64,000 nucleotides of DNA from Pseudomonadota bacterium. GTDB taxonomy: Bacteria > Desulfobacterota > Desulfobacteria > Desulfobacterales > Desulfatibacillaceae. The stretch spans positions 3,851 to 67,850 of the forward strand of contig JBDRTO010000088.1 of the NCBI GenBank assembly GCA_043823985.1. Reading direction: 5' to 3'. Below the pieces are notes generated by a model. That model was not told the origin of the DNA and made no database searches. It was given only the letters and a program-made list of their open reading frames with translations. The position numbers and the translations under genes are program-made. This document shows, one piece after another, positions 1 to 64,000 of the stretch; position 1 is the stretch's first letter, and the number at the start of each line of letters is the position of its first letter.

Positions 1-1
1 C

Positions 2-367
2 GTCATAGTGACGGACAATATGTTCGGTGACATCATTACGGACCTGGGGGCCATGATCCAGGGCGGCATGGGAATCGCCGCCGGAGGCAACATCCATCCC
101 CAGGGCGTTTCCATGTTTGAGCCCATCGGCGGCTCCGCGCCCAAGTACACGGGCCAGGGCATCATCAACCCCCTGGCGGCTATCGGTGCAGCCCATCTCA
201 TGTGCGAAACCCTTGGACTTTCCGAGGCAGGCCAGTGGATTGAAAACGCCTTGATGAAGGTTCTCCGGGAAGACATCAAGGACGTGGGGGCCGGCAAAAT
301 GGGGCATTCCACCAGCGAGGTGGGTGACTTGGTGTGCGAGGCCGTCCGGTCACAAAAGAAAAGCTGA
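2..367 (+). CDS. leuB: 3-isopropylmalate dehydrogenase, C-terminal fragment (gene begins upstream of window)
   Basis: The frame is open from the window edge. 'DNMFGDIITDLGAMIQGGMGIAAGGNI...FEPIGGSAPKY' is the C-terminal signature region of the isocitrate/isopropylmalate dehydrogenase family. leuB-asd adjacency is common. Confidence 0.8.
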   Translation, partial: VIVTDNMFGDIITDLGAMIQGGMGIAAGGNIHPQGVSMFEPIGGSAPKYTGQGIINPLAAIGAAHLMCETLGLSEAGQWIENALMKVLREDIKDVGAGKMGHSTSEVGDLVCEAVRSQKKS

Positions 368-381
368 GGGGAGGGAAGAAA

Positions 382-1404
382 ATGGCTGACAAGCATTTCA
401 ACATCGCCGTGGTGGGAGCCACGGGAGCCGTGGGCAACACGATGCTGGCCTGCCTGGAGGAACGGAATTTCCCCACAAAATCGGTCCGTCTCCTGGCTTC
501 GGAACGGTCCCGGGGCCGCAGCCTGCCCTTCCGGGGTGAGCAGATCGCCGTGGAAGTCCTGGACAAGAATTCCTTTGAGGGCGTGGACATCGCCATCTTC
601 TCCGCCGGCGGCGGGACCAGCAAGGAATTCTCTCCCATCGCAGCGGCCGCCGGTTGCGTGGTGGTGGACAACTCCAGCGCGTGGCGCATGGACCCGGACG
701 TACCCTTGGTGGTTCCTGAGGTGAATCCCCACGCCGTGGCCGGGTACACGAAAAAGGGCATCATCGCCAATCCCAACTGCTCCACCATCCAGATGGTGGT
801 GGCCCTCGCGCCCCTGCATAAGGAAGCGGTCATTGAGCGTCTCGTGATCTCCACCTACCAGGCGGTGTCCGGAACCGGGAAAAAGGCCGTGGACGAACTG
901 GAGGCCCAGGTGAAGGCCATCGCCGAGGGCAGGCCCGTGGAAAAAAAGGTGTATCCCCACCAGATCGCCTACAACTGCCTGCCCCACATTGACCGGTTCC
1001 TGGATTCCGGTTACACCTTCGAAGAGATGAAAATGGTCAACGAAACCCGGAAGATCATGGAGGACGACTCCATCCGGGTGACGGCCACCACGGTCCGCGT
1101 GCCCGTGTTCTACGGCCATAGCGAGTCCGTGAACATCCAGACAAAGAAGAAACTCACCCGCGAGCGGGTGTGGGAGCTTCTGAAAACCGCCCCCGGAGTG
1201 CGGGTGGTGGACGATCCGGCCAACAACGTGTATCCCCTGGCCATTGAGGCCGCCGGACAGGACCTCACCTTCGTGGGCCGCGTCCGGGAGGACGATTCCA
1301 TCGAAAACGGCATCAACATGTGGATCGTCGCCGACAATATCCGCAAGGGAGCCGCCACCAACGCGGTGCAGATCGCGGAAATCCTGGCGGAGAAATACTT
1401 ATAA
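382..1404 (+). CDS. asd: aspartate-semialdehyde dehydrogenase
   Basis: The internal ATG at 382 is preceded by a GAGGGGAGGGAAG SD. '[12 protein letters not shown]' is the NAD(P) fold and '[10 protein letters not shown]' is the active-site Cys motif. Length is 340 aa. Confidence 0.95.
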
Positions 1405-1450
1405 CCCCCCCACCGGGGAACAAGGATTCGAAATCAGCGAAGCGAGCCCC

Positions 1451-1918
1451 ATGGAACGTACGCCTATCACACCCAAAGGACTGGAAGCCCTCCGGGAGGA
1501 ACTGGTCAAGCTGAAGTCCGTGGAGAGGCCGAAAAATATCCAGGCCATTGAAGAAGCCCGGGCCCACGGCGACCTCTCCGAAAACGCCGAGTTCCACGCG
1601 GCCAAGGAACGTCAGTCATTCCTGGCCGGAAGGATTCAGGAGCTGGAATACAAGGTTGCCAGCGCCGAAGTTATCTCCCCGGGTAGCGGTCCCAAGGACC
1701 GGGCTGTGTTCGGAGTCACGGTGGTCCTGGAGAACACCGACACCGGCGAGGAGATCCATTACCTCCTCGTGGGGCCCGATGAATCGGACATCAAGAAAGG
1801 CCGCATTTCCGTCAAGAGCCCCCTTGGCATGGCCATTTTGGGCAAACGGGTGGACGACGAAATCAAAGTCCAGGTTCCCGGGGGAGTTCGGTCCTACTGT
1901 TTGGTGGACATCAAGTAA
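1451..1918 (+). CDS. greA: transcription elongation factor GreA
   Basis: ATG at 1451. '[13 protein letters not shown]...[20 protein letters not shown]' is the GreA coiled-coil signature, and the C-terminal '[14 protein letters not shown]' is also present. Length is 155 aa. Confidence 0.95.
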
Positions 1919-1932
1919 ACAAGGAGAAAATC

Positions 1933-2151
1933 ATGGCCCGCATCACTATCGAAGACTGTCTGAAGCGTGTGCCGAACCGTTTCGTCCTCATCCACATGGC
2001 TGCCAAAAGGGTCCGCCAGGTGCGGGAAGGCTCCGAATACCTGGTGATTTCGCCCAAGAACGAGGACATCGTCGTTGCCTTGCGGGAGATCGCGGCGGAC
2101 AAGGTGTATATGCTGCCGCCCAAGGATAGCCGTCCCAAAGAGATTGAATGA
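1933..2151 (+). CDS. rpoZ: DNA-directed RNA polymerase subunit omega
   Basis: 72 aa. 'MARITIEDCLKRVPNRFVLIHMAAKRVRQV' is a typical RpoZ N-terminus. An AAGGAGAA SD lies upstream. Confidence 0.9.
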   Translation: MARITIEDCLKRVPNRFVLIHMAAKRVRQVREGSEYLVISPKNEDIVVALREIAADKVYMLPPKDSRPKEIE

Positions 2152-2924
2152 CCCGTTTCCGCCAGCTCCGGGGAAGCCCCCTGTCCCCATCCCTGTATCG
2201 GGCCATCAACCGCAAGGTGGGCCGGGCTCAGGTGGAATGGGACATGATCTCCAAGGGGGACCGGATCCTGGTGGGAGTCTCCGGGGGCAAGGACAGCCTT
2301 TCGCTCCTCTGGATCATGAGGGAGCGCCTGCAACGGATCCCCATCCCCCATGAACTGGTAGCCGGCCACGTGAACCCCGGATTCCCCGGGGGCTCCTCGG
2401 ACCGGCTGGCCGAATGGTACCGGGACCAGGGTTTTCATCTGGAGGTCCTGCACACCCAGGACGGCCCCCTGGCCCACAGTGAAGCCAACCGGGAGAATCC
2501 CTGCTTCCTGTGCTCCCGCAGGCGAAAGAAGCACCTTTTTGAAATGGCCGATCGCCTGGGCTGCAACAAGGTGGCCCTGGGGCACCACAAGGACGACCTC
2601 ATCGAAAGTCTTTTGCTGAGCATGTGCTACGCCGGGGAAATGGTCACCATGAGGCCTAAACAGGAATTCTTCGGAGGCCGCATGACCATCATCCGGCCTC
2701 TCGCCTACGTGGACGAGGAGCATCTGGTGAGATTCGCCCGGGTCCTTGGGTTCCCCAAGTTCCCCAGCGGATGCCCGTCGGACGGAAAGTCCAAACGGTC
2801 GGAAATCAAGGATCTCCTGGCCAAACTGTACGCAGGAAACCGCAAGATCAAAGGCAACCTCTTCCGTTCCATGAGCCGGGTGCGAACGGAATTTCTTTTG
2901 ACGCGCTCGGACGGCGCCTCTTGA
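2148..2924 (+). CDS. PP-loop ATPase, tRNA 2-thiocytidine biosynthesis TtcA-like
   Basis: 'VGVSGGKDS' PP-loop and 'NPCFLCSRRRKKHLF' Cys motif are typical of the TtcA family. ATGA start/stop overlap with rpoZ. Confidence 0.8.
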   Translation: MTRFRQLRGSPLSPSLYRAINRKVGRAQVEWDMISKGDRILVGVSGGKDSLSLLWIMRERLQRIPIPHELVAGHVNPGFPGGSSDRLAEWYRDQGFHLEVLHTQDGPLAHSEANRENPCFLCSRRRKKHLFEMADRLGCNKVALGHHKDDLIESLLLSMCYAGEMVTMRPKQEFFGGRMTIIRPLAYVDEEHLVRFARVLGFPKFPSGCPSDGKSKRSEIKDLLAKLYAGNRKIKGNLFRSMSRVRTEFLLTRSDGAS

Positions 2925-2941
2925 ATCCCGTCTCCAAAGAC

Positions 2942-3757
2942 ATGATAGACGTCCAGAATCAGCCCGACGACCGCAACATCCCCATCCACAAAGTGGGTAT
3001 CAAAAACCTGCGGTATCCCCTGAAGGTCCTGGACCGTAAGAACCGGTTCCAGCAGACCGTGGCCCACATCAACATGTACGTGGACCTGCCGCACGACACC
3101 AAGGGGACCCATATGAGCCGGTTCGTGGAGATGCTCCACGAGAGCCAGCCCGAAGTTTCCCTCAAAAGCTTCTCCATCCTGCTCCAACAGATGAAGGAAC
3201 ACCTCTCGGCCCAGCGGGCCCACATCGAGATCACCTTCCCCTATTTCATCGAAAAGAAGGCCCCGGTCTCCGGGGCGGCCGGGCTCATGGACTACACCTG
3301 CCGGCTCATGGGGGTGAGCGATCCGGACGACAATGTGGACATGGTACTGGAGGTCATTGTGCCCATCAGTTCCGTGTGCCCCTGCTCCAAGGAAATCAGC
3401 CGGGCCGGGGCCCACAACCAGCGGGGTGAGGTCCGGCTTGCCGTGCGGTTTGACCGCTTCGTCTGGATTGAGGACATGATCGAACTGGTGGAGGGATGCT
3501 CCTCGTGCGACGTGTACTCGGTTTTGAAGAGGGTGGACGAAAAATACGTGACCGAAAGGGCCTACGACCATCCCAAGTTCGTGGAGGATGTGGTCCGGGA
3601 CATCGCCCTGAGGCTCCAGGCGGACGAGAATATCCTATGGTACTCGGTGTCCGCTGAAAACTTCGAATCCATTCACAACCACAGCGCATACGCCTACATC
3701 ACGAGCGATCCGGCCCCCTACCCTGGGGGGGCAATTCCCGTAAAACCGATTCCATGA
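2942..3757 (+). CDS. folE2: GTP cyclohydrolase I type 2 (FolE2/MptA family)
   Basis: 'DVQNQPDDRNIPIHKVGIKNLRYPLKV...HDTKGTHMSRF...CPCSKEIS...AHNQRG' are family motifs. The first internal ATG (2942) lies just after the ttcA stop. The last 59 nt overlap the convergent PBP4-like gene. Confidence 0.85.
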   Translation: MIDVQNQPDDRNIPIHKVGIKNLRYPLKVLDRKNRFQQTVAHINMYVDLPHDTKGTHMSRFVEMLHESQPEVSLKSFSILLQQMKEHLSAQRAHIEITFPYFIEKKAPVSGAAGLMDYTCRLMGVSDPDDNVDMVLEVIVPISSVCPCSKEISRAGAHNQRGEVRLAVRFDRFVWIEDMIELVEGCSSCDVYSVLKRVDEKYVTERAYDHPKFVEDVVRDIALRLQADENILWYSVSAENFESIHNHSAYAYITSDPAPYPGGAIPVKPIP

Positions 3758-4922
3758 CCTTTTGGGCCTTGCTCCCCGGGCTGTTCAAAAGGATCACGAA
3801 CCAACAGGGAATCTTGTCCGCGCGGCGGACGTACCCCGCCCGGCTGCTGATGCCGTTCAATGTCCCGGTCTTGAACCGGACTCCGTCCTCTTCCGGCAAC
3901 AACCCCGCGTAGAGTTCAAACGCCTCCAGAACCTTCATCATCTCCGTGGCGCTGATCCGGTTTTCCCGGGAAATCCCCGATCCCTCAGCCAGATGCAGCT
4001 TCCGGAGCCCCAGTTTTTCCCGGGCGAACTCCTCAAGCACAGATACGCCTTTTTCCAGGGTGGCAGGAGGCCCGAACCGTTTGGCCCCCATGGCCAGGAG
4101 AATCTGGTTGGTCATGAAATTGTTGGAAAACTCCAGGAGCCGGCGCAAATTTTCCTTGAGGTCATAGGGTGACTCAAAGGCATGGACCAAGGTGAACCGT
4201 GGTTCCACCTGCCCCAATTCCACGCTCCGGATGGTCCATCCCCCGGCCTGGCCGTAAAACCATGCGAATAGATGGCCAGCGTACAACGTGGTCTGGCGGC
4301 AGTCCTGGGTGAGGAGTACCCGGCCCTTGGGGAACCGGTTTTTCCGGATAAGTTCCCGGGCGAACGGCACCAGGGGGGTCTGGGGCTCGGCGGTCCGAAG
4401 TTCGCCGGTTTGGGGGTCGCGGGAAAAGTTCACGGTGTTGAAGTTGGCGCAAAGGGCCCCCACGGGCGAGTCGTAGGGATTGGTGGAAGAATCCGTGCCC
4501 GGAATCTCCAGAGGATTGGCAAAGAACCCATCGTCCAAAATCAGCCGGGTGCAGCCAGGTGCCTTTTGAACCAGGATTTGGGCCATGTCCTCCAGGACTT
4601 CCGAGACCAGGAGCGGGTCGCCGTATCCCTTCAGGGCGCAGGTTCCCCTGCCGTCCGCGTACATCTCCGTGACGAACCGGTGATCCGGTCCCAGGAGATG
4701 GAGGGCCGCCAGGGAGGTGAGGACCTTCAGGATGGAGGCGGGCACCCGGAGGGTGTCGGCCTGGTGGAAAAAGAGCACCCGACCATCCTCGGTCTGGACC
4801 AGGACCGAATCCGAGGCTCCCAGGAGGGCGGCGGTCCGGGAAAAAGGCTTGGAAAAGCCGGGAGAAGCTATTCCCAGAAAAAAAACCGTTGCCACAATAA
4901 TAGGAAGGGTCCGGTTCTTCAC
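3699..4922 (-). CDS. D-alanyl-D-alanine carboxypeptidase/endopeptidase, PBP4 (S13) family
   Basis: N-terminal signal-like segment 'LPIIVATVFFLGIASPG'. SxxK 'SILK', 'SNN' and 'KTGT' motifs occur in the correct order. GTG start overlaps the upstream stop (GTGA). Confidence 0.8.
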   Translation of the reverse strand: MKNRTLPIIVATVFFLGIASPGFSKPFSRTAALLGASDSVLVQTEDGRVLFFHQADTLRVPASILKVLTSLAALHLLGPDHRFVTEMYADGRGTCALKGYGDPLLVSEVLEDMAQILVQKAPGCTRLILDDGFFANPLEIPGTDSSTNPYDSPVGALCANFNTVNFSRDPQTGELRTAEPQTPLVPFARELIRKNRFPKGRVLLTQDCRQTTLYAGHLFAWFYGQAGGWTIRSVELGQVEPRFTLVHAFESPYDLKENLRRLLEFSNNFMTNQILLAMGAKRFGPPATLEKGVSVLEEFAREKLGLRKLHLAEGSGISRENRISATEMMKVLEAFELYAGLLPEEDGVRFKTGTLNGISSRAGYVRRADKIPCWFVILLNSPGSKAQKVMESVLRELPPQGRGPDRS

Positions 4923-6388
4923 AACAGATCCAGGGGTTTTCCGCCCTTGAAAAAAGATGCATAGGCCTGGCGGGTCATGTACACGTCCGCCTTGCTCACG
5001 ATTTCAAAAGGGGAATGCATGGACAACACCGGCGTGCCGCAATCCACGATCTCCAGGCCCATGGCCGCCAGAAACTTGGCGATGGTCCCCCCTCCCCCGG
5101 CATCAACCTTGCCCAGTTCCCCGGTCTGCCACACCACCTTGTCCCGGTCGAACAGGCTCCGGATCTGGCTCAGGTACTCGGCACTGGCATCGTTGGCGCC
5201 GTACTTGCCGCCTGATCCGGTGAACTTGGTGACGCAAACACCATAGCCCAGCCGGGCGGCGTTCTGCTTTTCATGCACCTCCTGGTAGTCCGGGTCGAGA
5301 GCGCAGTTCACGTCTCCGGACAGGGCTCGGGAGGCGAGCAGGCACTTGCGGACGTTGCGGCCCGTGGGTTCGACCTCCGAGGTCTCCAGGACCTCCTCCA
5401 CCACACTTTCCAGGAACCGGCTCTTGGCGCTGGTCTTGCCCTCGGATCCGATTTCCTCTTTGTCGAAAAAAAGCGCCAGGGCCCCATATTGTGGCTTCTT
5501 GGCCTCGAACAAGGCGCTGGCCGCTGCGAACACGCACACGCGGTCATCGTGGCCGTAGGCACCGATGAGGCTCCGGTCCAGGCCCACGTCCCGGGCCCGG
5601 CCCGCAGGCACCACCTCCAGTTCGCCCGTGAGGAAATCTCCTTCCACCAATCCATAGCGGTCATGGAGCAGGTTCAACATGGAGAGCTTGAACCGGTCCT
5701 TCACCTCGTCCGTCCCCAAAGGCAGGCTGCCCAGGAGTACGTTCAGCTTTTCACCCTCAAAGGCGTCGGAAAGCTTTTTGCCGCCCTGGACCTTCCGGGA
5801 GAGATGGGGAAGCAGGTCCAGGATGGTGAACACGGGATCATCCGGATCCTCTCCCAATATCAGGTCCAGGGCCGTTCCGTCTTTTTTCACGATCCTGCCG
5901 TGGATGGCCAGGGGCCGGGCCAGCCACTGGTGCTTGCGGATGCCGCCGTAATAATGTGTCTTCAGGAACGCCAGGTCCACGCACTCGTACAGGGGGTTCT
6001 GCTTGCAGTCCAGGCGCGGGGAGTCCAGGTGGGAGGCCACCACGTTGATTCCCTCCAGAGGACTCCGCTTTCCGGGCCGGAAAAGGGCCAGACATTTGTT
6101 GCCCAAGGGTAGACAGATCCCCGAACCTGCCTCTCCCTTCCCTGCCAAGGAAAACCCCTTTTCCCCGGCCAGGGACAGAAGTTCGACAACGGCTTCCCGC
6201 TCAGTCTTGGCCCGGTCCAGGAATTCCATGTAGGAGCCTGCCAGCGCCATGGCCGTCTTCAGCTGGGTCCTGTCCATGACGTCCCAGGCCAGAACCGGTT
6301 TGTGGAACAATTTTTTGGAAAGTTCCTGAGCTTCTTTCTTGGTCCATTTCCTGTCCATGTTCGCCTTTTCTGCCTTTCGGTTTTTCAT
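4919..6388 (-). CDS. M18-family aminopeptidase
   Basis: 489 aa. 'VASHLDSPRLDCKQNPLYE', 'AYGHDDRVC' and 'GSEGKTSAKS' resemble M18 (aspartyl aminopeptidase/aminopeptidase 1) motifs. Confidence 0.8.
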   Translation of the reverse strand: MKNRKAEKANMDRKWTKKEAQELSKKLFHKPVLAWDVMDRTQLKTAMALAGSYMEFLDRAKTEREAVVELLSLAGEKGFSLAGKGEAGSGICLPLGNKCLALFRPGKRSPLEGINVVASHLDSPRLDCKQNPLYECVDLAFLKTHYYGGIRKHQWLARPLAIHGRIVKKDGTALDLILGEDPDDPVFTILDLLPHLSRKVQGGKKLSDAFEGEKLNVLLGSLPLGTDEVKDRFKLSMLNLLHDRYGLVEGDFLTGELEVVPAGRARDVGLDRSLIGAYGHDDRVCVFAAASALFEAKKPQYGALALFFDKEEIGSEGKTSAKSRFLESVVEEVLETSEVEPTGRNVRKCLLASRALSGDVNCALDPDYQEVHEKQNAARLGYGVCVTKFTGSGGKYGANDASAEYLSQIRSLFDRDKVVWQTGELGKVDAGGGGTIAKFLAAMGLEIVDCGTPVLSMHSPFEIVSKADVYMTRQAYASFFKGGKPLDLL

Positions 6389-6392
6389 TTTT

Positions 6393-6833
6393 TCAAGAAC
6401 TTTCCAGGATCAGGGTCACCGGTCCCTGGTTCACCAGGGAGACGTCCATCATGGCCCCGAAGACCCCGGTTTCCACGGTCAGAGAGCCACGCTTCAAGTG
6501 GTGAATGAAGGATTCGTACAGGGGAATCGCCAAATCAGGGTCCGCCGCCTGGACAAAGGAGGGCCTGCGGCCTTTCCGGCAATCCCCCAGAAGGGTGAAC
6601 TGAGACACCACCAGCACCGCGCCGCCCACATCCAGGACCGAGCGGTTCATCTTGCCCGCCTCATCCTCGAAGATGCGAAGGCCCGCGATCTTGTCCGCCA
6701 AAAACCGGGCAGCCCCTTCATCATCCCCCCGGGCCACCCCCAGGAGCACCAAAAGGCCCGGGCCGATCTCGCCCGCGCCCTCTCCCGCCACGGTCACCCG
6801 GGCCTGGCTCACCCTCTGCACCACCGCTCGCAA
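6393..6833 (-). CDS. dtd: D-aminoacyl-tRNA deacylase
   Basis: 146 aa. 'MRAVVQRV...LLVLLGV...VVSQFTL...GRRPSF...GAMM.V.L.N.GPVT' matches Dtd over its full length. Confidence 0.95.
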
Positions 6834-6845
6834 GGTTCTTTCCCT

Positions 6846-9110
6846 TCAGCGCTTGGAAGGCTTGGAGCCCAGGGCCGCAAAGGGGTTGTGGAACGGTTCC
6901 GTCTTCTTCCCGGCAGCCTTGGCCTGTTTACCTTCGGCCTTGGCCGGGGCCGGCCGATCCCCTGGTCTGCCCTCGCCCGGATTTTTCTTCATGGACAGGG
7001 CGATCCGGCCCCGGACGAGATCCACGTCCAGAACCGTGACGTCCACCTTCTGCTGCACTTTTACCACGTCTGCAGGGTTCTTGACAAAGCGGTCCGCGAG
7101 TTGGCTCACGTGAACCAGGCCGTCATTATGCACCCCAACATCCACAAAGGCGCCAAAAGCTGTAACGTTGGTGACGATGCCAGGCAGCTTCATGCCGGGC
7201 TCAAGGTCCTTGATATCGGAGATGCCCTCGGCAAAGGAAAAAGGCTCGAGTTTTTCCCGGGGGTCCCGGCCGGGCCGGGCCAATTCTGCCAAAATGTCCC
7301 GGAGGGTGGGCTCGCCCACGGTGTCGGTCATGTACTTCCGGATGTCGATCTTTTTCCGCAGGCCCTCGTTTTCCATGAGGTCCCCCACCGAGCAGCCCAG
7401 GTCCCGGGCCATGGCCTCCACGATGGGATAACTTTCCGGGTGCACCGCGCTGGCGTCCAAGGGATTTTCCCCAGCCGCGATACGCAAAAAACCCGCGCTC
7501 AACAAAAAGGCCTTGGGCCCCATGCGGGGAACGTCCAGGATGCCCTTTCGGCTGGCAAAGGGGCCGTTTTGCCGGCGATGCTCCACGATGTTCTCCGCCA
7601 GGGCGGGGCCCAGGCCGGACACGTATCGAAGGAGTTCGGCGCTCGCCGTGTTGACCTCCACGCCCACCGCGTTCACGCTGCTGGCCACCACGTCGTCCAG
7701 GGATGCCCGCAAGAGTCCCTGGTCCACATCGTGTTGGTACTGACCCACTCCAATGGATTTGGGGTCAATCTTCACCAGTTCGGCCAGAGGGTCCATGAGC
7801 CTCCGGCCGATGGACACGGCCCCCCGCACCGTGGCGTCCTGATCCGGGAACTCCTTCCTGGCCACGTCCGAAGCCGAGTAGATGGACGCGCCGCTTTCGT
7901 CCACCATGATCACGGACACGGGCTTTTCAAGGGGAACGGCCCGGACAAAGGCCTCGGTTTCCCGTCCGGCGGTCCCGTTGCCCACGGCCATGGCCTGGAC
8001 ATCGTAGCGTATGCAAAGGCCAGCGAGCTTTTTGGCCGCTTCGGCAGCCTGGGCCTGGGATCCGTGGGGGTAGATCACATCGTGGTGCAGAAGGTTTCCC
8101 TGGGCGTCCAGGAAGGCCAGCTTGCAGCCGGTCCGAAGCCCAGGGTCCACGCCCAGCACCCGCTTCTGGCCCAAGGGCGGGGCCAGGAGCAGATGGCGGA
8201 GGTTTTCCGCGAACACTTCCACCGCCTCCCGGTCAGCCCTCTCCTTGGTGGCCACCCGAAGCTCGGTTTCCATGTGGCGGAAAAGAAGCCGCCGAAAACC
8301 ATCCGCCACGGTCAGACGCAACTGGTCCGCCTCGGGTCCGGAGGTGTTGATGAACATGGCTTCCAACATTTCCAGAGCCCGGGCCCGGTCCACCCGCACC
8401 TCCAGGTCCGCCACCCCTTCCTCCTCGGCCCGGCGCATGGCCAGAACCCGGTGGGACGGTGCGGTTTTGGCAGATTCCTCCCACTGGAAATAATCCCGGT
8501 ACTTGGCCCCCTCCTCTTCCTTGCCCGGCACCACCGTGGTGGCCAGAAGAGCGGACTCGAAAAAAAATCGTCGCATGGTCTCCCGGGCCTTGCCGTCCTC
8601 GGCGATTTGCTCGGCCAGGATGTCCCGGGCCCCGGAGAGGGCATCCTCCACGGTCTCCACCCCCTTCTCCGGGTCCACGAAGGCCCTGGCTGCGGCCTCG
8701 GGGTCCTCGCCCTTCTGGGCCAGGATGAGTTCCGCCAGGGGAAGAAGACCCTTTTCCCGGGCCACGGCCGCCTTGGTGCGGCGCTTGGGGCGAAAGGGGA
8801 GGTACACGTCCTCCAGTTCGGTCATGGTGAGCGCGGCCAGGACCCGCTCCTTCAGTTCGTCCGTGAGCACGCCCTGGCTCTCCATGGACCTCAGCACCAC
8901 CTCCCGGCGCTCGTCTAAGGCCGCCAGCCGGGCCAGGCCGTCCCGGATACGGGCGAGGACCACTTCGTCCAGGCTGCCCGTGGCCTCCTTGCGGTACCGG
9001 GCGATGAACACCACGGTGGAGCCTTCCTCCAGCAGTTTGGCCGTGTTCTCCACCTGCCAGGGCGAAAGGCCCAGCTCCGTGGCCATTTGGGAAAGATGTC
9101 CGGAATTCAT
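6846..9110 (-). CDS. tex: Tex-like RNA-binding transcriptional accessory protein
   Basis: 754 aa. 'LLEEGSTVVFIARYRKEATGSLDE' at the N-terminus, a YqgF-like middle region, and a C-terminal S1 domain 'GIVTNVTAFGAFVDVGVHNDGLVHVSQL'. Confidence 0.9.
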   Translation of the reverse strand: MNSGHLSQMATELGLSPWQVENTAKLLEEGSTVVFIARYRKEATGSLDEVVLARIRDGLARLAALDERREVVLRSMESQGVLTDELKERVLAALTMTELEDVYLPFRPKRRTKAAVAREKGLLPLAELILAQKGEDPEAAARAFVDPEKGVETVEDALSGARDILAEQIAEDGKARETMRRFFFESALLATTVVPGKEEEGAKYRDYFQWEESAKTAPSHRVLAMRRAEEEGVADLEVRVDRARALEMLEAMFINTSGPEADQLRLTVADGFRRLLFRHMETELRVATKERADREAVEVFAENLRHLLLAPPLGQKRVLGVDPGLRTGCKLAFLDAQGNLLHHDVIYPHGSQAQAAEAAKKLAGLCIRYDVQAMAVGNGTAGRETEAFVRAVPLEKPVSVIMVDESGASIYSASDVARKEFPDQDATVRGAVSIGRRLMDPLAELVKIDPKSIGVGQYQHDVDQGLLRASLDDVVASSVNAVGVEVNTASAELLRYVSGLGPALAENIVEHRRQNGPFASRKGILDVPRMGPKAFLLSAGFLRIAAGENPLDASAVHPESYPIVEAMARDLGCSVGDLMENEGLRKKIDIRKYMTDTVGEPTLRDILAELARPGRDPREKLEPFSFAEGISDIKDLEPGMKLPGIVTNVTAFGAFVDVGVHNDGLVHVSQLADRFVKNPADVVKVQQKVDVTVLDVDLVRGRIALSMKKNPGEGRPGDRPAPAKAEGKQAKAAGKKTEPFHNPFAALGSKPSKR

Positions 9111-9449
9111 GGGGGATGGAAAGACGGCTTTTCATGGCATGAAAAAAGGTCTTCCCTGATCGCTCCTTTCGGATAAGGACCAGAGGCCCGTTTTTCGGGA
9201 GAATGGAGTCTTACCACCCGAAGCCCCCAGGGTCAATCAATGCCCGGATACAGCTTTCCAGCATCCCGGAGTGTTGACACCTTCAGGTCATATGGGCTAC
9301 ATCCTCCAGGCAAGGCCGGACCGGGATACAAGGCGTTGCGCGGCCGCCCGTCCGTCATCTTGACCCCCACCGCCCATCCGGCGGCCGGCCCCGAGGGCCG
9401 CCCCCTCCCCATTGCAACCTCATTCCTGCCTGCAAAAAAGGACAAGGCC

Positions 9450-11123
9450 ATGGCGTACAACACCAAGTTTATTTTCGTGACCGGCGGGGTGCTCTCCAGC
9501 CTCGGAAAAGGGCTTGCCTCGGCGTCCATCGGGGCCCTGCTGGAAAGCCGCGGACTCAGCGTGACCTTCCAGAAACTGGATCCCTACATCAACGTGGACC
9601 CGGGCACCATGAACCCGTTCCAGCACGGCGAGGTCTTCGTGACCGACGATGGCACGGAAACGGACCTGGATCTCGGCCACTACGAACGGTTCACAAGTTG
9701 CCGCCTGGGCAAAAACTCCAACTTCACCACGGGCAAGATCTACTATTCCGTGATCACCAAGGAGCGCCAGGGCAAGTACCTGGGGGGCACGGTCCAGGTG
9801 ATCCCCCACATCACGGACGAAATCAAGCGCTCCATTCTCCTGGTGGCCGATGATGCGGACGTGGTCATCGTGGAGATCGGCGGCACCATCGGGGACATCG
9901 AAAGCCTCCCCTTCCTGGAGGCCATCCGCCAGTTCCGCTCGGACGTGGGCAAGGAAAATGTCCTGTACATCCACCTTTCCTACGTGCCCTATATCCGCAC
10001 TGCCGGGGAGGTGAAGACCAAGCCCACCCAGCACAGCGTCAAGGAGCTTCGGGGAATCGGTATCCAACCCAACATCCTCCTTTGCCGCACCGACCAGTTC
10101 CTTTCCAAGGAGATCAAAGCCAAGATCGCACTCTTTTGCAACGTGGGCGTGGACGAGGTCATCACAGCCAAAGACGTGGATTGCATCTACGAGGTGCCCC
10201 TGGTCTTCCACCAGCAGGGCCTGGACGACAAGATCCTGGAACTGTTGAACGTGTGGACTCGGGCCCCCCGCCTGGAGAACTGGGAAGCCCTGCTCGATAA
10301 GGTGAAAAACCCCGCCCGCCAGGTATCCATCGCCATCGTGGGCAAGTACACGGATTTGAAGGAATCCTACAAGAGCTTGAACGAAGCCCTTATGCACGGC
10401 GGCGTGGCCAACGACGCCAATGTGCATCTGAAATACATTGATTCGGAGAACGTCACCCAGGCCACCTGCGAGGAGATGCTGGCCGATTGCGACGGCATCC
10501 TGGTGCCAGGCGGATTCGGGTCCCGGGGGGTGGAGGGAAAGATTTGCGCCGTGCACTTCGCCCGGGTCCGCAAGGTGCCCTTTTTCGGCATCTGCCTGGG
10601 CATGCAGATCGCGGTCATCGAATACTCCCGGAACGTGGCGGGCATGACCGGGGCCAACAGCACGGAGTTCGACCCCGTGACGCCCCATCCGGTCATTGAC
10701 CTCATGCGGGAATGGGTGGATCCCAAGACCGGAATCACCGAGCGGCGGGACGTGGACGCGGACAAGGGCGCCACCATGCGCCTGGGCGCCTACCCCTGCC
10801 TTCTGGAGCCCGACACGTTCGCCATGGAGGCCTACGGGGTCCGGGAAATTTCCGAAAGGCACCGCCACCGCTACGAGTTCAACAACGTCTACAAGGAGAA
10901 GCTGGCCCAGGCCGGCCTGGGCCTGGCCGGGAACTTCGTAAATGGCAACTTGGTGGAAATCGTGGAGATCAAGGACCATCCCTGGTTTCTGGGATGCCAG
11001 TTCCACCCGGAGTTCAAGTCCCGGCCCATGGACCCCCACCCCCTGTTCCGGGAATTCATCCGGGCCTCCCTGGAACACAAAAAAATCAGGGACCAGGGAT
11101 CCGAAGAGAAAGACACGGACTGA
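9450..11123 (+). CDS. pyrG: CTP synthase
   Basis: Internal ATG at 9450. '[16 protein letters not shown]' at the N-terminus and GATase 'GICLGMQ' are present. Length is 557 aa. Confidence 0.97.
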
Positions 11124-11161
11124 TTCCCCGAGCCAAGGTCAAGAGGAGAAAGCCGATCCCC

Positions 11162-11992
11162 ATGAAAAACAGGTTCCCCAGGAAGCGCGTCTTCATCACC
11201 GGCGCTGGTAGCGGTTTCGGCAAGGCCCTGGCCCTCCACTTCGCCCGGGAGGGCTGGAAGGTGGCGACTGCGGACATCAACGCGGAAGCTGTGGAAAAGA
11301 CCGCAGAGGAAATCCGGACCCTGGGTGGCGAGCCCCTGGTCATCGCCTGCGACGTGACCAAACTGAAGGATGTGGAAAAGGCCGGACGCGTGGTGGAGAA
11401 AGCCTGGGGCGGTGTGGACATAGCGGTAAACAACGCCGGGGTGGCCGCAGGCGGCAAGATGGAGAAGATTACCTCCGAGCAGTGGGAAACGATCATGTCC
11501 ATCAACGTCAAGGGAGTGATCAACGGTTGCCGCGTATTCATCCCCATCCTGGAAAAGCAGGGCAAGGGGCACCTGGTGAACATGGCCTCCAGCGCCGGCT
11601 TGGCCTGCCTGCCGGAAATGAGTTCCTACAACCTGACCAAGGCTGCGGTCATCTCCCTGTCCGAGACACTGCGCACAGAACTTCGCACCAAGAACATCAG
11701 GGTCACGGTCATCGCCCCCACCTTTTTCAAGACCAACCTCATGGACAGCTTCCAGTGCACGGACGAGCGCCAGAGAAAAATGGCCCAGTCCTTTTTCGCC
11801 AAGAGCCGCACCACCTCCGAGGACGTGGTGCGGGCGACCGTCCGGGCCATCCGGAAAAATCGCCTCTACGTTGTTCCCCAACTGGAGGGAAGATTCGTCT
11901 GGCTGACCAAGCGCCTGTTCCCGGAAACCTTCTACAACACGGTGGGTTTTTTCTACAAAAAGGGCATCGCCGACCTGTTTTTGGGCGTCTGA
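11162..11992 (+). CDS. SDR-family oxidoreductase
   Basis: ATG at 11162. 'VFITGAGSGFGKA' Rossmann motif, 'NNAG', and catalytic 'SSYNLTKAAV' (YxxxK). Confidence 0.85.
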   Translation: MKNRFPRKRVFITGAGSGFGKALALHFAREGWKVATADINAEAVEKTAEEIRTLGGEPLVIACDVTKLKDVEKAGRVVEKAWGGVDIAVNNAGVAAGGKMEKITSEQWETIMSINVKGVINGCRVFIPILEKQGKGHLVNMASSAGLACLPEMSSYNLTKAAVISLSETLRTELRTKNIRVTVIAPTFFKTNLMDSFQCTDERQRKMAQSFFAKSRTTSEDVVRATVRAIRKNRLYVVPQLEGRFVWLTKRLFPETFYNTVGFFYKKGIADLFLGV

Positions 11993-12006
11993 TCGGCTGA
12001 TCGCCC

Positions 12007-13011
12007 ATGTGCGCCCTCCTCCGAGAAATCCACCCTGGCATTCATCGGATACGCCTTCCCCTGCCCGGGAAAAAGCCGGGCCCGGCCAATGCCTACCTTT
12101 TCACCGGCGAACCGGTCACCCTGTTGGACACGGGAACCCGCCAGGGATTCCCCCAACTCCAAAAGGCCATGGCCCTCGTGGGAATCAGCCCGGGGGACGT
12201 GAGGCAAATCGTCCTCACCCACGGCCACATGGACCACTACGGCGCAGCCCGGCGTCTGGTTGCCGAATCCCGGGGCCAGGTCCGGGTCCTGGTCCATTCG
12301 GCGGACCGCCAGGCCGTGGAAACCAGCCGGGACGTATCCAGGGCCAGCACGGCCAGGTTCCTCCGGGCTGCGGGCCTGCCGCTGGGCTACCAGGTCTCCC
12401 TGTCCCTCCTGTTCTACATTTTCCGGGCCATGGCCCCCACCTGCCGCGTGGATGGGGAGATGGAAGACGGGGACACGGTCCGCCTGGGCTCCTTCCTGGG
12501 CCGGGTCATTCACACCCCGGGGCACACCCCGGGATCGGTCTGTCTCCATCTGGAACCCGAAAACATCCTCTTTTCCGGGGACCACATCCTGGGCCACATC
12601 ACCCCAAATGCTCTGGTGGCCGTGGACTCGGGCGGCATCTTTCCCGTACATTCGGTCCAAAAGGAATTCTATCGGTCCCTGGAAAAGGTCGAAGCCCTCA
12701 CTCCCGAAATCGTGCATACAGGCCATCGCAAACCGGTGACGGATCTGCCCGCCATCGCGGCCATGTACCGCCGGACCTTTGACCAGCGCCAGAAAGACGT
12801 TCTTGCCCTGGTAACCTCCAGCCCGGCCACCATCTACGAGACCGCCCGGCAGCTTTTTCCGGTCCTGAACCGCGCCGCCCGCCTGTCCCTGGAAATCTAC
12901 CTGGCTATCTCCGAGGTATACACCCACCTTCAGGTTCTGGAGGAAAAGGGTTTGGCGCGGCTTGGCCTGGAAAACGGCAGACTGGTGGCCCGGCCCGTGG
13001 AGAAAATCTGA
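12007..13011 (+). CDS. MBL-fold metallo-hydrolase
   Basis: 'LTHGHMDHYGAA' (HxHxDH) and a later 'TPGHTPGS' motif. The C-terminal ~80 aa look like a winged-helix-type extension. Confidence 0.8.
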   Translation: MCALLREIHPGIHRIRLPLPGKKPGPANAYLFTGEPVTLLDTGTRQGFPQLQKAMALVGISPGDVRQIVLTHGHMDHYGAARRLVAESRGQVRVLVHSADRQAVETSRDVSRASTARFLRAAGLPLGYQVSLSLLFYIFRAMAPTCRVDGEMEDGDTVRLGSFLGRVIHTPGHTPGSVCLHLEPENILFSGDHILGHITPNALVAVDSGGIFPVHSVQKEFYRSLEKVEALTPEIVHTGHRKPVTDLPAIAAMYRRTFDQRQKDVLALVTSSPATIYETARQLFPVLNRAARLSLEIYLAISEVYTHLQVLEEKGLARLGLENGRLVARPVEKI

Positions 13012-13025
13012 GGAGAAATCGAATC

Positions 13026-14078
13026 ATGAAGGAGAAAATTTCCCTTGCGGCGTGGAAATTTGCCGGCGGCGTGACGGATGAAGCGTTCCTGATGGCCCCC
13101 CGGGTTCTCCGGCGGGTGCTCCCCCGGCGCAAGGTGGATGAAAAATCACTGGGACGGGAAACCCGGTTCTACCTGGACAAAGGATTCACGGACGATCCAA
13201 AAAGCTTTTTCTCCCTGGCGGAAACCGCCCCGGAGATCCGGAACGTGTCCCGAAAACCCTATGGTCCGGGTTTTTTGGAGGAATACGTCTTCCCTTCCGA
13301 ATATGAACCCAAAAACCCCTGGATCCGGGACCGTTATCTCCGCCACGAGGCCAACCGCGAGGCCAGGCTCTTCCGGTGGACCCACGGGGACCGGCCCAGG
13401 GACACGGTGCTCTGCCTCCACGGATTCCTCCTGGGAGACCACCTTGACGCCCAACGCATGTTCAAGGTGCGCCGCCTCATGGACCGGGGTCTGGACGCGG
13501 TTCTTTTCGTGGCCCCCTTCCACGGGAAAAGGTCGGACGGCAACTTCTCTTCCCAGCGCCTGGCCCTGAGGCCCGAGGACCCGGCTTTCACCTGCGAGTT
13601 CTTCGGCCAGGCTGTCCAGGACATCTCGGCCACTCTCCTGATCCTGGAGAAACTGGGCATGGGCCGGGTGGGACTCATCGGTGCCAGCATGGGCGGATAC
13701 CTCACGGCGTTGTATTCGTGCCTGGCCGGTTCCCATGCCTTCGCGGCCATGGTGGTCCCGGCTCTGGACATGGCCCGGCCCTTTGGTCCCGAGCCTTCCC
13801 TCTATTCCTTCCGCCCGGCTCCTGCGCTTCTCGCGGACCTGAAAAGGGTGTGGACCTTCCACTCTCCCATGCGCCTTTCCCCTCTCCTGCCGCCGGAAAA
13901 GATCCTGATCCTGGCGGCCCGGGGGGACCGGCTTTGCCCCTTTGAGTTCACCCAGCGGCTTTGCAAACAATGGGGTTGGCCCCAACACCGCTTTTTCCCC
14001 GGCGGCCACTGGCTCATGAACGACCAGGGGGAACGGGGCCGGGCCTGGCACGGATTTCTGGACCAAATGGGCTTTTGA
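13026..14078 (+). CDS. alpha/beta-hydrolase fold protein
   Basis: 'LIGASMGG' nucleophile elbow (GxSxG) and a late 'GGHW' His region. Substrate unknown. Confidence 0.7.
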   Translation: MKEKISLAAWKFAGGVTDEAFLMAPRVLRRVLPRRKVDEKSLGRETRFYLDKGFTDDPKSFFSLAETAPEIRNVSRKPYGPGFLEEYVFPSEYEPKNPWIRDRYLRHEANREARLFRWTHGDRPRDTVLCLHGFLLGDHLDAQRMFKVRRLMDRGLDAVLFVAPFHGKRSDGNFSSQRLALRPEDPAFTCEFFGQAVQDISATLLILEKLGMGRVGLIGASMGGYLTALYSCLAGSHAFAAMVVPALDMARPFGPEPSLYSFRPAPALLADLKRVWTFHSPMRLSPLLPPEKILILAARGDRLCPFEFTQRLCKQWGWPQHRFFPGGHWLMNDQGERGRAWHGFLDQMGF

Positions 14079-14130
14079 GGGAAAGCGCTCTCCGGGAGAG
14101 TCGTAACAAATGATTCCTGCATTCCACGAA

Positions 14131-14170
14131 AGAGGGGGAAGGCCCGGAAGGACCGTCCCCCTCTTTTTTT
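14131..14170 (+). terminator. rho-independent terminator after the hydrolase gene
   Basis: 9-bp stem AGAGGGGGA (14131-14139) pairs with TCCCCCTCT (14156-14164), followed by a T7 run, in the convergent gap. Confidence 0.6.
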
Positions 14171-14185
14171 GCTTTGGATGAATAC

Positions 14186-17100
14186 CTAAGGAACCAGGGT
14201 ATCCAGGAGACTCCTGGCCTTTTTCCCGGCATCCTGTTGCAGGATGGGAGGCAGGTTCTTCTGGATCGCATCCTCCAGGCGTTTCACGGCTTCTCCCTTT
14301 TTCTCCTGGATTTCCTGGCCCGCCACCTGACGCGCCAGTTCAACGGGGTCGATGCCGAACTTGGGTTGATCCAGAGTTCCCGTGACCCGGATGGGGATCT
14401 GGATGTTCTTGAGGTTCTTCTCCACCCCGGCCACGGTCACCCGCAAATCGCCCAACACGGCTGCGGAGAGGGTGTAATCCAGGCTGCGTTGGAGAAGGTC
14501 GGCCGCGCCCCGGCCGCTCACCCGCAGGAGGGGCGTGATCAGGAGCAGATCGTCGCTTTTGGCCTGGCCGCCGGCGAAGTGGACCGTGCCCGTGAGTTTC
14601 GCGAAATCCGTGTCCCGAACAGCCTGCTGATCCAGGGGGACTCCCTTCAACGCCGCCCAGGATTCCCGGATGAGCCCGGGCAGGTTCACGCCCTTCACTG
14701 TGCCGTCGCTCACCCCCAGGGCCAGGGTGCCGTTCAGGGTCCGGAGAATGTCCGGGGTATCCAGGCCTTCGGCCGTGAGGTCCGTCCGGACCGTGCCCAG
14801 CCCGGTGAGGAAACCTTTCCCAGCCAGGTCCGATAACAGGGGCCCCAACTGGACCAGCTTGATTTCATCCTTGACTTGAAGGCGGGGGCTCTTGCCCGTT
14901 ACATCGAGGCCTGCCTGGGCCAGAGTGCTTCCCCCATACAGATTCGAACGGGCCGGTTCAATGGTGAGTACGCCGTTTTTGGCCATCACCTGGACCAGGA
15001 CGTCCTTCATGTCCATGCCCGCCAGGGTGACCGCGCCGACTTCCAGTTTTCCGTCCAGGAAAAGGTTTTTGAGGGCGCTAAGGTCCGCCTGGCTGGGGGG
15101 AGGTTGTTTGGCGGGCTTGTGTTCCGGAGCCCTTGTGTCTTTTGGGGGAAGATAACGGTCCGCATCCAGGACGTCCGCCGCAAGCAGGAAGGTGTACCGG
15201 GGCGGATGGGAAAGCAGCACTCTGGCCGAACCCTTCAGGTGGGTGTCGTCAAGTGCAAGGGCGATCGGCTTGATCTCCACAGCCTGGGTGGAGCCTGTAA
15301 AGGAAAGCTCCAGCCTGGCCGCTCCCAGGGTGCCGGGTTCCCGGGTGTCCACGGCTATCCCGAGTTTTTCCAGGCTGTTCTTGAGGTTGTCCGCCGCCGC
15401 CCTGAGGGACCCGGAAAAGGTCAGGTTCTTGTCCAGGGTTTTGACCTGGAAGACGCCGGACCCCGAAATGCCCGCCAGGGTGAAAACGCCGACCTCCAGT
15501 TTCCCATCCAGAACAAGGTCCTTGAGTGTACCGGGGAGCGCCTGGCCGGGGGGAGCCGGGGCACCGGGCTTGATTTCCGAAGCCCCCTGATTTTTAGGCG
15601 GAAGGTAACGGTCCGCGTTCAGGACGTCCGCCGCAAGCTGAAACGAATACCGGGGCGGCTGGGAAAACTGAACCCCGGCCGAGCCCTTCAGCTTGGAATC
15701 ATCCAGTGCAAGGGCGATCGACTTGATCTCCACAGCCTGGGTGGAGCCTGTAAAGGAAAGCTCCAATCTGGCCGCTCCCAGGGCACCGGGTTCCCGGGTG
15801 TCCACGGCTATCCCGAGTTTTTCCAAGCTGTTCTTGAGGTTGTCCGCCGCCGCCCGGAGGGACCCGGAAAAGGTCAGGTTCTTGTCCAGGGTTTTGACCT
15901 GGAAGACGCCGGACCCCGAAATGCCTGCCAGGGTGAAAACGCCGACTTCCAGTTTCCCATCCAGAACAAGGTCCTTGAGTGTACCGGGGAGCGCCTGGCC
16001 GGAGGGAGCCGGGGCACCGGGCTTGATTTTCGAAGCCCCCTGATTTTCAGGCGGAAGGTAACGGTCCGCGTTCAGGACGTCCGCCGCAAGCTGAAACGAA
16101 TACCGGGGCGGCTGGGAAAACTGAACCCCGGCCGAGCCCTTCAGCTTGGAATCATCCAGGGCAAGGGCGATGGACTTGATCTCCACAGCCTGTTTCGAAC
16201 CGGCAAAGGAAAGCTCCAGCCTTGCCGCCCCCAGGGCGCCGGGTTCCCGGGTGTCCACCTTGACCCCAAGGTTTTCCAGGGTATTCCTGAGGCTGTCCGC
16301 CGAGACCCTCAACGATCCGGAAAAAGAGAAATCCTTGTCAAGGTCCCGGGCTGTAAAGGCTCCTGACCCGGTGAGACCCGCCAGGGTGAAGGAGAGCCCC
16401 TCCACGGCCAGGGTATGTTGGGCTCCGTCCATCCGGATGTCCCCGCCCAGTTGCCCCTCCACCTTCCGGTTTCCGGAAAAATCGCCGTTCGCCGTCACGT
16501 CCGCCTTCATGCCGGTCAAGGCATACTGATTGGAATCCGTTTGGACCAGGGCCTTCCCGGAAATCCGAATCGTGGAATCGAGCCTGGGTGTTTCGCTTTG
16601 TAAAGCAAAACTTAGATCCAGGTCCATGGGCGCGCCGGGCCGGATGCCTCCCAGGGAAAGGGCAACGTCCGAAACCTCGAACCGTTCCTTTTTCGCCCGG
16701 TCTTCCCAGATCACCCGGGAGTTGGAAACCTCCACGCCTGAAACCTCCACGGCCATGCCGGGCCCTTCCGCGGGCGCGGCGGAGGGAGCGGGGGCGGGCT
16801 CCACGGCTTGCCCCTTTGCGCCGAAATCCTCCCAGTTGGATCGTCCCAGGGCGTCCAGGATGAGGTGAAGCTCCATCCCGTTCACCAGGACCTTGCCCAC
16901 CTCCACCCTTCGTTTCAAAAGGGGCAGCAGGCGGACCCGGGCCTGGGCGGAAAAAATCCGGGCAAAAGGCTCTTGGCCGAATTCTGGAGGATTGGAAACG
17001 GAAACATCCTTCACGGAAAGCCCAAGCCACGGGAAGAGGGTCAGTTCCAGATCACCGCTCATGGTGAGTTCCCGGCCCGTGGATTCGGCAAAGGCCGTTT

Positions 17101-17218
17101 CCATCTGCTTCTTATAGTCATTGGGATCGAAGAACCAAGTCAGGTAAGCGGCCAATGCGCCCACCAGGAGCAGACAGACCAGAAGAACGGCGGCCAGAAC
17201 TTTCCAAATCGTTTTCAT
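14186..17218 (-). CDS. AsmA-family outer-membrane assembly/lipid-transport-like protein with internal tandem repeats
   Basis: The start at internal ATG 17218 gives 'MKTIWKVLAAVLLVCLLLVGALAAYLTWFFDPNDYK', an AsmA-type N-terminal anchor, plus 'LFPWLGLSVKDVSVSNPPEF'. The C-terminal AsmA_2-like region is 'GTLALGVSDGTVKGVNL'. Confidence 0.85.
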   Translation of the reverse strand: MKTIWKVLAAVLLVCLLLVGALAAYLTWFFDPNDYKKQMETAFAESTGRELTMSGDLELTLFPWLGLSVKDVSVSNPPEFGQEPFARIFSAQARVRLLPLLKRRVEVGKVLVNGMELHLILDALGRSNWEDFGAKGQAVEPAPAPSAAPAEGPGMAVEVSGVEVSNSRVIWEDRAKKERFEVSDVALSLGGIRPGAPMDLDLSFALQSETPRLDSTIRISGKALVQTDSNQYALTGMKADVTANGDFSGNRKVEGQLGGDIRMDGAQHTLAVEGLSFTLAGLTGSGAFTARDLDKDFSFSGSLRVSADSLRNTLENLGVKVDTREPGALGAARLELSFAGSKQAVEIKSIALALDDSKLKGSAGVQFSQPPRYSFQLAADVLNADRYLPPENQGASKIKPGAPAPSGQALPGTLKDLVLDGKLEVGVFTLAGISGSGVFQVKTLDKNLTFSGSLRAAADNLKNSLEKLGIAVDTREPGALGAARLELSFTGSTQAVEIKSIALALDDSKLKGSAGVQFSQPPRYSFQLAADVLNADRYLPPKNQGASEIKPGAPAPPGQALPGTLKDLVLDGKLEVGVFTLAGISGSGVFQVKTLDKNLTFSGSLRAAADNLKNSLEKLGIAVDTREPGTLGAARLELSFTGSTQAVEIKPIALALDDTHLKGSARVLLSHPPRYTFLLAADVLDADRYLPPKDTRAPEHKPAKQPPPSQADLSALKNLFLDGKLEVGAVTLAGMDMKDVLVQVMAKNGVLTIEPARSNLYGGSTLAQAGLDVTGKSPRLQVKDEIKLVQLGPLLSDLAGKGFLTGLGTVRTDLTAEGLDTPDILRTLNGTLALGVSDGTVKGVNLPGLIRESWAALKGVPLDQQAVRDTDFAKLTGTVHFAGGQAKSDDLLLITPLLRVSGRGAADLLQRSLDYTLSAAVLGDLRVTVAGVEKNLKNIQIPIRVTGTLDQPKFGIDPVELARQVAGQEIQEKKGEAVKRLEDAIQKNLPPILQQDAGKKARSLLDTLVP
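15030..16415. repeat. in-frame 453-bp (151-codon) tandem repeat array inside the AsmA-family gene
   Basis: Unit boundaries fall at 15256, 15709 and 16162, an exact period of 453 bp. Copies 15256-15708 and 15709-16161 differ at only about a dozen positions by eye. The flanking copies (about 15030-15255 and 16162-16415) are more diverged. Confidence 0.9.
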
Positions 17219-17475
17219 GCATCCCCCCTTGACTCGGGAATCACAGGTGTTCAAACCAGAACCCTTCACCGCAAAAAGGTAAGGCACGGGTTATGCGTGT
17301 CAAATCCCGGGCTGCCCCGGTATTGCGCGGTTAGCCGGTGTTGATCGTTGCCGTGGTCCGGCCCGATTTGGAAAAGAAAGGAGAATGTCCGGGGTTGCTT
17401 TGTGGATCCGCTCACCTGGAAATCGCTCATGAGGATGAAAAAGCGAGACTGAAGGGGAAACTCCAGGCGCGATTC

Positions 17476-19281
17476 TCAGAAAAAGAGCTCCAGGTACCGA
17501 GACCACTCGATGCGGGTCTTGTGTTCCCTGGCCAGGACCTCCAGGCGTGCGGGAGTGATCTCCCGGGCTTCGTAGCCCAGCTTGGCCATAAAATTGCGCT
17601 GCCGGGCCCTGGCCAGTTCCTGGTCCCAGACAAAAACCAGGTTTTCGGACTCTATGTAGGAGGACCGGAGGGAAAGGTTGAACGAACCCGCGGCCAGGAG
17701 TTCCCCGTCCAATATGAACTCCTTGGCGTGGAGGTAGGGCTGGGGCACGTTCTCCTCGGGCACTCCCGTCTTTTCCCACACCCGCACCCCGGCATCCAGA
17801 AGCGGCTCCAGGTAGTTCAGGGACAGGAAGTAGCCAGAAGACAGGCTCACTTCTTCCGCGGTCCGGGCGGAATTCATGAGGATGCGCACATCCACCCCTC
17901 GCAGGGCCGCGTCCTTCAAGGCGTCGTGGAGAAGACCTTCGGGCAGGACCAGGTACTGGCTGGTGGCATAGAAGGTTTCCCTGCAGGACTGGATGGCCGA
18001 GACCAGGGCCTGAAGCGCGTGGTATTCCCGGTCCCAGGGCCGGCTCTGGACGAACAGGCATTGCACCCCAACCTGGCTTCTGCCTTCCCCGGGTAGAATC
18101 AGGGCGGGTTTTCGGGGAAGGCTGGCCTGGGCCATTGCCTGCTCGTAGGAGCGCAGGAATCCCTTCTGGATTTCCCCCACAATGGGGCCTTCCAGGTAAA
18201 GGTCCAGGTCGCTCCACCGGGAAAAATACTGTTCCTCCAGATTCCGTCCCCCCACCACCGCTCTTTGGCCGTCCACCACCAGGATCTTTTCGTGCACGGC
18301 ATAATCCAGGAGGGGCAGGGCCGGAAGGCCGCCGGGCCCCTGAAAGGAGGCGAGCCAGCTGGGGTTGTCGTCCGCGCTCTCCTGCTCCTTTTTCCGGCTG
18401 GCCCATAGCCGGTAAAGCCACTGTTCAGTGCCCGTCTTCTTCCGAGCTTCCCCCTTTGTTTCCCGGGCCGCCTCTCCCACCACCCGGCCATTGAACAGGA
18501 CCACGCTGATTCCCGCCGAAACCCCAGCCTGGCGGGCGCTTTTCACCAGGGATTCCGGGATCTCCCCGGAGTGAAGTTGCTTGGGTTCCCGCCGGGTCCA
18601 TTCCGCCAGAAGTTCATTCAATTTGAGCCGAAGGGTCCCAATGGGGGAGGTGGGGTACTGGGTATCCGCGTTCAGGAGGATGTTGACCTCAACCCCTTCG
18701 GATGCCTTCCGGACCAGCTCGTCCGAGATGATTCTCCCGGCGCCCTGATTGCCCAGGGTGTACGACTGAAGGTTGATCTGCCTTTCCGCTGAGCGGATAA
18801 GGCCAAGGACTTTTTCGAGGGCACCTTTTCCGTTGTCCAGGAATTCCAGGGTGCTGGCCGAAGAAATTCTCGCCATGGAGGTTTTTTCCAGGGATCGGAT
18901 AAAAGACTCGTCCCCCACACGGACAAGGTCGTCGGGGCACTTGTAATTCACCTGGAGATGGCCCGAGGCCTGGCCTTCATTCCCAGCCGAATCCGTGACC
19001 ACGATGGGCACCAGGTACTTCCCCGTGTCCATCAACCGGGGGATGGACAGGCGGGTCTGGTACCCTCCTTCCCGGGTGGACGCCAAAACGTTCCCCTCTT
19101 CCCGGTCCATTTCCAGGCGCACGGGGAAAAGGGTCTGGGAAAGGTCCACGCGCACGGATTCGATGACCGCACCGTCCTGACCCGTGAAGGTCATGCAGCG
19201 GACGGATGCCGTGGCTTGGCCGTGGTTTTCCACCTGCTCGGGGTCTACGGATATGTTCTTGATGACGATCATGGGCTGCAC
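17476..19281 (-). CDS. phospholipase D / cardiolipin-synthase-family protein (two HKD motifs) with N-terminal beta-rich domain
   Basis: HKD motifs are 'HEKILVVDGQRAVVGGRNL' and 'HAKEFILDGELLAAGSFNL'. About 115 N-terminal residues look Ig/beta-sandwich-like, and there is no signal peptide. Start is GTG 19281 or ATG 19272. Confidence 0.8.
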   Translation of the reverse strand: MQPMIVIKNISVDPEQVENHGQATASVRCMTFTGQDGAVIESVRVDLSQTLFPVRLEMDREEGNVLASTREGGYQTRLSIPRLMDTGKYLVPIVVTDSAGNEGQASGHLQVNYKCPDDLVRVGDESFIRSLEKTSMARISSASTLEFLDNGKGALEKVLGLIRSAERQINLQSYTLGNQGAGRIISDELVRKASEGVEVNILLNADTQYPTSPIGTLRLKLNELLAEWTRREPKQLHSGEIPESLVKSARQAGVSAGISVVLFNGRVVGEAARETKGEARKKTGTEQWLYRLWASRKKEQESADDNPSWLASFQGPGGLPALPLLDYAVHEKILVVDGQRAVVGGRNLEEQYFSRWSDLDLYLEGPIVGEIQKGFLRSYEQAMAQASLPRKPALILPGEGRSQVGVQCLFVQSRPWDREYHALQALVSAIQSCRETFYATSQYLVLPEGLLHDALKDAALRGVDVRILMNSARTAEEVSLSSGYFLSLNYLEPLLDAGVRVWEKTGVPEENVPQPYLHAKEFILDGELLAAGSFNLSLRSSYIESENLVFVWDQELARARQRNFMAKLGYEAREITPARLEVLAREHKTRIEWSRYLELFF

Positions 19282-19298
19282 GGCTTTTCAGGCGGGTG

Positions 19299-20111
19299 CT
19301 ATTCTCCCTTGCGGCCGGGTCCGGCCAGGGGACCGGGAGGATCCTCACCGGTTATGCCCTTCCAGGTCCGGGCATCGGCCAGGTGGATGAACACCCGGTT
19401 CATGCGTTCCATATCCCAGGAGGAAGGACCGTGGGGGTCGGGAAGGATGTCCGCCTGAACAGGGGGCCCCCACTCCATACCCAGGTCAGGCCCGAAGGCA
19501 GCCAAACCTTCGGAGATCCGGCCCCGGCCTCCCGGGGAAGTGCCCTGGCATAGGGATCTGTAAACCGAGTGCTTCATGGGAAAGGCGGCCAACTGAATCC
19601 CCCCGTGCCGGGCGGCTCCCAGAAGAGCTTCTTCCGCAGTCCTGCCAGAGTGCAGGGGGGTGGCCACCATCTGCCGCAGAGTCCTGTCCTGTCCCAGGAG
19701 CCCAGGAATCCAATGTTGGGGGGGGCAAACAGCGTAATCCTGGTCCCCTTCCTGGAGGGTTTCGGTCCAAAGAGCCAGGGTGAGCATGTTGACCTTGCCC
19801 GTGCCGGCCTTCACCGCAAAGGGATAGGGACAAGGATTCCCCCCATCGCTGTCGGGCATGAGACCGATCCACAGACTTTCTCCGGGATAAAGAGGCACGA
19901 ACACACCACCTCTTTCCCGCCAGGACTCGGGGAGCTTTTCCGCGAAATCATCCACGTGCCGGATGGGCAGTCGGCCGTTTTCCGAGGTTAGGAGGCGGGC
20001 CGGGGAATTTTCGGGACGCTGGACGGTACGAACCAGGAAGACCCTCAAGAGGGCCCAAGGCTCCAGGTCCGGATGGTAAAACCGCAACTCCTGTCCGCTA
20101 AGTTCAAGCAT
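19299..20111 (-). CDS. hypothetical protein (270 aa), no recognisable domain
   Basis: ATG start 6 nt after the XRE gene stop; its stop lies 17 nt before the PLD start. No catalytic motif recognised. Conserved-looking core: 'VFVPLYPGESLWIGL...YPFAVKAGTGKVNMLT...DYAVCPPQHWIPGL...LRQMVATPL'. Confidence 0.6.
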   Translation of the reverse strand: MLELSGQELRFYHPDLEPWALLRVFLVRTVQRPENSPARLLTSENGRLPIRHVDDFAEKLPESWRERGGVFVPLYPGESLWIGLMPDSDGGNPCPYPFAVKAGTGKVNMLTLALWTETLQEGDQDYAVCPPQHWIPGLLGQDRTLRQMVATPLHSGRTAEEALLGAARHGGIQLAAFPMKHSVYRSLCQGTSPGGRGRISEGLAAFGPDLGMEWGPPVQADILPDPHGPSSWDMERMNRVFIHLADARTWKGITGEDPPGPLAGPGRKGE

Positions 20112-20117
20112 GAAGAC

Positions 20118-20486
20118 CTACCACTTTCCGTCCCGAACCTCCCGGATGATGCGAAGTACCGCATGGTCCGGAAGGTTTTTCAGATCCCGGATGAGCTGGG
20201 CGAAAAGAAGCGGCCTCTTCCGGATCACTTCCTGGACGTCCTTCCCGATCTTTCCGCAAAGGGCCAGGAGAACGTCTTGATCCTCATCCAATTCCAGGGC
20301 CAGGAGCAGGATCTTTTCCTCGGACAAAGGAGCGTTCTCCCCCCGTTCCACCTTGGAAAGGTAGGAAGGCTCCACCCCGATTCGTTGGGCCACCTGGCGC
20401 AGGGAAAAGCTGCGATCCGTCTTCCGGAAGGATTCCCTCTTCTCCCGGATGTAGGCTCCGAACGGGTTTTTGTCGGTGTTACGCAC
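20118..20486 (-). CDS. XRE-family helix-turn-helix transcriptional regulator
   Basis: 122 aa. 'FSLRQVAQRIGVEPSYLSKVERGENAPLSEEKILLLALEL' is a classic Cro/C1-type HTH. GTG start with an AAGG SD. Confidence 0.85.
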   Translation of the reverse strand: MRNTDKNPFGAYIREKRESFRKTDRSFSLRQVAQRIGVEPSYLSKVERGENAPLSEEKILLLALELDEDQDVLLALCGKIGKDVQEVIRKRPLLFAQLIRDLKNLPDHAVLRIIREVRDGKW

Positions 20487-20503
20487 TTTTGCCTTGCCTT
20501 CAT

Positions 20504-20550
20504 GTGTACTGTGTGGTACACACTATACATCCGGCCAGACCCCTTGTCCA
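20504..20550 (-). promoter_or_regulatory. sigma70-like promoter plus palindromic operator of the XRE/orphan/PLD operon
   Basis: On the minus strand: -35 TGGACA (20550-20545), 17-nt spacer, -10 TATAGT (20527-20522). A perfect inverted repeat GTGTAC-N6-GTACAC (20504-20521) covers the expected +1, 18 nt upstream of the regulator start. Confidence 0.45.
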
Positions 20551-20670
20551 CCCCGGAATGTCCCGAAGCAGCGAACCTGAGTTCCACGACCTCCCCGGAC
20601 ACCTTATGATGCCACGCGGGGGGCCAAAACGCAATACAGGCCAGGCGGGCCGACAAGAAAGGAAATAGCC

Positions 20671-23202
20671 ATGATCCTGAAACCTTCCATCTTCCTTGGC
20701 GAGCACGCGATCCGGGCGGCATGGAACTGCATGGCCACGGGGCTTTTCCCCGCCCAGCCCGTGACGGCCCGGCCGGATTATGCCCTTCTCCCCCGTCAGG
20801 CATCGATGGTTCCGGTTTCCTGGATTCCAGGCAGGCCCCCGGCCATGGCCCTTCAGGACCTGCCGCCTGGACTTGGGAGACACGAAAAGAACATCCTTCT
20901 GGCCCTGACCGAAGCGCCCTTTTCCCTGTTCCGTTTCACCGGCCCGGCGGGCAGTGGCAAAACCAGCACCCTGCGGTACCTGGCCGGAGTCCTGTCCGCC
21001 TGCCCGTTTCCCCGGGCTAGGTTGATCGTGGCGGATTCCAGGAGCCTGTGCCTGGACGTGAATGAAATGAGCGAAGGGCCCGGGATGCTGGACAGGGTTT
21101 CCGGACAGTTGGCGGAATTGATTCTCCGCGAACTGTATGCCCAGGACTTCCCGTCGGGAGCCCATCCTACCATCCCTTTGTTTCCTCTTTCCCGGGAAAC
21201 AAAGGACTCCCTGGCCGCCTATCCCTCTCTCAAAAAGGCCCTCCGTCCGGTCCTCGGAGGGGAAAAGGGGTGCCGTGTTTCGGATGCAGGAGGGATATCC
21301 GGGCCTGTGGCTATGGAAGCCTGGAAAAGCGGGCGGGAACGATTGAAGGGAGCCCTGGGGTGCTTCCTGGCCGAGACCCTTTCGGCCGCCGGGAGCACCG
21401 GGCGGGCGATTCTGGTCCTGGACGGCCTGGAGGTACTGCCAAGTTTCCTGGCCAAGGGGCTGATCCAGGACCTCTCGAAAGCCATTTGCACCCAGGGGGA
21501 AACCCGTCTCCGTCTCGCTCTGTCCTCCCGCCCGGACGTTCATCCCCAAATGCCCAAAAGCCCGCCATGCCTGGATCTCGCCCATTACGCGCCAGACCCG
21601 CAGATGGAAATGATCTTCCGGGTGGACCGATTCCTGGAAAACCCCTTCAACATATTCTACTTTTCCAACCTGGACCAGGGCACCCAGAACCTTTTCCTCC
21701 AAAGTCTTTCCTGCCTCCGGGCCAGTTTGGTGAAGCCCAAGAGCCTTTTCAATTCCATGCTCCATTCCGTGGGGGGCTCCAACCTGGCAGCCTGCCATCT
21801 TCTGGGCATTCGTTTCTGTCTCTCCCTCTGTTTCTCCCGGGAACATCCTCCACGGATCACCCTACCCCAGCGTCCGGGGGACCTTTTGGACCGGAACGAG
21901 CTTTTCCAGGATCTGGAATCTCTTTTGGGACCCTGGGAATGGCTCCTGGGTGGGCCGGAAGTCTCCTCAGAACAGGTCGAATACGCAGGCGAGTGGCTAT
22001 CTGGCGCGTTTTGCCGGTGCCTGGAACGGGAGGAAATGGAAGACGAATCTGCACCGGGGCGGGATCAATCTCCTGAAACTTCCTGGGTTCTCCGCCCCGG
22101 AGCCCGCCACTTCCTCCAGAGTCTGGCCCGGAAACACGGTGCCGGAAAAAGTTCCCATGAGGTGGAGTCATGGGCCCGGACCCTGGCCCAAAGCCTGCGC
22201 CCGGGCCGGGGATTTATAAACCCGGATCGGGTGGGTATCCTGGTCCGGGGGTTCGAGACGGATTTTCGAGCCCGTCTCATCCATCTGTGGCTGGCGGCCG
22301 GGATTGAGGAAGAGCGGGAACTCGTGGAAGTCCTAGGCAGCTTTGCCATGGCCGTGGGTCGGGAGATTGCCGGGGCATGTGAGCGTAAGGGTGCCCCGGA
22401 ATCTCAAAATCCGGATACCCAGGTCCCGGAACCACCGGCGTGGAATGATTTTTCTGAGGCCGCGTTGGCGGCGTCGGGGCTGGGCCGGAGTGGTGTCGAG
22501 ACTTTCAACGCATTTTACTGGGGCGGGTCGAATCTTTCCCTGGCCGGATTCCACTCTCTCTGCCTGATCCAGGATGCGGGACACCAGGGAATGGGGTGGA
22601 AAGAATTGAGGGCTTCTCTCCAGGCCATGGGATACTCCCGGGTGCTGGCAGGGTGCATCCTCCTGGACCTGATGAACCAGGACCATTCCCTGGTCTCCCG
22701 CATTCCGGACATCCAGGAACCGGGCATGGGAACCCTGGTTCTCACGGAAGGAGGCCGGCGGTTTTTCGACGAAGTCCTATCGTCACCGGAATACCTGGCC
22801 TGGGCCTTTGAATCGGTGCCCTCGCTGCGCAGGTCGATCCGGCAGGCCATCGGTACCTGGAAGGAGGCCGTGACTCCCTGGGAGCCTGGCAAATGGATTT
22901 TGGCGGGTTTCCAGGCAGCTCTGGCCTTGGAGGGTGGATTGATGTCCCGAGTTGGAGAGGGAAAAATCGCTCCTTCCCCCTTCCAGGATGTGCCTCCGGC
23001 CGCAAAGCTCTTTTTGAAAATCTACGAGGTGGGCCTGCTAAGCATGGAAGCCTGCTCCCAGACTCCGGGAGAGCTGAGAAGGGTCCTTGCTTTAAAAAAC
23101 CAGATCCGGCAATGGAAATCCTTCCGGAAGACCGTGGCGAATTTTCTCCCCAAAACCCCGGGGCACCCAGGGGAATTTTCTGTCGGATCCAGACCCGAAT
23201 GA
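20671..23202 (+). CDS. orphan P-loop NTPase (STAND/NACHT-like), 843 aa
   Basis: ATG with an AGAAAGGAAA SD. Walker A 'GPAGSGKTS' (20941-20967), Walker B 'AILVLDGLE' (21406-21432), then 'RLRLALSSRP', reminiscent of the NACHT 'TSRP' motif. The long C-terminal helical region has no recognisable domain. Confidence 0.7.
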   Translation: MILKPSIFLGEHAIRAAWNCMATGLFPAQPVTARPDYALLPRQASMVPVSWIPGRPPAMALQDLPPGLGRHEKNILLALTEAPFSLFRFTGPAGSGKTSTLRYLAGVLSACPFPRARLIVADSRSLCLDVNEMSEGPGMLDRVSGQLAELILRELYAQDFPSGAHPTIPLFPLSRETKDSLAAYPSLKKALRPVLGGEKGCRVSDAGGISGPVAMEAWKSGRERLKGALGCFLAETLSAAGSTGRAILVLDGLEVLPSFLAKGLIQDLSKAICTQGETRLRLALSSRPDVHPQMPKSPPCLDLAHYAPDPQMEMIFRVDRFLENPFNIFYFSNLDQGTQNLFLQSLSCLRASLVKPKSLFNSMLHSVGGSNLAACHLLGIRFCLSLCFSREHPPRITLPQRPGDLLDRNELFQDLESLLGPWEWLLGGPEVSSEQVEYAGEWLSGAFCRCLEREEMEDESAPGRDQSPETSWVLRPGARHFLQSLARKHGAGKSSHEVESWARTLAQSLRPGRGFINPDRVGILVRGFETDFRARLIHLWLAAGIEEERELVEVLGSFAMAVGREIAGACERKGAPESQNPDTQVPEPPAWNDFSEAALAASGLGRSGVETFNAFYWGGSNLSLAGFHSLCLIQDAGHQGMGWKELRASLQAMGYSRVLAGCILLDLMNQDHSLVSRIPDIQEPGMGTLVLTEGGRRFFDEVLSSPEYLAWAFESVPSLRRSIRQAIGTWKEAVTPWEPGKWILAGFQAALALEGGLMSRVGEGKIAPSPFQDVPPAAKLFLKIYEVGLLSMEACSQTPGELRRVLALKNQIRQWKSFRKTVANFLPKTPGHPGEFSVGSRPE

Positions 23203-23238
23203 CCGGACGGCGAGTGCCCGAGTGACCAGGTGCGGTTA

Positions 23239-23973
23239 TCATCCCAGAAAGGAACGGACAAAGGATCTCTCAAACTCCACGGCTTCCAGGCAGCGATAGA
23301 ATTGTCTTTCCATTTTCCGGAACGATTCCGTATGGATGCGCCTAGTGCGACCTTCTCTGCACCGGACCGGACACAGGGAGTGCAGGACTTCGTGGTAAAT
23401 GACATATTCCACGAAAAAATCCGGCACGGCTGGACTGTCCAGCACCGGATGCACCCGGACGATTCGGAACACAGCGGACCAGCTTCCAAGCCGGATGGAA
23501 GACCTTTTAACGGATGACTTTGTGACCGAGGCCCACCCGATACGGATTCCTTCCACGCAAAGGCCGTGGACCCTGGCCACTTCGGCCAGGAGGTGAGCCA
23601 AGTTGTGGTGCCGCCCCTTGTACTCCAGGGCTCTGGGCGAGCTTTTCCGAACCAGGAGGTGGAAAAGGCCCTGGTTTTCCTTCAAAAAGGCGTCCAGACA
23701 GACTCCGCTGTCCGGGTCACCATCCTGGATGTAGGCCGCCAGGGCGTGAAGGGTCTTTTCGTCCGCCGCCCGGAAGGCGTGTTGGAGCCGGACTTCCAGA
23801 CCCCTTCCTGGAGTTTTCTTCACGGATAGCACAGAGCTTTTGTTCATGGTGAACCGAACCCACAGGGGCCGGGATATCAGAGAACGCAAACGTGTAATGA
23901 ACTCCGCCTCTGAAGCCATGGAATACGGGGGTTTTTCCAATATACTCGAATTTTCATCCATGTACCGAACCAT
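23239..23973 (-). CDS. DUF45/YgjP-like (SprT/WLM-like) HExxH metal-dependent hydrolase
   Basis: 244 aa. 'IRVHPVLDSPAVPDFFVEYVIYHEVLHSL...RIHTESFRKMERQF' matches the DUF45 pattern (HExxH followed by H..F). Confidence 0.7.
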   Translation of the reverse strand: MVRYMDENSSILEKPPYSMASEAEFITRLRSLISRPLWVRFTMNKSSVLSVKKTPGRGLEVRLQHAFRAADEKTLHALAAYIQDGDPDSGVCLDAFLKENQGLFHLLVRKSSPRALEYKGRHHNLAHLLAEVARVHGLCVEGIRIGWASVTKSSVKRSSIRLGSWSAVFRIVRVHPVLDSPAVPDFFVEYVIYHEVLHSLCPVRCREGRTRRIHTESFRKMERQFYRCLEAVEFERSFVRSFLG

Positions 23974-24303
23974 AGATTTCTATCAGTTAGCCGTGTCAAA
24001 TGTTACCAACGATTGAACGGCGGGGGCATTTGGCGTCCATTTCCTATCCCAAATACGTCATCCGGCCCAATGGCTCACCTCTTCTCCAGGAAAGAACGCA
24101 AACCCTCTTGAGGGCCCTCCAACCCATTTCATCCTTTGAAAAGCTCTCCACTCCGACTATACTGAATGTGTGCCCGAGCCAAGGCTCAATTCCCTACGGG
24201 CCGAACTCCCAAAAAAATGTTTTTTCGATGTTGAAAATCTTACTGACAATCTCCTCATGAAACAAATATTTGATTTTGAAACCCTTTTCTATCATAGTAA
24301 AGC

Positions 24304-24332
24304 TTGTCAAAGTGAATGGAAATCATTACTAT
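24304..24332 (+). promoter_or_regulatory. sigma70-like promoter for the 96-aa orphan gene
   Basis: -35 TTGTCA (24304-24309), 17-nt spacer, -10 TACTAT (24327-24332). A GGAGA SD lies 4 nt before ATG 24353. Confidence 0.4.
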
Positions 24333-24352
24333 AGGCCTACCCTTGGAGAATC

Positions 24353-24643
24353 ATGGAAGATTTAATCATCAAAAAATACGGCGAGTGGAACTTCCTGCTG
24401 GAAGGCCAGGGAGAGCAAATGCTGGTCTGGCCGTATTTTAGCGGACAGCCTTTTGCGCTGGAGGTTACCGGGGCCACCGAGGGACCGGGGCGCATCCAGT
24501 TCCGAAAAGCGTTTCCCTACCCCGCCAACTATTGGGACCGGTCCCGCAAAATTCTTTCCTGGTGCAAGCAGTTTGCGGCTTCCGAGAATCTACGAAAAGA
24601 AGAACTGGCGGCCTACCAGGCTTGGCTGGACAAATCGGAGTAA
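24353..24643 (+). CDS. hypothetical small protein (96 aa)
   Basis: Good promoter and SD context, and lower GC than its surroundings. No motif recognised. Confidence 0.45.
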   Translation: MEDLIIKKYGEWNFLLEGQGEQMLVWPYFSGQPFALEVTGATEGPGRIQFRKAFPYPANYWDRSRKILSWCKQFAASENLRKEELAAYQAWLDKSE

Positions 24644-24724
24644 CCCGCACAATACCTTTACCAAAGCCATCCCACCCCATTCTTCATCCAGCTTCTCCCT
24701 TAAGCCCTTTCCTCCATCCGCGAT

Positions 24725-25021
24725 TCAAGAGGAAGAGCCTTTTCCCGCCCTGGAATAAGGCCTCCGTGGGGGCCCCACGCGCGGCGCGCGCGCTCCTGTG
24801 CCCAAAGCCCGGAACCCATGCGCGGCCAAGCCCGCTCCCCAACCCAGGATCGGCCAGGAAAACCAAAGACGCTCGGGAAATGCAAGCAGGTTGATGGTCA
24901 CAATCACCATATTCACAAACAAATACAGAAGAAGATGCTTGTAGAAAACGGTTTTTTTCCGAACCCGCCCCCGGGCCTCCAGGAGGGCTTTTTCGTACTG
25001 CTCGTCCAGGGGATGTTCCAT
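24725..25021 (-). CDS. 2TM-domain-like small membrane protein
   Basis: 'RVRKKTVFYKHLLLYLFVNMVIVTINLL....WFSWPILGWGAGLAAHGF' follows the two-helix 2TM-domain pattern. An AAGGAA SD lies 5 nt upstream of the ATG. The Gly/Arg/Pro-rich tail may not be genuine. Confidence 0.55.
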   Translation of the reverse strand: MEHPLDEQYEKALLEARGRVRKKTVFYKHLLLYLFVNMVIVTINLLAFPERLWFSWPILGWGAGLAAHGFRALGTGARAPRVGPPRRPYSRAGKGSSS

Positions 25022-25291
25022 GGATTCCTTTCCCTTTCGTGGGTCGGCCCTGCGACCTCCGGGCGACCTTGAGGTTCATGCTAATCCCCGGGTCCGTGCA
25101 ATGCAACACACATGCGTGCGACCAAACTGAACTCCCTACCCTTCTCCGGCTTGAAAGACTGTCCCAGGGCTTCATTCCGGGCACTGAAATGCATTCCTTC
25201 TTGGATTCATGGAAAAGCCATGCTACATACCCCCATACTGCAAAATAGAACATCCTTTGGGAAGGCTGAAAATTTTAACCCTGTTTTGCCG

Positions 25292-25756
25292 ATGGGGGCT
25301 TGCATGGGCATTTTCGGCTGGTGGAAAAGAGACCAGGAACCCGATCTGGACGGACTCACGGGTATCGCCAAACTCATCGGGGAGGACATCGACCGGCTGG
25401 TGGCCGAAACCTTTGCCGCCTACCAGGAGCTTCTTCTCACCCAGCCACCGGGATTCATCGTGCCCGCCGTGTGGGGTGCCCGCAAGGACGGGGAACTCAC
25501 GGACGAGCAGAAATCCATCTATAAGAAGGTCGTCCCGGCCATGAAGCGGGTTTTGGAAAACCTGCGCTTCCGCAAGCTCTCCCGGGGGCAGGAATTCGCC
25601 ATTGATTTCCTGGTCCGGGGTCTCATCATCACCAAGATCGCCTGCCTGGTGGAGATAGGCAAGAGCAGGTCCAAGCTCTTTCCGGACACCAATTCCCGGG
25701 AAAAAGACGAGCAACTGGAACGCTTGAGCCGCATGGAGCCCCTGGGCCGGGCCTGA
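25292..25756 (+). CDS. hypothetical protein (about 150 aa)
   Basis: The ORF has reasonable amino-acid composition. Start is ATG 25292 or 25304 (GGGGG 7 nt upstream of the latter). No motif recognised. It is convergent with the radical SAM gene. Confidence 0.45.
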   Translation: MGACMGIFGWWKRDQEPDLDGLTGIAKLIGEDIDRLVAETFAAYQELLLTQPPGFIVPAVWGARKDGELTDEQKSIYKKVVPAMKRVLENLRFRKLSRGQEFAIDFLVRGLIITKIACLVEIGKSRSKLFPDTNSREKDEQLERLSRMEPLGRA

Positions 25757-25759
25757 TGA

Positions 25760-26869
25760 TCATTCCCGGATTCCGCACACCCTGACCGCGCTTTGGTTCA
25801 GATAAGCTGACAAACCCTTTTCCCCAGGCCAGAACCCCATGCACCTTTCCCATACCTCCTGGTCTTCCATGCAAAAATAGGCGGTCACTTCCGGTGCCAC
25901 TGCCTGTATTTCCTCAACCATCTCCCGGCACAGGGCCATGCGGATGGGCTTGAACACCCGCATCTTGTTGTCCAGTCCCGGCACCATCTCCCCCAGAACC
26001 AGTTCCGAACCCGGACGCCGCTCCCGGATCATCTGGCCCAGAGAAGGCGGATAGCGCAGCGTGCCCAGACTTATCCAAACCACCCTCTCCGACGGCACCC
26101 TGGCAAAAACCTCCCGGACCACCTCGCGGTAATCCTTCTCACATCCGGGATACGGTACAAGAGGATCGAAATGGAACGCCAGGGGATAGCCCCATTCCGC
26201 GCACCGGGCTGCTGCGGAGAGCCTTGCCGAAAGGCTGGTCGCCCCTTTTTCGTGTTCCCGGACCACCCTGGGGGCATTCATGCTCCAGGCCAGGATGGTT
26301 TTTCCCCGGTGATCCAGGCCTTTCAAGGCATCGATGTTCACAGTCTTGGTTTTCAGTTCCAGCACGGCGTGGTCCTGGGCCGCGAATCGTTCCACCAATC
26401 TGGGGGTCAGGTCCCAAAGAGACTCCCACACCAAGCTGTCCGTAAACTCGCCGGTTCCCATGCGTCGGGTGGCCGGATCCCGGGCTTTAAGCACCTGATC
26501 CAGTTCGGAAAACAGTTCATCCTGGTTGGCGAAAAGTTGCATGACCGGAGGGTGAAAATAGGTCTGGAGCACGCAGTAGGCGCAGTCCATGGGACAGAAC
26601 GTGCCCACATGAAGGATGGTGTATCCACAACAGGTGTATTCGCTCGTGCCCGGGCAGGGGCGAATGAAGCGGCCCTGGTTCCGGGTGATGTACAGCACGG
26701 ATTTGGCCGCAGCCACGGGGTCTGGCAAGGAAAGGACATGGCGAAAAACTTCGCCTGGACCGTCCACGAGTTCCACCGGGACCCCGGCTAAGCGTTGACG
26801 GATGTCCCGGGCCAGGGGGGTATCCTGGACCCGCAGGTCCACAAACAGCTGGCGGATGGCGGGCTTCAT
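25760..26869 (-). CDS. spore-photoproduct-lyase-family radical SAM protein
   Basis: 369 aa. The 'CPMDCAYC' (CxxxCxxC) cluster is preceded by 'CCGYTILHVGTFC'. Overall layout is SplB-like. Confidence 0.8.
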   Translation of the reverse strand: MKPAIRQLFVDLRVQDTPLARDIRQRLAGVPVELVDGPGEVFRHVLSLPDPVAAAKSVLYITRNQGRFIRPCPGTSEYTCCGYTILHVGTFCPMDCAYCVLQTYFHPPVMQLFANQDELFSELDQVLKARDPATRRMGTGEFTDSLVWESLWDLTPRLVERFAAQDHAVLELKTKTVNIDALKGLDHRGKTILAWSMNAPRVVREHEKGATSLSARLSAAARCAEWGYPLAFHFDPLVPYPGCEKDYREVVREVFARVPSERVVWISLGTLRYPPSLGQMIRERRPGSELVLGEMVPGLDNKMRVFKPIRMALCREMVEEIQAVAPEVTAYFCMEDQEVWERCMGFWPGEKGLSAYLNQSAVRVCGIRE

Positions 26870-26873
26870 GAGG

Positions 26874-27826
26874 TCATTCCCCCATCACCCGTTTCAGGGC
26901 CGGATTTTTTAGAAGATCCAGGGTGCGGGAAAGATGTTGGGAAAGTTCCTTTTCGGAGTCGAATTGCAGGCGCAGGACGTGGGTGGTGCCCTCGAAGAAT
27001 GGAGGCGGCTCCCATTTCATCCGGGGTGGGAGGCGCAGACCGGCCACCAGCCGATCCCTTTCCGCAGTTTCCCGGTCCACGGTGGGATACCGGCGCTGGT
27101 GCAAAATCGCCCGGACTCGGGTAGCAGCAGCGTTCTTGTCTTTTTCTTCCCGGATGGCAGCCCCGATGCCCGGGTCCTCCAGAACCTGGGCGGGGGAAAG
27201 GTTTTCCCGTTCCGCGATTTCCCGCACCAGGGACAGGATCTGGCGCTGACGGGAAAGGCTCTGGGGAAGCTCCAAAAACAGGCGGGCCAGGGCCTTGGCG
27301 TTACTTTCCTCCAGCCTGCCCAGGTCCAGAGCCACGGGAAAGGCCAGCGCACCGGCTTCCAGAGCTTCCTGGAGTGTGGCTGGCATCCGGCACAGGCTTT
27401 CCCAATCCTTCAGACGAGGAATGGGGGCTTCCAGGCCCAGGGCCCGGCGGACAAGGTCCTGCCGGGCGTCCCAGGCCAAATCCGGCCCCAGGAGAGCAAT
27501 AGCCCGGGAGGTTTCCAGCAGGCCCAGGGGCCGGGCAACGGCATTTAGGGAAACCGCCGCAAAGGCGCAGACCCCGTCCGGCGTGGACAGAGGAAGGACC
27601 ATGGCTGGAACCGGCGAGCATCCCAGTTCCCGGCAGGCTTCCCGGCGGGAGAATCCGTCCACCACCTGAAAACGGCCGTCCTGCCTTTCCCTCAGGAGAA
27701 CCGGAGCCAGCAGCCCCGCCTCCCGAATAATGCCCACCCAGCGGTTCTCTCCGTTGGTCCCGGAGATACGGAACGTGATGTCCGAGCCGGAAACTGTCTC
27801 CAGGGGGACTTCCTGGAACTCGGGCG

Positions 27827-27830
<4 letters not shown>
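26874..27830 (-). CDS. ParB/Srx N-terminal-domain protein with uncharacterised helical C-terminus
   Basis: '[32 protein letters not shown]' resembles the ParB-N box, with GERRxRA degenerated to GFSRREA. ATGA overlap with the purC stop. There is a 4-nt gap to the radical SAM gene. Confidence 0.65.
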
Positions 27831-30427
<2,597 letters not shown>

Positions 30428-30445
30428 ATTTTGGTGCCAGCCCAG

Positions 30446-32311
30446 CTATTCTGAATCGGGAGCCTGGTTTTTTCCGGGCTCCCGATTTTTTTTCTCCAGG
30501 GCTTCCCGAATTTTTTTGGCCACCGTGTGGTTCATACCGGGCACGGCGGCCAGTTCCTCCTCCGAGGCATCCCGAAGCCTCTTCACGCTCTTGAATCGCC
30601 GCAGCAAGGCCTTTTTTCGCTTCTCCCCCACCCCGGGCACATCGTCTAAGACCGACCGCCGAACCGTCCGGCCCCGCTGAATCCTGTGCAGGCTGATGGC
30701 AAAACGATGGGCCTCGTCCCTCACCCGGGAGAGGAACACCAGGGCGTCCCGGTCCTTCCCGAACATCACGGGGTTGGCCTGGCCGGGGAGATAAATTTTA
30801 TCCTCCGCCTCTCCCTTTTCCTCCTCCTTCTTGGCGATGCCCGCGCAGGGAACCTTTTCGATGAGACCCAGTTCCGCTAGGACCTGAACGGCCATGGAAA
30901 GCTGCCCCCTGCCTCCGTCCACCAGGAGCAGGTCCGGCAGTGGTTCCGCCTCCTTTTCCGGGTCAAAACGCCTGGCCAGGACATGGCGCATGGCACCGTA
31001 GTCATCCCCGGACATCACATCCCGGACCTTGTAACGGCGATACGAATCCTTGTCCGGCGCGCCGTCGGAGAAAACCACCTGGCTGGCCACTGTCTGGCTA
31101 CCCTGGGTGTGGGAGACGTCAAAGCATTCCAGACGGCCCGGGGGACCGGTCAGCCGCAGCCTGCGCCCGACCTTGGCCAGGGCCTCCTTTTGGTACTCCT
31201 CACCGGAAAGGCGGCGTTCCAGGGCATCAACGGCGTTTTGCCTGGCCATGTCCGTGAGGCGCACTTTCTCTCCCCGTTGGGGAACCAGGATGCGCACCCG
31301 GCCGCCCCGGGCATCTCCCAGTCGGTCCTCCACAAAGGCCGCGTCCTCCAGGGGCTCGGAAACCAGGATTTCCGGCGGCACGAAGGCGTCCTTTTCGTAG
31401 ACCTGGAGCAGGAAATCCTGGAGCAGATTCCGGTCCTGGCTCACCGCCTCCAGAAAGGGATAGTTCCGGGAACCCACCAAAAAGCCCCCCCGCACATGGA
31501 GCATGGTGACCATGCATCCCGCGGGCCGCGCCACCAGGGCTGCCACGTCCCGGTCCTCGAAATCCGTGGTCACGGCCACCTGGCGCTCCACCGTCTTCTT
31601 GATGGCGAACATCTTGTCTCGAAATTCGGCGGCCCGCTCGAACTCCTCTCCTTCCGAGGCCAGGAGCATCTTCTCCTGGTATTTCTTGAGGAGGGAGGGG
31701 GTCTTGCCCTTGAGGAACAGGATGGCCTCCTGAATCATCTCCTGGTACTGGTCCGGGTCCACGAGAAGGCAGCAGGGGCCCAGGCAGTTGCCCATCTGAA
31801 AGTTGATGCAGGGGCGAGTGCGCCGGGGCAACTCGGGTTTTTTGCATCTGCGAATACGGAAGGTCTTGTGGATGATCTTCAACGTCTCACGGGCCGCGCC
31901 CGCAGAGGTGAACGGCCCGAAATAGCGGGCTCCGTCCTTTTTCACCTTTCTGACGATCTCCAGGCACGGATAGGGCTGGTTCTGGTCGATGCGCAGGCTG
32001 GGATAGAGCTTCCCGTCTTTCAGCACCACGTTGTACCGGGGCTTGTGGCGCTTGATAAGGTTGGATTCCAGGACCAGCGCCTCGTGAGCCGTGGCGGTCA
32101 GAATGGTCTCGAAAATGGCAATTTTGGAGACCAGGACATCCGTCTTTGGATCCCGGTTGGCGGGCCGGGCGAAGTAGGAGGAAACGCGCCTCTTCAGATT
32201 GGCGGCCTTGCCCACGTACAGGATGTTTCCGGCCTCGTTCTTCATAAGGTACACGCCGGGCCCCTGGGAGGTGGCCGCCAATTTTTCCAGAATGTGGGCT
32301 GGGGTGTCCAT
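30446..32311 (-). CDS. uvrC: excinuclease ABC subunit C
   Basis: 621 aa. GIY-YIG 'PGVYLMKNEAGNILYVGKA', a UVR domain, and a C-terminal (HhH)2 'LDDVPGVGEKRKKALL'. Confidence 0.95.
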   Translation of the reverse strand: MDTPAHILEKLAATSQGPGVYLMKNEAGNILYVGKAANLKRRVSSYFARPANRDPKTDVLVSKIAIFETILTATAHEALVLESNLIKRHKPRYNVVLKDGKLYPSLRIDQNQPYPCLEIVRKVKKDGARYFGPFTSAGAARETLKIIHKTFRIRRCKKPELPRRTRPCINFQMGNCLGPCCLLVDPDQYQEMIQEAILFLKGKTPSLLKKYQEKMLLASEGEEFERAAEFRDKMFAIKKTVERQVAVTTDFEDRDVAALVARPAGCMVTMLHVRGGFLVGSRNYPFLEAVSQDRNLLQDFLLQVYEKDAFVPPEILVSEPLEDAAFVEDRLGDARGGRVRILVPQRGEKVRLTDMARQNAVDALERRLSGEEYQKEALAKVGRRLRLTGPPGRLECFDVSHTQGSQTVASQVVFSDGAPDKDSYRRYKVRDVMSGDDYGAMRHVLARRFDPEKEAEPLPDLLLVDGGRGQLSMAVQVLAELGLIEKVPCAGIAKKEEEKGEAEDKIYLPGQANPVMFGKDRDALVFLSRVRDEAHRFAISLHRIQRGRTVRRSVLDDVPGVGEKRKKALLRRFKSVKRLRDASEEELAAVPGMNHTVAKKIREALEKKNREPGKNQAPDSE

Positions 32312-32322
32312 GGTGCGTGGCT

Positions 32323-34314
32323 CTACATCTCCAGGAGGTCTTTTTTCAGGCTCGTGATTTCATCGCGGAGCCGGGCGGCTTTTTCAAAGGAAAGCTCCCG
32401 GGCGGCCGCGCGCATCTCCTTCTCCAGATCCACGATGATCCGGGCAAGGTCCTTCCGGTTTCCATGGCTTGGGCCGGGTCCGGGATCCACGGGCACGGTG
32501 ACGTAGTCCGCCTCGTACACGGAATCGAAAATGGAGCGGATTTCCTTGCGGATGGTTTCGGGGGTGATGCCATGCTCCTGGTTGTATTCCGCCTGGACCA
32601 AGCGGCGGCGGTCGGTTTCGTCCATGGCCCGCCTCATGCTGTCCGTCACCCTGTCCGCGTAAAAAATGACCGTGCCGTTAACGTTCCGGGCTGCCCGGCC
32701 GCAAGTCTGAATGAGGGACCTCTCGGACCGGAGGAACCCTTCCTTGTCCGCGTCCAGGATGGCCACCAGGGAAACTTCGGGAATGTCCAGGCCCTCCCGC
32801 AGAAGGTTGATGCCCACCAGCACATCGAAGTTGCCCAGGCGCAACTCCCGGATGATCTCCATACGGTCCATGGTCTGGATGTCCGAGTGGAGGTACCGCA
32901 CCTGGACTCCCAGGCTCTGGTAATATTCCGTGAGATCCTCGGACATGCGCTTGGTGAGGGTGGTGACCAGGACCCGCTCACCAGCCTCCTCCCGGAGCCG
33001 AATCTCCTCCAGAAGATCGTCCACTTGGTTTCCGGCGGGCCGGACCTCCACAGCCGGGTCCATGAGGCCGGTGGGCCGCACGATCTGCTCGGCCACCGCG
33101 CCCTTGGCAACTTCCATCTCCCAGTTCCCGGGAGTGGCGGAAACGTAGACGGTCTGGGGGATTTTGTCCTCGAATTCCTCGAACTGCAAGGGCCGGTTGT
33201 CCAGGGCTGAGGGAAGCCGGAAACCGAATTCCACCAGGGTCTGTTTCCTGGACCGGTCTCCCCGGTACATACCCCGCACCTGGGGCACGCCGATGTGGGA
33301 TTCGTCGATGAAAAGAAGCATGTCCGGAGGAAAGTAATCGATGAGGGTGTAGGGTGGTGATCCCTCCTTGCGGCCCGTCAGGTGCCGGGCGTAGTTCTCG
33401 ATGCCCGTGCAATAGCCAAGCTCGTGCATCATTTCCAGGTCGTAACCCGTGCGTTCCTCGATGCGCTGAGCCTCAATGAGTTTGTTCTGGTCCCGAAAAT
33501 GATTCACTCGGTCCTTCAGTTCCTTCCGGACCGCATCCATGGCCCGCACCAGGGTCCGGCGGGTGGTGACGTAGTGGCTGGCCGGGTAGATCATGACCCG
33601 GGAAAGGCTCCTCTTGACCGTTCCGCGCAGGGGGTCGATTTCCGCGATGCTCTCGATTTCATCCCCGAAGAACTCCACTCGCACGGCCTGGTCCTCTTCG
33701 TAGGCCGGGAAGATTTCCACCCGGTCCCCCCGGACCCGGAATACGCCCCGGTGAAAGTCTATGTCATTGCGTTCGTACTGCATGGCCACAAGGTCCTTCA
33801 GCATCCTGTCCCGGTTCACCTCGGTTCCGGCCTCCAGGGAAAGGCGCATGGCCACGTAGTCCTCGGGCGCGCCCAGGCCGAATATACAGGATACGGATGC
33901 CACCACGATGACATCCCGCCGGGTCAGCACCGAACGAGTGGCCGAGTGGCGCAGCTTGTCGATCATCTCGTTGATGGAGGAGTCTTTCTGGATATAGGTG
34001 TCAGAGTTGGGGAGATAGGCCTCGGGCTGGTAGTAGTCGTAGTAGGAAACAAAGTATTCCACCGCGTTTTCGGGGAAAAGCTGGCGGAATTCGTTGTAGA
34101 GTTGAGCGGCCAGGGTCTTGTTGGGAGCGATGACCAGGGAGGGTTTTTCCACCCGGGCGATGACTTGAGCCATGGTGAAAGTCTTGCCCGAACCTGTGAC
34201 GCCCAGGAGCACCTGGTGGGGCTTGCCCGTAAGCACACCCTGGGAAAGGATCTCAATGGCCTGGGGCTGGTCGCCCTTGGGCGTGAATTCGCTGGTGAGT
34301 TGAAAAAGGGACAT
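32323..34314 (-). CDS. uvrB: excinuclease ABC subunit B
   Basis: The internal ATG 34314 gives '[20 protein letters not shown]...[12 protein letters not shown]', plus a C-terminal UVR motif. The upstream part of the ORF is repeat-encoded and not protein. Confidence 0.95.
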
Positions 34315-34433
34315 GAAGACGCTTTCCCTTGCCAACCGCGCAAGGGCTTGTGCGGGTTGTTCCCGGAAACCGGATAGGTCAAAAAATGATGGAGATGCAA
34401 CAAGTCCAAAATCTACCGAAATCGTCATTCCGG

Positions 34434-34510
34434 CGAAGGCCGGAATCCAGTTTTTCAAGTTGTTACAAAAACCCTGGATCCCGGCCTTCGCCGGGATGAC
34501 GACCTGTTGT
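34434..34510. repeat. REP/MITE-like palindromic intergenic element
   Basis: Arms GTCATTCCGGCGAAGGCCGGAATCCAG (34434-34460) and CTGGATCCCGGCCTTCGCCGGGATGAC (34484-34510) are nearly perfect inverted repeats, and each contains its own CCGGC-GAA-GCCGG hairpin. The element translates to the well-known artefactual 'IPAKAGIQ...IPAFAGMT' peptides. Confidence 0.7.
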
Positions 34511-34581
34511 ATCTCCATCAAAAGATAAGAAGCTGAAGGCCCCCCTGTCCCCCCTTGCCAAAGGGGGGAAGAAAGGATGGA

Positions 34582-36003
34582 TCAGGCAAGCTTCCAGGTG
34601 GTCTTGCCCTGTGCGTCTTGGAGAATCACCCCTTTTTGGGCCAGTTGATCCCGGATGGTGTCTGCCAAAGCAAAATCCCGGTTCTTTCGGGCCTGGTTCC
34701 GAAGCTCGATCTGCATCTCGATCTCCTCCGGGTCCAAGCCCTTGTCCTGCACGGCCTTTTGGGAAGCCGCTTGGAAGAAAGCCTCCGGGTCCTCCCCAAA
34801 CAGGCCCAGGGTCTTGCCCATGCCCGCCACGGCCGCCCGGATGCCGGAAAGCTCGGCAGCGTGTTTTTTCGGATCCTCGTCCAGAAGTCGGTTGGCCTGG
34901 CGCACGGCCTCGAAGGTTATGCCCAGGGCACCGGCCGTGTTGAAGTCATCGTCCATGGCCTGGACGAACCGGGCCGGCCAGTCGTCTCCGTCCCCATCGC
35001 CGGGTCCCACGGCTTCCTGGATGCGCTTCAGGCAGGCGTAAATCCTTTCCAGGGCCCCGCCCGCCTCAGCCATGGCTTCGGGGGTGAAATCCACGGGGCT
35101 CCGGTAGTGCTTGGACAGGAGGAACATGCGGATGGTCTCGGGATGGTGTTCGGACAGCACATCCCGAATGGTGCGGAAGTTGCCCAGGGACTTGGACATC
35201 TTTTCCTGGTCGATGTTCACGAAACCGTTGTGGACCCAGAATCGGACAAAAGTCTTGCCAAAGGCCGCCTCGCTCTGGGCGATCTCGTTTTCGTGGTGGG
35301 GGAAGATGAGGTCCTGGCCGCCACCGTGGATGTCAAAGGTGACGCCCAGATGGGAATGTCCCATGGCGGAGCATTCGATGTGCCAACCGGGGCGACCCGG
35401 ACTCCAGGGGCTCTCCCAGTTCGGCTCGCCGGGTTTGGACGCCTTCCACAGGGCAAAATCAAAGGGGTCTTCCTTGCGCTTGTCCACCTCCACCCGGGCT
35501 CCGGCCTCCATATCCTCCAGTTTGCGGCCCGAAAGTTTGCCATACCCGGAAAAGGCCCGCACCCGAAAGTACACGTCTCCGTCCACCACGTAGGCGGACC
35601 CTTTTTCCAGAAGACTTTGGACCAGCTGGATGATCTCCTGGATGTGCTCCGTGGCCCGGGGCTCCCGGCTGGGCCGGAGCACGCCCAGGGCGTCCATGTC
35701 CTCATGAAACTCCCGGATGTAGCGCTCGGCCACCTCCCGGGACTCCACCCCGGTCTCCTGGGCCCGGCGGATGATCTTGTCGTCCACGTCCGTGAAGTTG
35801 CGCACGTACAGCACGTCCCATCCCTTGGACATCAGGTGCCGGAACACCACGTCGAAAACCACGGCGCTCCGGGCGTGCCCCATATGGGCCGCGTCGTAGA
35901 CCGTGGGGCCGCACACGTACATGCGGACCTTTCCGGGGACAGCGGGGACGAACTCTTCCTTCTTCCGGGCCAGGGTGTTGTAGATCAGCATATGGTTCCC
36001 CAT
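34582..36003 (-). CDS. cysS: cysteine--tRNA ligase
   Basis: 'MYVCGPTVYDAAHMGHAR' (HIGH region) and 'KMSKSLGN' (KMSKS). Start is 36003 or 35991. Confidence 0.95.
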   Translation of the reverse strand: MGNHMLIYNTLARKKEEFVPAVPGKVRMYVCGPTVYDAAHMGHARSAVVFDVVFRHLMSKGWDVLYVRNFTDVDDKIIRRAQETGVESREVAERYIREFHEDMDALGVLRPSREPRATEHIQEIIQLVQSLLEKGSAYVVDGDVYFRVRAFSGYGKLSGRKLEDMEAGARVEVDKRKEDPFDFALWKASKPGEPNWESPWSPGRPGWHIECSAMGHSHLGVTFDIHGGGQDLIFPHHENEIAQSEAAFGKTFVRFWVHNGFVNIDQEKMSKSLGNFRTIRDVLSEHHPETIRMFLLSKHYRSPVDFTPEAMAEAGGALERIYACLKRIQEAVGPGDGDGDDWPARFVQAMDDDFNTAGALGITFEAVRQANRLLDEDPKKHAAELSGIRAAVAGMGKTLGLFGEDPEAFFQAASQKAVQDKGLDPEEIEMQIELRNQARKNRDFALADTIRDQLAQKGVILQDAQGKTTWKLA

Positions 36004-36022
36004 TTGGGCCTTTCCCGCCCGA

Positions 36023-36520
36023 TCATCCTTGGGTTTGCCCGGCTCCGGCGGTCTTTTCGATCAGGGCCACACAGGTCGCGGCCATGCCCTCTTCCCGCCC
36101 GGTGATCCCGAGTCCCTCGGTGGTGGTGGCCTTGACATTGACCCGGCCGGATTCGATCCCAAGGGCCCGGGCGATGTTTTCAGCCATTTGCTTCTTATAA
36201 GAAGAAATTTTGGGTTTCTCGGCAACCAGCGTGGCATCCAGGTTCCCAACGCAAAAACCGAGCGCCCGGAGTTTGTTCCCCGTTTCCTCAAGCAACGCCA
36301 GGCTTGGGATGCCCTTGTAAGCCGGGTCCGTGTCCGGGAAGTGCTCGCCCAAATCCCCCAGGCCAGCAGCCCCCAAAAGGGCATCGCACACCGCGTGAAG
36401 GAGTACATCCGCGTCCGAATAGCCAAAAAGCCCCAGATGATGAGGGATCTCCACACCCCCCAGGATCAGGGGCCGCCCGGGCACCAGCCGGTGAACGTCG
36501 TACCCGTACCCGATGCGCAT
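36023..36520 (-). CDS. ispF: 2-C-methyl-D-erythritol 2,4-cyclodiphosphate synthase
   Basis: Internal ATG 36520. 'MRIGYGYDVHRL...GYSDADVLLHAVCDALLGA...GDLGEHFPDTD' is the IspF signature. Confidence 0.95.
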   Translation of the reverse strand: MRIGYGYDVHRLVPGRPLILGGVEIPHHLGLFGYSDADVLLHAVCDALLGAAGLGDLGEHFPDTDPAYKGIPSLALLEETGNKLRALGFCVGNLDATLVAEKPKISSYKKQMAENIARALGIESGRVNVKATTTEGLGITGREEGMAATCVALIEKTAGAGQTQG

Positions 36521-36542
36521 GAATGCACCTCCCTTGCCGTTG

Positions 36543-39314
36543 CTATCCGTGAAGAATGATGCCCGAGGGCAAAGCCTCCCCGAACATGGCATCCTCATCC
36601 CGCCGGTCCATGGGAATCACTTCGCTCACCATCCGTTTCCATTCCGTGGCAAAGTCCCAGGTTGAGAGCCAGTCCGCAACCCGATTAAGGAACACATCCT
36701 CAAGATCACGTTTCCGGTCCCCGGTACGCCGGGCCATGTGGGCCACGGCCTGGGCCGCCGGCTTCGCGTTCTTCCAGTCGGACTTCATGACGCGGCTCAC
36801 CCATTCCTGGGCTTCCTGGGCAGGGATCACCCGATCCAGGGGGCCGTACAGCAGCCCCCGGGCCCCCAGGCGGGACAGGGACCACAGGAGTTGGGCCGGG
36901 GATTTTTTCGGATTCAGTTCCTTCAGGAGATGGCGTCCGAAAACGGTTTTGTCCTTCACGGAAAGGCGCTCCAGGTTGGCCAGGAGCATCCACATCTCCA
37001 CGGATTCATGGGCCGGGATTTTGGTGGTCACGGATTTTTTCGGCCTAAGCATGGAGGAAAGCTCCTGGAGCACCTGACGTTGATGCCCGGCTGAAAGGCC
37101 ACCAGCAACCCGCCGCCAGAGCACCCACCACTCCATGCGCACCTGGGGGTTTTTACCGAATGCCGGGCCTTTCTGGAACAAGGGCCACAAGGTCTTGATC
37201 CGGTGCTCGTCAATGGCCTCCCCAAACCCCGGCCGAAGACAGAAACCCGTGAGGTTCAGCCACCGGGCTTCGTGATCAGCCGAAAGCCTGCGGCCGTCCG
37301 TTACTTCCAGAAGATCCTCCCCTAACCTCCGGATAAGGCCCAGGGGCCACTTGCCCCGGGGAGTCTCCAGGACGTCGGCCAGGGCATTGGCCAGCCTTTC
37401 CGGGGCTACTACGGCAGAGTCCCCGGCCTTGTACACGCCCCGGATGAGTTCCCGGGCCTTGTGGACCGTCTCCTCCTCGAAAACCTGGTCATCCGCAACG
37501 TCCAGGGCCAGGTCCGCGTCCCGGAGCTGGAAGGAAAGACGCCACTGGTGATCCGTGTTCCTGGACCGGCACCACAGGGCCAGGGTGCCCAATTCCGTGT
37601 AATGGGCCTCCAGGTTCACGGGAATGGCGGTCTGCCCGGCCTTTTTCCCGAACTGAATCACTGTGCGGATGGGGGGCAACAGGGTCAGAGTGTCATCGAT
37701 GTCGATGATGTCGCCGCTCCTGTCCCCGGAACGGAAGGAAGAGGAATATACGGTGAAACTTACGGGCTGGTTGGCCAGGACCGTGAACTCCCGGTCTTCC
37801 AGGGGAATCCGGCTGCCCTCCTCCACCCCGCGTTCCATGAGGCAGATGGCTTTTTCCGGTTTTCCTCCGGCCTCGGGGCCGCCCAGGGCCAGGTAGTAGC
37901 CCCGGGCGCTGCCCGAGCCAACCCGGACGCCCTTGCCAGCCTTCACAAGTCCATAGTAGGCCGCGCCCCGGGAAACAGCGAGGTCCAGATCCGGGTTTTC
38001 CAGGACCCGGGGCTGGGCGTCGGCGTGAAACCAGTGCCGGATGCCCTCCCGGATGCGATTCTGGATGATGCCGGGCTTGAGGGCTCCTCCGTTGAAAAGG
38101 ATGAGGTCCGGGTACGGCACTTCCCGCCCCAGGAACTCCTTCACGTCCGCCGCATGGCGTTCCAGGAACCGGCAGATGTGGCGGTTGATGACCGCGTCCT
38201 GGGCATAGGGCAGACCGAATTCCGTGATCCCCGCCTTCTGGGCCGCAGGGCCGGGGTCCGAGGCCTCCACCAGGGGGAAAAACCCCTCCAGGATGGCGGT
38301 TTCGATCTCCTCCCGGTCGAGGACAGCCGAAAGGGTTCCGGCAATGAGCCGTCCGCCCTCGCCCATGAGGGTCACGGTGTACGAGTCCGCCTGGCCCGAA
38401 AGGATGGTTTCCTTGGCCATGCGGCACTGATGGCACAGGGCTTGCCAGCGGTTGGCGTTCAAGGAAAAAGTCTGGCCCTTCTTCATGCGGGCCTCGGTTT
38501 GCCGGGCCAGGGCCAAGTCGATGTTGTCGCCGCCAAGAATCAGGTGGTCGCCCACGGCGATGCGCTCAAACCGGGGATGCCCGTCCACGTCCCGTAGGGT
38601 GATGAGGGTGAAGTCGCTGGTTCCGCCCCCCACGTCCACAGCCAGAATGAGTTCGCCGGGGGACACATGGCGGTCCCAGTCGTTTTCGTGGAACACGAGC
38701 CAGGAGTAGAAGGCGGCCAGGGGTTCTTCCAGGAGGGTGATCTCCGGGATGCCGGCCACGCGCGCGGCCTCCACAGTGAAGTCCCGGGCCACCTGGTCAA
38801 AGGACGCGGGAACCGTGATGATGACATTCTGGTTTTCCAAAAACAGGTCTTCGTCTTCCCCCTGGAAATGGTTCCACGCAGCCCGCAGGTGGGCGAGATA
38901 GGCAGCCGTAGCCGCCACGGGGGAAAGCTTGTCCACGCCCTGGTCAGCCGCCCACGGCAGGATGGGTGCCGTTCTGTCCACCTGGGAATGACAGAGCCAG
39001 CTCTTGGCCGAGGCCACCAAACGCCCGGGCACCCGGGAACCCTGTTCCCGGGCCAGGATCCCCGCCACCGTGGCCGGCTCCAGGTCCCAGGGAAGAGCCA
39101 GTTCAGCCCGGTTCACATCGTACTTGCCCGGGAGGTACAAAAAGGAGGGGAGCACATTGGACTGGCCCACTTCGCCGCCGCCCACCAATTGGGGGACAGG
39201 CAGGACGTGGATCCGGTTCTTGCCACTATCCTTTTCCAAATCCACCCAGGACAGGGCTGAGTTGGTGGTGCCGAGATCAATCCCGATGAGGAACCGGCGT
39301 TCACGAAGCTCCAA
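36543..39314 (-). CDS. atypical Hsp70-family protein, 923 aa, with about 350-aa non-canonical C-terminal extension
   Basis: 'IGIDLGTTNSALS' (phosphate-1) and 'VDVGGGTSDFTLI' (phosphate-2) are present. The C-terminal third has no DnaK-like lid. Its start overlaps the upstream Hsp70 gene by 14 nt. Confidence 0.85.
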   Translation of the reverse strand: MELRERRFLIGIDLGTTNSALSWVDLEKDSGKNRIHVLPVPQLVGGGEVGQSNVLPSFLYLPGKYDVNRAELALPWDLEPATVAGILAREQGSRVPGRLVASAKSWLCHSQVDRTAPILPWAADQGVDKLSPVAATAAYLAHLRAAWNHFQGEDEDLFLENQNVIITVPASFDQVARDFTVEAARVAGIPEITLLEEPLAAFYSWLVFHENDWDRHVSPGELILAVDVGGGTSDFTLITLRDVDGHPRFERIAVGDHLILGGDNIDLALARQTEARMKKGQTFSLNANRWQALCHQCRMAKETILSGQADSYTVTLMGEGGRLIAGTLSAVLDREEIETAILEGFFPLVEASDPGPAAQKAGITEFGLPYAQDAVINRHICRFLERHAADVKEFLGREVPYPDLILFNGGALKPGIIQNRIREGIRHWFHADAQPRVLENPDLDLAVSRGAAYYGLVKAGKGVRVGSGSARGYYLALGGPEAGGKPEKAICLMERGVEEGSRIPLEDREFTVLANQPVSFTVYSSSFRSGDRSGDIIDIDDTLTLLPPIRTVIQFGKKAGQTAIPVNLEAHYTELGTLALWCRSRNTDHQWRLSFQLRDADLALDVADDQVFEEETVHKARELIRGVYKAGDSAVVAPERLANALADVLETPRGKWPLGLIRRLGEDLLEVTDGRRLSADHEARWLNLTGFCLRPGFGEAIDEHRIKTLWPLFQKGPAFGKNPQVRMEWWVLWRRVAGGLSAGHQRQVLQELSSMLRPKKSVTTKIPAHESVEMWMLLANLERLSVKDKTVFGRHLLKELNPKKSPAQLLWSLSRLGARGLLYGPLDRVIPAQEAQEWVSRVMKSDWKNAKPAAQAVAHMARRTGDRKRDLEDVFLNRVADWLSTWDFATEWKRMVSEVIPMDRRDEDAMFGEALPSGIILHG

Positions 39315-41109
39315 GGTCGTCCCTCTCCCGCACGGAAAATTCCAGCTTCCACTTCTTGTCCGACTTTTCGGACACGCACCAGAGTTCCAGAGTGCCCACC
39401 TCCGTGGCCTGGACTTCCAGGGTCACGGGCATCACCTCGCCCGCCTCACCGTCCAGCATGGTCATCAAAGTGTCCACGGGCTCGATTTCCTTTTCCCAGT
39501 CATCCACCACGTTTCCTGCTTTGTCATCCTTGCGCTGGGTGGAGGCCAGGAGTTCGAACCGGACATCCTCCCCCACCACCAGGCCAAACCGGGCCTCGGA
39601 AAGGGAACTCCCGGTGCCCTCTTCCATGCCGAAAGGGGCGACGCACAGGGCCCGCACCGGCGCGGACATGCCCGGCACGGCAGGCATGGAAGCTTCCACA
39701 CCGATGTAGTACGCCCGGTTCAGCCCGCCCCGGATACGCACGGCAGCCCCCCGCCGGGCCAGTCCGTAATAGGCCGCTCCCGTGGCCACGGAGAGGTCGT
39801 ACTGGGCACCGGAAAGCTCCCGCACACCGCCATCGTCCCACGAGTCCAGCACGGCCTTCACCCGGTCCCGAAAGGCCGGAGCCTTCATCACGCCGCCGTT
39901 GAAAAGAATGGCCGTGGGCACCCCGTTGCCGAATTTCGCAAGAAATGAGGCCAGGTGACAGGTTACCGAGGGGTCGGATTCATAAATCAGACCCAATTCC
40001 CGCATGCCCATGCGATTGCTCTGGACGGGCCGGGCGCCTTTTTCGCAAAACGGCAAAAACCCGTCCGAAAGGGTCTTTTGGATTTCCTCCCGGGTCAATT
40101 CGGTTTTGATGGTGCCCGCGATGAGCCCGGAACCCCGGCCCAGGACCGTGATGGGTGCGGACTCCACATCCTCTCCGGACAAAAGTTTTTCCTTGGCGTT
40201 CCGGCAACTCTGCCACAGGCCGCGCATCTGCCAGGCATCGAGCTTTTTTCCCTGGGACGACAGCTTGGCCGCCACCACATGGGCCAGGGTAAGATCCATG
40301 TTGTCCCCGCCCACCAGGAGGTGTTCGCCCACGGCCACACGCTCCAGGGCCAGGTCGCCCTCCTCCTGGCTCACCTGGATGAGGGAAAAGTCGCTGGTGC
40401 CGCCGCCCACATCGCACACCAGGACCAGATCCCCTACGTCCACCTGCTCCCGCCAATTGTCCCGGGACTGCCAAATCCAGGAGTAGAAGGCCGCCTGGGG
40501 CTCCTCCAGGAGGGTCACCCTTTCCATGCCCGCCATCTGGGCCGCCCGGACCGTGAGTTCCCGGGCCACGGCGTCAAAAGACGCGGGTACGGTGAGGTGG
40601 ATTTCCTGGTTCTCCAGAAGCGCTTCTTCCCCTTGTGCCGCCATCTCGTGGTTCCAGGCGCTCCGTATGTGGGAAAGCACGGCCGCCGAGGCTTCCACGG
40701 GAGAGAGCTTCCCTTGGGGAGGCTCCTCCGCACCCCATGGCAGGGTTTTTTCGTTCCGGTCCACTCGATGGTTGGCCAGCCAGCTCTTGGCCGAGGAGAT
40801 GAGACGGTGGGGAATTTCCGCGCCTCGGTCCCGGGCGAAAGCACCCACGGCCCGGCTGGAATCCGGGTCCCAGGGAAGCGCGAGTCCTCCCTCGGGCACA
40901 TCGTGAGGCCCGGGAAGAAGCACAAAAGAAGGTAGGGTTGCGGACTTGTCCACGGTTCCGGGCGCGATCAATTGAGGAATCTCAAACACCCGGATGGCGG
41001 GATGCTCGCCCTTTTCTGCGGACGATTCGGTCCAGGCAACCACGCTGTTGGTGGTGCCCAGGTCAATGCCGACGACGTACTTGGAATCAGCCAAGGCGGA
41101 TTTCCTCAA
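39301..41109 (-). CDS. atypical Hsp70-family protein, 602 aa
   Basis: 'VGIDLGTTNSVVAW' and 'CDVGGGTSDFSLI' are present. There is no EEVD or DnaK-type C-terminus. Confidence 0.85.
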   Translation of the reverse strand: MRKSALADSKYVVGIDLGTTNSVVAWTESSAEKGEHPAIRVFEIPQLIAPGTVDKSATLPSFVLLPGPHDVPEGGLALPWDPDSSRAVGAFARDRGAEIPHRLISSAKSWLANHRVDRNEKTLPWGAEEPPQGKLSPVEASAAVLSHIRSAWNHEMAAQGEEALLENQEIHLTVPASFDAVARELTVRAAQMAGMERVTLLEEPQAAFYSWIWQSRDNWREQVDVGDLVLVCDVGGGTSDFSLIQVSQEEGDLALERVAVGEHLLVGGDNMDLTLAHVVAAKLSSQGKKLDAWQMRGLWQSCRNAKEKLLSGEDVESAPITVLGRGSGLIAGTIKTELTREEIQKTLSDGFLPFCEKGARPVQSNRMGMRELGLIYESDPSVTCHLASFLAKFGNGVPTAILFNGGVMKAPAFRDRVKAVLDSWDDGGVRELSGAQYDLSVATGAAYYGLARRGAAVRIRGGLNRAYYIGVEASMPAVPGMSAPVRALCVAPFGMEEGTGSSLSEARFGLVVGEDVRFELLASTQRKDDKAGNVVDDWEKEIEPVDTLMTMLDGEAGEVMPVTLEVQATEVGTLELWCVSEKSDKKWKLEFSVRERDDLGAS

Positions 41110-41121
41110 ACTTTCCGGTTC

Positions 41122-51248: not shown

Positions 51249-51704
51249 TCACACCCTCCGGATCATGGCGATTTCGTCGCAATCGGGAAACTTGACGCAG
51301 TTGAGGCAGTCCGCCCAAATTTTTTGGGGCAGATCCCCCTTGTCCACCTCGGTGAATCCCATGCGCCGGAAAAAGTCCGGCACGTAGGTCAGGGCAAAAA
51401 TCTTCTTGATCCCGTACAGGCTCGCTTCTCCCAGGGCCCAGTCCATGAGGAGCCGGCCGATGCCCTGGCCCCCGTGGCCCTGCTCCACGGCCAGAGAACG
51501 GACCTCAGCCATGTCCTCCCAGCAAATCTGAAGGGCGCAACAGCCCACCAATCGGCCCTCCACGGGATCCTCGTACACCGCGTAATCCCTCAGGTGGTCG
51601 TAGAGGGCGCTCAGGGGGCGGGGAAGAAGTTTTCCCTCCACCGCAAAATCCTGGAGCAGCCGATGGATGGGCCGGACGTCATGAACGGTCGCCTTGCGTA
51701 TCAT
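51249..51704 (-). CDS. GNAT-family N-acetyltransferase
   Basis: 151 aa. 'LAVEQGHGGQGIGRLLM' is the acetyl-CoA-binding Q/RxxGxG motif. Confidence 0.8.
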   Translation of the reverse strand: MIRKATVHDVRPIHRLLQDFAVEGKLLPRPLSALYDHLRDYAVYEDPVEGRLVGCCALQICWEDMAEVRSLAVEQGHGGQGIGRLLMDWALGEASLYGIKKIFALTYVPDFFRRMGFTEVDKGDLPQKIWADCLNCVKFPDCDEIAMIRRV

Positions 51705-51810
51705 GGATTCCCGGACGGCCCTGCCGTCCCCTCCTTTTCTTGATTGAACTCCAGGCTATTTCCCAAGGAATCCCTTTTGCCTGGAAGCGAAGGAAAACAC
51801 AAGGGGGCGG

Positions 51811-53769
51811 TCAGGCAGCCTTCTTTTCCAGGGCAAGAACCCCGTTGGGATCAGGCTTCCCGGTTACCGGATTGATCTTCCGGTATTCCGTACCCGTGGG
51901 CTGGGAGAAATCACCGTGGGACCGGTTTTTCAGGACGGATTCCATGAACCGGAGCCAGATGGGTAGCGCGGCCCGGGCTCCGGTTTCCTTTGGCCCAAGA
52001 GAGGCACCGTCGTCCCGGCCCACCCACACGCCCACCACCATCCGGGGGGTGAATCCCACAAACCATGCGTCCCGGCAATCGTTGGTGGTCCCGGTCTTTC
52101 CCCCCAGGGGGACACCCAGGGTCCTGGCTTGGCGTCCCGTGCCTTCCCGGACCACCGCCTTGAGCATATCCACCATCACGGCGGCGGTCTTCTCGTCCAA
52201 CACGGCCCGCCTTTCCGGCCGGGCGCGATAGACAACCCCGCCCGTGCGGTCCGAAACCTCCAGAACGCTGTGGGGCCGGACCCATCGCCCCTGGCCCGGG
52301 AAAACCGCATAGGCCCCCGTAAGATCCTCCAGGGTGACTTCCGAGGAGCCTAAAGCCAACGAGAGGTTGGGAGCCAGGGTCGACCGGATGCCCATCTCCC
52401 GGGCCAGCCGGACGATCTCCGAAGGAGAAACGCGAAGGGCCAGACGCACGGCCGGGACGTTACGGGAATCCACCAAGGCCCGGCGGAGGCAGATTTCCCC
52501 CTCCCAGGCGCCGTCGTAATTCGCCGGCGACCAGTCGGAATGGTCGGGACCCCCTGGAAACACCATAGGGGCATCCAGAACCAGGGAGTCCTGGCCCAGC
52601 CCCCCCCGGATAGCCAGGGCGTAGACCAGGGGCTTGAACGCGGAACCCGGCTGGCGGCGGGCCTGGGTGGCGCGGTCAAAGGGGGTTTTGGATTGGTCAT
52701 CCCCTCCCACCAGAGCCTGGACCTGCCCCGTGGCCACATCCAGGCAGACCAGGGCCGCCTGCACCTGCTCCGGTTCCCCGCCCCGGGCCTCCACCCGTTC
52801 CCGGACCTGGCCCAGGCCCTGGTCCACAGCCTCCAGGGCCATCTGCTGGAGATCCCACCACAGGCTTGTGCGCACGGTCAAACCACCCTGGTACAGGGCT
52901 GATGCCCCCAGTTCCGGCAGGAGGGTCTGACGGACCTGTTCCACGAAATAACCCGCCTTGGGCCCCGAACCCGATCCAACGGCCGTTTTTACAGGTTCAG
53001 CCACGGCCTTTTCATATTCTTCCCGGCTGATCCAGTCCAGGCCGAACATCTGGGAGAGGACGACGTCGCGCCTTTTTTTTGCCCGGTCGGGGCTCACCAG
53101 AGGAGAATACCTGGAGGGGCTCTTGGGCATGCCCGCAATGAGGGCGCATTCGGCCAGGCTCAAGTCCCCCAGGGACTTGCCGAAAAAGGTCCTCGCGGCC
53201 ATGGAGGCCCCGTAAGCGCCGCTTCCGTAGTAGATGAGATTCAGGTAGCGCTCCAGGATCTCGTCCTTGGTATAGCGCCTCTCCAACTGGAGCGCCAGCA
53301 TGGCCTCCCGGAGCTTGCGGGTCAGGGTCTTGTCCGGGCTCAGGAACAGATTTTTGGCCAATTGCTGGGTGATGGTGCTGGCCCCCTCCACGTAGTTCAT
53401 GGCCAGAAGGTTGTGCGCCACGGCCCGGGCCAGGCCTTTGATGTCCACACCCCAGTGGGAATAGAAATGCTGGTCCTCCGTGGCCTGGACCGCGAGTTTC
53501 AGATTTGGGGGAATCCGGTCCAGAGCCGTGGGGGAGCGCCTCTGGGTGTACCACTCGTCCAGAACCACCCCATCGGCGGAAAGGACCCGGGTCACGGATG
53601 GGGGAGCGGTTCCATCCAGGATCTGAAGGGGCGGCAGATCACTGGTGATCCAGAAGACCAGGGCAGCCATACAGCCGGCCAGCATGCCCGCCACCCCGCC
53701 CATCAGAAGGAGGAGGATCAGGGAGCGGCCTCCCCGGGCCTTCTTTCCCTCTTTCCGTCCGGGTTTCAA
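51811..53769 (-). CDS. class A penicillin-binding protein (glycosyltransferase + transpeptidase)
   Basis: GT51 'ATEDQHFYSHWGVD...GASTITQQLAKN...RKLREA', and TPase 'SAFKP', 'SRN' and 'KTGTTND'. The proposed TTG start 53769 overlaps the CPBP stop (TTGA). An alternative ATG is at 53703. The ORF-track N-terminus up to 54249 is not credible. Confidence 0.85.
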   Translation of the reverse strand: MKPGRKEGKKARGGRSLILLLLMGGVAGMLAGCMAALVFWITSDLPPLQILDGTAPPSVTRVLSADGVVLDEWYTQRRSPTALDRIPPNLKLAVQATEDQHFYSHWGVDIKGLARAVAHNLLAMNYVEGASTITQQLAKNLFLSPDKTLTRKLREAMLALQLERRYTKDEILERYLNLIYYGSGAYGASMAARTFFGKSLGDLSLAECALIAGMPKSPSRYSPLVSPDRAKKRRDVVLSQMFGLDWISREEYEKAVAEPVKTAVGSGSGPKAGYFVEQVRQTLLPELGASALYQGGLTVRTSLWWDLQQMALEAVDQGLGQVRERVEARGGEPEQVQAALVCLDVATGQVQALVGGDDQSKTPFDRATQARRQPGSAFKPLVYALAIRGGLGQDSLVLDAPMVFPGGPDHSDWSPANYDGAWEGEICLRRALVDSRNVPAVRLALRVSPSEIVRLAREMGIRSTLAPNLSLALGSSEVTLEDLTGAYAVFPGQGRWVRPHSVLEVSDRTGGVVYRARPERRAVLDEKTAAVMVDMLKAVVREGTGRQARTLGVPLGGKTGTTNDCRDAWFVGFTPRMVVGVWVGRDDGASLGPKETGARAALPIWLRFMESVLKNRSHGDFSQPTGTEYRKINPVTGKPDPNGVLALEKKAA

Positions 53770-54407
53770 GGTGCCCCCAGCCAGGCCAGGGCAAACAGTG
53801 CGAAGTTGCCCGATGCATGGATCATGATGGGCACCAGGAGATTTTTTTCCTTTTCGTACGCCAGGGCGAAGACCACGCCCCCCACCATCTGGGTGAAGGG
53901 GATCCGGGAGGCCCCCATGTGGGGCAACACGAAGAACACGATGGAAACCAGAAGGGCCGCCGGAATTCCCCAGCGCCGGAAATAGCCGTAAACTAGTCCC
54001 CGGAAAAAAAGCTCCTCCGCCAGAGGGGCGATGAAGGTCCCCACGAAAATAAACAGCGCCAATCCCAGGGTGGATTCGGGCAATCGGGAATGGAGCATAC
54101 GAAGCGGCGCAAGCCCCAGGAGGTGCAGGACCAGGATGCCGATCCCGGCCACCAGGGCAAAAAACAGGCACCACAAGGCTCCGCGCTTGAACCCCGGCAG
54201 AAGGTTCACCCGGGCCAAACCAAAGGACGGAGCCCCATTTCCCAGGCACCAGGCCATGCCCATAACCCAGGCCGCCTGGGCCAGCCGGACAGTTCCCAGG
54301 GCGGTCATGTCCACGGCCACCGTGCCCCGGGGAATGAAAAAGGTCATCCCCTCCAGGGCCAGCACGCCGGACAGGCCGGCCCAGAAAATGGCCGGCCTCA
54401 GCGCCAT
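53766..54407 (-). CDS. CPBP-family (CAAX-type) intramembrane glutamic endopeptidase
   Basis: 'APLAEELFFRG', 'FALAY' and 'LLVPIMIHASGNF' motifs, with multiple TM helices. ATG 54407 overlaps the upstream stop by about 10 nt. Confidence 0.8.
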   Translation of the reverse strand: MALRPAIFWAGLSGVLALEGMTFFIPRGTVAVDMTALGTVRLAQAAWVMGMAWCLGNGAPSFGLARVNLLPGFKRGALWCLFFALVAGIGILVLHLLGLAPLRMLHSRLPESTLGLALFIFVGTFIAPLAEELFFRGLVYGYFRRWGIPAALLVSIVFFVLPHMGASRIPFTQMVGGVVFALAYEKEKNLLVPIMIHASGNFALFALAWLGAP

Positions 54408-55906
54408 TCCTGTGTCCAACCCAGGCTTTTCAAGGCCCGGTAGGCATACATCTGGACGTACCAGTCCCCCGAATCCCGAAGTATGCCCAAAAGGACTTCC
54501 CGGGCCCTGGGGTTTCCGCCATGCCCCATGGATTCCATGGCCTTGCAGCGCACATTGCGATGAGGGTCCCGGGCCAGGGCGGTCAAATCATCAAAGGCCC
54601 GGGCACATCGGGCCCCCCGGAGGGCTCGGGCCGTCCAGTAGCGTACCGCCGTGTTTTCATTGGTCAGAAGCGACTCGTAGGTGTCCAAGGAACAGATGTC
54701 CTTGCCCTCTTCCATGGTTTTCTTTATGCTGGCTGTGATGAGGATGGAGGAGTCCGAGGCCAGGAGGTCCGTTGCTTCCATTTCCGGGTGCGCTCCTCCC
54801 AGGGACCGGACCGGGACCAGGGCCAGGAGCCCAATGGCCATACAGACCGTTCCGGGGAGCCACCATCGCCAGGGCCCGCGAAAAAAACCAACGCCCTTTT
54901 CCAGGCCCGCGAAAAGCGTGAGGTATAAAAACAGGGGGAAACCGAAAACCAGGGTGTAATAGGTCAGGGTTCGGACTCCCTCCTGGTTATCGGTTTCTAT
55001 GGAAAACTCTTCCAGGGCATCCTCCAGATGGGTTTTGAATTCCCTGGAGTCTTTTTCCAAAATCTTCCGTTTCCCATGGAAAAGGCCGAGCCCTTGGCCC
55101 GAGGGGCGCAGGAGGAGATCCGTGGGCACCCCTTCCGGCACGGGAAAATAATCCCGCATGGCAAGACCACGGGCCACGCCCCGGGGAAAATCCCTGGGAG
55201 AAAGTTCTTCCTCCCTGACGGTCTTGATGAGCTTCTGGTGCAGCGCCTTAAAGGATTCAGCCGGATAAAGGGTATAGTCGTAATAGAATTCGTTGAACGC
55301 GTTCCCAGCCGGATTGGAAAGGAGGAGGCTGTCCCGCAGATCCAGGAACAGGGTCCGGTCCAGGTGCAGAAGCCACCCCCCTGCCAGGATGACCACCGGG
55401 AGGAAAAAAGCCAGGGCCTCCTTCAGGGTTCTCCGGGCGTCCACTCTTTGGGAAAGGCACCAGGAAACCAGGAAGGCCGCCAGGGGAACCAGGAGCCCCA
55501 GGAGGGTTCCGGGCAGAGTGAATCCACGAGAATTCACGAATACCAGGAGGCTGGCCTCCAAGATCGCGGCCAGGGCCAGGGCCAGGTGAAAACCCAATCC
55601 CATTCTTTTGGCCAGCCAAGCCCAAAGGGAAAAGAGAATCCCCAGGCCGGTTCCCACGGTGAAGGAATAGAACAGCGCTCCCAGTACCGGAGTGGTCAGG
55701 CCATCAAGAAGTGGGAAGACCTTTGGGCCGGGCACGGTCACGTATCCGGCCGCATCCAGAGCCTTCATCCTGGTCAGGAGGGCTTGGTTGGACCACCAGA
55801 TCCATCCCATAGCTACAATTTGACAGGCCGCCATACCCGCCAGGGTTGAAATCATAAGGCCCGTGGCGAATCCGCCTGACTTCTGCTTTTTGTTCCCCTC
55901 CTCCAT
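54398..55906 (-). CDS. polytopic membrane protein with C-terminal HEAT-like repeats
   Basis: About 9 predicted TM helices, then 'VRYWTARALRG...LARDPHRNVRCKAMESMG...LRDSGDWYVQMYAYRALKSLG' (HEAT/PBS-lyase-like). The ORF-track TTG start (55984) lies in the T-tract of the dsr terminator, so ATG 55906 (GAGG upstream) is preferred. Confidence 0.55.
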   Translation of the reverse strand: MEEGNKKQKSGGFATGLMISTLAGMAACQIVAMGWIWWSNQALLTRMKALDAAGYVTVPGPKVFPLLDGLTTPVLGALFYSFTVGTGLGILFSLWAWLAKRMGLGFHLALALAAILEASLLVFVNSRGFTLPGTLLGLLVPLAAFLVSWCLSQRVDARRTLKEALAFFLPVVILAGGWLLHLDRTLFLDLRDSLLLSNPAGNAFNEFYYDYTLYPAESFKALHQKLIKTVREEELSPRDFPRGVARGLAMRDYFPVPEGVPTDLLLRPSGQGLGLFHGKRKILEKDSREFKTHLEDALEEFSIETDNQEGVRTLTYYTLVFGFPLFLYLTLFAGLEKGVGFFRGPWRWWLPGTVCMAIGLLALVPVRSLGGAHPEMEATDLLASDSSILITASIKKTMEEGKDICSLDTYESLLTNENTAVRYWTARALRGARCARAFDDLTALARDPHRNVRCKAMESMGHGGNPRAREVLLGILRDSGDWYVQMYAYRALKSLGWTQEWR

Positions 55907-55981
55907 GCCCTGCCTCGCCGTGATGACCATGCCAAAGGGATAAACCAGCCCTTGCAGAATAGCTCCCTTTTGCCCACGCTG

Positions 55982-56020
55982 CAAACAAAAGGGCCCGGCC
56001 CCCGTGGGGGAGCCGGGCCC
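55982..56020 (-). terminator. rho-independent terminator of the dsrMKJOP operon
   Basis: The minus-strand RNA GGGCCCGGCUCCCCCACGGGGGCCGGGCCC forms an approximately 13-bp GC stem followed by UUUUGUUUG, 24 nt after the dsrP stop. Confidence 0.65.
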
Positions 56021-56044
56021 GATTGGCTCAGAAAAGGAAGCGAT

Positions 56045-57208
56045 TCAGCTCGCAGCTTCCTTTTTGACCTCCAGAGCGATCTTGAACAGCACCGTCAGGA
56101 TAAAGATGCCCAGGGAATAAATTCCCACGGTGATGGCAAGCTCGTACACGCTGGGATAGTACTCGGTGACGTGGTCCAGCATGTTGGGAATGAATCCTGC
56201 AACCACAAGCCCCATGCCCTTTTCCAGCCATGTGGACAGAACAAGCGCCATGAGGGCGATGATGAGGATCTTCTCGTTGTTGCGGAACCTGGGGGGGATC
56301 AGCAGAATTAGGGAGAAGATCCCCAGGAGTACCGACGCCCACATGACCGGCACCAGGGCGTAGTGCCCCTCCAGACCCGCAAACAGGTAAATAAACGTAT
56401 GTTTGTGGCCCGGAATATTGCTGTAGAAGGCGGTAAAAAGTTCCAGGGACAGGAAGAACAGGTTGGTGATCATGGCGTAGGTGATGATCTTGGCCAATGC
56501 GCGGATGGCCTTCTGCCCCGGGTCGAATCCAGTGAGACGCCTCAGGATGAACACGATGAGCAGAAGAATGGCCGGTCCGGCGCAAAAAGCGGACGCCAGG
56601 AACCGTGGAGCCATAATGGCCGTGAGCCAGAAATGCCGGCCCGCCAGACCTGAGTACAGAAAGGCCGTCACGGTGTGGATGGAAAAGGCCCAGGGAATGG
56701 AGAGATAGATGAGGGGCTTCACCCACTTTGGGGGAGGCATGCTCTTCCTCTCGCTCTGGAGAACCGTCCACCCGACAACGATGTTCAGCAGCATGTAGAC
56801 GTTCAGCACAATCGCATCCCAGAACAGGATGGAGTTGGGCGTGGGATACAGAAAGAGATTGAGCAGCCGGGAGGGCTGGCCCAGGTCCACCAGGACGAAC
56901 ATCATGCAAGTGAAAACCGCAGCCACGGCCATGAATTCGCCCAGTATGGTGATCTTGCCGAACTCCTTGTAGTTGTGGAGATAATACGGCAGGACCAGCA
57001 TGACACCCGAGGCGGCCACGCCCACCAGGTAGGTCAGCTGGGAGATGTAGATGCCCCAGCTGACATCCCGGGACATGCCGGTGACCCCCAGGCCCTGGAA
57101 ATACTGGTACAGGTAGGCTCCGAAGCCTATCGCGATGAAAAACGAAAGGACCGCGAGCCAACCCCAGTATCTTTCACTTCCTTTCAATGCCTTTTCCAGC
57201 ATAGCCAC
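56045..57208 (-). CDS. dsrP: DsrP, NrfD/PsrC-family integral membrane subunit
   Basis: 387 aa with about 10 TM helices and an NrfD-like N-terminus 'YWGWLAVLSFFIAIGFGAYLYQ...GMSRDVSWGIYI'. It is the last gene of the M-K-J-O-P order. Start is GTG 57208 or ATG 57202. Confidence 0.85.
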   Translation of the reverse strand: MAMLEKALKGSERYWGWLAVLSFFIAIGFGAYLYQYFQGLGVTGMSRDVSWGIYISQLTYLVGVAASGVMLVLPYYLHNYKEFGKITILGEFMAVAAVFTCMMFVLVDLGQPSRLLNLFLYPTPNSILFWDAIVLNVYMLLNIVVGWTVLQSERKSMPPPKWVKPLIYLSIPWAFSIHTVTAFLYSGLAGRHFWLTAIMAPRFLASAFCAGPAILLLIVFILRRLTGFDPGQKAIRALAKIITYAMITNLFFLSLELFTAFYSNIPGHKHTFIYLFAGLEGHYALVPVMWASVLLGIFSLILLIPPRFRNNEKILIIALMALVLSTWLEKGMGLVVAGFIPNMLDHVTEYYPSVYELAITVGIYSLGIFILTVLFKIALEVKKEAAS

Positions 57209-57214
57209 CTCACA

Positions 57215-58015
57215 CTATATGATGTAGTAGATCTGGGGCTGTGTCCCCAGCTCGGGCTTGCGCCGAATGGTGAAATGCTTGCGCAGAGCCTTCGAAACCT
57301 CGGACTCGTGGTCATCAAGGTCGCCGAAGATCAGTTCGTTGTTCTTGCAGGCCTCCACGCAGGCGGGCATCTGCCCCTTGGCCAGCCTTTCGGCGCAGAA
57401 GTTGCATTTTTCCACCACGCCCTTGGTACGGCTGGGAAATTCGGGATTGGGAGGCGAGAAATTGCCCTCGGCGTCCTTAAGACTTGCCTGTTGCCTCGGG
57501 TCGAACCAATTGAAGCTCCGGGAGCCGTAGGGGCAGCCCGCCATGCAGAACCGGCAGCCGATGCAACGGTGATAATCCATCATCACGATGCCGTCGGGCC
57601 GCTGGAAAGTGGCCTGGGTCGGGCAGACCCGGACGCAGGGAGGATTCACGCATTGGTTGCAGAGAACCAGGAAAGGCTCCCTGGCGATCTCGGCCGGAAG
57701 GTGCTCGTTCTCCTGGCCGGGAAAGGTGTGCTTGTAGCCTTCTTCCCAAATCCACTTGATCTCGTGGAGATGGTTCTCATAATGGGGGATATTATGGGCC
57801 TTGTTGCAGGCCTCGATGGCGGCTTTCCGGGTTTCTCCCGTGAACTTGCCTACATCCACCGCCATGGCCCACCGCTTTGCCGTGAGGGCATTGTCGAAAG
57901 GCGCGGCACCCTTCGGCTTGACCCCCATGGCCAGGGCTTCGACCGAAGGCCGCACCGTCAGCCCGGCAGCCGTGACCCCCAGGATTTTCAGAAAGCTCCT
58001 CCTGGTGCTATCCAT
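57215..58015 (-). CDS. dsrO: DsrO, periplasmic 4Fe-4S ferredoxin-like subunit
   Basis: Tat signal 'STRRSFLKILGVTAAG' and several CxxCxxC-type clusters ('CIGCRFCMAGCP', 'CNQCVNPPCVRVCP'). TGATG overlap with dsrJ. Confidence 0.85.
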   Translation of the reverse strand: MDSTRRSFLKILGVTAAGLTVRPSVEALAMGVKPKGAAPFDNALTAKRWAMAVDVGKFTGETRKAAIEACNKAHNIPHYENHLHEIKWIWEEGYKHTFPGQENEHLPAEIAREPFLVLCNQCVNPPCVRVCPTQATFQRPDGIVMMDYHRCIGCRFCMAGCPYGSRSFNWFDPRQQASLKDAEGNFSPPNPEFPSRTKGVVEKCNFCAERLAKGQMPACVEACKNNELIFGDLDDHESEVSKALRKHFTIRRKPELGTQPQIYYII

Positions 58016-58416
58016 CACTTCATCTCCTTTGGCTGGAGGTGGCATTCCCAGCAGTACGGACTGACACCTGCGTAGTTGTGACAGGAGTCACAAAACTTTT
58101 CCTTGTTGGAATGACACTCCATGCAGGTGTTGGACAGGCTCATCTCGTAGCGGACGCCTGTAAAAGCGGGATACGCGCGGTTGCTGTTCCGGACCACCGA
58201 AGTTCTCCACTCGTTCAAGAGCTTCATGTGGTTGGCGCGCATGTACTCCGTATTTTCCACGCAAACAGGCTCGCTCATGGCGGCGATGGCTTCGGTCTGG
58301 ATGTTGGGCTCCGGGGGAGGAGTGGCCTTGCCCATGTTGTAATAAAGGGGAAAGGTGAACACCAAAAAGAAGATGACGAGCCCGACGGTGACTTTGCCCA
58401 GATCGTAGATCTTCAT
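58015..58416 (-). CDS. dsrJ: DsrJ, membrane-anchored triheme cytochrome c
   Basis: 133 aa with an N-terminal anchor and three CxxCH motifs (CMECH, CDSCH, CWECH). ATGA overlap with dsrK. Confidence 0.85.
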   Translation of the reverse strand: MKIYDLGKVTVGLVIFFLVFTFPLYYNMGKATPPPEPNIQTEAIAAMSEPVCVENTEYMRANHMKLLNEWRTSVVRNSNRAYPAFTGVRYEMSLSNTCMECHSNKEKFCDSCHNYAGVSPYCWECHLQPKEMK

Positions 58417-60035
58417 CCTTCATCCTCCATTCCGGGAAGGTCCTCGCCACGCAAGTCCGTGGTGCGCTTCTTCTCGCCGTCAAGCACGAGAGCGTTGCCC
58501 ACCAATTCATGCACGCCGGTCACGCCGACTCCCGGTACCCAGTAGTCCATGAGGGGCGGCAGGGCGGCCCGGTCGATGGCGCAAACGCAGGCCAACATGT
58601 TCACGCCGTGTTTCTCGTGGACATGCCGGACGGCGTTGGCCCGGGGCAGGCCCCCGCGGAACCTCAGTTCCAGGTTCTCGCCGGCGTTCAGCCCCGATCC
58701 GCTTCCGCAGCAGAAAGTCTGCTCCCGGATGGTGTTGGGCGGCATTTCGTAGAAGTGGTTGCAGGTCTTATTGATGATGTACCTGGGCTCTTCCAAGAGA
58801 CCCATGCCCCGAGAGGGGTTGCAGGAGTCATGAAAGGTCAGCCGCAAGTGATCATTACGGCTCTTGTCCAGGTTGAGCTTGTTATGTTTGATCAGATCGG
58901 CCGTGAACTCCGTGATGTGCACCATCTTGTTGGACTTGGCGTTTTCGAACTTTGTGCCGGTGATGGGGTTCACGGGTTGTTCCAGGAAGTCGGACGGGCC
59001 GTTCATGGTGCTCATGTACTGGTGGATCACCCGCCACATGTGGCCGCACTCGCCGCCAAGGATCCATTTGACCCCAAGGCGCTTGGCCTCGGCGTACATC
59101 TTGGAGTTCAGGCGCTTCATCATCTCGTTGGACGTGAAGGATCCGAAGTTGCCGCCCTCGGAGGCATAGGTGCTCCAGGTGATGTCCAGGCCCATGCTCT
59201 CCAGGTAGTGGAAGAGGATGAGATACCCCATGGCCGTGTACGTACCCGGATCACCGAACACATCCCCGGAGGGCGTGATGAACAGAATTTCCGCGCCTTT
59301 CCGGTTGAAGTTCGGCTTCACCCGCACGCCCGTGACATCCTCGATCTCGTCCACGAAGAAGTCCAACATGTCCTTGAAGGCGTGGGGCTGGATGCCCAGG
59401 TGATTGCCCGTGCGGTAGCAGTTGGCCACCGGCGTGGCGATCCAGTCGATGTTCAGACCCAGGAGGTTCAAGAGCTCGCGGGCGATCATGGTGATCTCCG
59501 CAGTGTCGATTCCGTAGGGACAGAACACGCTGCACCGGCGGCATTCGGAGCACTGGAAGAAGTAGTACCACCATTCCTTGAGCACCGGCAGGGTGAGTTT
59601 GCGGGCACCCACCATTTTGCCCATGAGTTTGCCCGCCAGGGTATAGTCCTTGCGGTAGACCGAACGAAGGAGTTCGGCCCGGAGAACGGGCATGTTCTTG
59701 GGGTCGCCCGTGCCGATGAAGTAGTGGCACTTGTCCGCACAGGCTCCACACCGGACGCAGGTGTCCATGAAAATTTTCAGGGAACGGAAACGGTCCAGGC
59801 GGTCCCGGAGTCCGTCCACGATGATCTCCACCCAATTTTCAGGGAGGCCCCAGTCTTCCTCTTCCGGGTTCCATTTGTGGGGGTTGGGCATGCCCACGTA
59901 CTCAACGGACTGGGGTTTCGCCGCGTAGCAGTACATCCCCTTCCGGATGACGGTGGGCGTGTCCATCCACCCGGTGGCCGGCGGATTGTGATCAATCCGT
60001 ATCATCTCCTGGGATTTGGGGACTTCATCAGCCAT
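58413..60035 (-). CDS. dsrK: DsrK, HdrD-like CCG-domain iron-sulfur subunit
   Basis: 540 aa with 'CVRCGACADKCH', 'CSECRRCSVFCP' and CCG motifs ('FCCGSGSG'). A strong GGAGAAGGAG SD precedes the start. Confidence 0.9.
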   Translation of the reverse strand: MADEVPKSQEMIRIDHNPPATGWMDTPTVIRKGMYCYAAKPQSVEYVGMPNPHKWNPEEEDWGLPENWVEIIVDGLRDRLDRFRSLKIFMDTCVRCGACADKCHYFIGTGDPKNMPVLRAELLRSVYRKDYTLAGKLMGKMVGARKLTLPVLKEWWYYFFQCSECRRCSVFCPYGIDTAEITMIARELLNLLGLNIDWIATPVANCYRTGNHLGIQPHAFKDMLDFFVDEIEDVTGVRVKPNFNRKGAEILFITPSGDVFGDPGTYTAMGYLILFHYLESMGLDITWSTYASEGGNFGSFTSNEMMKRLNSKMYAEAKRLGVKWILGGECGHMWRVIHQYMSTMNGPSDFLEQPVNPITGTKFENAKSNKMVHITEFTADLIKHNKLNLDKSRNDHLRLTFHDSCNPSRGMGLLEEPRYIINKTCNHFYEMPPNTIREQTFCCGSGSGLNAGENLELRFRGGLPRANAVRHVHEKHGVNMLACVCAIDRAALPPLMDYWVPGVGVTGVHELVGNALVLDGEKKRTTDLRGEDLPGMEDEG

Positions 60036-60037
60036 GG

Positions 60038-61078
60038 TTACTCCTTCTCCGCGCTATCAGCGGCATCGGCGGGCATTTTATCCACGGGGAGCCCGGCTTC
60101 GATCATGCGGTCTCTGAACTCGTCTTCGTATTCCTCGTAGGTATGGAGATGAACCTCGGGGTTCCAAGGGTTCACATGATGAAACTCCCGGCTGTTGCCG
60201 CGCAGGTTCCGGGTGGGGCTCATGAAGATGCCGCCCAGATGCATGAGCTTGCTGAAAGGAAAGTACGCCAGCAGCACGCTCACCAGGAACAGGTGAATGA
60301 AAAAGAAGATGCCAATCCCTTCCGGCACGGACGGATGCAGGCTCGCCAAGCCCAGGGTCAGTTCCCGGATCGCTACGATGTCCACATGGACCACGTAGCG
60401 CATGATCAGGCCCGTTCCCGCGATGGAGAGGATCAGGAACAGGGGAAAGTAATCAGCAGGAAGACTGATGTAGCGCACGTTGGAAACGGCAAGGCGCCTG
60501 AAGAGGAGGTAGCCGGCCGCGCCAAAAAGCACGAACCCGGAAATAATGATCCCCGGAAGGCCGATCTGGAGAAATCCGTCCAGGGCGTCCAGCAGTTGAA
60601 TAGGTGCCGGAATGGGCTCCAGAAAGAACCGCAGGTGCCGTATCACCACGGTGAGAAAGGCATAGTGGAAAGCCAGGGCGGCCACCCACAGCCAGAGTTC
60701 CCACCCGTAAGCGATCCTGGGCCCCTGGGAGTCGAGCTGCATCTTGGTATTCCGGAAAAGGGACCTGAAAGTCAGAATCTCCAGGGCCATGCGGCCCACG
60801 ACATGCCATTTGCTGGAGGGATTCTCCAGCTTATCCGGCTTGATCCAGGGCAGACTCTTCTGCTGGCCGCAGGTTGTTGCAATGGAGAAGGGAACCGGGC
60901 TTTTGGCCCAGGAAAGCACCTTCCAGATGAAACCGAGGATGAACACGGCCAATGCAAGAAGGGGAATCACCACGCCGAACAAGGGGTGTAGGGCGGGTAC
61001 AGCCCCGCCGATGGTGCCGACGACCAGCACGGCTCCCACGGCAATCAGGGATACGATAACCGATGTCAGAAAATTCAT
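60038..61078 (-). CDS. dsrM: DsrM, NarI-like dihaem cytochrome b membrane subunit
   Basis: 346 aa with multiple TM helices and a NarI/HdrE-like arrangement. It is the first gene of the dsrMKJOP order. Confidence 0.85.
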   Translation of the reverse strand: MNFLTSVIVSLIAVGAVLVVGTIGGAVPALHPLFGVVIPLLALAVFILGFIWKVLSWAKSPVPFSIATTCGQQKSLPWIKPDKLENPSSKWHVVGRMALEILTFRSLFRNTKMQLDSQGPRIAYGWELWLWVAALAFHYAFLTVVIRHLRFFLEPIPAPIQLLDALDGFLQIGLPGIIISGFVLFGAAGYLLFRRLAVSNVRYISLPADYFPLFLILSIAGTGLIMRYVVHVDIVAIRELTLGLASLHPSVPEGIGIFFFIHLFLVSVLLAYFPFSKLMHLGGIFMSPTRNLRGNSREFHHVNPWNPEVHLHTYEEYEDEFRDRMIEAGLPVDKMPADAADSAEKE

Positions 61079-61094
61079 TGACGCTTACCTCGCT

Positions 61095-61655
61095 TCAGGT
61101 TTCGGTTTCCTCGCTTGCCCGGTTTTCGGCCTCTTGGCCGGATCCGGAGGCCTCCGGCAACTCACAGACCAAATTCGCCTTGGCCAGGGCGTTGTAAACG
61201 GCATTCTTGACTTCCGCCAGGCGTATCTCGGCAAGTTTGGCCTTGGACTCCGCGTAGAGATCAAACCCTGTCAGGGCCAGCCGGTCCACCCGGGAATCCA
61301 GTTCATACAGGTCCTGGTCCTTGAGCTTGGCCAGTTCCTTTCGGAGCTTTTCCCGGACGATGCCTTTCAGCTCGAAAAGAAAAGCCACCGCACGGGAAGG
61401 GGTAAAATCCTGGACCGCCCGGACCCGCATGAAGTCAGCCAAAAAATCAAGTTTTACTTCATGTTTGTCATGAAAAAGCCCGTCGAACGCTTCTTCCAGT
61501 CCCAGGCTAAGCTTGTGCCCCACCGGATTGGCAAAGGGGTCTTTCTGTTTTTTTAGAAACTGGGTGGCATCTATCGGATAGGTGGCAAGAGTGCGTTCCT
61601 TCCATTCCTTCAGAATGGCCGAACGATTCTCCTTGAGGAGTTCCGGGATATCCAT
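61095..61655 (-). CDS. RsbRD-N-terminal-domain-like protein preceding dsrM
   Basis: The internal ATG 61655 gives 'MDIPELLKENRSAILKEWKERTLATYP...', the kind of small helical protein I recall being conserved upstream of dsrMKJOP in sulfate reducers. The acidic C-terminal tail is Glu/Thr-rich. Confidence 0.6.
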   Translation of the reverse strand: MDIPELLKENRSAILKEWKERTLATYPIDATQFLKKQKDPFANPVGHKLSLGLEEAFDGLFHDKHEVKLDFLADFMRVRAVQDFTPSRAVAFLFELKGIVREKLRKELAKLKDQDLYELDSRVDRLALTGFDLYAESKAKLAEIRLAEVKNAVYNALAKANLVCELPEASGSGQEAENRASEETET

Positions 61656-61798
61656 TTCCACCCGTCCGCCGGAAGCATGGAACCGCACCGAAAACGTCTT
61701 CCCATCCGGGATGGGCGGGCAGCATCCTGTTTCCAAGCACAACTTGCTGATATAAAAGAAAATAGAATCCGTAATTTTCCGGAACTTATTACCGCGCG

Positions 61799-61828
61799 AC
61801 CTTAGTCCGACACTTCCTGTCCTGTCAA
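61799..61828 (-). promoter_or_regulatory. possible sigma70-like promoter for the RsbRD-N/dsrMKJOP transcription unit
   Basis: On the minus strand: -35 TTGACA (61828-61823), 18-nt spacer, -10 TAAGGT (61804-61799). An AT-rich stretch lies between the -10 element and the start codon. This is a motif match only. Confidence 0.3.
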
Positions 61829-61983
61829 GAAAAAAGAGGTTTCACTTGCATGGGCCGCTGCTATCAAAAGTAGAATGGCGCGAACGGAGGAGGTTCGGGC
61901 AAAGCTGCGAAAAAAGGAGCCATGGAGGGGATCGTGGGATTTGCCCATGAAGAACGGGAGAGTTGTATTCGCTCTGGGAATTC

Positions 61984-62613
61984 CTACGTGCCTTCGGCGC
62001 ATTCCAGGTCCCTGGCCAGAGCCGCCGCGTGGAGGTGCCCCGCGATGTGGACCGGGCTTTTCTGGTAGATGGGATCCCAGGCCGAGGGGTCTGCGGAACA
62101 AAACTGCTGGGAGACAAGACCCATCAGCTCCCCCGCCTCGCCTGCAGGGGTTCCGGCAAGCTTTTCGGCTGCCTCCCAGGTGGCTCCGCAGGGAGCGCCC
62201 CGGAGAACCTGCACCTCGGCCACCTTGCCGTCCTTCAGGAAAACGCGGAACCTCGGTGCCCCGAACCGTTGTCCATACTCGCCCAAGGCAGCCTGCCCGG
62301 GAAGGGCACATCAGGTGGGGGGGCACAGGACACCCGGGACCTCCATCTTCTTTCCCGAGGCTACCATGGGCACCTTGTCTCTCTGGCACAGCCGGGCCAG
62401 GTCCAGGGAAAGGTCCGGATGGCGGAGGAAGTCCAGCACGAGATCGGCACGGATCTCCTGGGGAAAATAGGGGGACGTGTCGTCAAGGACTGGCGGCAGG
62501 GCTTGGTCCAGGCTGTGGACCGTCAAGTCGAAAGAGCCCTGGCCGTATGCTTTGAGCCCCCGGATCTTGGCTCTGGCAGAGCCTCCCTGCTCGAAAACCC
62601 AGATCCTCTGCAT
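61984..62613 (-). CDS. DUF166-like protein with in-frame TGA (candidate selenocysteine codon at 62313-62311)
   Basis: The ORFs 62311-62613 and 61984-62286 are in the same frame and separated only by a TGA. The 'start' of the second ORF is an internal TTG without an SD. The joined product reads '...GVLCPPT-U-CALPGQAALGEYGQRFGAPRFRVFLKDGKVAEVQVLRGAPCGATWEAAEKL...', whose second half matches my recollection of DUF166/COG1810. The ATG overlaps the pepA stop (TGATG). Confidence 0.6.
62281..62313 (-). promoter_or_regulatory. putative bacterial SECIS element following the in-frame UGA
   Basis: RNA: UGA-UGUG-CCCUUCCCGGGCAGGCUGCCUUGGGC. The upper stem GGCA/UGCC caps a GGC apical loop 17-19 nt after the UGA, extended by CCC.GG/UUGGG pairing. 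The shape and spacing resemble the E. coli fdhF SECIS upper stem (GCA-GGUC-UGC). Confidence 0.45.
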
Positions 62614-63974
62614 CAGTAGACCCCCAGGAACCGGGCCAGGAGCCGCACTCCGAACCCGGTGGCGAAACGGCCCACCTCTCCCCGGGGGGATTCCCCGTTG
62701 TAGGCGGTTCCAGCGATGTCCAGGTGGGCCCAGGGCAGGCCTTGGACGAACTCCTGGAGAAACGCCGCTCCGGTGACGGAACTGGCGTGTCCCCGGGGGT
62801 ATTTGGCGATGTTCCGCAGGTCCGCCCGGTCGCTCTTCATGGCCTCAGTGTACTCGGGGTACAGGGGCAGCCGCCAAAGGCGCTCCCGGGTGGATTCCCC
62901 GGCCTCGTAAAGCTCCCCGGCCAGGGTGTCGTCATTGGAGAAAAGTCCGGCCGCCGCAGTTCCCAGGGCCACCAGGATGCCCCCTGTCAGGGTGGCGACA
63001 TCCACCACGCGGGTGGGAGAGAACCGCCGGATGCCCCAAGCCAGGGCGTCAGCCAAAACCAGACGGCCCTCGGCGTCCGTGTTGCCTATCTCCACGCTCT
63101 TGCCCAAGCCGGACCGGTACACATCCCCGGGAAAGTAAGACCGGGCGTCCATGGCGTTGTGGGCCGCGACCACCACACCGGCCACGTTCACGGTCGGCCG
63201 GAGGATGGACAGGGCCCGCATGATGCCCAGGACCGTGGCCGCTCCGGCCATGTCCGTGCGCATGTCCTCGATGCTGCCCGAGGATTTCAGGTTCTGGCCC
63301 CCGGAATCAAAAGTGATGCCCTTGCCCACGAGGAGGATGCGTTCCTTGCGCCTGGGCGCGCCCAGGTATTGGGCCATGGCCAGGCGGGGGGGGTGGACCG
63401 AACCCTTGCCCACGGCGAAGAGGAGCCCCAGGCCCTCGTCGCGGATGCGGTCCTCGTCCAGCACCTCCACGGCCAGGGAGGGATCCTTTTGCCCCAGGGC
63501 CTCGGCCTCGGCGGCGAGCCTCTGGGGCGTCACCTCCTCAGCGTTTTCATTCACCAGATCCCGGGCGTACCAGACGCATTCGCAGAGGGTGGCCGCCTTT
63601 TCCAGTTTTTTCCGGGAGGATTCGGCGCCCACGACCTGGACTGTCTCCATTTGGGGCCCGGGCTCGCCCTTGTATCGTTCAAAGGAGTAGGCCCCCAGCC
63701 AGGCCCCTTCCACGCCAGCCACGTCCCCTCCCCCGCCGGCCTTTCCGGACAGATCCAGGCAGATCCCGGTGCGCTTGAGTTCCAGGGCCTTGCGAACTCC
63801 CGCCGCCGCTGCGCCAAGGATGGCCCGGGGTCCTGAATCGCTGCCCTGGCCCAGGCCGCAAAGGATGAGGGTCTCCCCGTCCTGGTAACGGACGGTGACT
63901 TCGGACCGGTCTCCCTGGAAATCCCGGATGTCTCCGGCTTCCTCCCGGGTCAGGAACCGGATTCGCGTTTCCAT
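62613..63974 (-). CDS. pepA: leucyl aminopeptidase (M17 family)
   Basis: 453 aa. 'NTDAEGRLVLADAL' is the M17 signature, with 'VGKGITFDSGG' and 'MRTDMAGAA' also present. Confidence 0.9.
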   Translation of the reverse strand: METRIRFLTREEAGDIRDFQGDRSEVTVRYQDGETLILCGLGQGSDSGPRAILGAAAAGVRKALELKRTGICLDLSGKAGGGGDVAGVEGAWLGAYSFERYKGEPGPQMETVQVVGAESSRKKLEKAATLCECVWYARDLVNENAEEVTPQRLAAEAEALGQKDPSLAVEVLDEDRIRDEGLGLLFAVGKGSVHPPRLAMAQYLGAPRRKERILLVGKGITFDSGGQNLKSSGSIEDMRTDMAGAATVLGIMRALSILRPTVNVAGVVVAAHNAMDARSYFPGDVYRSGLGKSVEIGNTDAEGRLVLADALAWGIRRFSPTRVVDVATLTGGILVALGTAAAGLFSNDDTLAGELYEAGESTRERLWRLPLYPEYTEAMKSDRADLRNIAKYPRGHASSVTGAAFLQEFVQGLPWAHLDIAGTAYNGESPRGEVGRFATGFGVRLLARFLGVY

Positions 63975-64000
63975 GCCGGGTTTTTTTGCCAGAATCAGCC

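Follow-up and report, generated by a model that had tools for sequence, protein, structure and literature searches.

The RADAR ATPase RdrA is an AAA+/STAND-like protein of approximately 800–900 aa that carries no effector of its own and works with a separately encoded partner, RdrB; the pair sets a precedent for dividing sensor and effector between two genes. In Orc1/Cdc6 proteins (1fnn, 2qby, ORC4/5), the AAA+ core contains a helical insertion after beta-2 and is followed by a helical lid with a sensor-2 motif and by a C-terminal winged helix. Proteins of the NACHT/STAND group (bNACHT, Avs and NLRs) have a Walker B of the D-[GNS]-h-[DE] type, an [ST]xRP-like arginine at sensor 1, no arginine finger and a large, fast-evolving C-terminal half. 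The NACHT domain, in a definition reportedly given by Koonin and Aravind in 2000, combines a Walker A GxxxxGK[ST] with an extended Walker B hhhhD[GAS]hDE, where a small residue comes directly after the aspartate and acidic residues come after that. AAA_16 domains are common in regulators of the MalT/AfsR type. BrxC/DUF499 proteins (HmaC, MtsA) are large ATPases of the ORC/Cdc6 clade with a wHTH, known as scaffolds or switches of defence systems (PMC12839542; bioRxiv 10.64898/2026.09.23.753747). Among STAND ATPases in general, 391 of 589 clades have no link to defence (PMC13581612). Here we describe a bacterial NTPase of a very rare and so far undescribed family, which is related to both ORC/Cdc6 and STAND ATPases, and compare its locus with these systems.

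The NTPase gene and its family

The gene is located in the window (the whole stretch of 64,000 nucleotides that was analysed) as follows:

20671..23202, + strand: ORC/Cdc6-STAND-like AAA+ NTPase gene, 843 aa (ORF, orthologue P0002, dN/dS 0.2–0.4)

According to the ORF list and translation it starts with ATG, the coordinates including the stop codon, and a ribosome-binding site (AAGGA) is situated 8–10 nt ahead of the start. The identical protein is encoded on five contigs, and the three places shown represent three different samples. Its orthologue P0002, with 50% identity, is found in the syntenic contig L001; between the two the reading frame is unbroken across 834 aligned codons, with dN/dS values of 0.42 (NG86) and 0.20 (YN00). 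The 843-aa ORF proposed in the initial annotation is present, conserved and under purifying selection. It is nevertheless the fastest-evolving gene of its block, the neighbours being 60–88% identical to their counterparts in L001; compared with the more distant loci L012 and L013, the NTPase shares about 30–41% identity and its neighbours 44–90%. Housekeeping genes (pyrG, tex, purC, mdh, uvrBC and cysS) surround the locus. Within the window no paralogue was found, and the 5' leader exhibited neither an RNA structure (z = +2.0) nor an Rfam match. The host is an uncultured bacterium with a GC content of about 61%, and the presence of an AsmA-family gene suggests that it has two membranes.

No Pfam, NCBIfam, PADLOC or PHROG model matched the protein, and a search of 5.8 billion proteins returned just the one orthologue with 50% identity. 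Exhaustive scanning of 1.84 billion representatives by HMMER yielded two further fragments with approximately 30% identity and about 18 collinear proteins of 670–960 aa; altogether the family comprises 22 matches among these representatives, collinear over the whole length. Word-indexed homology searches recovered only the two close proteins with the 22-sequence alignment and four proteins with P0012. Scans of GTDB genomes and metagenomes gave nothing with the close pair and only two loci plus one locus with the distant members, and no family member turned up in collections of plasmids and phages or in IMG/VR. The protein had initially been called an orphan, a label to be qualified, as it does belong to a family that is real, though very rare.

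Domain organisation and conserved motifs

An earlier AF2 model, built from two sequences, was unusable (pLDDT 43.5), and the description below relies on model m4d3834571651, with a pLDDT of 70 overall and a pTM of only 0.49. In this model a family-specific N-terminal helix precedes the AAA+ core, which holds a helical insert of 120 aa; then come the lid, a variable helical stretch, the winged helix and, last, a bundle of helices at the C-terminus. Residue counts are derived from the 22-sequence family alignment, with mostly 21 sequences scored per column. The features, all on the + strand, are:

20866..21585: NTPase core, residues ~66–305, with an LGxxE motif (E72) and beta-1 to beta-5 (AF2, pLDDT ~70–90)
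20941..20967: Walker A GPAGSGKTS, residues 91–99 (G96 and K97 in 21/21)
21040..21390: helical insert of ~120 aa, residues 124–240, between beta-2 and the Walker B strand (AF2)
21409..21432: Walker B ILVLDGLE, residues 247–254, D-[GNS]-h-[DE] type (D251 in 21/21)
21505..21534: RLRLALSSRP, residues 279–288, beta-4 and sensor-1-like R287 (AF2 strand 280–286; R287 in 21/21)
21598..21840: helical lid, residues 310–390, AGTN[IL]R motif (AF2 helices)
21886..22392: variable helical region, residues 406–574 (AF2 helices, low confidence)
22543..22743: predicted winged helix-turn-helix, residues 625–691, H-H-H-beta-beta (AF2, pLDDT ~70–88)
22747..23139: C-terminal helical bundle, residues 693–823, motif P-x-Y-[LV]-Q-W-A (AF2 and alignment)

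The Walker A, Walker B and SSRP motifs, all of them found where they had first been read, are not chance matches and are conserved across the family alignment; alongside G96, K97, D251 and R287, D122 also occurs in 21/21 sequences. Position 252 is occupied by N17/S2/G1/D1 (N, S or G in 20/21) and position 254 by D20/E1 (acidic in 21/21), and the Walker B of the window protein is of the NACHT-style D-[GNS]-h-[DE] form and not hhhhDE. The SSRP residues (285–288) place R287 at the tip of the predicted beta-4, which is the sensor-1 position, and the suggested likeness to a TSRP sensor motif is sustained by this family-invariant arginine. No arginine is conserved at the base of beta-5 (alignment positions 298–306), and the family alignment shows no arginine finger. 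Assignment to the P-loop NTPases of the AAA+/STAND assemblage is supported. The long spacing between Walker A and Walker B was also confirmed (154 residues from K97 to D251) and is due to the ~120-aa helical insert after beta-2, the fastest-evolving segment of the protein (30% identity to P0002 in windows 122–218).

The lid is among the parts best kept in comparison with P0002 (62–68% identity). Its family motif is degenerate in the window protein, which reads GGSNLA with A373: G369 is found in 20/21 and N371 in 19/21 sequences, and position 373, R16/K1 in the relatives, is Ala in both P0002 and the window protein and Gly in P0003. A short subfamily (P0020, P0022) lacks the variable helical region, as a deletion in the alignment shows. 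The winged helix (H625–639, H643–652, H657–668, E675–678 and E688–691) is a prediction of the AF2 model that no sequence model supports; it is the only one in that model and lies some 235 residues past the lid, the intervening stretch being helical and of low confidence. Residues in its vicinity are highly conserved (N613 in 20/20 sequences with a residue there, L674 and G695 in 21/21), as are, to a lesser extent, Y708 (18/21) and W711 (17/21) of the C-terminal bundle.

The NTPase has no transmembrane (TM) segment, the top 19-residue hydropathy value being 1.6, at the Walker B strand. Self-comparison detected no internal repeats, and no Pfam repeat or effector domain was found. The N-terminal 90 aa and the C-terminal 550 aa are covered by no Pfam, NCBIfam, PADLOC or PHROG family, in line with the initial statement that the protein has no recognisable effector or sensor domain.

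Relationship to known ATPases

The top PDB matches by Foldseek were ORC4/5 and Cdc6 with probabilities of 0.97–1.0, yet they were weak (E at least 7.5e-3, TM 0.2–0.36), and all Foldseek E-values exceeded 1e-3. RdrA (8fnu_A; rank 8, probability only 0.47, E = 2.5e-2), a plant NLR resistosome and MalT (8bob_C) were among the lower matches, and comparison with viral structures gave nothing meaningful. PDB profile searches matched the archaeal Cdc6 2qby_A, from Walker B to sensor 1 only (E = 3.3e-4 and 3.9e-5), and returned no NLR chains. Pfam matches among the relatives were to AAA_16 in 11/22 (sub-threshold) and to AAA_22 in 10/22, with single relatives matching NACHT (0.0068), nSTAND3 (8.6e-4) and NPHP3_N (0.0025). 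Matches in PADLOC-DB 2.0 were at the level of the P-loop only (mad8, 0.0069 for the window protein; 2.7e-4 for the best relative). The NTPase-domain profile was aligned by hhalign with three single sequences (a regulator with AAA_16, a classical AAA protein and the co-resident HmaC); these alignments were likewise confined to the P-loop and uninformative. Matches to KAP, ABC, PilT-like and helicase proteins were rejected, since they cover the Walker A region only; for KAP P-loop NTPases in particular, no KAP_NTPase match was seen in the 22 members and no TM helices lie between Walker A and Walker B.

A kinship with NACHT proteins had been suggested from the motifs, and these are indeed NACHT-like. 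The Walker A and B of the window protein and its family agree with the above definition, D-G-L-E being the Walker B variant here, and SSRP supplies the [ST]xRP-like arginine at the end of beta-4. The resistosome match, and the single relatives found by the NACHT, nSTAND3 and NPHP3_N models, would also suit a bona fide NACHT-family bacterial NLR (bNACHT/Avs-like). However, the window protein matches neither Pfam NACHT (PF05729) at E <= 0.1, which detects just the one relative of 22, nor NB-ARC; the PADLOC bNACHT and Avs models are silent for all 22 members; and the best matches by structure and by profile are to ORC/Cdc6, not to NLRs. In the AF2 model the NBD, helical domain and winged helix do not follow in direct succession as in NOD proteins, the winged helix not being beside the lid, and we found no adjacent WHD and neither the repeat-type (TPR, LRR, WD40) or other sensor nor the fused effector typical of STAND proteins. 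We consider a true NACHT NLR to be very unlikely.

With Orc1/Cdc6 the NTPase shares, in the AF2 model, the order of AAA+ core, helical lid and C-terminal winged helix, the helical insertion after beta-2 and, in the relatives, a lid motif G-T-N-[IL]-R that resembles the Cdc6 sensor-2 motif. It differs in the size of the insert (~120 aa), the ~235 residues between lid and winged helix, the extra C-terminal bundle, the Walker B without a DE pair, the arginine at sensor 1 and the lack of a conserved arginine finger; moreover, the window clade has lost the lid arginine, and this is a bacterial protein with no origin context. A DNA-loading ATPase of the ORC/Cdc6 or TniB/TnsC type, belonging to a mobile element and serving replication initiation or the selection of transposition targets, would account for the structural and profile matches, the AAA_22 matches and the Orc1/Cdc6-like winged helix. 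Such a role is nevertheless scarcely probable: the window has no adjacent integrase, transposase or replication gene, the chromosomal synteny is stable, no arginine finger is conserved, the family is missing from plasmids, phages and viral contigs, and the 2-TM partners described below do not fit it.

RdrA resembles the NTPase in size, in its AAA+/STAND-like character and in having no effector of its own; the difference is that no PADLOC RdrA match was obtained and that the partner would be a 2-TM protein or the XRE/270-aa/PLD operon instead of a deaminase. Like BrxC/DUF499 proteins, the NTPase is a large multidomain ATPase with a (predicted) wHTH, and one short family member, P0020, is encoded inside an operon of that (BR) type. 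In contrast to them, it has no match to DUF499, BrxC or HmaC models and no conserved arginine finger, hhalign to the co-resident HmaC gave nothing, and the window locus contains neither methyltransferase nor helicase.

Distant relatives and their partner genes

In nine of ten distant loci, a gene for a small 2-TM protein is adjacent to the NTPase gene on the same strand. The pair of P0020 sits inside an Hma/BR operon (HmaC 1.2e-90, HmaB 1.1e-83, PLD_Helicase 8.2e-78), and that of P0012 lies beside the candidate system PDC-S06 (5e-176). A defence-system setting is thus seen at 2/10 distant loci, a sample too small for statistics, whereas the window locus is placed among housekeeping genes. A search of the window with an HMM built from the 2-TM partners gave no match; the window does encode a different two-TM protein:

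24725..25021, − strand: 98-aa protein with two TM segments (Pfam 2TM, PF13239; marked by gene calling and Pfam in L010, L011 and L013)

This gene is conserved in synteny, 1.5 kb downstream of the NTPase gene and two genes away on the opposite strand, and in sequence its product does not resemble the 2-TM partners of the distant relatives. It is at most a possible partner of the NTPase.

The divergent operon

As initially described, the NTPase gene is transcribed divergently from an operon, with a control region between them:

20118..20486, − strand: XRE-family HTH regulator, 122 aa, capH-like, first gene of the operon (Pfam HTH_3, HTH_31; PADLOC capH 1.4e-8)
19299..20111, − strand: 270-aa protein (no family match; two-gene cassette with XRE in several phyla)
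17476..19281, − strand: PLD protein, 601 aa, two HKD motifs, N-terminal Ig-like domain (Pfam PLDc_2 2.4e-28)
20487..20670, no strand: divergent control region (aligns with L001)

An inverted repeat, TGTGTAC-N6-GTACACA, is located at 20503–20522 and abuts the −10 element of the XRE-operon promoter found by scanning (TGGACA-17-TATAGT, − strand), and a second conserved block (20606–20642) precedes the start of the NTPase gene. Repeat and block can both still be made out in L012, a distant member of the clade. The XRE protein is 88–90% identical across the window clade. The HKD motifs of the PLD protein read HEKILVVDG and HAKEFILDG in the translation. Its best NCBIfam match, below cut-off, is cardiolipin synthase (1.1e-38), compared with 2.8e-15 for PADLOC DrmC; it is nearer to cardiolipin synthases than to defence nucleases, it adjoins the AsmA-family gene, and we regard it as a candidate effector or lipid enzyme.

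The initial annotation had proposed a split arrangement with the NTPase as sensor and the PLD operon as effector. In its favour, the XRE-270aa-PLD operon and divergent NTPase gene keep their layout in 3/3 clade members, down to ~30% NTPase identity. This co-occurrence proves no coupling, because the wider synteny is conserved too, running past the operon to AsmA on one side and to SprT-like, 96-aa and 2TM genes on the other, and could reflect plain vertical inheritance. The operon was found at 0/10 distant family loci, and no NTPase relative was annotated or detected at five examined plasmid loci encoding 270-aa homologues, of which the three XRE+270aa cassettes were tested directly. Comparison of the NTPase N- and C-termini with the neighbours revealed no shared adaptor (EAD-like) domain (scores ~0 bits). 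A putative sensor/effector link between the NTPase and the PLD operon is plausible.

Another possible explanation is that the NTPase is a conflict-system sensor independent of the operon, with the adjacency an inherited gene order and the partner encoded elsewhere (e.g. the PF13239 protein) or lacking. The extent of the synteny, the separate occurrence of operon and NTPase elsewhere, the 2-TM partner as the family norm and the conserved 2TM-domain gene 1.5 kb away are all consistent with it. We consider it rather unlikely, as the divergent layout and both intergenic elements persist where identity has fallen to ~30% for the NTPase and 58% for PLD, and as the PF13239 gene, on the opposite strand and two genes off, is unrelated in sequence to the partners of the relatives.

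Proposed function

Our leading, though tentative, reading is that the NTPase is the sensor/switch subunit of a conflict module (anti-phage or anti-mobile-element) from the ORC/Cdc6-STAND branch; as part of it, the protein, in which no effector domain was recognised, is read as a cytoplasmic ATP-binding switch. The existence of the gene, its fold class, the conserved catalytic-site motifs, the family and the gene neighbourhoods are shown by the data, and the defence role, any coupling to PLD and the way of activation are inferred. As in NACHT/STAND proteins, the proposed working logic is that of an ATP-dependent sensor switch. A trigger would be recognised by the fast-evolving helical parts, or DNA would be bound via the winged helix, which would shift the nucleotide or oligomeric state of the NTPase, and the switched protein could then act on a separately encoded output. 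For most family members, the small two-TM protein next door is the probable output. In the window lineage, where no such partner is adjacent, the candidate output is the divergent 270aa-PLD operon under XRE control or, with lower probability, the nearby PF13239 protein. Counted for a conflict sensor were the fast evolution, STAND-like traits, 2-TM pairing, defence-adjacent relatives, the layout kept in the window clade, conserved operator-like repeat, capH-like XRE and the proteases and nucleases that neighbour the 270-aa family elsewhere; against a defence reading are the absence of PADLOC matches and of occurrences on mobile elements, the housekeeping setting and the loss of the lid arginine in the window clade.

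The NTPase could instead be a STAND-type transcription regulator of the MalT/AfsR kind with no defence role. Its oligomerisation would depend on ATP together with a signal, either a small molecule or a protein, and its winged helix would bind DNA to regulate genes nearby, such as the envelope-lipid genes for AsmA and the Cls-like PLD. The sub-threshold AAA_16 matches, MalT among the Foldseek matches, the predicted winged helix, the chromosomal housekeeping setting with conserved synteny, the cardiolipin synthase match of the PLD beside AsmA and the many STAND clades unrelated to defence would agree with this. We find it rather unlikely: no DNA-binding output domain (LuxR, Trans_reg_C) is recognised by sequence, the winged helix lies buried, with helical domains on either side, the NTPase evolves twice as fast as its neighbours, the relatives show 2-TM pairing, nesting in defence operons and varied contexts with no fixed regulon, and the operon is already equipped with an XRE regulator and a conserved operator.

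If the conflict-module reading is confirmed, a previously unmodelled family (no Pfam, NCBIfam or PADLOC entry) would join the STAND/ORC-Cdc6 ATPases of prokaryotic conflict systems, with an unusual architecture (an NTPase core enlarged by its insert, and a winged helix far from the lid) and an apparent reliance on outputs encoded by other genes, such as a 2-TM protein or, possibly, the PLD operon. The 2TM+NTPase pairs, the Hma/MANTIS-like-nested pair and the XRE-270aa-PLD + NTPase locus are testable gene sets. Should the defence reading fail, the NTPase would be a lineage-specific regulatory ATPase.

A recurring XRE and 270-aa cassette

In a more specific version, which we regard as doubtful, the family would define a new two-part immune module whose effector was swapped between separate genes and not between fused domains, from the 2-TM protein of most lineages to the XRE-controlled 270aa-PLD operon of this one, with XRE and the 270-aa protein forming a CapH/CapP-like cassette. 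The likeness to CapH/CapP pairs, which concerns the neighbouring operon and not the NTPase itself, consists of the capH match of the XRE protein, a conserved second gene and the position of the cassette beside variable cargo in several phyla; unlike CapP, the 270-aa partner lacks an HExxH motif and matches neither capP nor a peptidase. The capH-like XRE and 270-aa pair, recurring across phyla, is flagged here as a second dark-matter cassette. Homologues of the 270-aa protein (27–34% identity) adjoin an XRE gene in megaplasmids of Euzebya, Bosea and Miltoncostaea, and the XRE of the Euzebya cassette is 51% identical to that of the window. Elsewhere the 270-aa family is found beside proteases, including a caspase, and beside nucleases; the Bradyrhizobium homologue adjoins M12 peptidase, caspase and trypsin-like genes.

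NTPase gene and its conservation

The open reading frame of the initial annotation was confirmed, with an ATG start, an AAGGA ribosome-binding site 5' of it and an uninterrupted translation of 843 aa. The three motifs also lie where they had been placed:

20671-23202, plus strand: NTPase gene
residues 91-99: Walker A, GPAGSGKTS
residues 247-254: Walker B, ILVLDGLE
residues 279-288: RLRLALSSRP

The long spacing between the Walker motifs, estimated earlier at about 150 aa, amounts to 154 residues from K97 to D251. Searches against Pfam, NCBIfam, PADLOC and PHROG gave no model match above Walker-A-level noise, and a PDB sequence search returned P-loop matches only. No effector domain, internal repeats or transmembrane (TM) segments were found, in agreement with the earlier description of a protein without recognisable effector or sensor domain.

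A search of approximately 5.8 billion proteins recovered only a fragment of the window protein itself and one orthologue, P0002 (838 aa, 50% identity), whose 7-kb metagenome contig (L001) shares six genes with the window, all in unchanged order. The frame is kept across 834 aligned codons, with a dN/dS of 0.42 (NG86) or 0.20 (YN00) vs 0.09-0.22 for the neighbouring genes, and an identical NTPase protein occurs on five contigs, the three places shown being from three different samples. Because of the intact frame, these dN/dS values and the repeated recovery, the gene is, as judged from sequence comparison, a real one subject to purifying selection. Within the block it evolves fastest, both in the comparison with L001 (50% identity vs 60-88% for neighbours) and in that with the related contigs L012/L013 (approximately 30-41% vs 44-90%).

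When 1.84 billion representative proteins were scanned exhaustively with HMMER and a two-sequence profile, 22 matched at E <= 1e-3. Among them are the window protein's own 685-aa fragment (P0001), the orthologue P0002 and two fragments with about 30% identity, N-terminal (P0003) and C-terminal (P0004); some 18 further family proteins of 669-957 aa are collinear from N- to C-terminus at 15-19% identity. In the family alignment P65 is conserved in 21/22 sequences, E72, G96, K97, D122, D251, R287, L674 and G695 each in 21/21 and N613 in 20/20, while at position 254 one sequence has E and the other 20 have D. Among GTDB species representatives the family was seen only in two MAGs, one of them from Acidobacteriota. 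The family, new and very rare, belongs to a known kind, the AAA+ ORC/Cdc6-STAND ATPases, and is distinctive in architecture and partner pattern.

Predicted structure and classification

AlphaFold failed with two sequences (pLDDT 43.5); the 22-sequence alignment gave a model with a mean pLDDT of 70.1 and a pTM of 0.49, in which the following elements are predicted:

residues 10-25: conserved N-terminal helix
residues 86-90, 116-122, 245-251 (Walker B), 280-286 and 300-304: strands of the alpha/beta core
residues 124-240: insertion of about 120 aa, all of it helical, after beta-2 and before the Walker-B strand
residues 310-388: helical lid
residues 406-574: helical region, low confidence
residues 625-691: canonical H-H-H-beta-beta winged helix
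residues 693-823: C-terminal helical bundle

The insertion at 124-240 would explain the long Walker A-B spacing. Foldseek searches with the model gave no PDB match at E <= 1e-3; the top matches were consistently ORC4/ORC5/Cdc6, for example 7tji_D (7.5e-3) and 1fnn_A, at probabilities of 0.97-1.0, followed by RdrA of RADAR, SAMD9, the wheat NLR resistosome, MalT, NSF, FtsH and RFC. Profile searches against PDB sequences produced Walker-A matches only, save for the archaeal Cdc6 2qby_A, aligned from Walker B to sensor 1 (E = 3.3e-4; 3.9e-5 with a domain-only profile). The lid of the family carries the motif A-G-T-N-[IL]-R, which resembles sensor 2 of Cdc6 and has R/K in 17/21 sequences; the window protein has G-G-S-N-L-A, and the arginine is missing throughout the window clade. 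In contrast to ORC/Cdc6-type ATPases, whose arginine finger lies at the beta-5 base (PMC12839542; MANTIS preprint), the family has no conserved arginine there. That the NTPase loads DNA for a mobile element, as an ATPase of the ORC/TniB type, is a reading that these matches might invite but that we regard as highly improbable; the family was not found in plasmid, phage or IMG/VR collections.

At the motif level the NTPase looks more STAND/NACHT-like, with a Walker B of the form D-[GNS]-h-[DE] rather than hhhhDE and the invariant R287 at the tip of beta-4. To this extent the NACHT-like label given initially describes a real resemblance. As a classification it is not correct, since NACHT fails every model-based test and the contiguous NBD-HD-WHD module of STAND proteins is lacking. 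With each of the 22 members searched alone, sub-threshold matches were obtained to AAA_16 in 11 and to AAA_22 in 10, and NACHT, nSTAND3 and NPHP3_N matched one member each. A true NACHT protein is very unlikely. Given the weak ORC/Cdc6 structure and profile matches together with the STAND/NACHT-like motifs, we place the family as a separate, unmodelled branch of the ORC/Cdc6-STAND assemblage of AAA+.

Genomic context of distant relatives

The context of the wider family comprises ten distinct loci. At nine of them the immediate same-strand neighbour of the NTPase gene encodes a small protein in which simple hydropathy calls two TM-like hydrophobic segments; this neighbour is upstream in L003, L005, L006, L020/21, L022/23, L024/25 and L026 and downstream in L002 and L019. 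In these 2-TM partners (154-282 aa) both hydrophobic segments are N-terminal and the tail is helical, and the partners are mutually barely alignable. No homologue of them was found in the window. A large classical-AAA protein abuts upstream at two loci (L002, L007/8).

Two of the ten loci lie inside or beside a defence system:

L020 6173-8858 and L021 7325-10010: P0020 pair (206-aa 2-TM protein and 669-aa NTPase), between a DUF1156 methyltransferase and a PLD-SNF2 helicase
L005 5304-7988, minus strand: 894-aa AAA_13 protein matching PDC-S06, beside transposase fragments

The P0020 pair sits inside a Hma/BR type-2 (MANTIS-like) operon (HmaC 1.2e-90, HmaB 1.1e-83, PLD_Helicase 8.2e-78), of the type described in PMC12839542 and the MANTIS preprint. 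Beside the P0012 pair, whose 2-TM partner has 154 aa, lies a gene matching the PADLOC candidate defence system PDC-S06 (5e-176), with transposase remnants near. PADLOC models run against the 22 family members found nothing past the P-loop.

Gene order in the window clade

In the window a compact operon diverges from the NTPase gene:

17476-19281, minus strand: PLD gene, two-HKD protein
19299-20111, minus strand: 270-aa gene
20118-20486, minus strand: XRE gene
20503-20522 (in one entry to 20527): operator-like inverted repeat TGTGTAC-N6-GTACACA, abutting the -10 of the XRE promoter
20606-20642: second conserved intergenic block, upstream of the NTPase start

Both intergenic elements are kept in the window, L001 and L012 lineages. 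P0003, from GCA_019308705.1 (L012), is 30-41% identical to the window NTPase over the aligned parts, and L012 has exactly the window arrangement, PLD (589 aa)-263aa-XRE (122 aa) divergent from the NTPase. In L013 the order after P0004 is that of the window, with a SprT-like gene in convergent orientation, then a 99-aa gene and a 2TM gene. Identities to the window in L012/L013 are 90% for XRE, 79% for the 96/99-aa ORF, 58% for PLD, 49% for 263aa and 44% for the SprT-like protein.

The operon thus accompanies the NTPase in 3/3 window-clade members, as the proposed split of sensor and PLD effector would have it. However, synteny reaches past the operon on both sides and the flanking genes are housekeeping genes, so the functional link is a candidate one, and the co-occurrence may reflect vertically inherited gene order. 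The operon occurs at 0/10 distant family loci; a conflict sensor acting independently of the PLD operon would agree with this, yet we consider it unlikely.

XRE, 270aa and PLD proteins

The window XRE matches PADLOC capH (1.4e-8), and the 270-aa family has no Pfam, PADLOC or PDB match. Homologues of the latter (27-34% identity) are encoded on Euzebya, Bosea and Miltoncostaea megaplasmids, each paired with an XRE gene, that of Euzebya being 51% identical to the window XRE. On a Bradyrhizobium plasmid, M12-peptidase, caspase and trypsin-like genes come after a homologue that has no annotated XRE neighbour. The loci are:

window 19299-20486, minus strand: XRE and 270aa genes
L014 6612-8038; L015 6625-8143; L016 6959-8382; L017 6956-7837: XRE and 270aa, or 270aa, loci

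Since the XRE-paired homologues occur on three megaplasmids with varied neighbours, the capH-like XRE and 270aa genes form, by their distribution, a mobile two-gene cassette with variable conflict-like neighbours. The cassette recurs on megaplasmids of Actinomycetota and Alphaproteobacteria, where neighbours include an EEP nuclease, and a cyanobacterial (Kovacikia) plasmid also carries a 270aa homologue. No NTPase relative was seen at the Euzebya, Bosea, Miltoncostaea and Bradyrhizobium loci; proteins of the three XRE-paired loci, tested directly, had no family-profile match and no Walker A motif.

The PLD protein carries an Ig-like domain at its N-terminus and two HKD motifs. Its score against cardiolipin synthase, 133 bits, falls below the cut-off but exceeds the 54 bits reached with DrmC. 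A 1033-aa AsmA-family gene (14186-17287, minus strand) lies 188 bp downstream, adjacent in L001 too, which hints at an envelope-lipid function. On these two grounds such a role competes with that of a nuclease or phospholipase effector. Another reading of the NTPase is a STAND-type regulator outside defence, acting for instance on the Cls-like PLD and AsmA genes; set against the defence loci of its relatives, this seems rather improbable.

Proposed function

The nucleotide-binding motifs of the NTPase are intact and its sensor-1 arginine is STAND-like; the protein has a winged helix and helical regions that evolve fast, and no effector domain. A gene for a small membrane protein accompanies those of nearly all its relatives, and some of these lie within defence loci. 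The best-supported reading, which we hold tentatively, is that the NTPase would serve a conflict module as an ATP-dependent sensor or switch and signal to a separately encoded output. In the window lineage the 270aa-PLD operon under XRE control might supply this output; the nearby 2TM protein is a less likely candidate. The gene, its fold class, its motifs, the family and the gene orders are established by the analysis, and from these features we infer the defence role, a connection with PLD and the way in which the protein is activated. The main points against a conflict sensor are the lack of PADLOC matches, the housekeeping context, the synteny wider than the operon, the weak structural E-values and the absence of any adaptor domain shared between the NTPase and its neighbours.

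Downstream genes

Several genes follow the NTPase in the window:

23239-23973, minus strand: 244-aa protein with a C-terminal HEVLH metalloprotease-like motif and a weak SprT-like match (E = 0.01)
24353-24643, plus strand: 96-aa ORF without family match
24725-25021, minus strand: 98-aa PF13239 2TM protein
25760-27830, minus strand: spore-photoproduct-lyase-like radical SAM gene (369 aa), then a ParB_N-domain gene (318 aa)

The SprT-like gene is convergent on the NTPase, with 36 bp between stop codons and 44-67% identity across the clade. The 96-aa ORF, 79% identical to its L013 counterpart, is far more conserved than its neighbours, XRE excepted. The 2TM gene lies 1.5 kb downstream, its synteny kept in L010, L011 and L013; a 189-aa ORF at 24684-25253 is probably an over-call of it. 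G+C falls to 0.545 at 24001-26000 vs about 0.61 window-wide, a dip that spans the small ORFs downstream of the NTPase. The radical SAM and ParB_N genes, an unusual pairing, are located just upstream of purC.

Follow-up and report, generated by a model that had tools for sequence, protein, structure and literature searches.

The locus lies on the reverse strand of the window, i.e. the whole stretch of 64,000 nucleotides that was analysed, and comprises a run of genes encoding a metallophosphoesterase, a SAICAR synthetase, a ParB-like protein and a radical SAM enzyme of the spore photoproduct lyase (SPL) family. The features are the following, from the upstream to the downstream end of the run:

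28820-29326, minus strand: metallophosphoesterase (YfcE-like) gene; PF12850, 100.5 bits.
27827-28798, minus strand: purC (SAICAR synthetase) open reading frame; PF01259 (SAICAR_synt), 265 bits, and NF010568, 437 bits.
26874-27830, minus strand: gene of the 318-residue ParB-like partner; start ATG at 27830-27828, stop at 26876-26874.
27360-27830, minus strand: residues 1-157 of the partner, predicted ParB-type N-domain and helix-turn-helix (HTH), from ParB_N, the Noc/ParB profile and Foldseek.
26874-27359, minus strand: residues 158-318 of the partner and the stop codon, C-terminal module (C-module), from a family-specific profile.
25760-26869, minus strand: SPL-family radical SAM gene, 369 residues; start ATG at 26869; PF20903 (SPL), 99.6 bits.

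The stop codon of purC (TGA, 27829-27827) overlaps the start codon of the partner gene (ATG, 27830-27828) in the sequence ATGA, and the SPL-family gene begins 4 nucleotides past the 318-residue frame, the spacer reading CCTC on the coding strand. Both junctions are as the earlier note had described them, as are the two motifs on which it relied: GFSRREA, located at residues 59-65 of the 318-residue protein, and CPMDCAYC, located at residues 92-99 of the SPL-family protein (nucleotides 26573-26596). The true start of purC is probably ATG 28711: in the longer frame, the alignment to homologues and to NF010568 does not begin until residue ~26-30. No terminator-like site was found between purC, the partner gene and the SPL-like gene; scans for promoters, terminators and palindromes over 25000-30600 gave nothing above shuffled controls, and the sole palindrome of that scan falls within the SPL-like gene. 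Judged from gene geometry, the genes would be co-transcribed and translationally coupled, the metallophosphoesterase gene probably being the first of the transcription unit that continues through purC, the partner and the SPL-like gene.

The order metallophosphoesterase, purC, ParB-like, SPL-like recurs in related genera, at 9 of the 11 loci compared, and the arrangement is not due to chance. The metallophosphoesterase gene, syntenic in 10 of the 11 family loci, is a conserved neighbour inside the family only. Across the phylum, purC immediately precedes the ParB-like gene at 21 of 39 sampled loci, and it is a conserved neighbour in Desulfobacterales and in some other families; in other families its place beside the ParB-like gene is occupied by a glycosyltransferase gene of family GT2. 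The earlier note spoke of a purine-biosynthesis transcript, but there is no purine operon here. The coupling to purC is one of conserved synteny, and its position does not imply a functional meaning.

The SPL-family protein scored 107 bits against TIGR04070, below the equivalog cut-off of 400, and 42.6 against TIGR03886, below the cut-off of 437.6. Its AF2 model (pLDDT 83.4) matched the SPL of G. thermodenitrificans (4RH0, 4K9R, 4FHC) over 347-352 columns with TM 0.73-0.84 (0.77-0.84 for the matches over 347 columns) and E 7e-21 to 4e-20, the next-best radical SAM fold reaching E 2e-4. Its only grouping is with SPL, an enzyme that acts on DNA, and not with a family of known non-DNA function, the case considered in the earlier note. 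SPL homologues abound outside spore formers, with matches in more than 5,000 database clusters at E ≤ 1e-20, and we know of none that has an established substrate. The nearest relatives bear names such as Desulfatibacillum, Desulfosarcina and Desulfobacterales, names of non-sporulating sediment anaerobes, in agreement with the presumption that the host does not form endospores.

At 21-22% identity, the enzyme has in common with SplB of Bacillus and Clostridium (4FHC-4FHG, 4K9R, 4RH0; TIGR04070) the whole-chain fold, the CX3CX2C motif (C92-P-M-D-C96-A-Y-C99, invariant in 39 relatives), the equivalent of Tyr96, and a cysteine at the H-donor position of the Clostridium type. This cysteine, C72 (nucleotides 26654-26656), is invariant in the SPL-like family, as are C81 and C333, and aligns with S76 of the G. 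thermodenitrificans SPL, the position of the Clostridium H-donor Cys77 (PMC3467042). In contrast to SplB, the enzyme carries Cys81 and Cys333 as extra invariant cysteines and a 6-residue insert past residue 79; Glu141 stands at the position of Cys140, the Bacillus-type H-donor being Cys140/141 (PMC3467042); and Tyr98, strictly conserved among true SPLs (PMC3467042), is replaced by Val100 here and by Ile or Val in the family. A beta-hairpin is predicted at a place that may correspond to the DNA-inserting hairpin of SplB, which has an Arg/aromatic tip for flipping the base; its strands fall at ~296-297 and 303-304, in a part of the model where pLDDT drops below 50 (residues 283-303). The motif D300-x-K302-M-R304-[Y/V]305-F-K-P is conserved at this predicted hairpin, near the putative equivalent of the SPL hairpin tip, Arg304/Tyr305. 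The C-terminus of the enzyme alone gave no match in a sequence search of the PDB.

The 318-residue protein matched ParB_N (PF02195) at 27.0 bits (cut-off 26.3) and TIGR00180 at 33.2 and 31.4, below the cut-off of 58.45; full-length matches to it were found in 35 of 41 relatives. The profile of the partner family retrieved Noc/ParB chains from the PDB at E about 1e-19 to 6.5e-19 over positions 8-231, and the AF2 model of the protein (pLDDT 90.4) had Noc, ParB and KorB as its best Foldseek matches (E 2e-8 to 1e-5, 190-229 columns). The ParB-like fold assigned in the earlier note is upheld by both the profile (E 6.5e-19, residues 8-231) and Foldseek (Noc, ParB, KorB), and from the alignment and the model the N-domain with its predicted HTH is that of a true ParB/Noc paralogue. 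The match of SbnI to the partner profile (E 2e-5) covers the N-domain only.

The predicted nucleotide site supports the same relationship, the partner having in common with the ParB, Noc and KorB clamps the N-domain, the HTH and the cytosine/phosphate-contacting residues R21, S34, G39, R62 and N96. Box II of the partner is GFSRREA, box III holds N96 and R100, and G59, R62, N96, R100 and E106 are invariant among 48 partner relatives. In M. xanthus ParB, CTP is bound by R54, S68, G73, R95 and N127, and its hydrolysis depends on Q52 and E93 (PMC13229309). The equivalents of the CTP-binding residues are widely kept (R21 in 37 of 48 relatives, S34 in at least 90%, G39 in 46 of 48, R62 and N96 in 48 of 48), whereas the equivalent of Q52 is T19 (T, R or S across the family) and that of E93 is F60 (F in 45 of 48). 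By alignment, the partner retains the predicted CTP-binding residues without both hydrolysis residues. The protein encoded here departs from its own family around the nucleotide site by S61 for R, L95 for D/E, A99 for Q and V44 for P. It also differs from ParB, Noc and KorB in lacking a ParA neighbour, the genes beside it being purC and the SPL-like gene, and in the replacement of the C-terminal dimerisation domain by an unrelated module of ~160 residues. No parS-like palindrome was found near the locus, and a canonical ParB (176 bits) is encoded on another contig of the same genome (G000:C139).

The remainder of the partner, which the earlier note had regarded as unassigned helical sequence, comprises a ParB-type HTH and the new C-module of ~160 residues. 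The predicted layout of this module is helices, a beta-hairpin and then two helices, and it carries the motifs RR[FY]P (246-249) and PPxxFEG (275-281). No Pfam family matched these ~160 residues, and no significant sequence relative of the module was found in the PDB. In about ten of the sampled genomes, G079, G181, G148 and G115 among them, the module is encoded on its own and the ParB part is missing. Stand-alone modules are proteins of 165-190 residues, annotated as 'hypothetical proteins' and without Pfam domains; independent gene calls place the GT2, the stand-alone module and the SPL gene side by side.

The pairing was analysed by co-occurrence and gene neighbourhood in a sample of 301 Desulfobacterota genomes, of which 185 carry the SPL-like gene, 181 the C-module and 180 both (Fisher p 5e-76, with no correction for phylogeny). 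The exceptions are five genomes with the SPL-like gene only, four of these being weak, doubtful matches, and one with the module only, at a contig end. In 91 of 129 genomes the module adjoins the SPL-like gene on its upstream side and shares its strand, and order and strand are fixed in all 91 adjacent cases. At the level of the ParB-like gene, the order ParB-like to SPL-like on one strand was observed in 56 of 95 genomes, from many families of the phylum. The two genes co-occur and adjoin far beyond this genome, as the pairing proposed in the earlier note requires; the SPL-like enzyme has its constant companion in the C-module and not in the ParB head. Outside the phylum, one Spirochaetaceae genome encodes a partner of 298 residues together with SPL.

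In a scan of named genomes with the SPL-like alignment, the matches of which were filled by Desulfobacterales, 47 of 70 named SPL-like loci of this order had no ParB-like gene within 3.5 kb. The neighbours of the SPL-like gene in 80 Desulfobacterales loci included an SNase homologue (41), a PAS-RNase T exonuclease (11) and a cytidylate-kinase-like protein (9). No gene is conserved downstream of the SPL-like gene phylum-wide, CysZ-like, SNase and thioredoxin-like genes being seen there, and no conserved neighbour for a precursor peptide, a lipid carrier or sugar-nucleotide synthesis was found. There was no natural ParB-like/SPL fusion among the genomes examined: an apparent fusion of 639 residues in G109 was rejected, a run of N/X separating two genes, and long frames in G245, G182, G169, G115 and G251 were rejected as stop-to-stop frames which overlap the upstream gene in high-GC DNA. 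An origin from a defence system or a phage was likewise rejected: PADLOC gave nothing, PHROGs a generic ParB only and BFVD generic phage ParBs only.

The third co-inherited member of the set is the GT2. A soluble orthologue is encoded in this genome at G000:C177:15255-16067, unlinked to the locus. The GT2 has a single clear orthologue (47-61% identity, the next-best GT2 reaching 33-40%), found in 168 of the 301 genomes; 165 of these are among the 185 with the SPL-like gene (Fisher p 3e-57, without a correction for common descent). In 46 of 127 genomes the GT2 gene immediately precedes the partner gene, the same-strand order GT2, partner, SPL-like being present in many lineages, and about 60% of the sampled Desulfobacterota genomes retain the pair, along with the GT2. 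The protein is a generic SpsA/TuaG/WcaA-like enzyme, below every NCBIfam equivalog cut-off, and cross-matches GT2s from two radical SAM pathways, those of mycofactocin and arsenosugar; its acceptor could equally be a sugar or a lipid.

Two phage systems provide the closest comparisons. The thymine dioxygenase 5mYOX176 requires the ParB-like activator ParB176 on dsDNA (PMC13229309). As at this locus, where the DNA substrate is inferred, a ParB-like gene lies beside that of an enzyme acting on DNA bases, and the phage pair offers the best precedent for the proposed role of the partner as an adaptor or activator. The enzymes differ, 5mYOX176 being an oxygen-needing Fe(II)/2-oxoglutarate dioxygenase and the enzyme here an SPL-fold radical SAM protein. 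So do the ParB-like proteins: those of the 5mYOX phages have no DNA-binding domain and end in a C-terminal domain of the ParB type, unlike the partner here; and the phage pairs are mobile, whereas the Desulfobacterota pair is chromosomal and vertically inherited. The second comparison is gp53 of phage M6, an SPL-like radical SAM isomerase of a thymidine hypermodification in DNA (PMC8989533), i.e. an SPL-fold enzyme that modifies, and does not repair, a thymine derivative. Its reported likeness to SPL is distant (13% identity), no ParB-like partner has been reported for it, and it acts in a pathway with a 5-hmdU kinase and amino-acid transfer, neither of which was seen here. No description of the SPL-like/ParB-like pair was found in the literature, and a 2025 survey of ParB-CTPase-fold fusions mentions no radical SAM enzyme, SPL or glycosyltransferase.

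We tentatively favour a radical SAM system that depends on the partner and has DNA as its target, in which modification is likelier than spore-photoproduct repair; the partner, the SPL-like enzyme and the GT2 are, with the same reserve, considered parts of one conserved system. The idea that the genes are mere neighbours by descent, with the ParB-like protein as a transcription factor or second nucleoid protein that has nothing to do with the enzyme, could draw on the Desulfobacterales loci lacking a nearby ParB-like gene (47 of 70) and on the tendency of that gene to stay with purC; it is most improbable against the near-perfect co-occurrence even of unlinked genes (180 genomes with both, 5 SPL-only, 1 module-only), the order and strand fixed in 91 of 91 adjacent cases, and the retention of the stand-alone C-module beside the enzyme. 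Direct-reversal repair is a more serious but still unlikely alternative, in which the enzyme would be a lyase for an SP-like or radical-induced pyrimidine cross-link in anoxic, dark habitats and the GT2 would be co-inherited for other reasons; the ParB-like protein would be a nucleotide-gated, DNA-bound adaptor that recruits the lyase to damage in duplex DNA. The SPL fold in full, the retained SAM-cluster motif and Tyr96 equivalent, the invariant cysteine exactly at the Clostridium-type H-donor position and the predicted hairpin (~296-304) with its conserved motif near the Arg304/Tyr305 tip all agree with a lyase, as does a single-copy, vertically inherited, housekeeping-like SPL-like gene matching no defence family, with a ParB-like neighbour that matches only generic phage ParB. 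Against it stand the score of 107 bits where the SPL equivalog cut-off is 400, the changes Tyr98 to Val/Ile and Cys140 to Glu, and hosts that are non-sporulating sediment anaerobes. Moreover, to our knowledge no known SPL needs a partner protein, whereas the enzyme here has one in 180 of 185 genomes, and usually the GT2; SPL comes with neither. The GT2 is inherited together with the SPL-like gene in 165 of 185 genomes and often shares its operon. Direct reversal offers it no obvious role, and as a third co-inherited component it speaks against a simple repair of lesions.

A substrate other than DNA is somewhat unlikely, though less so than repair: a small molecule, nucleotide-sugar, glycoconjugate or RNA nucleoside would be tailored by the SPL-like enzyme and the GT2, with the C-module as a substrate-presenting chaperone and the ParB half as an add-on for NTP binding or regulation. 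The example for such an add-on is SbnI, in which a kinase of the ParB/Srx fold is fused to a DNA-binding regulator. The ParB/Srx fold does include small-molecule kinases, matches to SbnI and SerK being seen; the nearest relatives of the GT2 are polysaccharide, teichuronic-acid and EPS transferases, besides its cross-matches to the mycofactocin and arsenosugar enzymes; the partner lacks the ParB half in some lineages; and the neighbours are purC and, elsewhere, the cytidylate-kinase-like protein. However, all SPL-fold enzymes characterised so far act on DNA, the likeness to Noc/ParB (E about 1e-19), which spans N-domain and DNA-binding domain, greatly exceeds that to SbnI (E 2e-5), nuclease genes often adjoin the SPL-like gene, and the precursor-peptide, lipid-carrier or sugar-nucleotide genes of such a pathway are not among the conserved neighbours.

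In the favoured, DNA-directed system, for which DNA as the substrate is suggested by homology and domain fusion, the C-module would dock on the SPL-like enzyme and license it, and the nucleotide-bound ParB half would place the complex on duplex DNA, by analogy with the phage ParB-like activators. The enzyme would then flip out a pyrimidine, the 5'-deoxyadenosyl radical would abstract an H atom, and C72 would serve as a radical relay or H-donor; the GT2 would act on the product of the enzyme. The outcome would be an oxygen-independent pathway of chromosomal DNA base modification and not spore-photoproduct repair. The dedicated DNA-binding or clamping partner proposed in the earlier note is partly supported by the conserved pair and by the predicted ParB-type N-domain and HTH, but the constant part is the C-module; a clamping partner cannot explain everything because the module occurs without the ParB N-domain in about ten genomes, and loading onto DNA by the missing ParB half therefore cannot be essential to the chemistry.

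In trypanosomes, base J is made by a JBP thymine hydroxylase and the glucosyltransferase JGT (GT-A fold), a system that is oxygen-dependent and eukaryotic. A more specific version of the favoured system, and a distinctly doubtful one, is that strict anaerobes possess an oxygen-independent, chromosomal counterpart of base J or phage 5-hmU, in which the enzyme, licensed by the C-module and brought to duplex DNA by a ParB-type CTP switch that does not hydrolyse, would activate the C5-methyl (or C6) of thymine, and the GT2 would add a sugar. The likeness to base J is one of logic only (activation of thymine in duplex, then glycosyl transfer), the activating enzymes being non-homologous, and the modified base of the Desulfobacterota system is a predicted one.

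The C-module of ~160 residues is a new protein module outside Pfam, and the three-protein set of an enzyme, a near-constant partner and a GT2 makes the question of the substrate of SPL homologues testable. The ParB fold would here be a likely non-hydrolysing, nucleotide-binding enzyme adaptor on the chromosome, a role seen earlier only in phage dioxygenase systems. In the case of repair, the system would point to a kind of DNA lesion that matters to anaerobes. A modified DNA base, if this is the product, would be the first native modification of bacterial chromosomes to be made by a radical SAM enzyme, and it would occur widely in anoxic sediments; were the counterpart of base J real, a glycosylated pyrimidine would be present in the DNA of a large part of the Desulfobacterota and of some other phyla.

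The locus lies on the reverse strand of the window and includes four genes, among them those of a ParB-like protein and of a radical SAM enzyme of the spore photoproduct lyase (SPL) family.

Features of the locus in the window.
28820-29326, reverse strand: metallophosphoesterase gene, upstream of purC on the same strand
27827-28798, reverse strand: purC (ORF as listed); SAICAR_synt 265 bits (Pfam), NF010568 437 bits (NCBIfam)
26874-27830, reverse strand: ParB-like protein, 318 aa; ParB_N 27.0 bits against a cut-off of 26.3, residues 34-82 (Pfam)
ATG 26869, end 25760, reverse strand: SPL-like enzyme, 369 aa; PF20903 99.6 bits (Pfam)

The ORF listing and the raw sequence bear out the arrangement described in the earlier note: the purC stop (TGA, 27829-27827) overlaps the ATG (27830-27828) of the 318-aa ORF (ATGA), whose stop lies 4 nt before the SPL-like ATG at 26869. 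No terminator-like sites were seen in a scan between the four genes. The listed purC ORF opens with a TTG, 29 codons (28711-28798, reverse strand) upstream of the first aligning residue; since its relatives and the NF010568 HMM align from residue ~30 onward only, translation probably begins at ATG 28711. A 214-aa ORF (25112-25756, forward strand) runs towards the SPL-like gene, the two stops being 3 nt apart, and has no family match in Pfam, NCBIfam, PADLOC or PHROG; four related genera (L002, L008, L009, L011) keep its C-terminal ~110 residues at the same site, which makes an internal true start probable. An imperfect palindrome of 16 nt (88% complementary, 26638-26665) within the SPL-like coding sequence is probably due to chance.

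The pairing proposed earlier proved to extend well beyond the genome of the window, in both co-occurrence and adjacency. A full-length ParB-like match was present in 35 of 41 related genomes, and the order metallophosphoesterase, purC, ParB-like, SPL-like in 9 of 11 loci of the family. In an even sample of 301 Desulfobacterota genomes, the whole ParB-like protein matched 95 genomes (E<=1e-10) and the SPL-like protein 185; in 56 of those 95, the SPL-like gene came after the ParB-like gene in the same orientation, with a median distance of 75 nt between the matched stretches. A candidate fusion of the two genes was rejected as an assembly gap.

The constant partner of the SPL-like enzyme is the C-terminal module of the ParB-like protein (C-module, residues 158-318). 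Where an SPL-like gene lacked a ParB-like match, profile searches found short genes directly upstream that match positions 158-319 only of the ParB-like profile (genomes G079, G181, G148, G115). A profile built from the C-module alone (A5) matched 181 of the 301 genomes, and 180 of these carry the SPL-like gene (Fisher p 5e-76, uncorrected for phylogeny); in the sole exception the module sits at a contig end. Conversely, five genomes have an SPL-like match without the module, four of them weak, doubtful matches only. Of the 129 genomes with both positions listed, 91 have the module on the strand of the SPL-like gene and immediately upstream of it; 12 of these 91 are in open frames of <=230 aa, about ten being genuine stand-alone modules. 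Independent gene calls likewise placed stand-alone proteins of 165-190 aa directly before a PF20903 gene, and "hypothetical proteins" of 165-190 aa without Pfam domain match the C-module in the protein database (E 1e-50 to 1e-20). Outside the phylum, a Spirochaetaceae chromosome carries a 298-aa partner and an SPL gene. What was described earlier as unassigned helical sequence beyond the ParB N-domain comprises a ParB-type helix-turn-helix (HTH) region and the C-module; the latter belongs to no Pfam family, and sequence comparison with the PDB gave it no significant relative.

The partner protein combines a ParB/Noc half that has lost the ParB hydrolysis residues with a new module. A profile of 12 relatives matched Noc/ParB chains in the PDB (E 6.5e-19 to 1e-15) over positions 8-231, a stretch that takes in the HTH region as well as the nucleotide-binding N-domain. 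The earlier ParB-fold call holds at the structure level: the best PDB matches of the AlphaFold2 model (pLDDT 90.4, pTM 0.74) are Noc, ParB and KorB, while PadC, sulfiredoxin, SbnI and a serine kinase match the N-domain only. Forty-eight relatives share a box II signature, G-F-R-R-[IVL]-x-A-C, a box III signature, [DE]-N-x-x-Q-R-x-L-N-x-x-E, and invariant G59, R62, N96, R100 and E106. Mapped on the roles given for Myxococcus xanthus ParB in phosphate and cytosine binding and in hydrolysis (Q52, E93) (PMC13229309), the binding residues R21, S34, G39, R62 and N96 are retained, whereas both hydrolysis residues are lost (T/R/S at Q52; F at E93 in 45 of the 48), which suggests that the ParB half would bind nucleotide without turnover. 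The reading of GERRxRA as degenerated to GFSRREA was correct, and the window copy is somewhat degenerate at the nucleotide site (S61, L95, A99, V44). The TIGR00180 score of 33 is far below the NCBIfam cut-off of 58; because a canonical ParB is encoded on another contig of the same genome (G000:C139, TIGR00180 176 bits), the 318-aa protein is a paralogue and not the segregation ParB. Its phage-family matches are to generic phage ParB families only, and neither it nor the SPL-like protein matched a PADLOC defence family. A HMMER scan of 1.84 billion representatives returned 1,662 clusters at E<=1e-30. Of the top 150, all but one (257 aa) measure 305-351 aa, and almost every one aligns over its full length.

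Among relatives of the SPL-like protein, the closest bear names such as Desulfatibacillum alkenivorans, Desulfosarcina and Desulfobacterales bacterium; these are non-sporulating, anaerobic Desulfobacterota. Asked whether it groups with a radical SAM family of non-DNA function, sequence and fold matches pointed to SPL: the only PDB sequence match is the Geobacillus thermodenitrificans SPL, the AF2 model (pLDDT 83.4) aligns with SPL structures over 347-352 columns (TM 0.73-0.84), and the next radical SAM fold is a match weaker by sixteen orders of magnitude. In the family profile compared with the SPL S76C/C140A mutant chain, invariant C72 (motif R-P-C-P-G-T) falls exactly on residue 76, the site of the hydrogen donor Cys77 of Clostridium SPL, which replaces Bacillus Cys140/141 (PMC3467042). 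The enzyme has the SPL fold and a putative SPL-like active-site cysteine placed as in Clostridium. The Bacillus donor position is Glu141, and the position of Tyr98, strictly conserved in true SPLs, is Val100 (Ile or Val in the family); the Tyr96 equivalent is retained, and C81 and C333 are also invariant. A low-confidence predicted hairpin (~residues 296-304), adjoining a conserved D-x-K-M-R-[Y/V]-F-K-P motif, appears to fall where SPL has its Arg304/Tyr305 hairpin. The TIGR04070 score of 107 is far below the NCBIfam cut-off of 400. By fold the enzyme thus belongs to the SPL superfamily, yet it does not qualify as SPL proper.

The purine-biosynthesis context suggested earlier needs correction. 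The ParB-like gene has purC directly before it in 21 of 39 sampled loci, and among 80 named Desulfobacterales loci (L063-L142) purC accompanies all 15 adjacent ParB-like/SPL-like pairs with enough upstream sequence; the SPL-like gene has moved away in 47 of 70 such loci. purC is therefore a conserved neighbour and not part of a purine operon. Next after the moved-away SPL-like gene comes a staphylococcal-nuclease (SNase) homologue in 41 of the 80 loci; the gene before it encodes a PAS-RNase T exonuclease in 11 loci and a cytidylate-kinase-like protein (PF13189) in 9, the latter also being present in the complete genome G301. There, a 6.4-kb insert between the two genes (L042, G301:C1:2439000-2452000) carries TetR, an MFS transporter, an acetyl-CoA-synthetase-like (acyl-CoA synthetase) enzyme, and M50-like and cytidylate-kinase-like proteins; a gap of 1 nt separates the SPL-like gene from a downstream gene of the CysZ/EI24 family.

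Independent gene calls, together with Pfam scans upstream of those ParB-like genes that lack purC, placed a soluble family-2 glycosyltransferase (GT2) before the partner. Its orthologue, easily told apart (best match 47-61% identity, next GT2 33-40%), occurs in 168 of the 301 genomes, 165 of which carry the SPL-like gene (Fisher p 3e-57, uncorrected for phylogeny); in 46 of 127 genomes it immediately precedes the partner gene, both on one strand. The three genes are co-inherited and, in many lineages, lie in a fixed order. In the genome of the window (G000) the GT2 is unlinked to the locus.

G000:C177:15255-16067 (L155:3711-4553), reverse strand: GT2 orthologue

It sits beside rpoA-rplQ, on which it converges, has the motifs DDGS, DSDD and ED and no obvious membrane segment, and stays under all NCBIfam equivalog cut-offs; by sequence, polysaccharide-type GT2s are the closest to it in the PDB. 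Upstream of it lie two large ORFs, of 635 and 629 aa, that match no NCBIfam family. In genome G064 the SPL-like gene (G064:C2:107705-108661) has four in-frame stops (two TAG, two TAA) and the GT2 orthologue (G064:C3:92840-93661) one in-frame TAG, perhaps a sign that the module is decaying jointly; the SPL-like gene is free of in-frame stops in two further genomes of the genus.

That these associations are mere synteny is highly improbable. Literature searches found no description of the ParB-like/SPL-like pair, and a survey of ParB-CTPase-fold fusions from 2025 is silent on radical SAM, SPL and glycosyltransferase. There are precedents for the proposed mechanism: the phage thymine dioxygenase 5mYOX176 requires ParB176 specifically on dsDNA (PMC13229309), and in phage M6 the SPL-like radical SAM isomerase gp53 works on a DNA base (PMC8989533). 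A DNA-directed modification system is our tentative reading; a substrate other than DNA is somewhat less probable, and direct-reversal DNA repair is unlikely. In such a modification system the C-module would dock on the SPL-like enzyme, the ParB half, fixed in a form with bound nucleotide, would position the enzyme on duplex DNA, the enzyme would abstract a hydrogen from a flipped-out pyrimidine, and the GT2 would act on the product.

Follow-up and report, generated by a model that had tools for sequence, protein, structure and literature searches.

The in-frame UGA codon at positions 62313-62311, on the minus strand of the 64-kb stretch of DNA that has been analysed here (referred to as “the window”), is very probably read as selenocysteine (Sec) within a single gene, dfsP (61984..62613, minus strand), which consists of 209 codons followed by a TAG stop and has its Sec at residue 101. 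Judged from its sequence, this gene is an ordinary member of the DUF166 selenoprotein family DfsP, which has already been catalogued; the selenoprotein reading of the window gene is correct but not new, as the family has been known since 2007. The gene has been deposited as two separate coding sequences, and for this copy that entry is a mis-annotation.

Layout of the locus and reading frame

The layout of the open reading frames (ORFs), as read from the window, consists of two ORFs of 100 codons each that are located in one frame on the minus strand: the upstream ORF (62613..62311) starts at an ATG and ends at the TGA codon at 62313-62311, and the downstream ORF (62286..61984) has a nominal TTG start (62286-62284) and ends at a TAG codon (61986-61984). 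The TGA is the sole stop that separates the two ORFs, and 8 sense codons are located between it and the nominal TTG. The downstream half has no ATG start of its own, the start that had been assigned to it being this same TTG; the TTG forms part of the 3' arm of the hairpin that is introduced below, and the first in-frame ATG past the TGA occurs only at about residue 163 of the joined product. The read-through product of the joined ORFs is a protein of 209 amino acids (aa), with V-L-C-P-P-T-U-C-A-L-P as the local context of the UGA. At the other end of the gene, the TGA stop of the neighbouring pepA overlaps the ATG of dfsP within the sequence TGATG, at 62611-62615. A preliminary description of this locus, made from the sequence of the window, had claimed the two same-frame ORFs split by a TGA alone, the downstream half without an ATG and the TGATG overlap; all of these features have been found again on the minus strand.

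Family of the joined product

When the stop is replaced by Cys, the joined product is matched by the Pfam family PF02593 (DUF166) over residues 17-203, i.e. across the TGA, with E = 4.9e-39. The NCBIfam equivalog NF041372, “DUF166 family (seleno)protein DfsP”, gives the joined product 293.6 bits, its cutoff being 200, in a colinear alignment of protein residues 2-203 to model positions 1-202 of 203. Our database search has retrieved 508 DUF166 homologues, several full-length ones of which bear NCBI's DfsP name; full-length, single-chain homologues are the rule for DUF166/DfsP. The product of dfsP is 50-60% identical to the 23 full-length homologues that we have aligned, with the closest orthologue retrieved being at most 60% identical. 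The alignment of these 24 sequences contains 48 invariant columns; the window sequence conforms in every one, and 29 lie beyond residue 101. The C-terminal half retains all the invariant residues, including R138-G-A-P-C-G-A, W146, C172, W179-D-P and H189; it has no more stops or frameshifts, and its coding-type composition is kept. The earlier argument for one translated gene, instead of a decayed one, is supported by these findings: the family HMM spans the stop, and the invariant residues are kept on both sides of it.

The DUF166 selenoprotein family was first reported in 2007, as “Conserved protein (COG1810)”, by Zhang & Gladyshev (NAR 35:4952; PMC1976440), with a predicted SECIS for the COG1810 protein in the delta-proteobacterial symbionts of Olavius algarvensis. 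“DUF166 domain-containing protein” (pfam02593 / NF041372) is listed as a selenoprotein family in reviews of the prokaryotic selenoproteome from 2022 and 2026 (PMC9312934, PMC13188914), both of which cite the 2007 paper for it. Since the curated model NF041372 exists and the literature agrees with it, the Sec-containing DUF166 family is a catalogued one, which answers in the affirmative a question that had been raised in the preliminary description.

The Sec/Cys column

We have compared the codon that corresponds to residue 101 in 80 orthologous loci, taken from species-representative genomes (including Desulfacinum, Desulfosoma, Desulfoferrobacter, Desulfobulbaceae and Desulfobacterales). The Sec/Cys codon is scorable in 74 of these loci: it is TGA in 53, TGC in 12 and TGT in 9, the two Cys codons amounting to 21 of the 74, and the TGA forms occur in several families of Thermodesulfobacteriota. 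It had been proposed that the UGA column be looked up in DUF166 relatives, and there it holds either Cys or TGA. In the full-length homologues that were aligned, residue 101 is invariably Cys (23/23), within the motif P-P-T-C-C-[AG]-L. Among the 150 cluster representatives that an exhaustive profile search has listed, at least 16 are short and stop precisely at profile position 109, one residue ahead of the Sec, and have the appearance of Sec forms that gene callers have truncated. Because the column holds TGA or Cys across the loci and because these representatives end just before the Sec, neither an error of sequencing nor a nonsense mutation private to this copy can explain the TGA.

The Cys-rich context C-P-P-T-U-C, to which attention had been drawn in the preliminary description, is conserved in part: the motif P-P-T-[U/C]-C is shared by the family, but C97 is specific to the window copy, being replaced by Thr in most relatives, and the Cys that is universally invariant is C102, not the residue at the Sec position.

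The putative SECIS hairpin

The putative SECIS hairpin is located within the coding sequence, at 62282..62301 on the minus strand. If the U of the UGA is counted as nt 1, the stem is formed between nt 13-19 and nt 25/26-32, with a bulged U28, and the apical loop (A20-G21-G22-C23-U24) is located at 62294-62290, with its invariant GG at 62293-62292; the element is conserved among the TGA forms. When the post-UGA sequence of the window, with its 61% GC, is folded as a single sequence, it is no stabler than shuffled controls (z = +0.55), and therefore the significance of the hairpin comes solely from the comparison of orthologues. The scan of the whole window with Rfam at gathering thresholds has returned no match; the bacterial SECIS models of Rfam do not cover the DfsP element.

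No gaps are needed to align the 51 distinct TGA-form sequences, in which nt 13-19 of the stem face nt 26-32 and the loop starts at A20-G21-G22. In the true register, 88% of the stem cells are paired; shifting the register by one, two or three columns lowers this share to 53% or less. Both G21 and G22 are invariant in the TGA forms (51/51), whereas a GG at nt 21-22 occurs in 8 of the 21 Cys forms; similarly, all 7 stem pairs are formed in 40 of the 51 TGA forms and in none of the 21 Cys forms. Pair 15-30 is CG in 26 TGA forms, AU in 20 and GC in 5, and is broken in none, while pair 18-27 occurs as G-C, G-U, A-U or C-G; in these aligned sequences there is covariation at both hairpin pairs. The residues that are encoded by the hairpin, R-Q-V at positions +5 to +7, hardly change among the TGA forms and vary among the Cys forms; this restriction to the TGA forms argues that the constraint acts on the RNA.

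The covariance analysis that had been suggested for this hairpin has located the element at the expected site: a model for which 50 orthologous elements, but not that of the window, were used matches the UGA, the hairpin and the conserved 3' flank over its full 48 nt (62266..62313, minus strand), with 44.2 bits and E ~1.5e-11. This is the only strong match on either strand of the window, the next best one scoring 13.4 bits. Part of the score of 44.2 bits reflects coding homology.

In the register of the family, the window hairpin forms 6 of the 7 pairs, two of them being G·U, and pair 19-26 is mismatched. The mismatch is compensated by a shifted register: a shift of one nucleotide, with U28 bulged, pairs C13-G32, C14-G31, C15-G30, G16-U29, G17-C27, G18-C26 and C19-G25, closing the loop A-G-G-C-U. 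With -14.2 kcal/mol, the minimum free energy (MFE) of the window hairpin is that of the family average. The window copy departs from the family consensus by having Gly in place of the near-invariant Arg at +5 and a GGC loop instead of GGU; the GGC-loop shape is also found in at least six other TGA-bearing orthologues (L004, L020, L027, L041, L049 and L056). As far as can be judged from these alignments, the window hairpin is a mild variant of the family element.

Taken feature by feature, the window gene resembles DfsP (NF041372) in the colinearity of its protein over the full length, with a score above the equivalog cutoff, in the location of its Sec at the Sec/Cys column of the family, within P-P-T-[U/C]-C, in the in-register SECIS hairpin with an apical A-G-G, and in the five cysteines that are invariant in the clade (C76, U/C101, C102, C142 and C172). 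The differences of the window copy from the family are its minor copy-specific features (Gly for Arg at +5, the bulged-U stem with the GGC loop), the extra, non-conserved Cys97, the unusual place between pepA and dsrMKJOP, and the GenBank deposit as two CDSs, not as one selenoprotein.

Probable decoding of the UGA and comparison with known Sec systems

In bacteria, the elongation factor SelB, carrying Sec-tRNA(Sec), binds a hairpin that is located 3' of the UGA, and the UGA is recoded. By this established mechanism, the dfsP hairpin, which starts 10 nt after the UGA and exposes the apical GG, would be bound by SelB loaded with Sec-tRNA(Sec), and SelB would deliver Sec to the ribosome with the UGA in the A site; the expected product would be the 209-aa DfsP, with Sec101 adjoining Cys102.

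The element of this kind that we have used for comparison is the SECIS of E. coli fdhF; its 46-mer, counted from the UGA, occurs within fdhF without a single mismatch in 5419 of 5426 complete genomes. Like the fdhF element, the window hairpin forms part of the coding sequence and closely follows the UGA on its 3' side, and it has a counterpart, at nt 21-23, of the SelB-contacting GG(U) that is located at nt 22-24 in the apical loop of fdhF; furthermore, the decamer GCAGGUCUGC is common to the consensus of the DfsP family and the E. coli fdhF SECIS. Since the apical GGUC occupies nt 22-25 in E. coli fdhF and nt 21-24 in the DfsP consensus, the fdhF-like geometry that had been claimed for the hairpin holds within one nucleotide (GG at nt 21-22, compared with nt 22-23). 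The window element, which is a predicted one, differs from that of fdhF in its unrelated host protein, in a spacing that is 1 nt shorter, in its GGC loop instead of GGUC, and in the position of the bulged U, which is absent from the 5' arm and present in the 3' arm.

The vicinal Cys-Sec redox centre of mammalian thioredoxin reductase is located in the C-terminal sequence Gly-Cys-Sec-Gly. By analogy, the adjacency of Sec and Cys in DfsP could allow the formation of a selenenylsulfide or the shared ligation of a metal; in DfsP, however, the order is reversed (Sec-Cys), the pair is internal and not C-terminal, and the fold is unrelated. For C102, the role of a conserved ligand within a three-Cys site seems likelier than that of a redox partner of U101.

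The genes selA, selB and selD and the gene for tRNA-Sec do not occur within the 64-kb window, where the tRNA search has detected no tRNA genes; as most of the genome is located outside the window, this result is uninformative either way. The only AIRS-domain protein of the window (AIRS/AIRS_C, 50204-51244), which was considered as a candidate for SelD, is ThiL (314 bits) and adjoins ThiD. No other credible gene that is split by an in-frame TGA has been found in the window, the remaining pairs of ORFs being adjacent genes or off-frame noise.

Alternative explanations of the in-frame UGA

The TGA is one nucleotide away from the TGC or TGT codons of 21 orthologues, and the locus is annotated in GenBank as two fragments, as would be seen in a pseudogene that has arisen by a nonsense mutation (TGC/TGT to TGA) in a Cys-type DUF166 gene, with its downstream half left untranslated. 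This reading is strongly disfavoured and its probability is very small, because TGA occurs at the identical codon in 53 other genomes, from several families of Thermodesulfobacteriota, and always together with the covarying hairpin, which is missing from the Cys forms, and because the half after the TGA has all the invariant residues and a coding-type composition, with no more stops or frameshifts. The GenBank entries themselves (MBU2488251.1 and MBU2488250.1) correspond to two independent small genes, each encoding half a DUF166 domain; automatic pipelines do call both halves as CDSs and each half matches PF02593, but the C-terminal “gene” would have to start, without an ATG, at the TTG inside the 3' arm of the hairpin, and would thereby lose eight conserved residues, including C102, which is invariant in the superfamily. 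As single-chain, full-length homologues are the rule and the family HMM runs colinearly through the stop, we regard two separate genes as exceedingly unlikely.

It is also conceivable that both the UGA and the hairpin are real but that Sec is not inserted, the trait having been lost and the gene heading to decay, or a near-cognate tRNA giving Cys or Trp instead. The lack of visible Sec machinery within the 64-kb window and the departures of the hairpin from the consensus (G at +5, the bulge, the GGC loop) would fit with such a loss; nevertheless, the family model still gives the element 44 bits, its MFE (-14.2 kcal/mol) is that of the average family member, the variant with the GGC loop is present in other TGA forms, and the absence of sel genes from any 64-kb window says nothing when most of the genome is outside it, so that we consider this outcome very improbable. 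An error of sequencing or assembly might be suspected because the source is a metagenome-assembled genome (MAG), but identical N- and C-terminal fragments occur on three contigs from several sources, and an error would neither make a matching SECIS nor reproduce the state of 53 other genomes; we find it scarcely credible. The reading that we prefer remains that of a single dfsP gene with a Sec codon at residue 101.

Gene neighbourhood of dfsP

Upstream of dfsP, and on the same minus strand, is located a pepA-like leucyl aminopeptidase gene of family M17 (62613..63974; Pfam Peptidase_M17, E = 1.1e-109). Downstream, the gene of a 186-aa protein with an RsbRD_N domain (61095..61655, minus strand; Pfam RsbRD_N, E = 2.4e-18) is the first gene of a dsr-associated unit; its start is that of the public gene call, the longest ORF starting at 61742. 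It is followed by dsrMKJOP (56045..61078, minus strand), the products of which all score above the cutoffs of the NCBIfam equivalogs: DsrM with 526 bits, DsrK with 738, DsrJ with 172, DsrO with 308 and DsrP with 482. These scores bear out the identities that had previously been given to the neighbours of dfsP (pepA, RsbRD_N and dsrMKJOP). The scan for promoters and terminators around dfsP has detected nothing above chance.

The functional link between dfsP and dsrMKJOP that was implied by their adjacency is not supported by the comparison of the loci. Among the 80 orthologous loci, dsrMKJOP is located near dfsP in 3 (L054, L076 and L080), to which one further locus (L083) can be added; the RsbRD_N-dsrMKJOP unit recurs in all four of these, which are Cys forms in divergent orientation. 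Membership of dfsP in a dsr gene set has been rejected on these grounds, i.e. a co-location that is not conserved and is divergent where it occurs, with about 20 loci being linked to formate dehydrogenase (FDH) instead. Linkage to pepA has been rejected as well, pepA adjoining dfsP in 1 of the 80 loci. Most likely, the position of dfsP beside pepA and dsrMKJOP is incidental or lineage-specific.

Other neighbours recur more often. A protein of about 128 aa, which is unannotated, is encoded immediately upstream of dfsP in 27 of the 80 loci, and an NAD-type FDH, with NuoE-like and NuoF-like subunits and a Sec-containing FdhA, precedes dfsP in about 20; the FdhA near dfsP is split at its own Sec codon (“...HCARY*”). 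A convergent rubrerythrin gene is located beside dfsP in 20 of the 80 loci, and an FeS+DUF3786 protein is encoded near it in 15. There are no genes for FDH or for CODH/ACS beside the dfsP of the window.

The conserved cysteine site and a possible function

The search of the PDB by sequence, with the family profile, has given only chance matches to DARPins. An AlphaFold2 model of a Cys homologue that is 58% identical to the window protein has a pLDDT of 94.4 and a pTM of 0.89; the comparison of this model with the PDB by Foldseek has returned no match at E <= 1e-3, and a weak flavodoxin-like similarity is found over one half of the model (TM <= 0.34).

In the alignment of the DUF166 superfamily, only C102, C142 and C172, together with G118, P120 and G143, are invariant down to 22-30% identity, so that the three cysteines are all that distant DUF166 members have in common with DfsP at the cysteine positions. 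At column 101, where Sec is located, Cys is confined to the DfsP clade and to about one in three of the distant members; given that this column varies and that C102, C142 and C172 do not, Sec is an added residue beside a universal three-Cys site. We propose that C102, C142 and C172 may form a metal or iron-sulfur site, and that Sec/Cys101 would be a redox-active or ligand-exchanging residue next to it.

The only DUF166 member with genetic data that our literature searches have found is MMP_RS05055 of M. maripaludis: a knockout mutant is unable to fix CO2, and cofitness links the gene to CODH/ACS and to CooC2 (r = 0.94-0.99; bioRxiv 10.1101/2024.03.05.583561). MMP_RS05055 and DfsP have the Pfam family PF02593 in common; the former is archaeal and presumably distant from DfsP. 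On the basis of the FDH linkage in other genomes and of these methanogen genetics, DfsP might be an accessory factor (for maturation, reactivation or electron delivery) of CO2-reducing metalloenzymes, e.g. FDH or CODH/ACS; this is a speculative, candidate function, which we put forward only tentatively. More doubtful still is an extended version, by which DfsP, as an accessory factor that depends on selenium and has Sec next to a metal or Fe-S site of three Cys, would mature or reactivate FDH and CODH/ACS and would also serve, as its second role, in the electron-transfer complex of sulfite reduction. If this were true, the placement of dfsP upstream of RsbRD_N-dsrMKJOP in the window, and near this unit in Desulfosarcina-type genomes, would reflect the second role; the selenium-dependent accessory factor would then be a discovery about the DfsP family, not about the window in particular.

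Annotation and significance

In GenBank, the two halves of the gene are deposited as MBU2488251.1 and MBU2488250.1, both with the name “DUF166 domain-containing protein”, from a “Proteobacteria bacterium” MAG, and an exact look-up of the joined dfsP product (with X at the stop) has not found it in the protein collection. Since the halves are deposited separately and the joined product is missing, the window copy is mis-annotated even though its family is known. The practical outcome of our analysis is a corrected annotation, in which MBU2488251.1 and MBU2488250.1 should become a single selenoprotein CDS that has a transl_except for the UGA; corrections of this kind matter for the counts of selenoproteomes in uncultured sulfate reducers.

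The window gene is one more member of a family that has been known since 2007, and it opens no new question. It is the DfsP family, rather than the window locus, that makes a reasonable target for biochemistry, with its unsolved fold, its superfamily-invariant three-Cys site beside the Sec and its recurrent linkage to formate dehydrogenase.

Gene order around dsrMKJOP

In the window, as in Desulfosarcina-type genomes (loci L054, L076, L080 and L083), dsrM is directly preceded by a gene that encodes an RsbRD_N-domain protein (positions 61095-61742 of the window, with dsrMKJOP following at 56045-61078); the identity between the RsbRD_N-domain protein of the window and those of the Desulfosarcina-type genomes is 36-37%. 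The RsbRD_N-domain gene is sometimes adjoined by a NifU_N gene. The RsbRD_N-domain gene and dsrMKJOP seem to constitute a conserved unit. At the other end of this gene set, the region downstream of dsrP (54398-55984, minus strand) has the gene of a HEAT-repeat protein and, if the public gene calls are followed, that of an Rce1-like CPBP protease, with a class A penicillin-binding protein being encoded beyond these two.

Other open reading frames of the window

Two neighbouring large genes, with products of 923 and 602 aa, are located at 36543-41109 (minus strand); judged by eye from their N-termini, both proteins start with the Hsp70-type motif GIDLGTTNS, and the two genes may form a paired, non-canonical Hsp70-like system. 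For an 843-aa open reading frame with coding-type GC3 (20671-23202, plus strand), neither Pfam nor NCBIfam gives a hit at E <= 1e-5. An AsmA-family open reading frame occurs at 14186-17287. By its coordinates, the public contig with the genes of the dfsP region (JAHJUF010000073.1, 59,724 bp) would begin within this AsmA-family frame, near window position 15595, and would run ~11 kb beyond the end of the window; the window therefore appears to derive from another or a longer assembly of the same organism.

Neighbours of dfsP in other genomes

Across the 80 orthologous loci of dfsP, the DUF166-family selenoprotein gene, the commonest immediate neighbour is a conserved protein of ~128 aa, encoded on the same strand ~50 nt upstream of dfsP in 27 loci (e.g. 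L009, positions 4564-4950) and also in the further locus L084 (5590-5976). This protein, which has no Pfam match and was not found in the 64-kb window, is a possible partner of the dfsP product.

The commonest functional context of dfsP is an NAD-type formate dehydrogenase cluster, which ends with dfsP in many Desulfobulbaceae and Desulfopila-type genomes; the genes occur in the order NuoE-like, NuoF-like and FdhA, with dfsP located last (L084, 2758-5445), and the linkage is seen in ~20 of the 80 loci, L031, L047 and L060 among them. The FdhA beside dfsP is split by gene calling into two open reading frames of 348 and 542 aa, because the stop at "...NNVDHCARY*" is the selenocysteine codon of FdhA itself; the interruption of FdhA at its own selenocysteine codon therefore shows that selenocysteine is decoded in the Desulfobulbaceae and Desulfopila-type lineages, where dfsP is linked to formate dehydrogenase.
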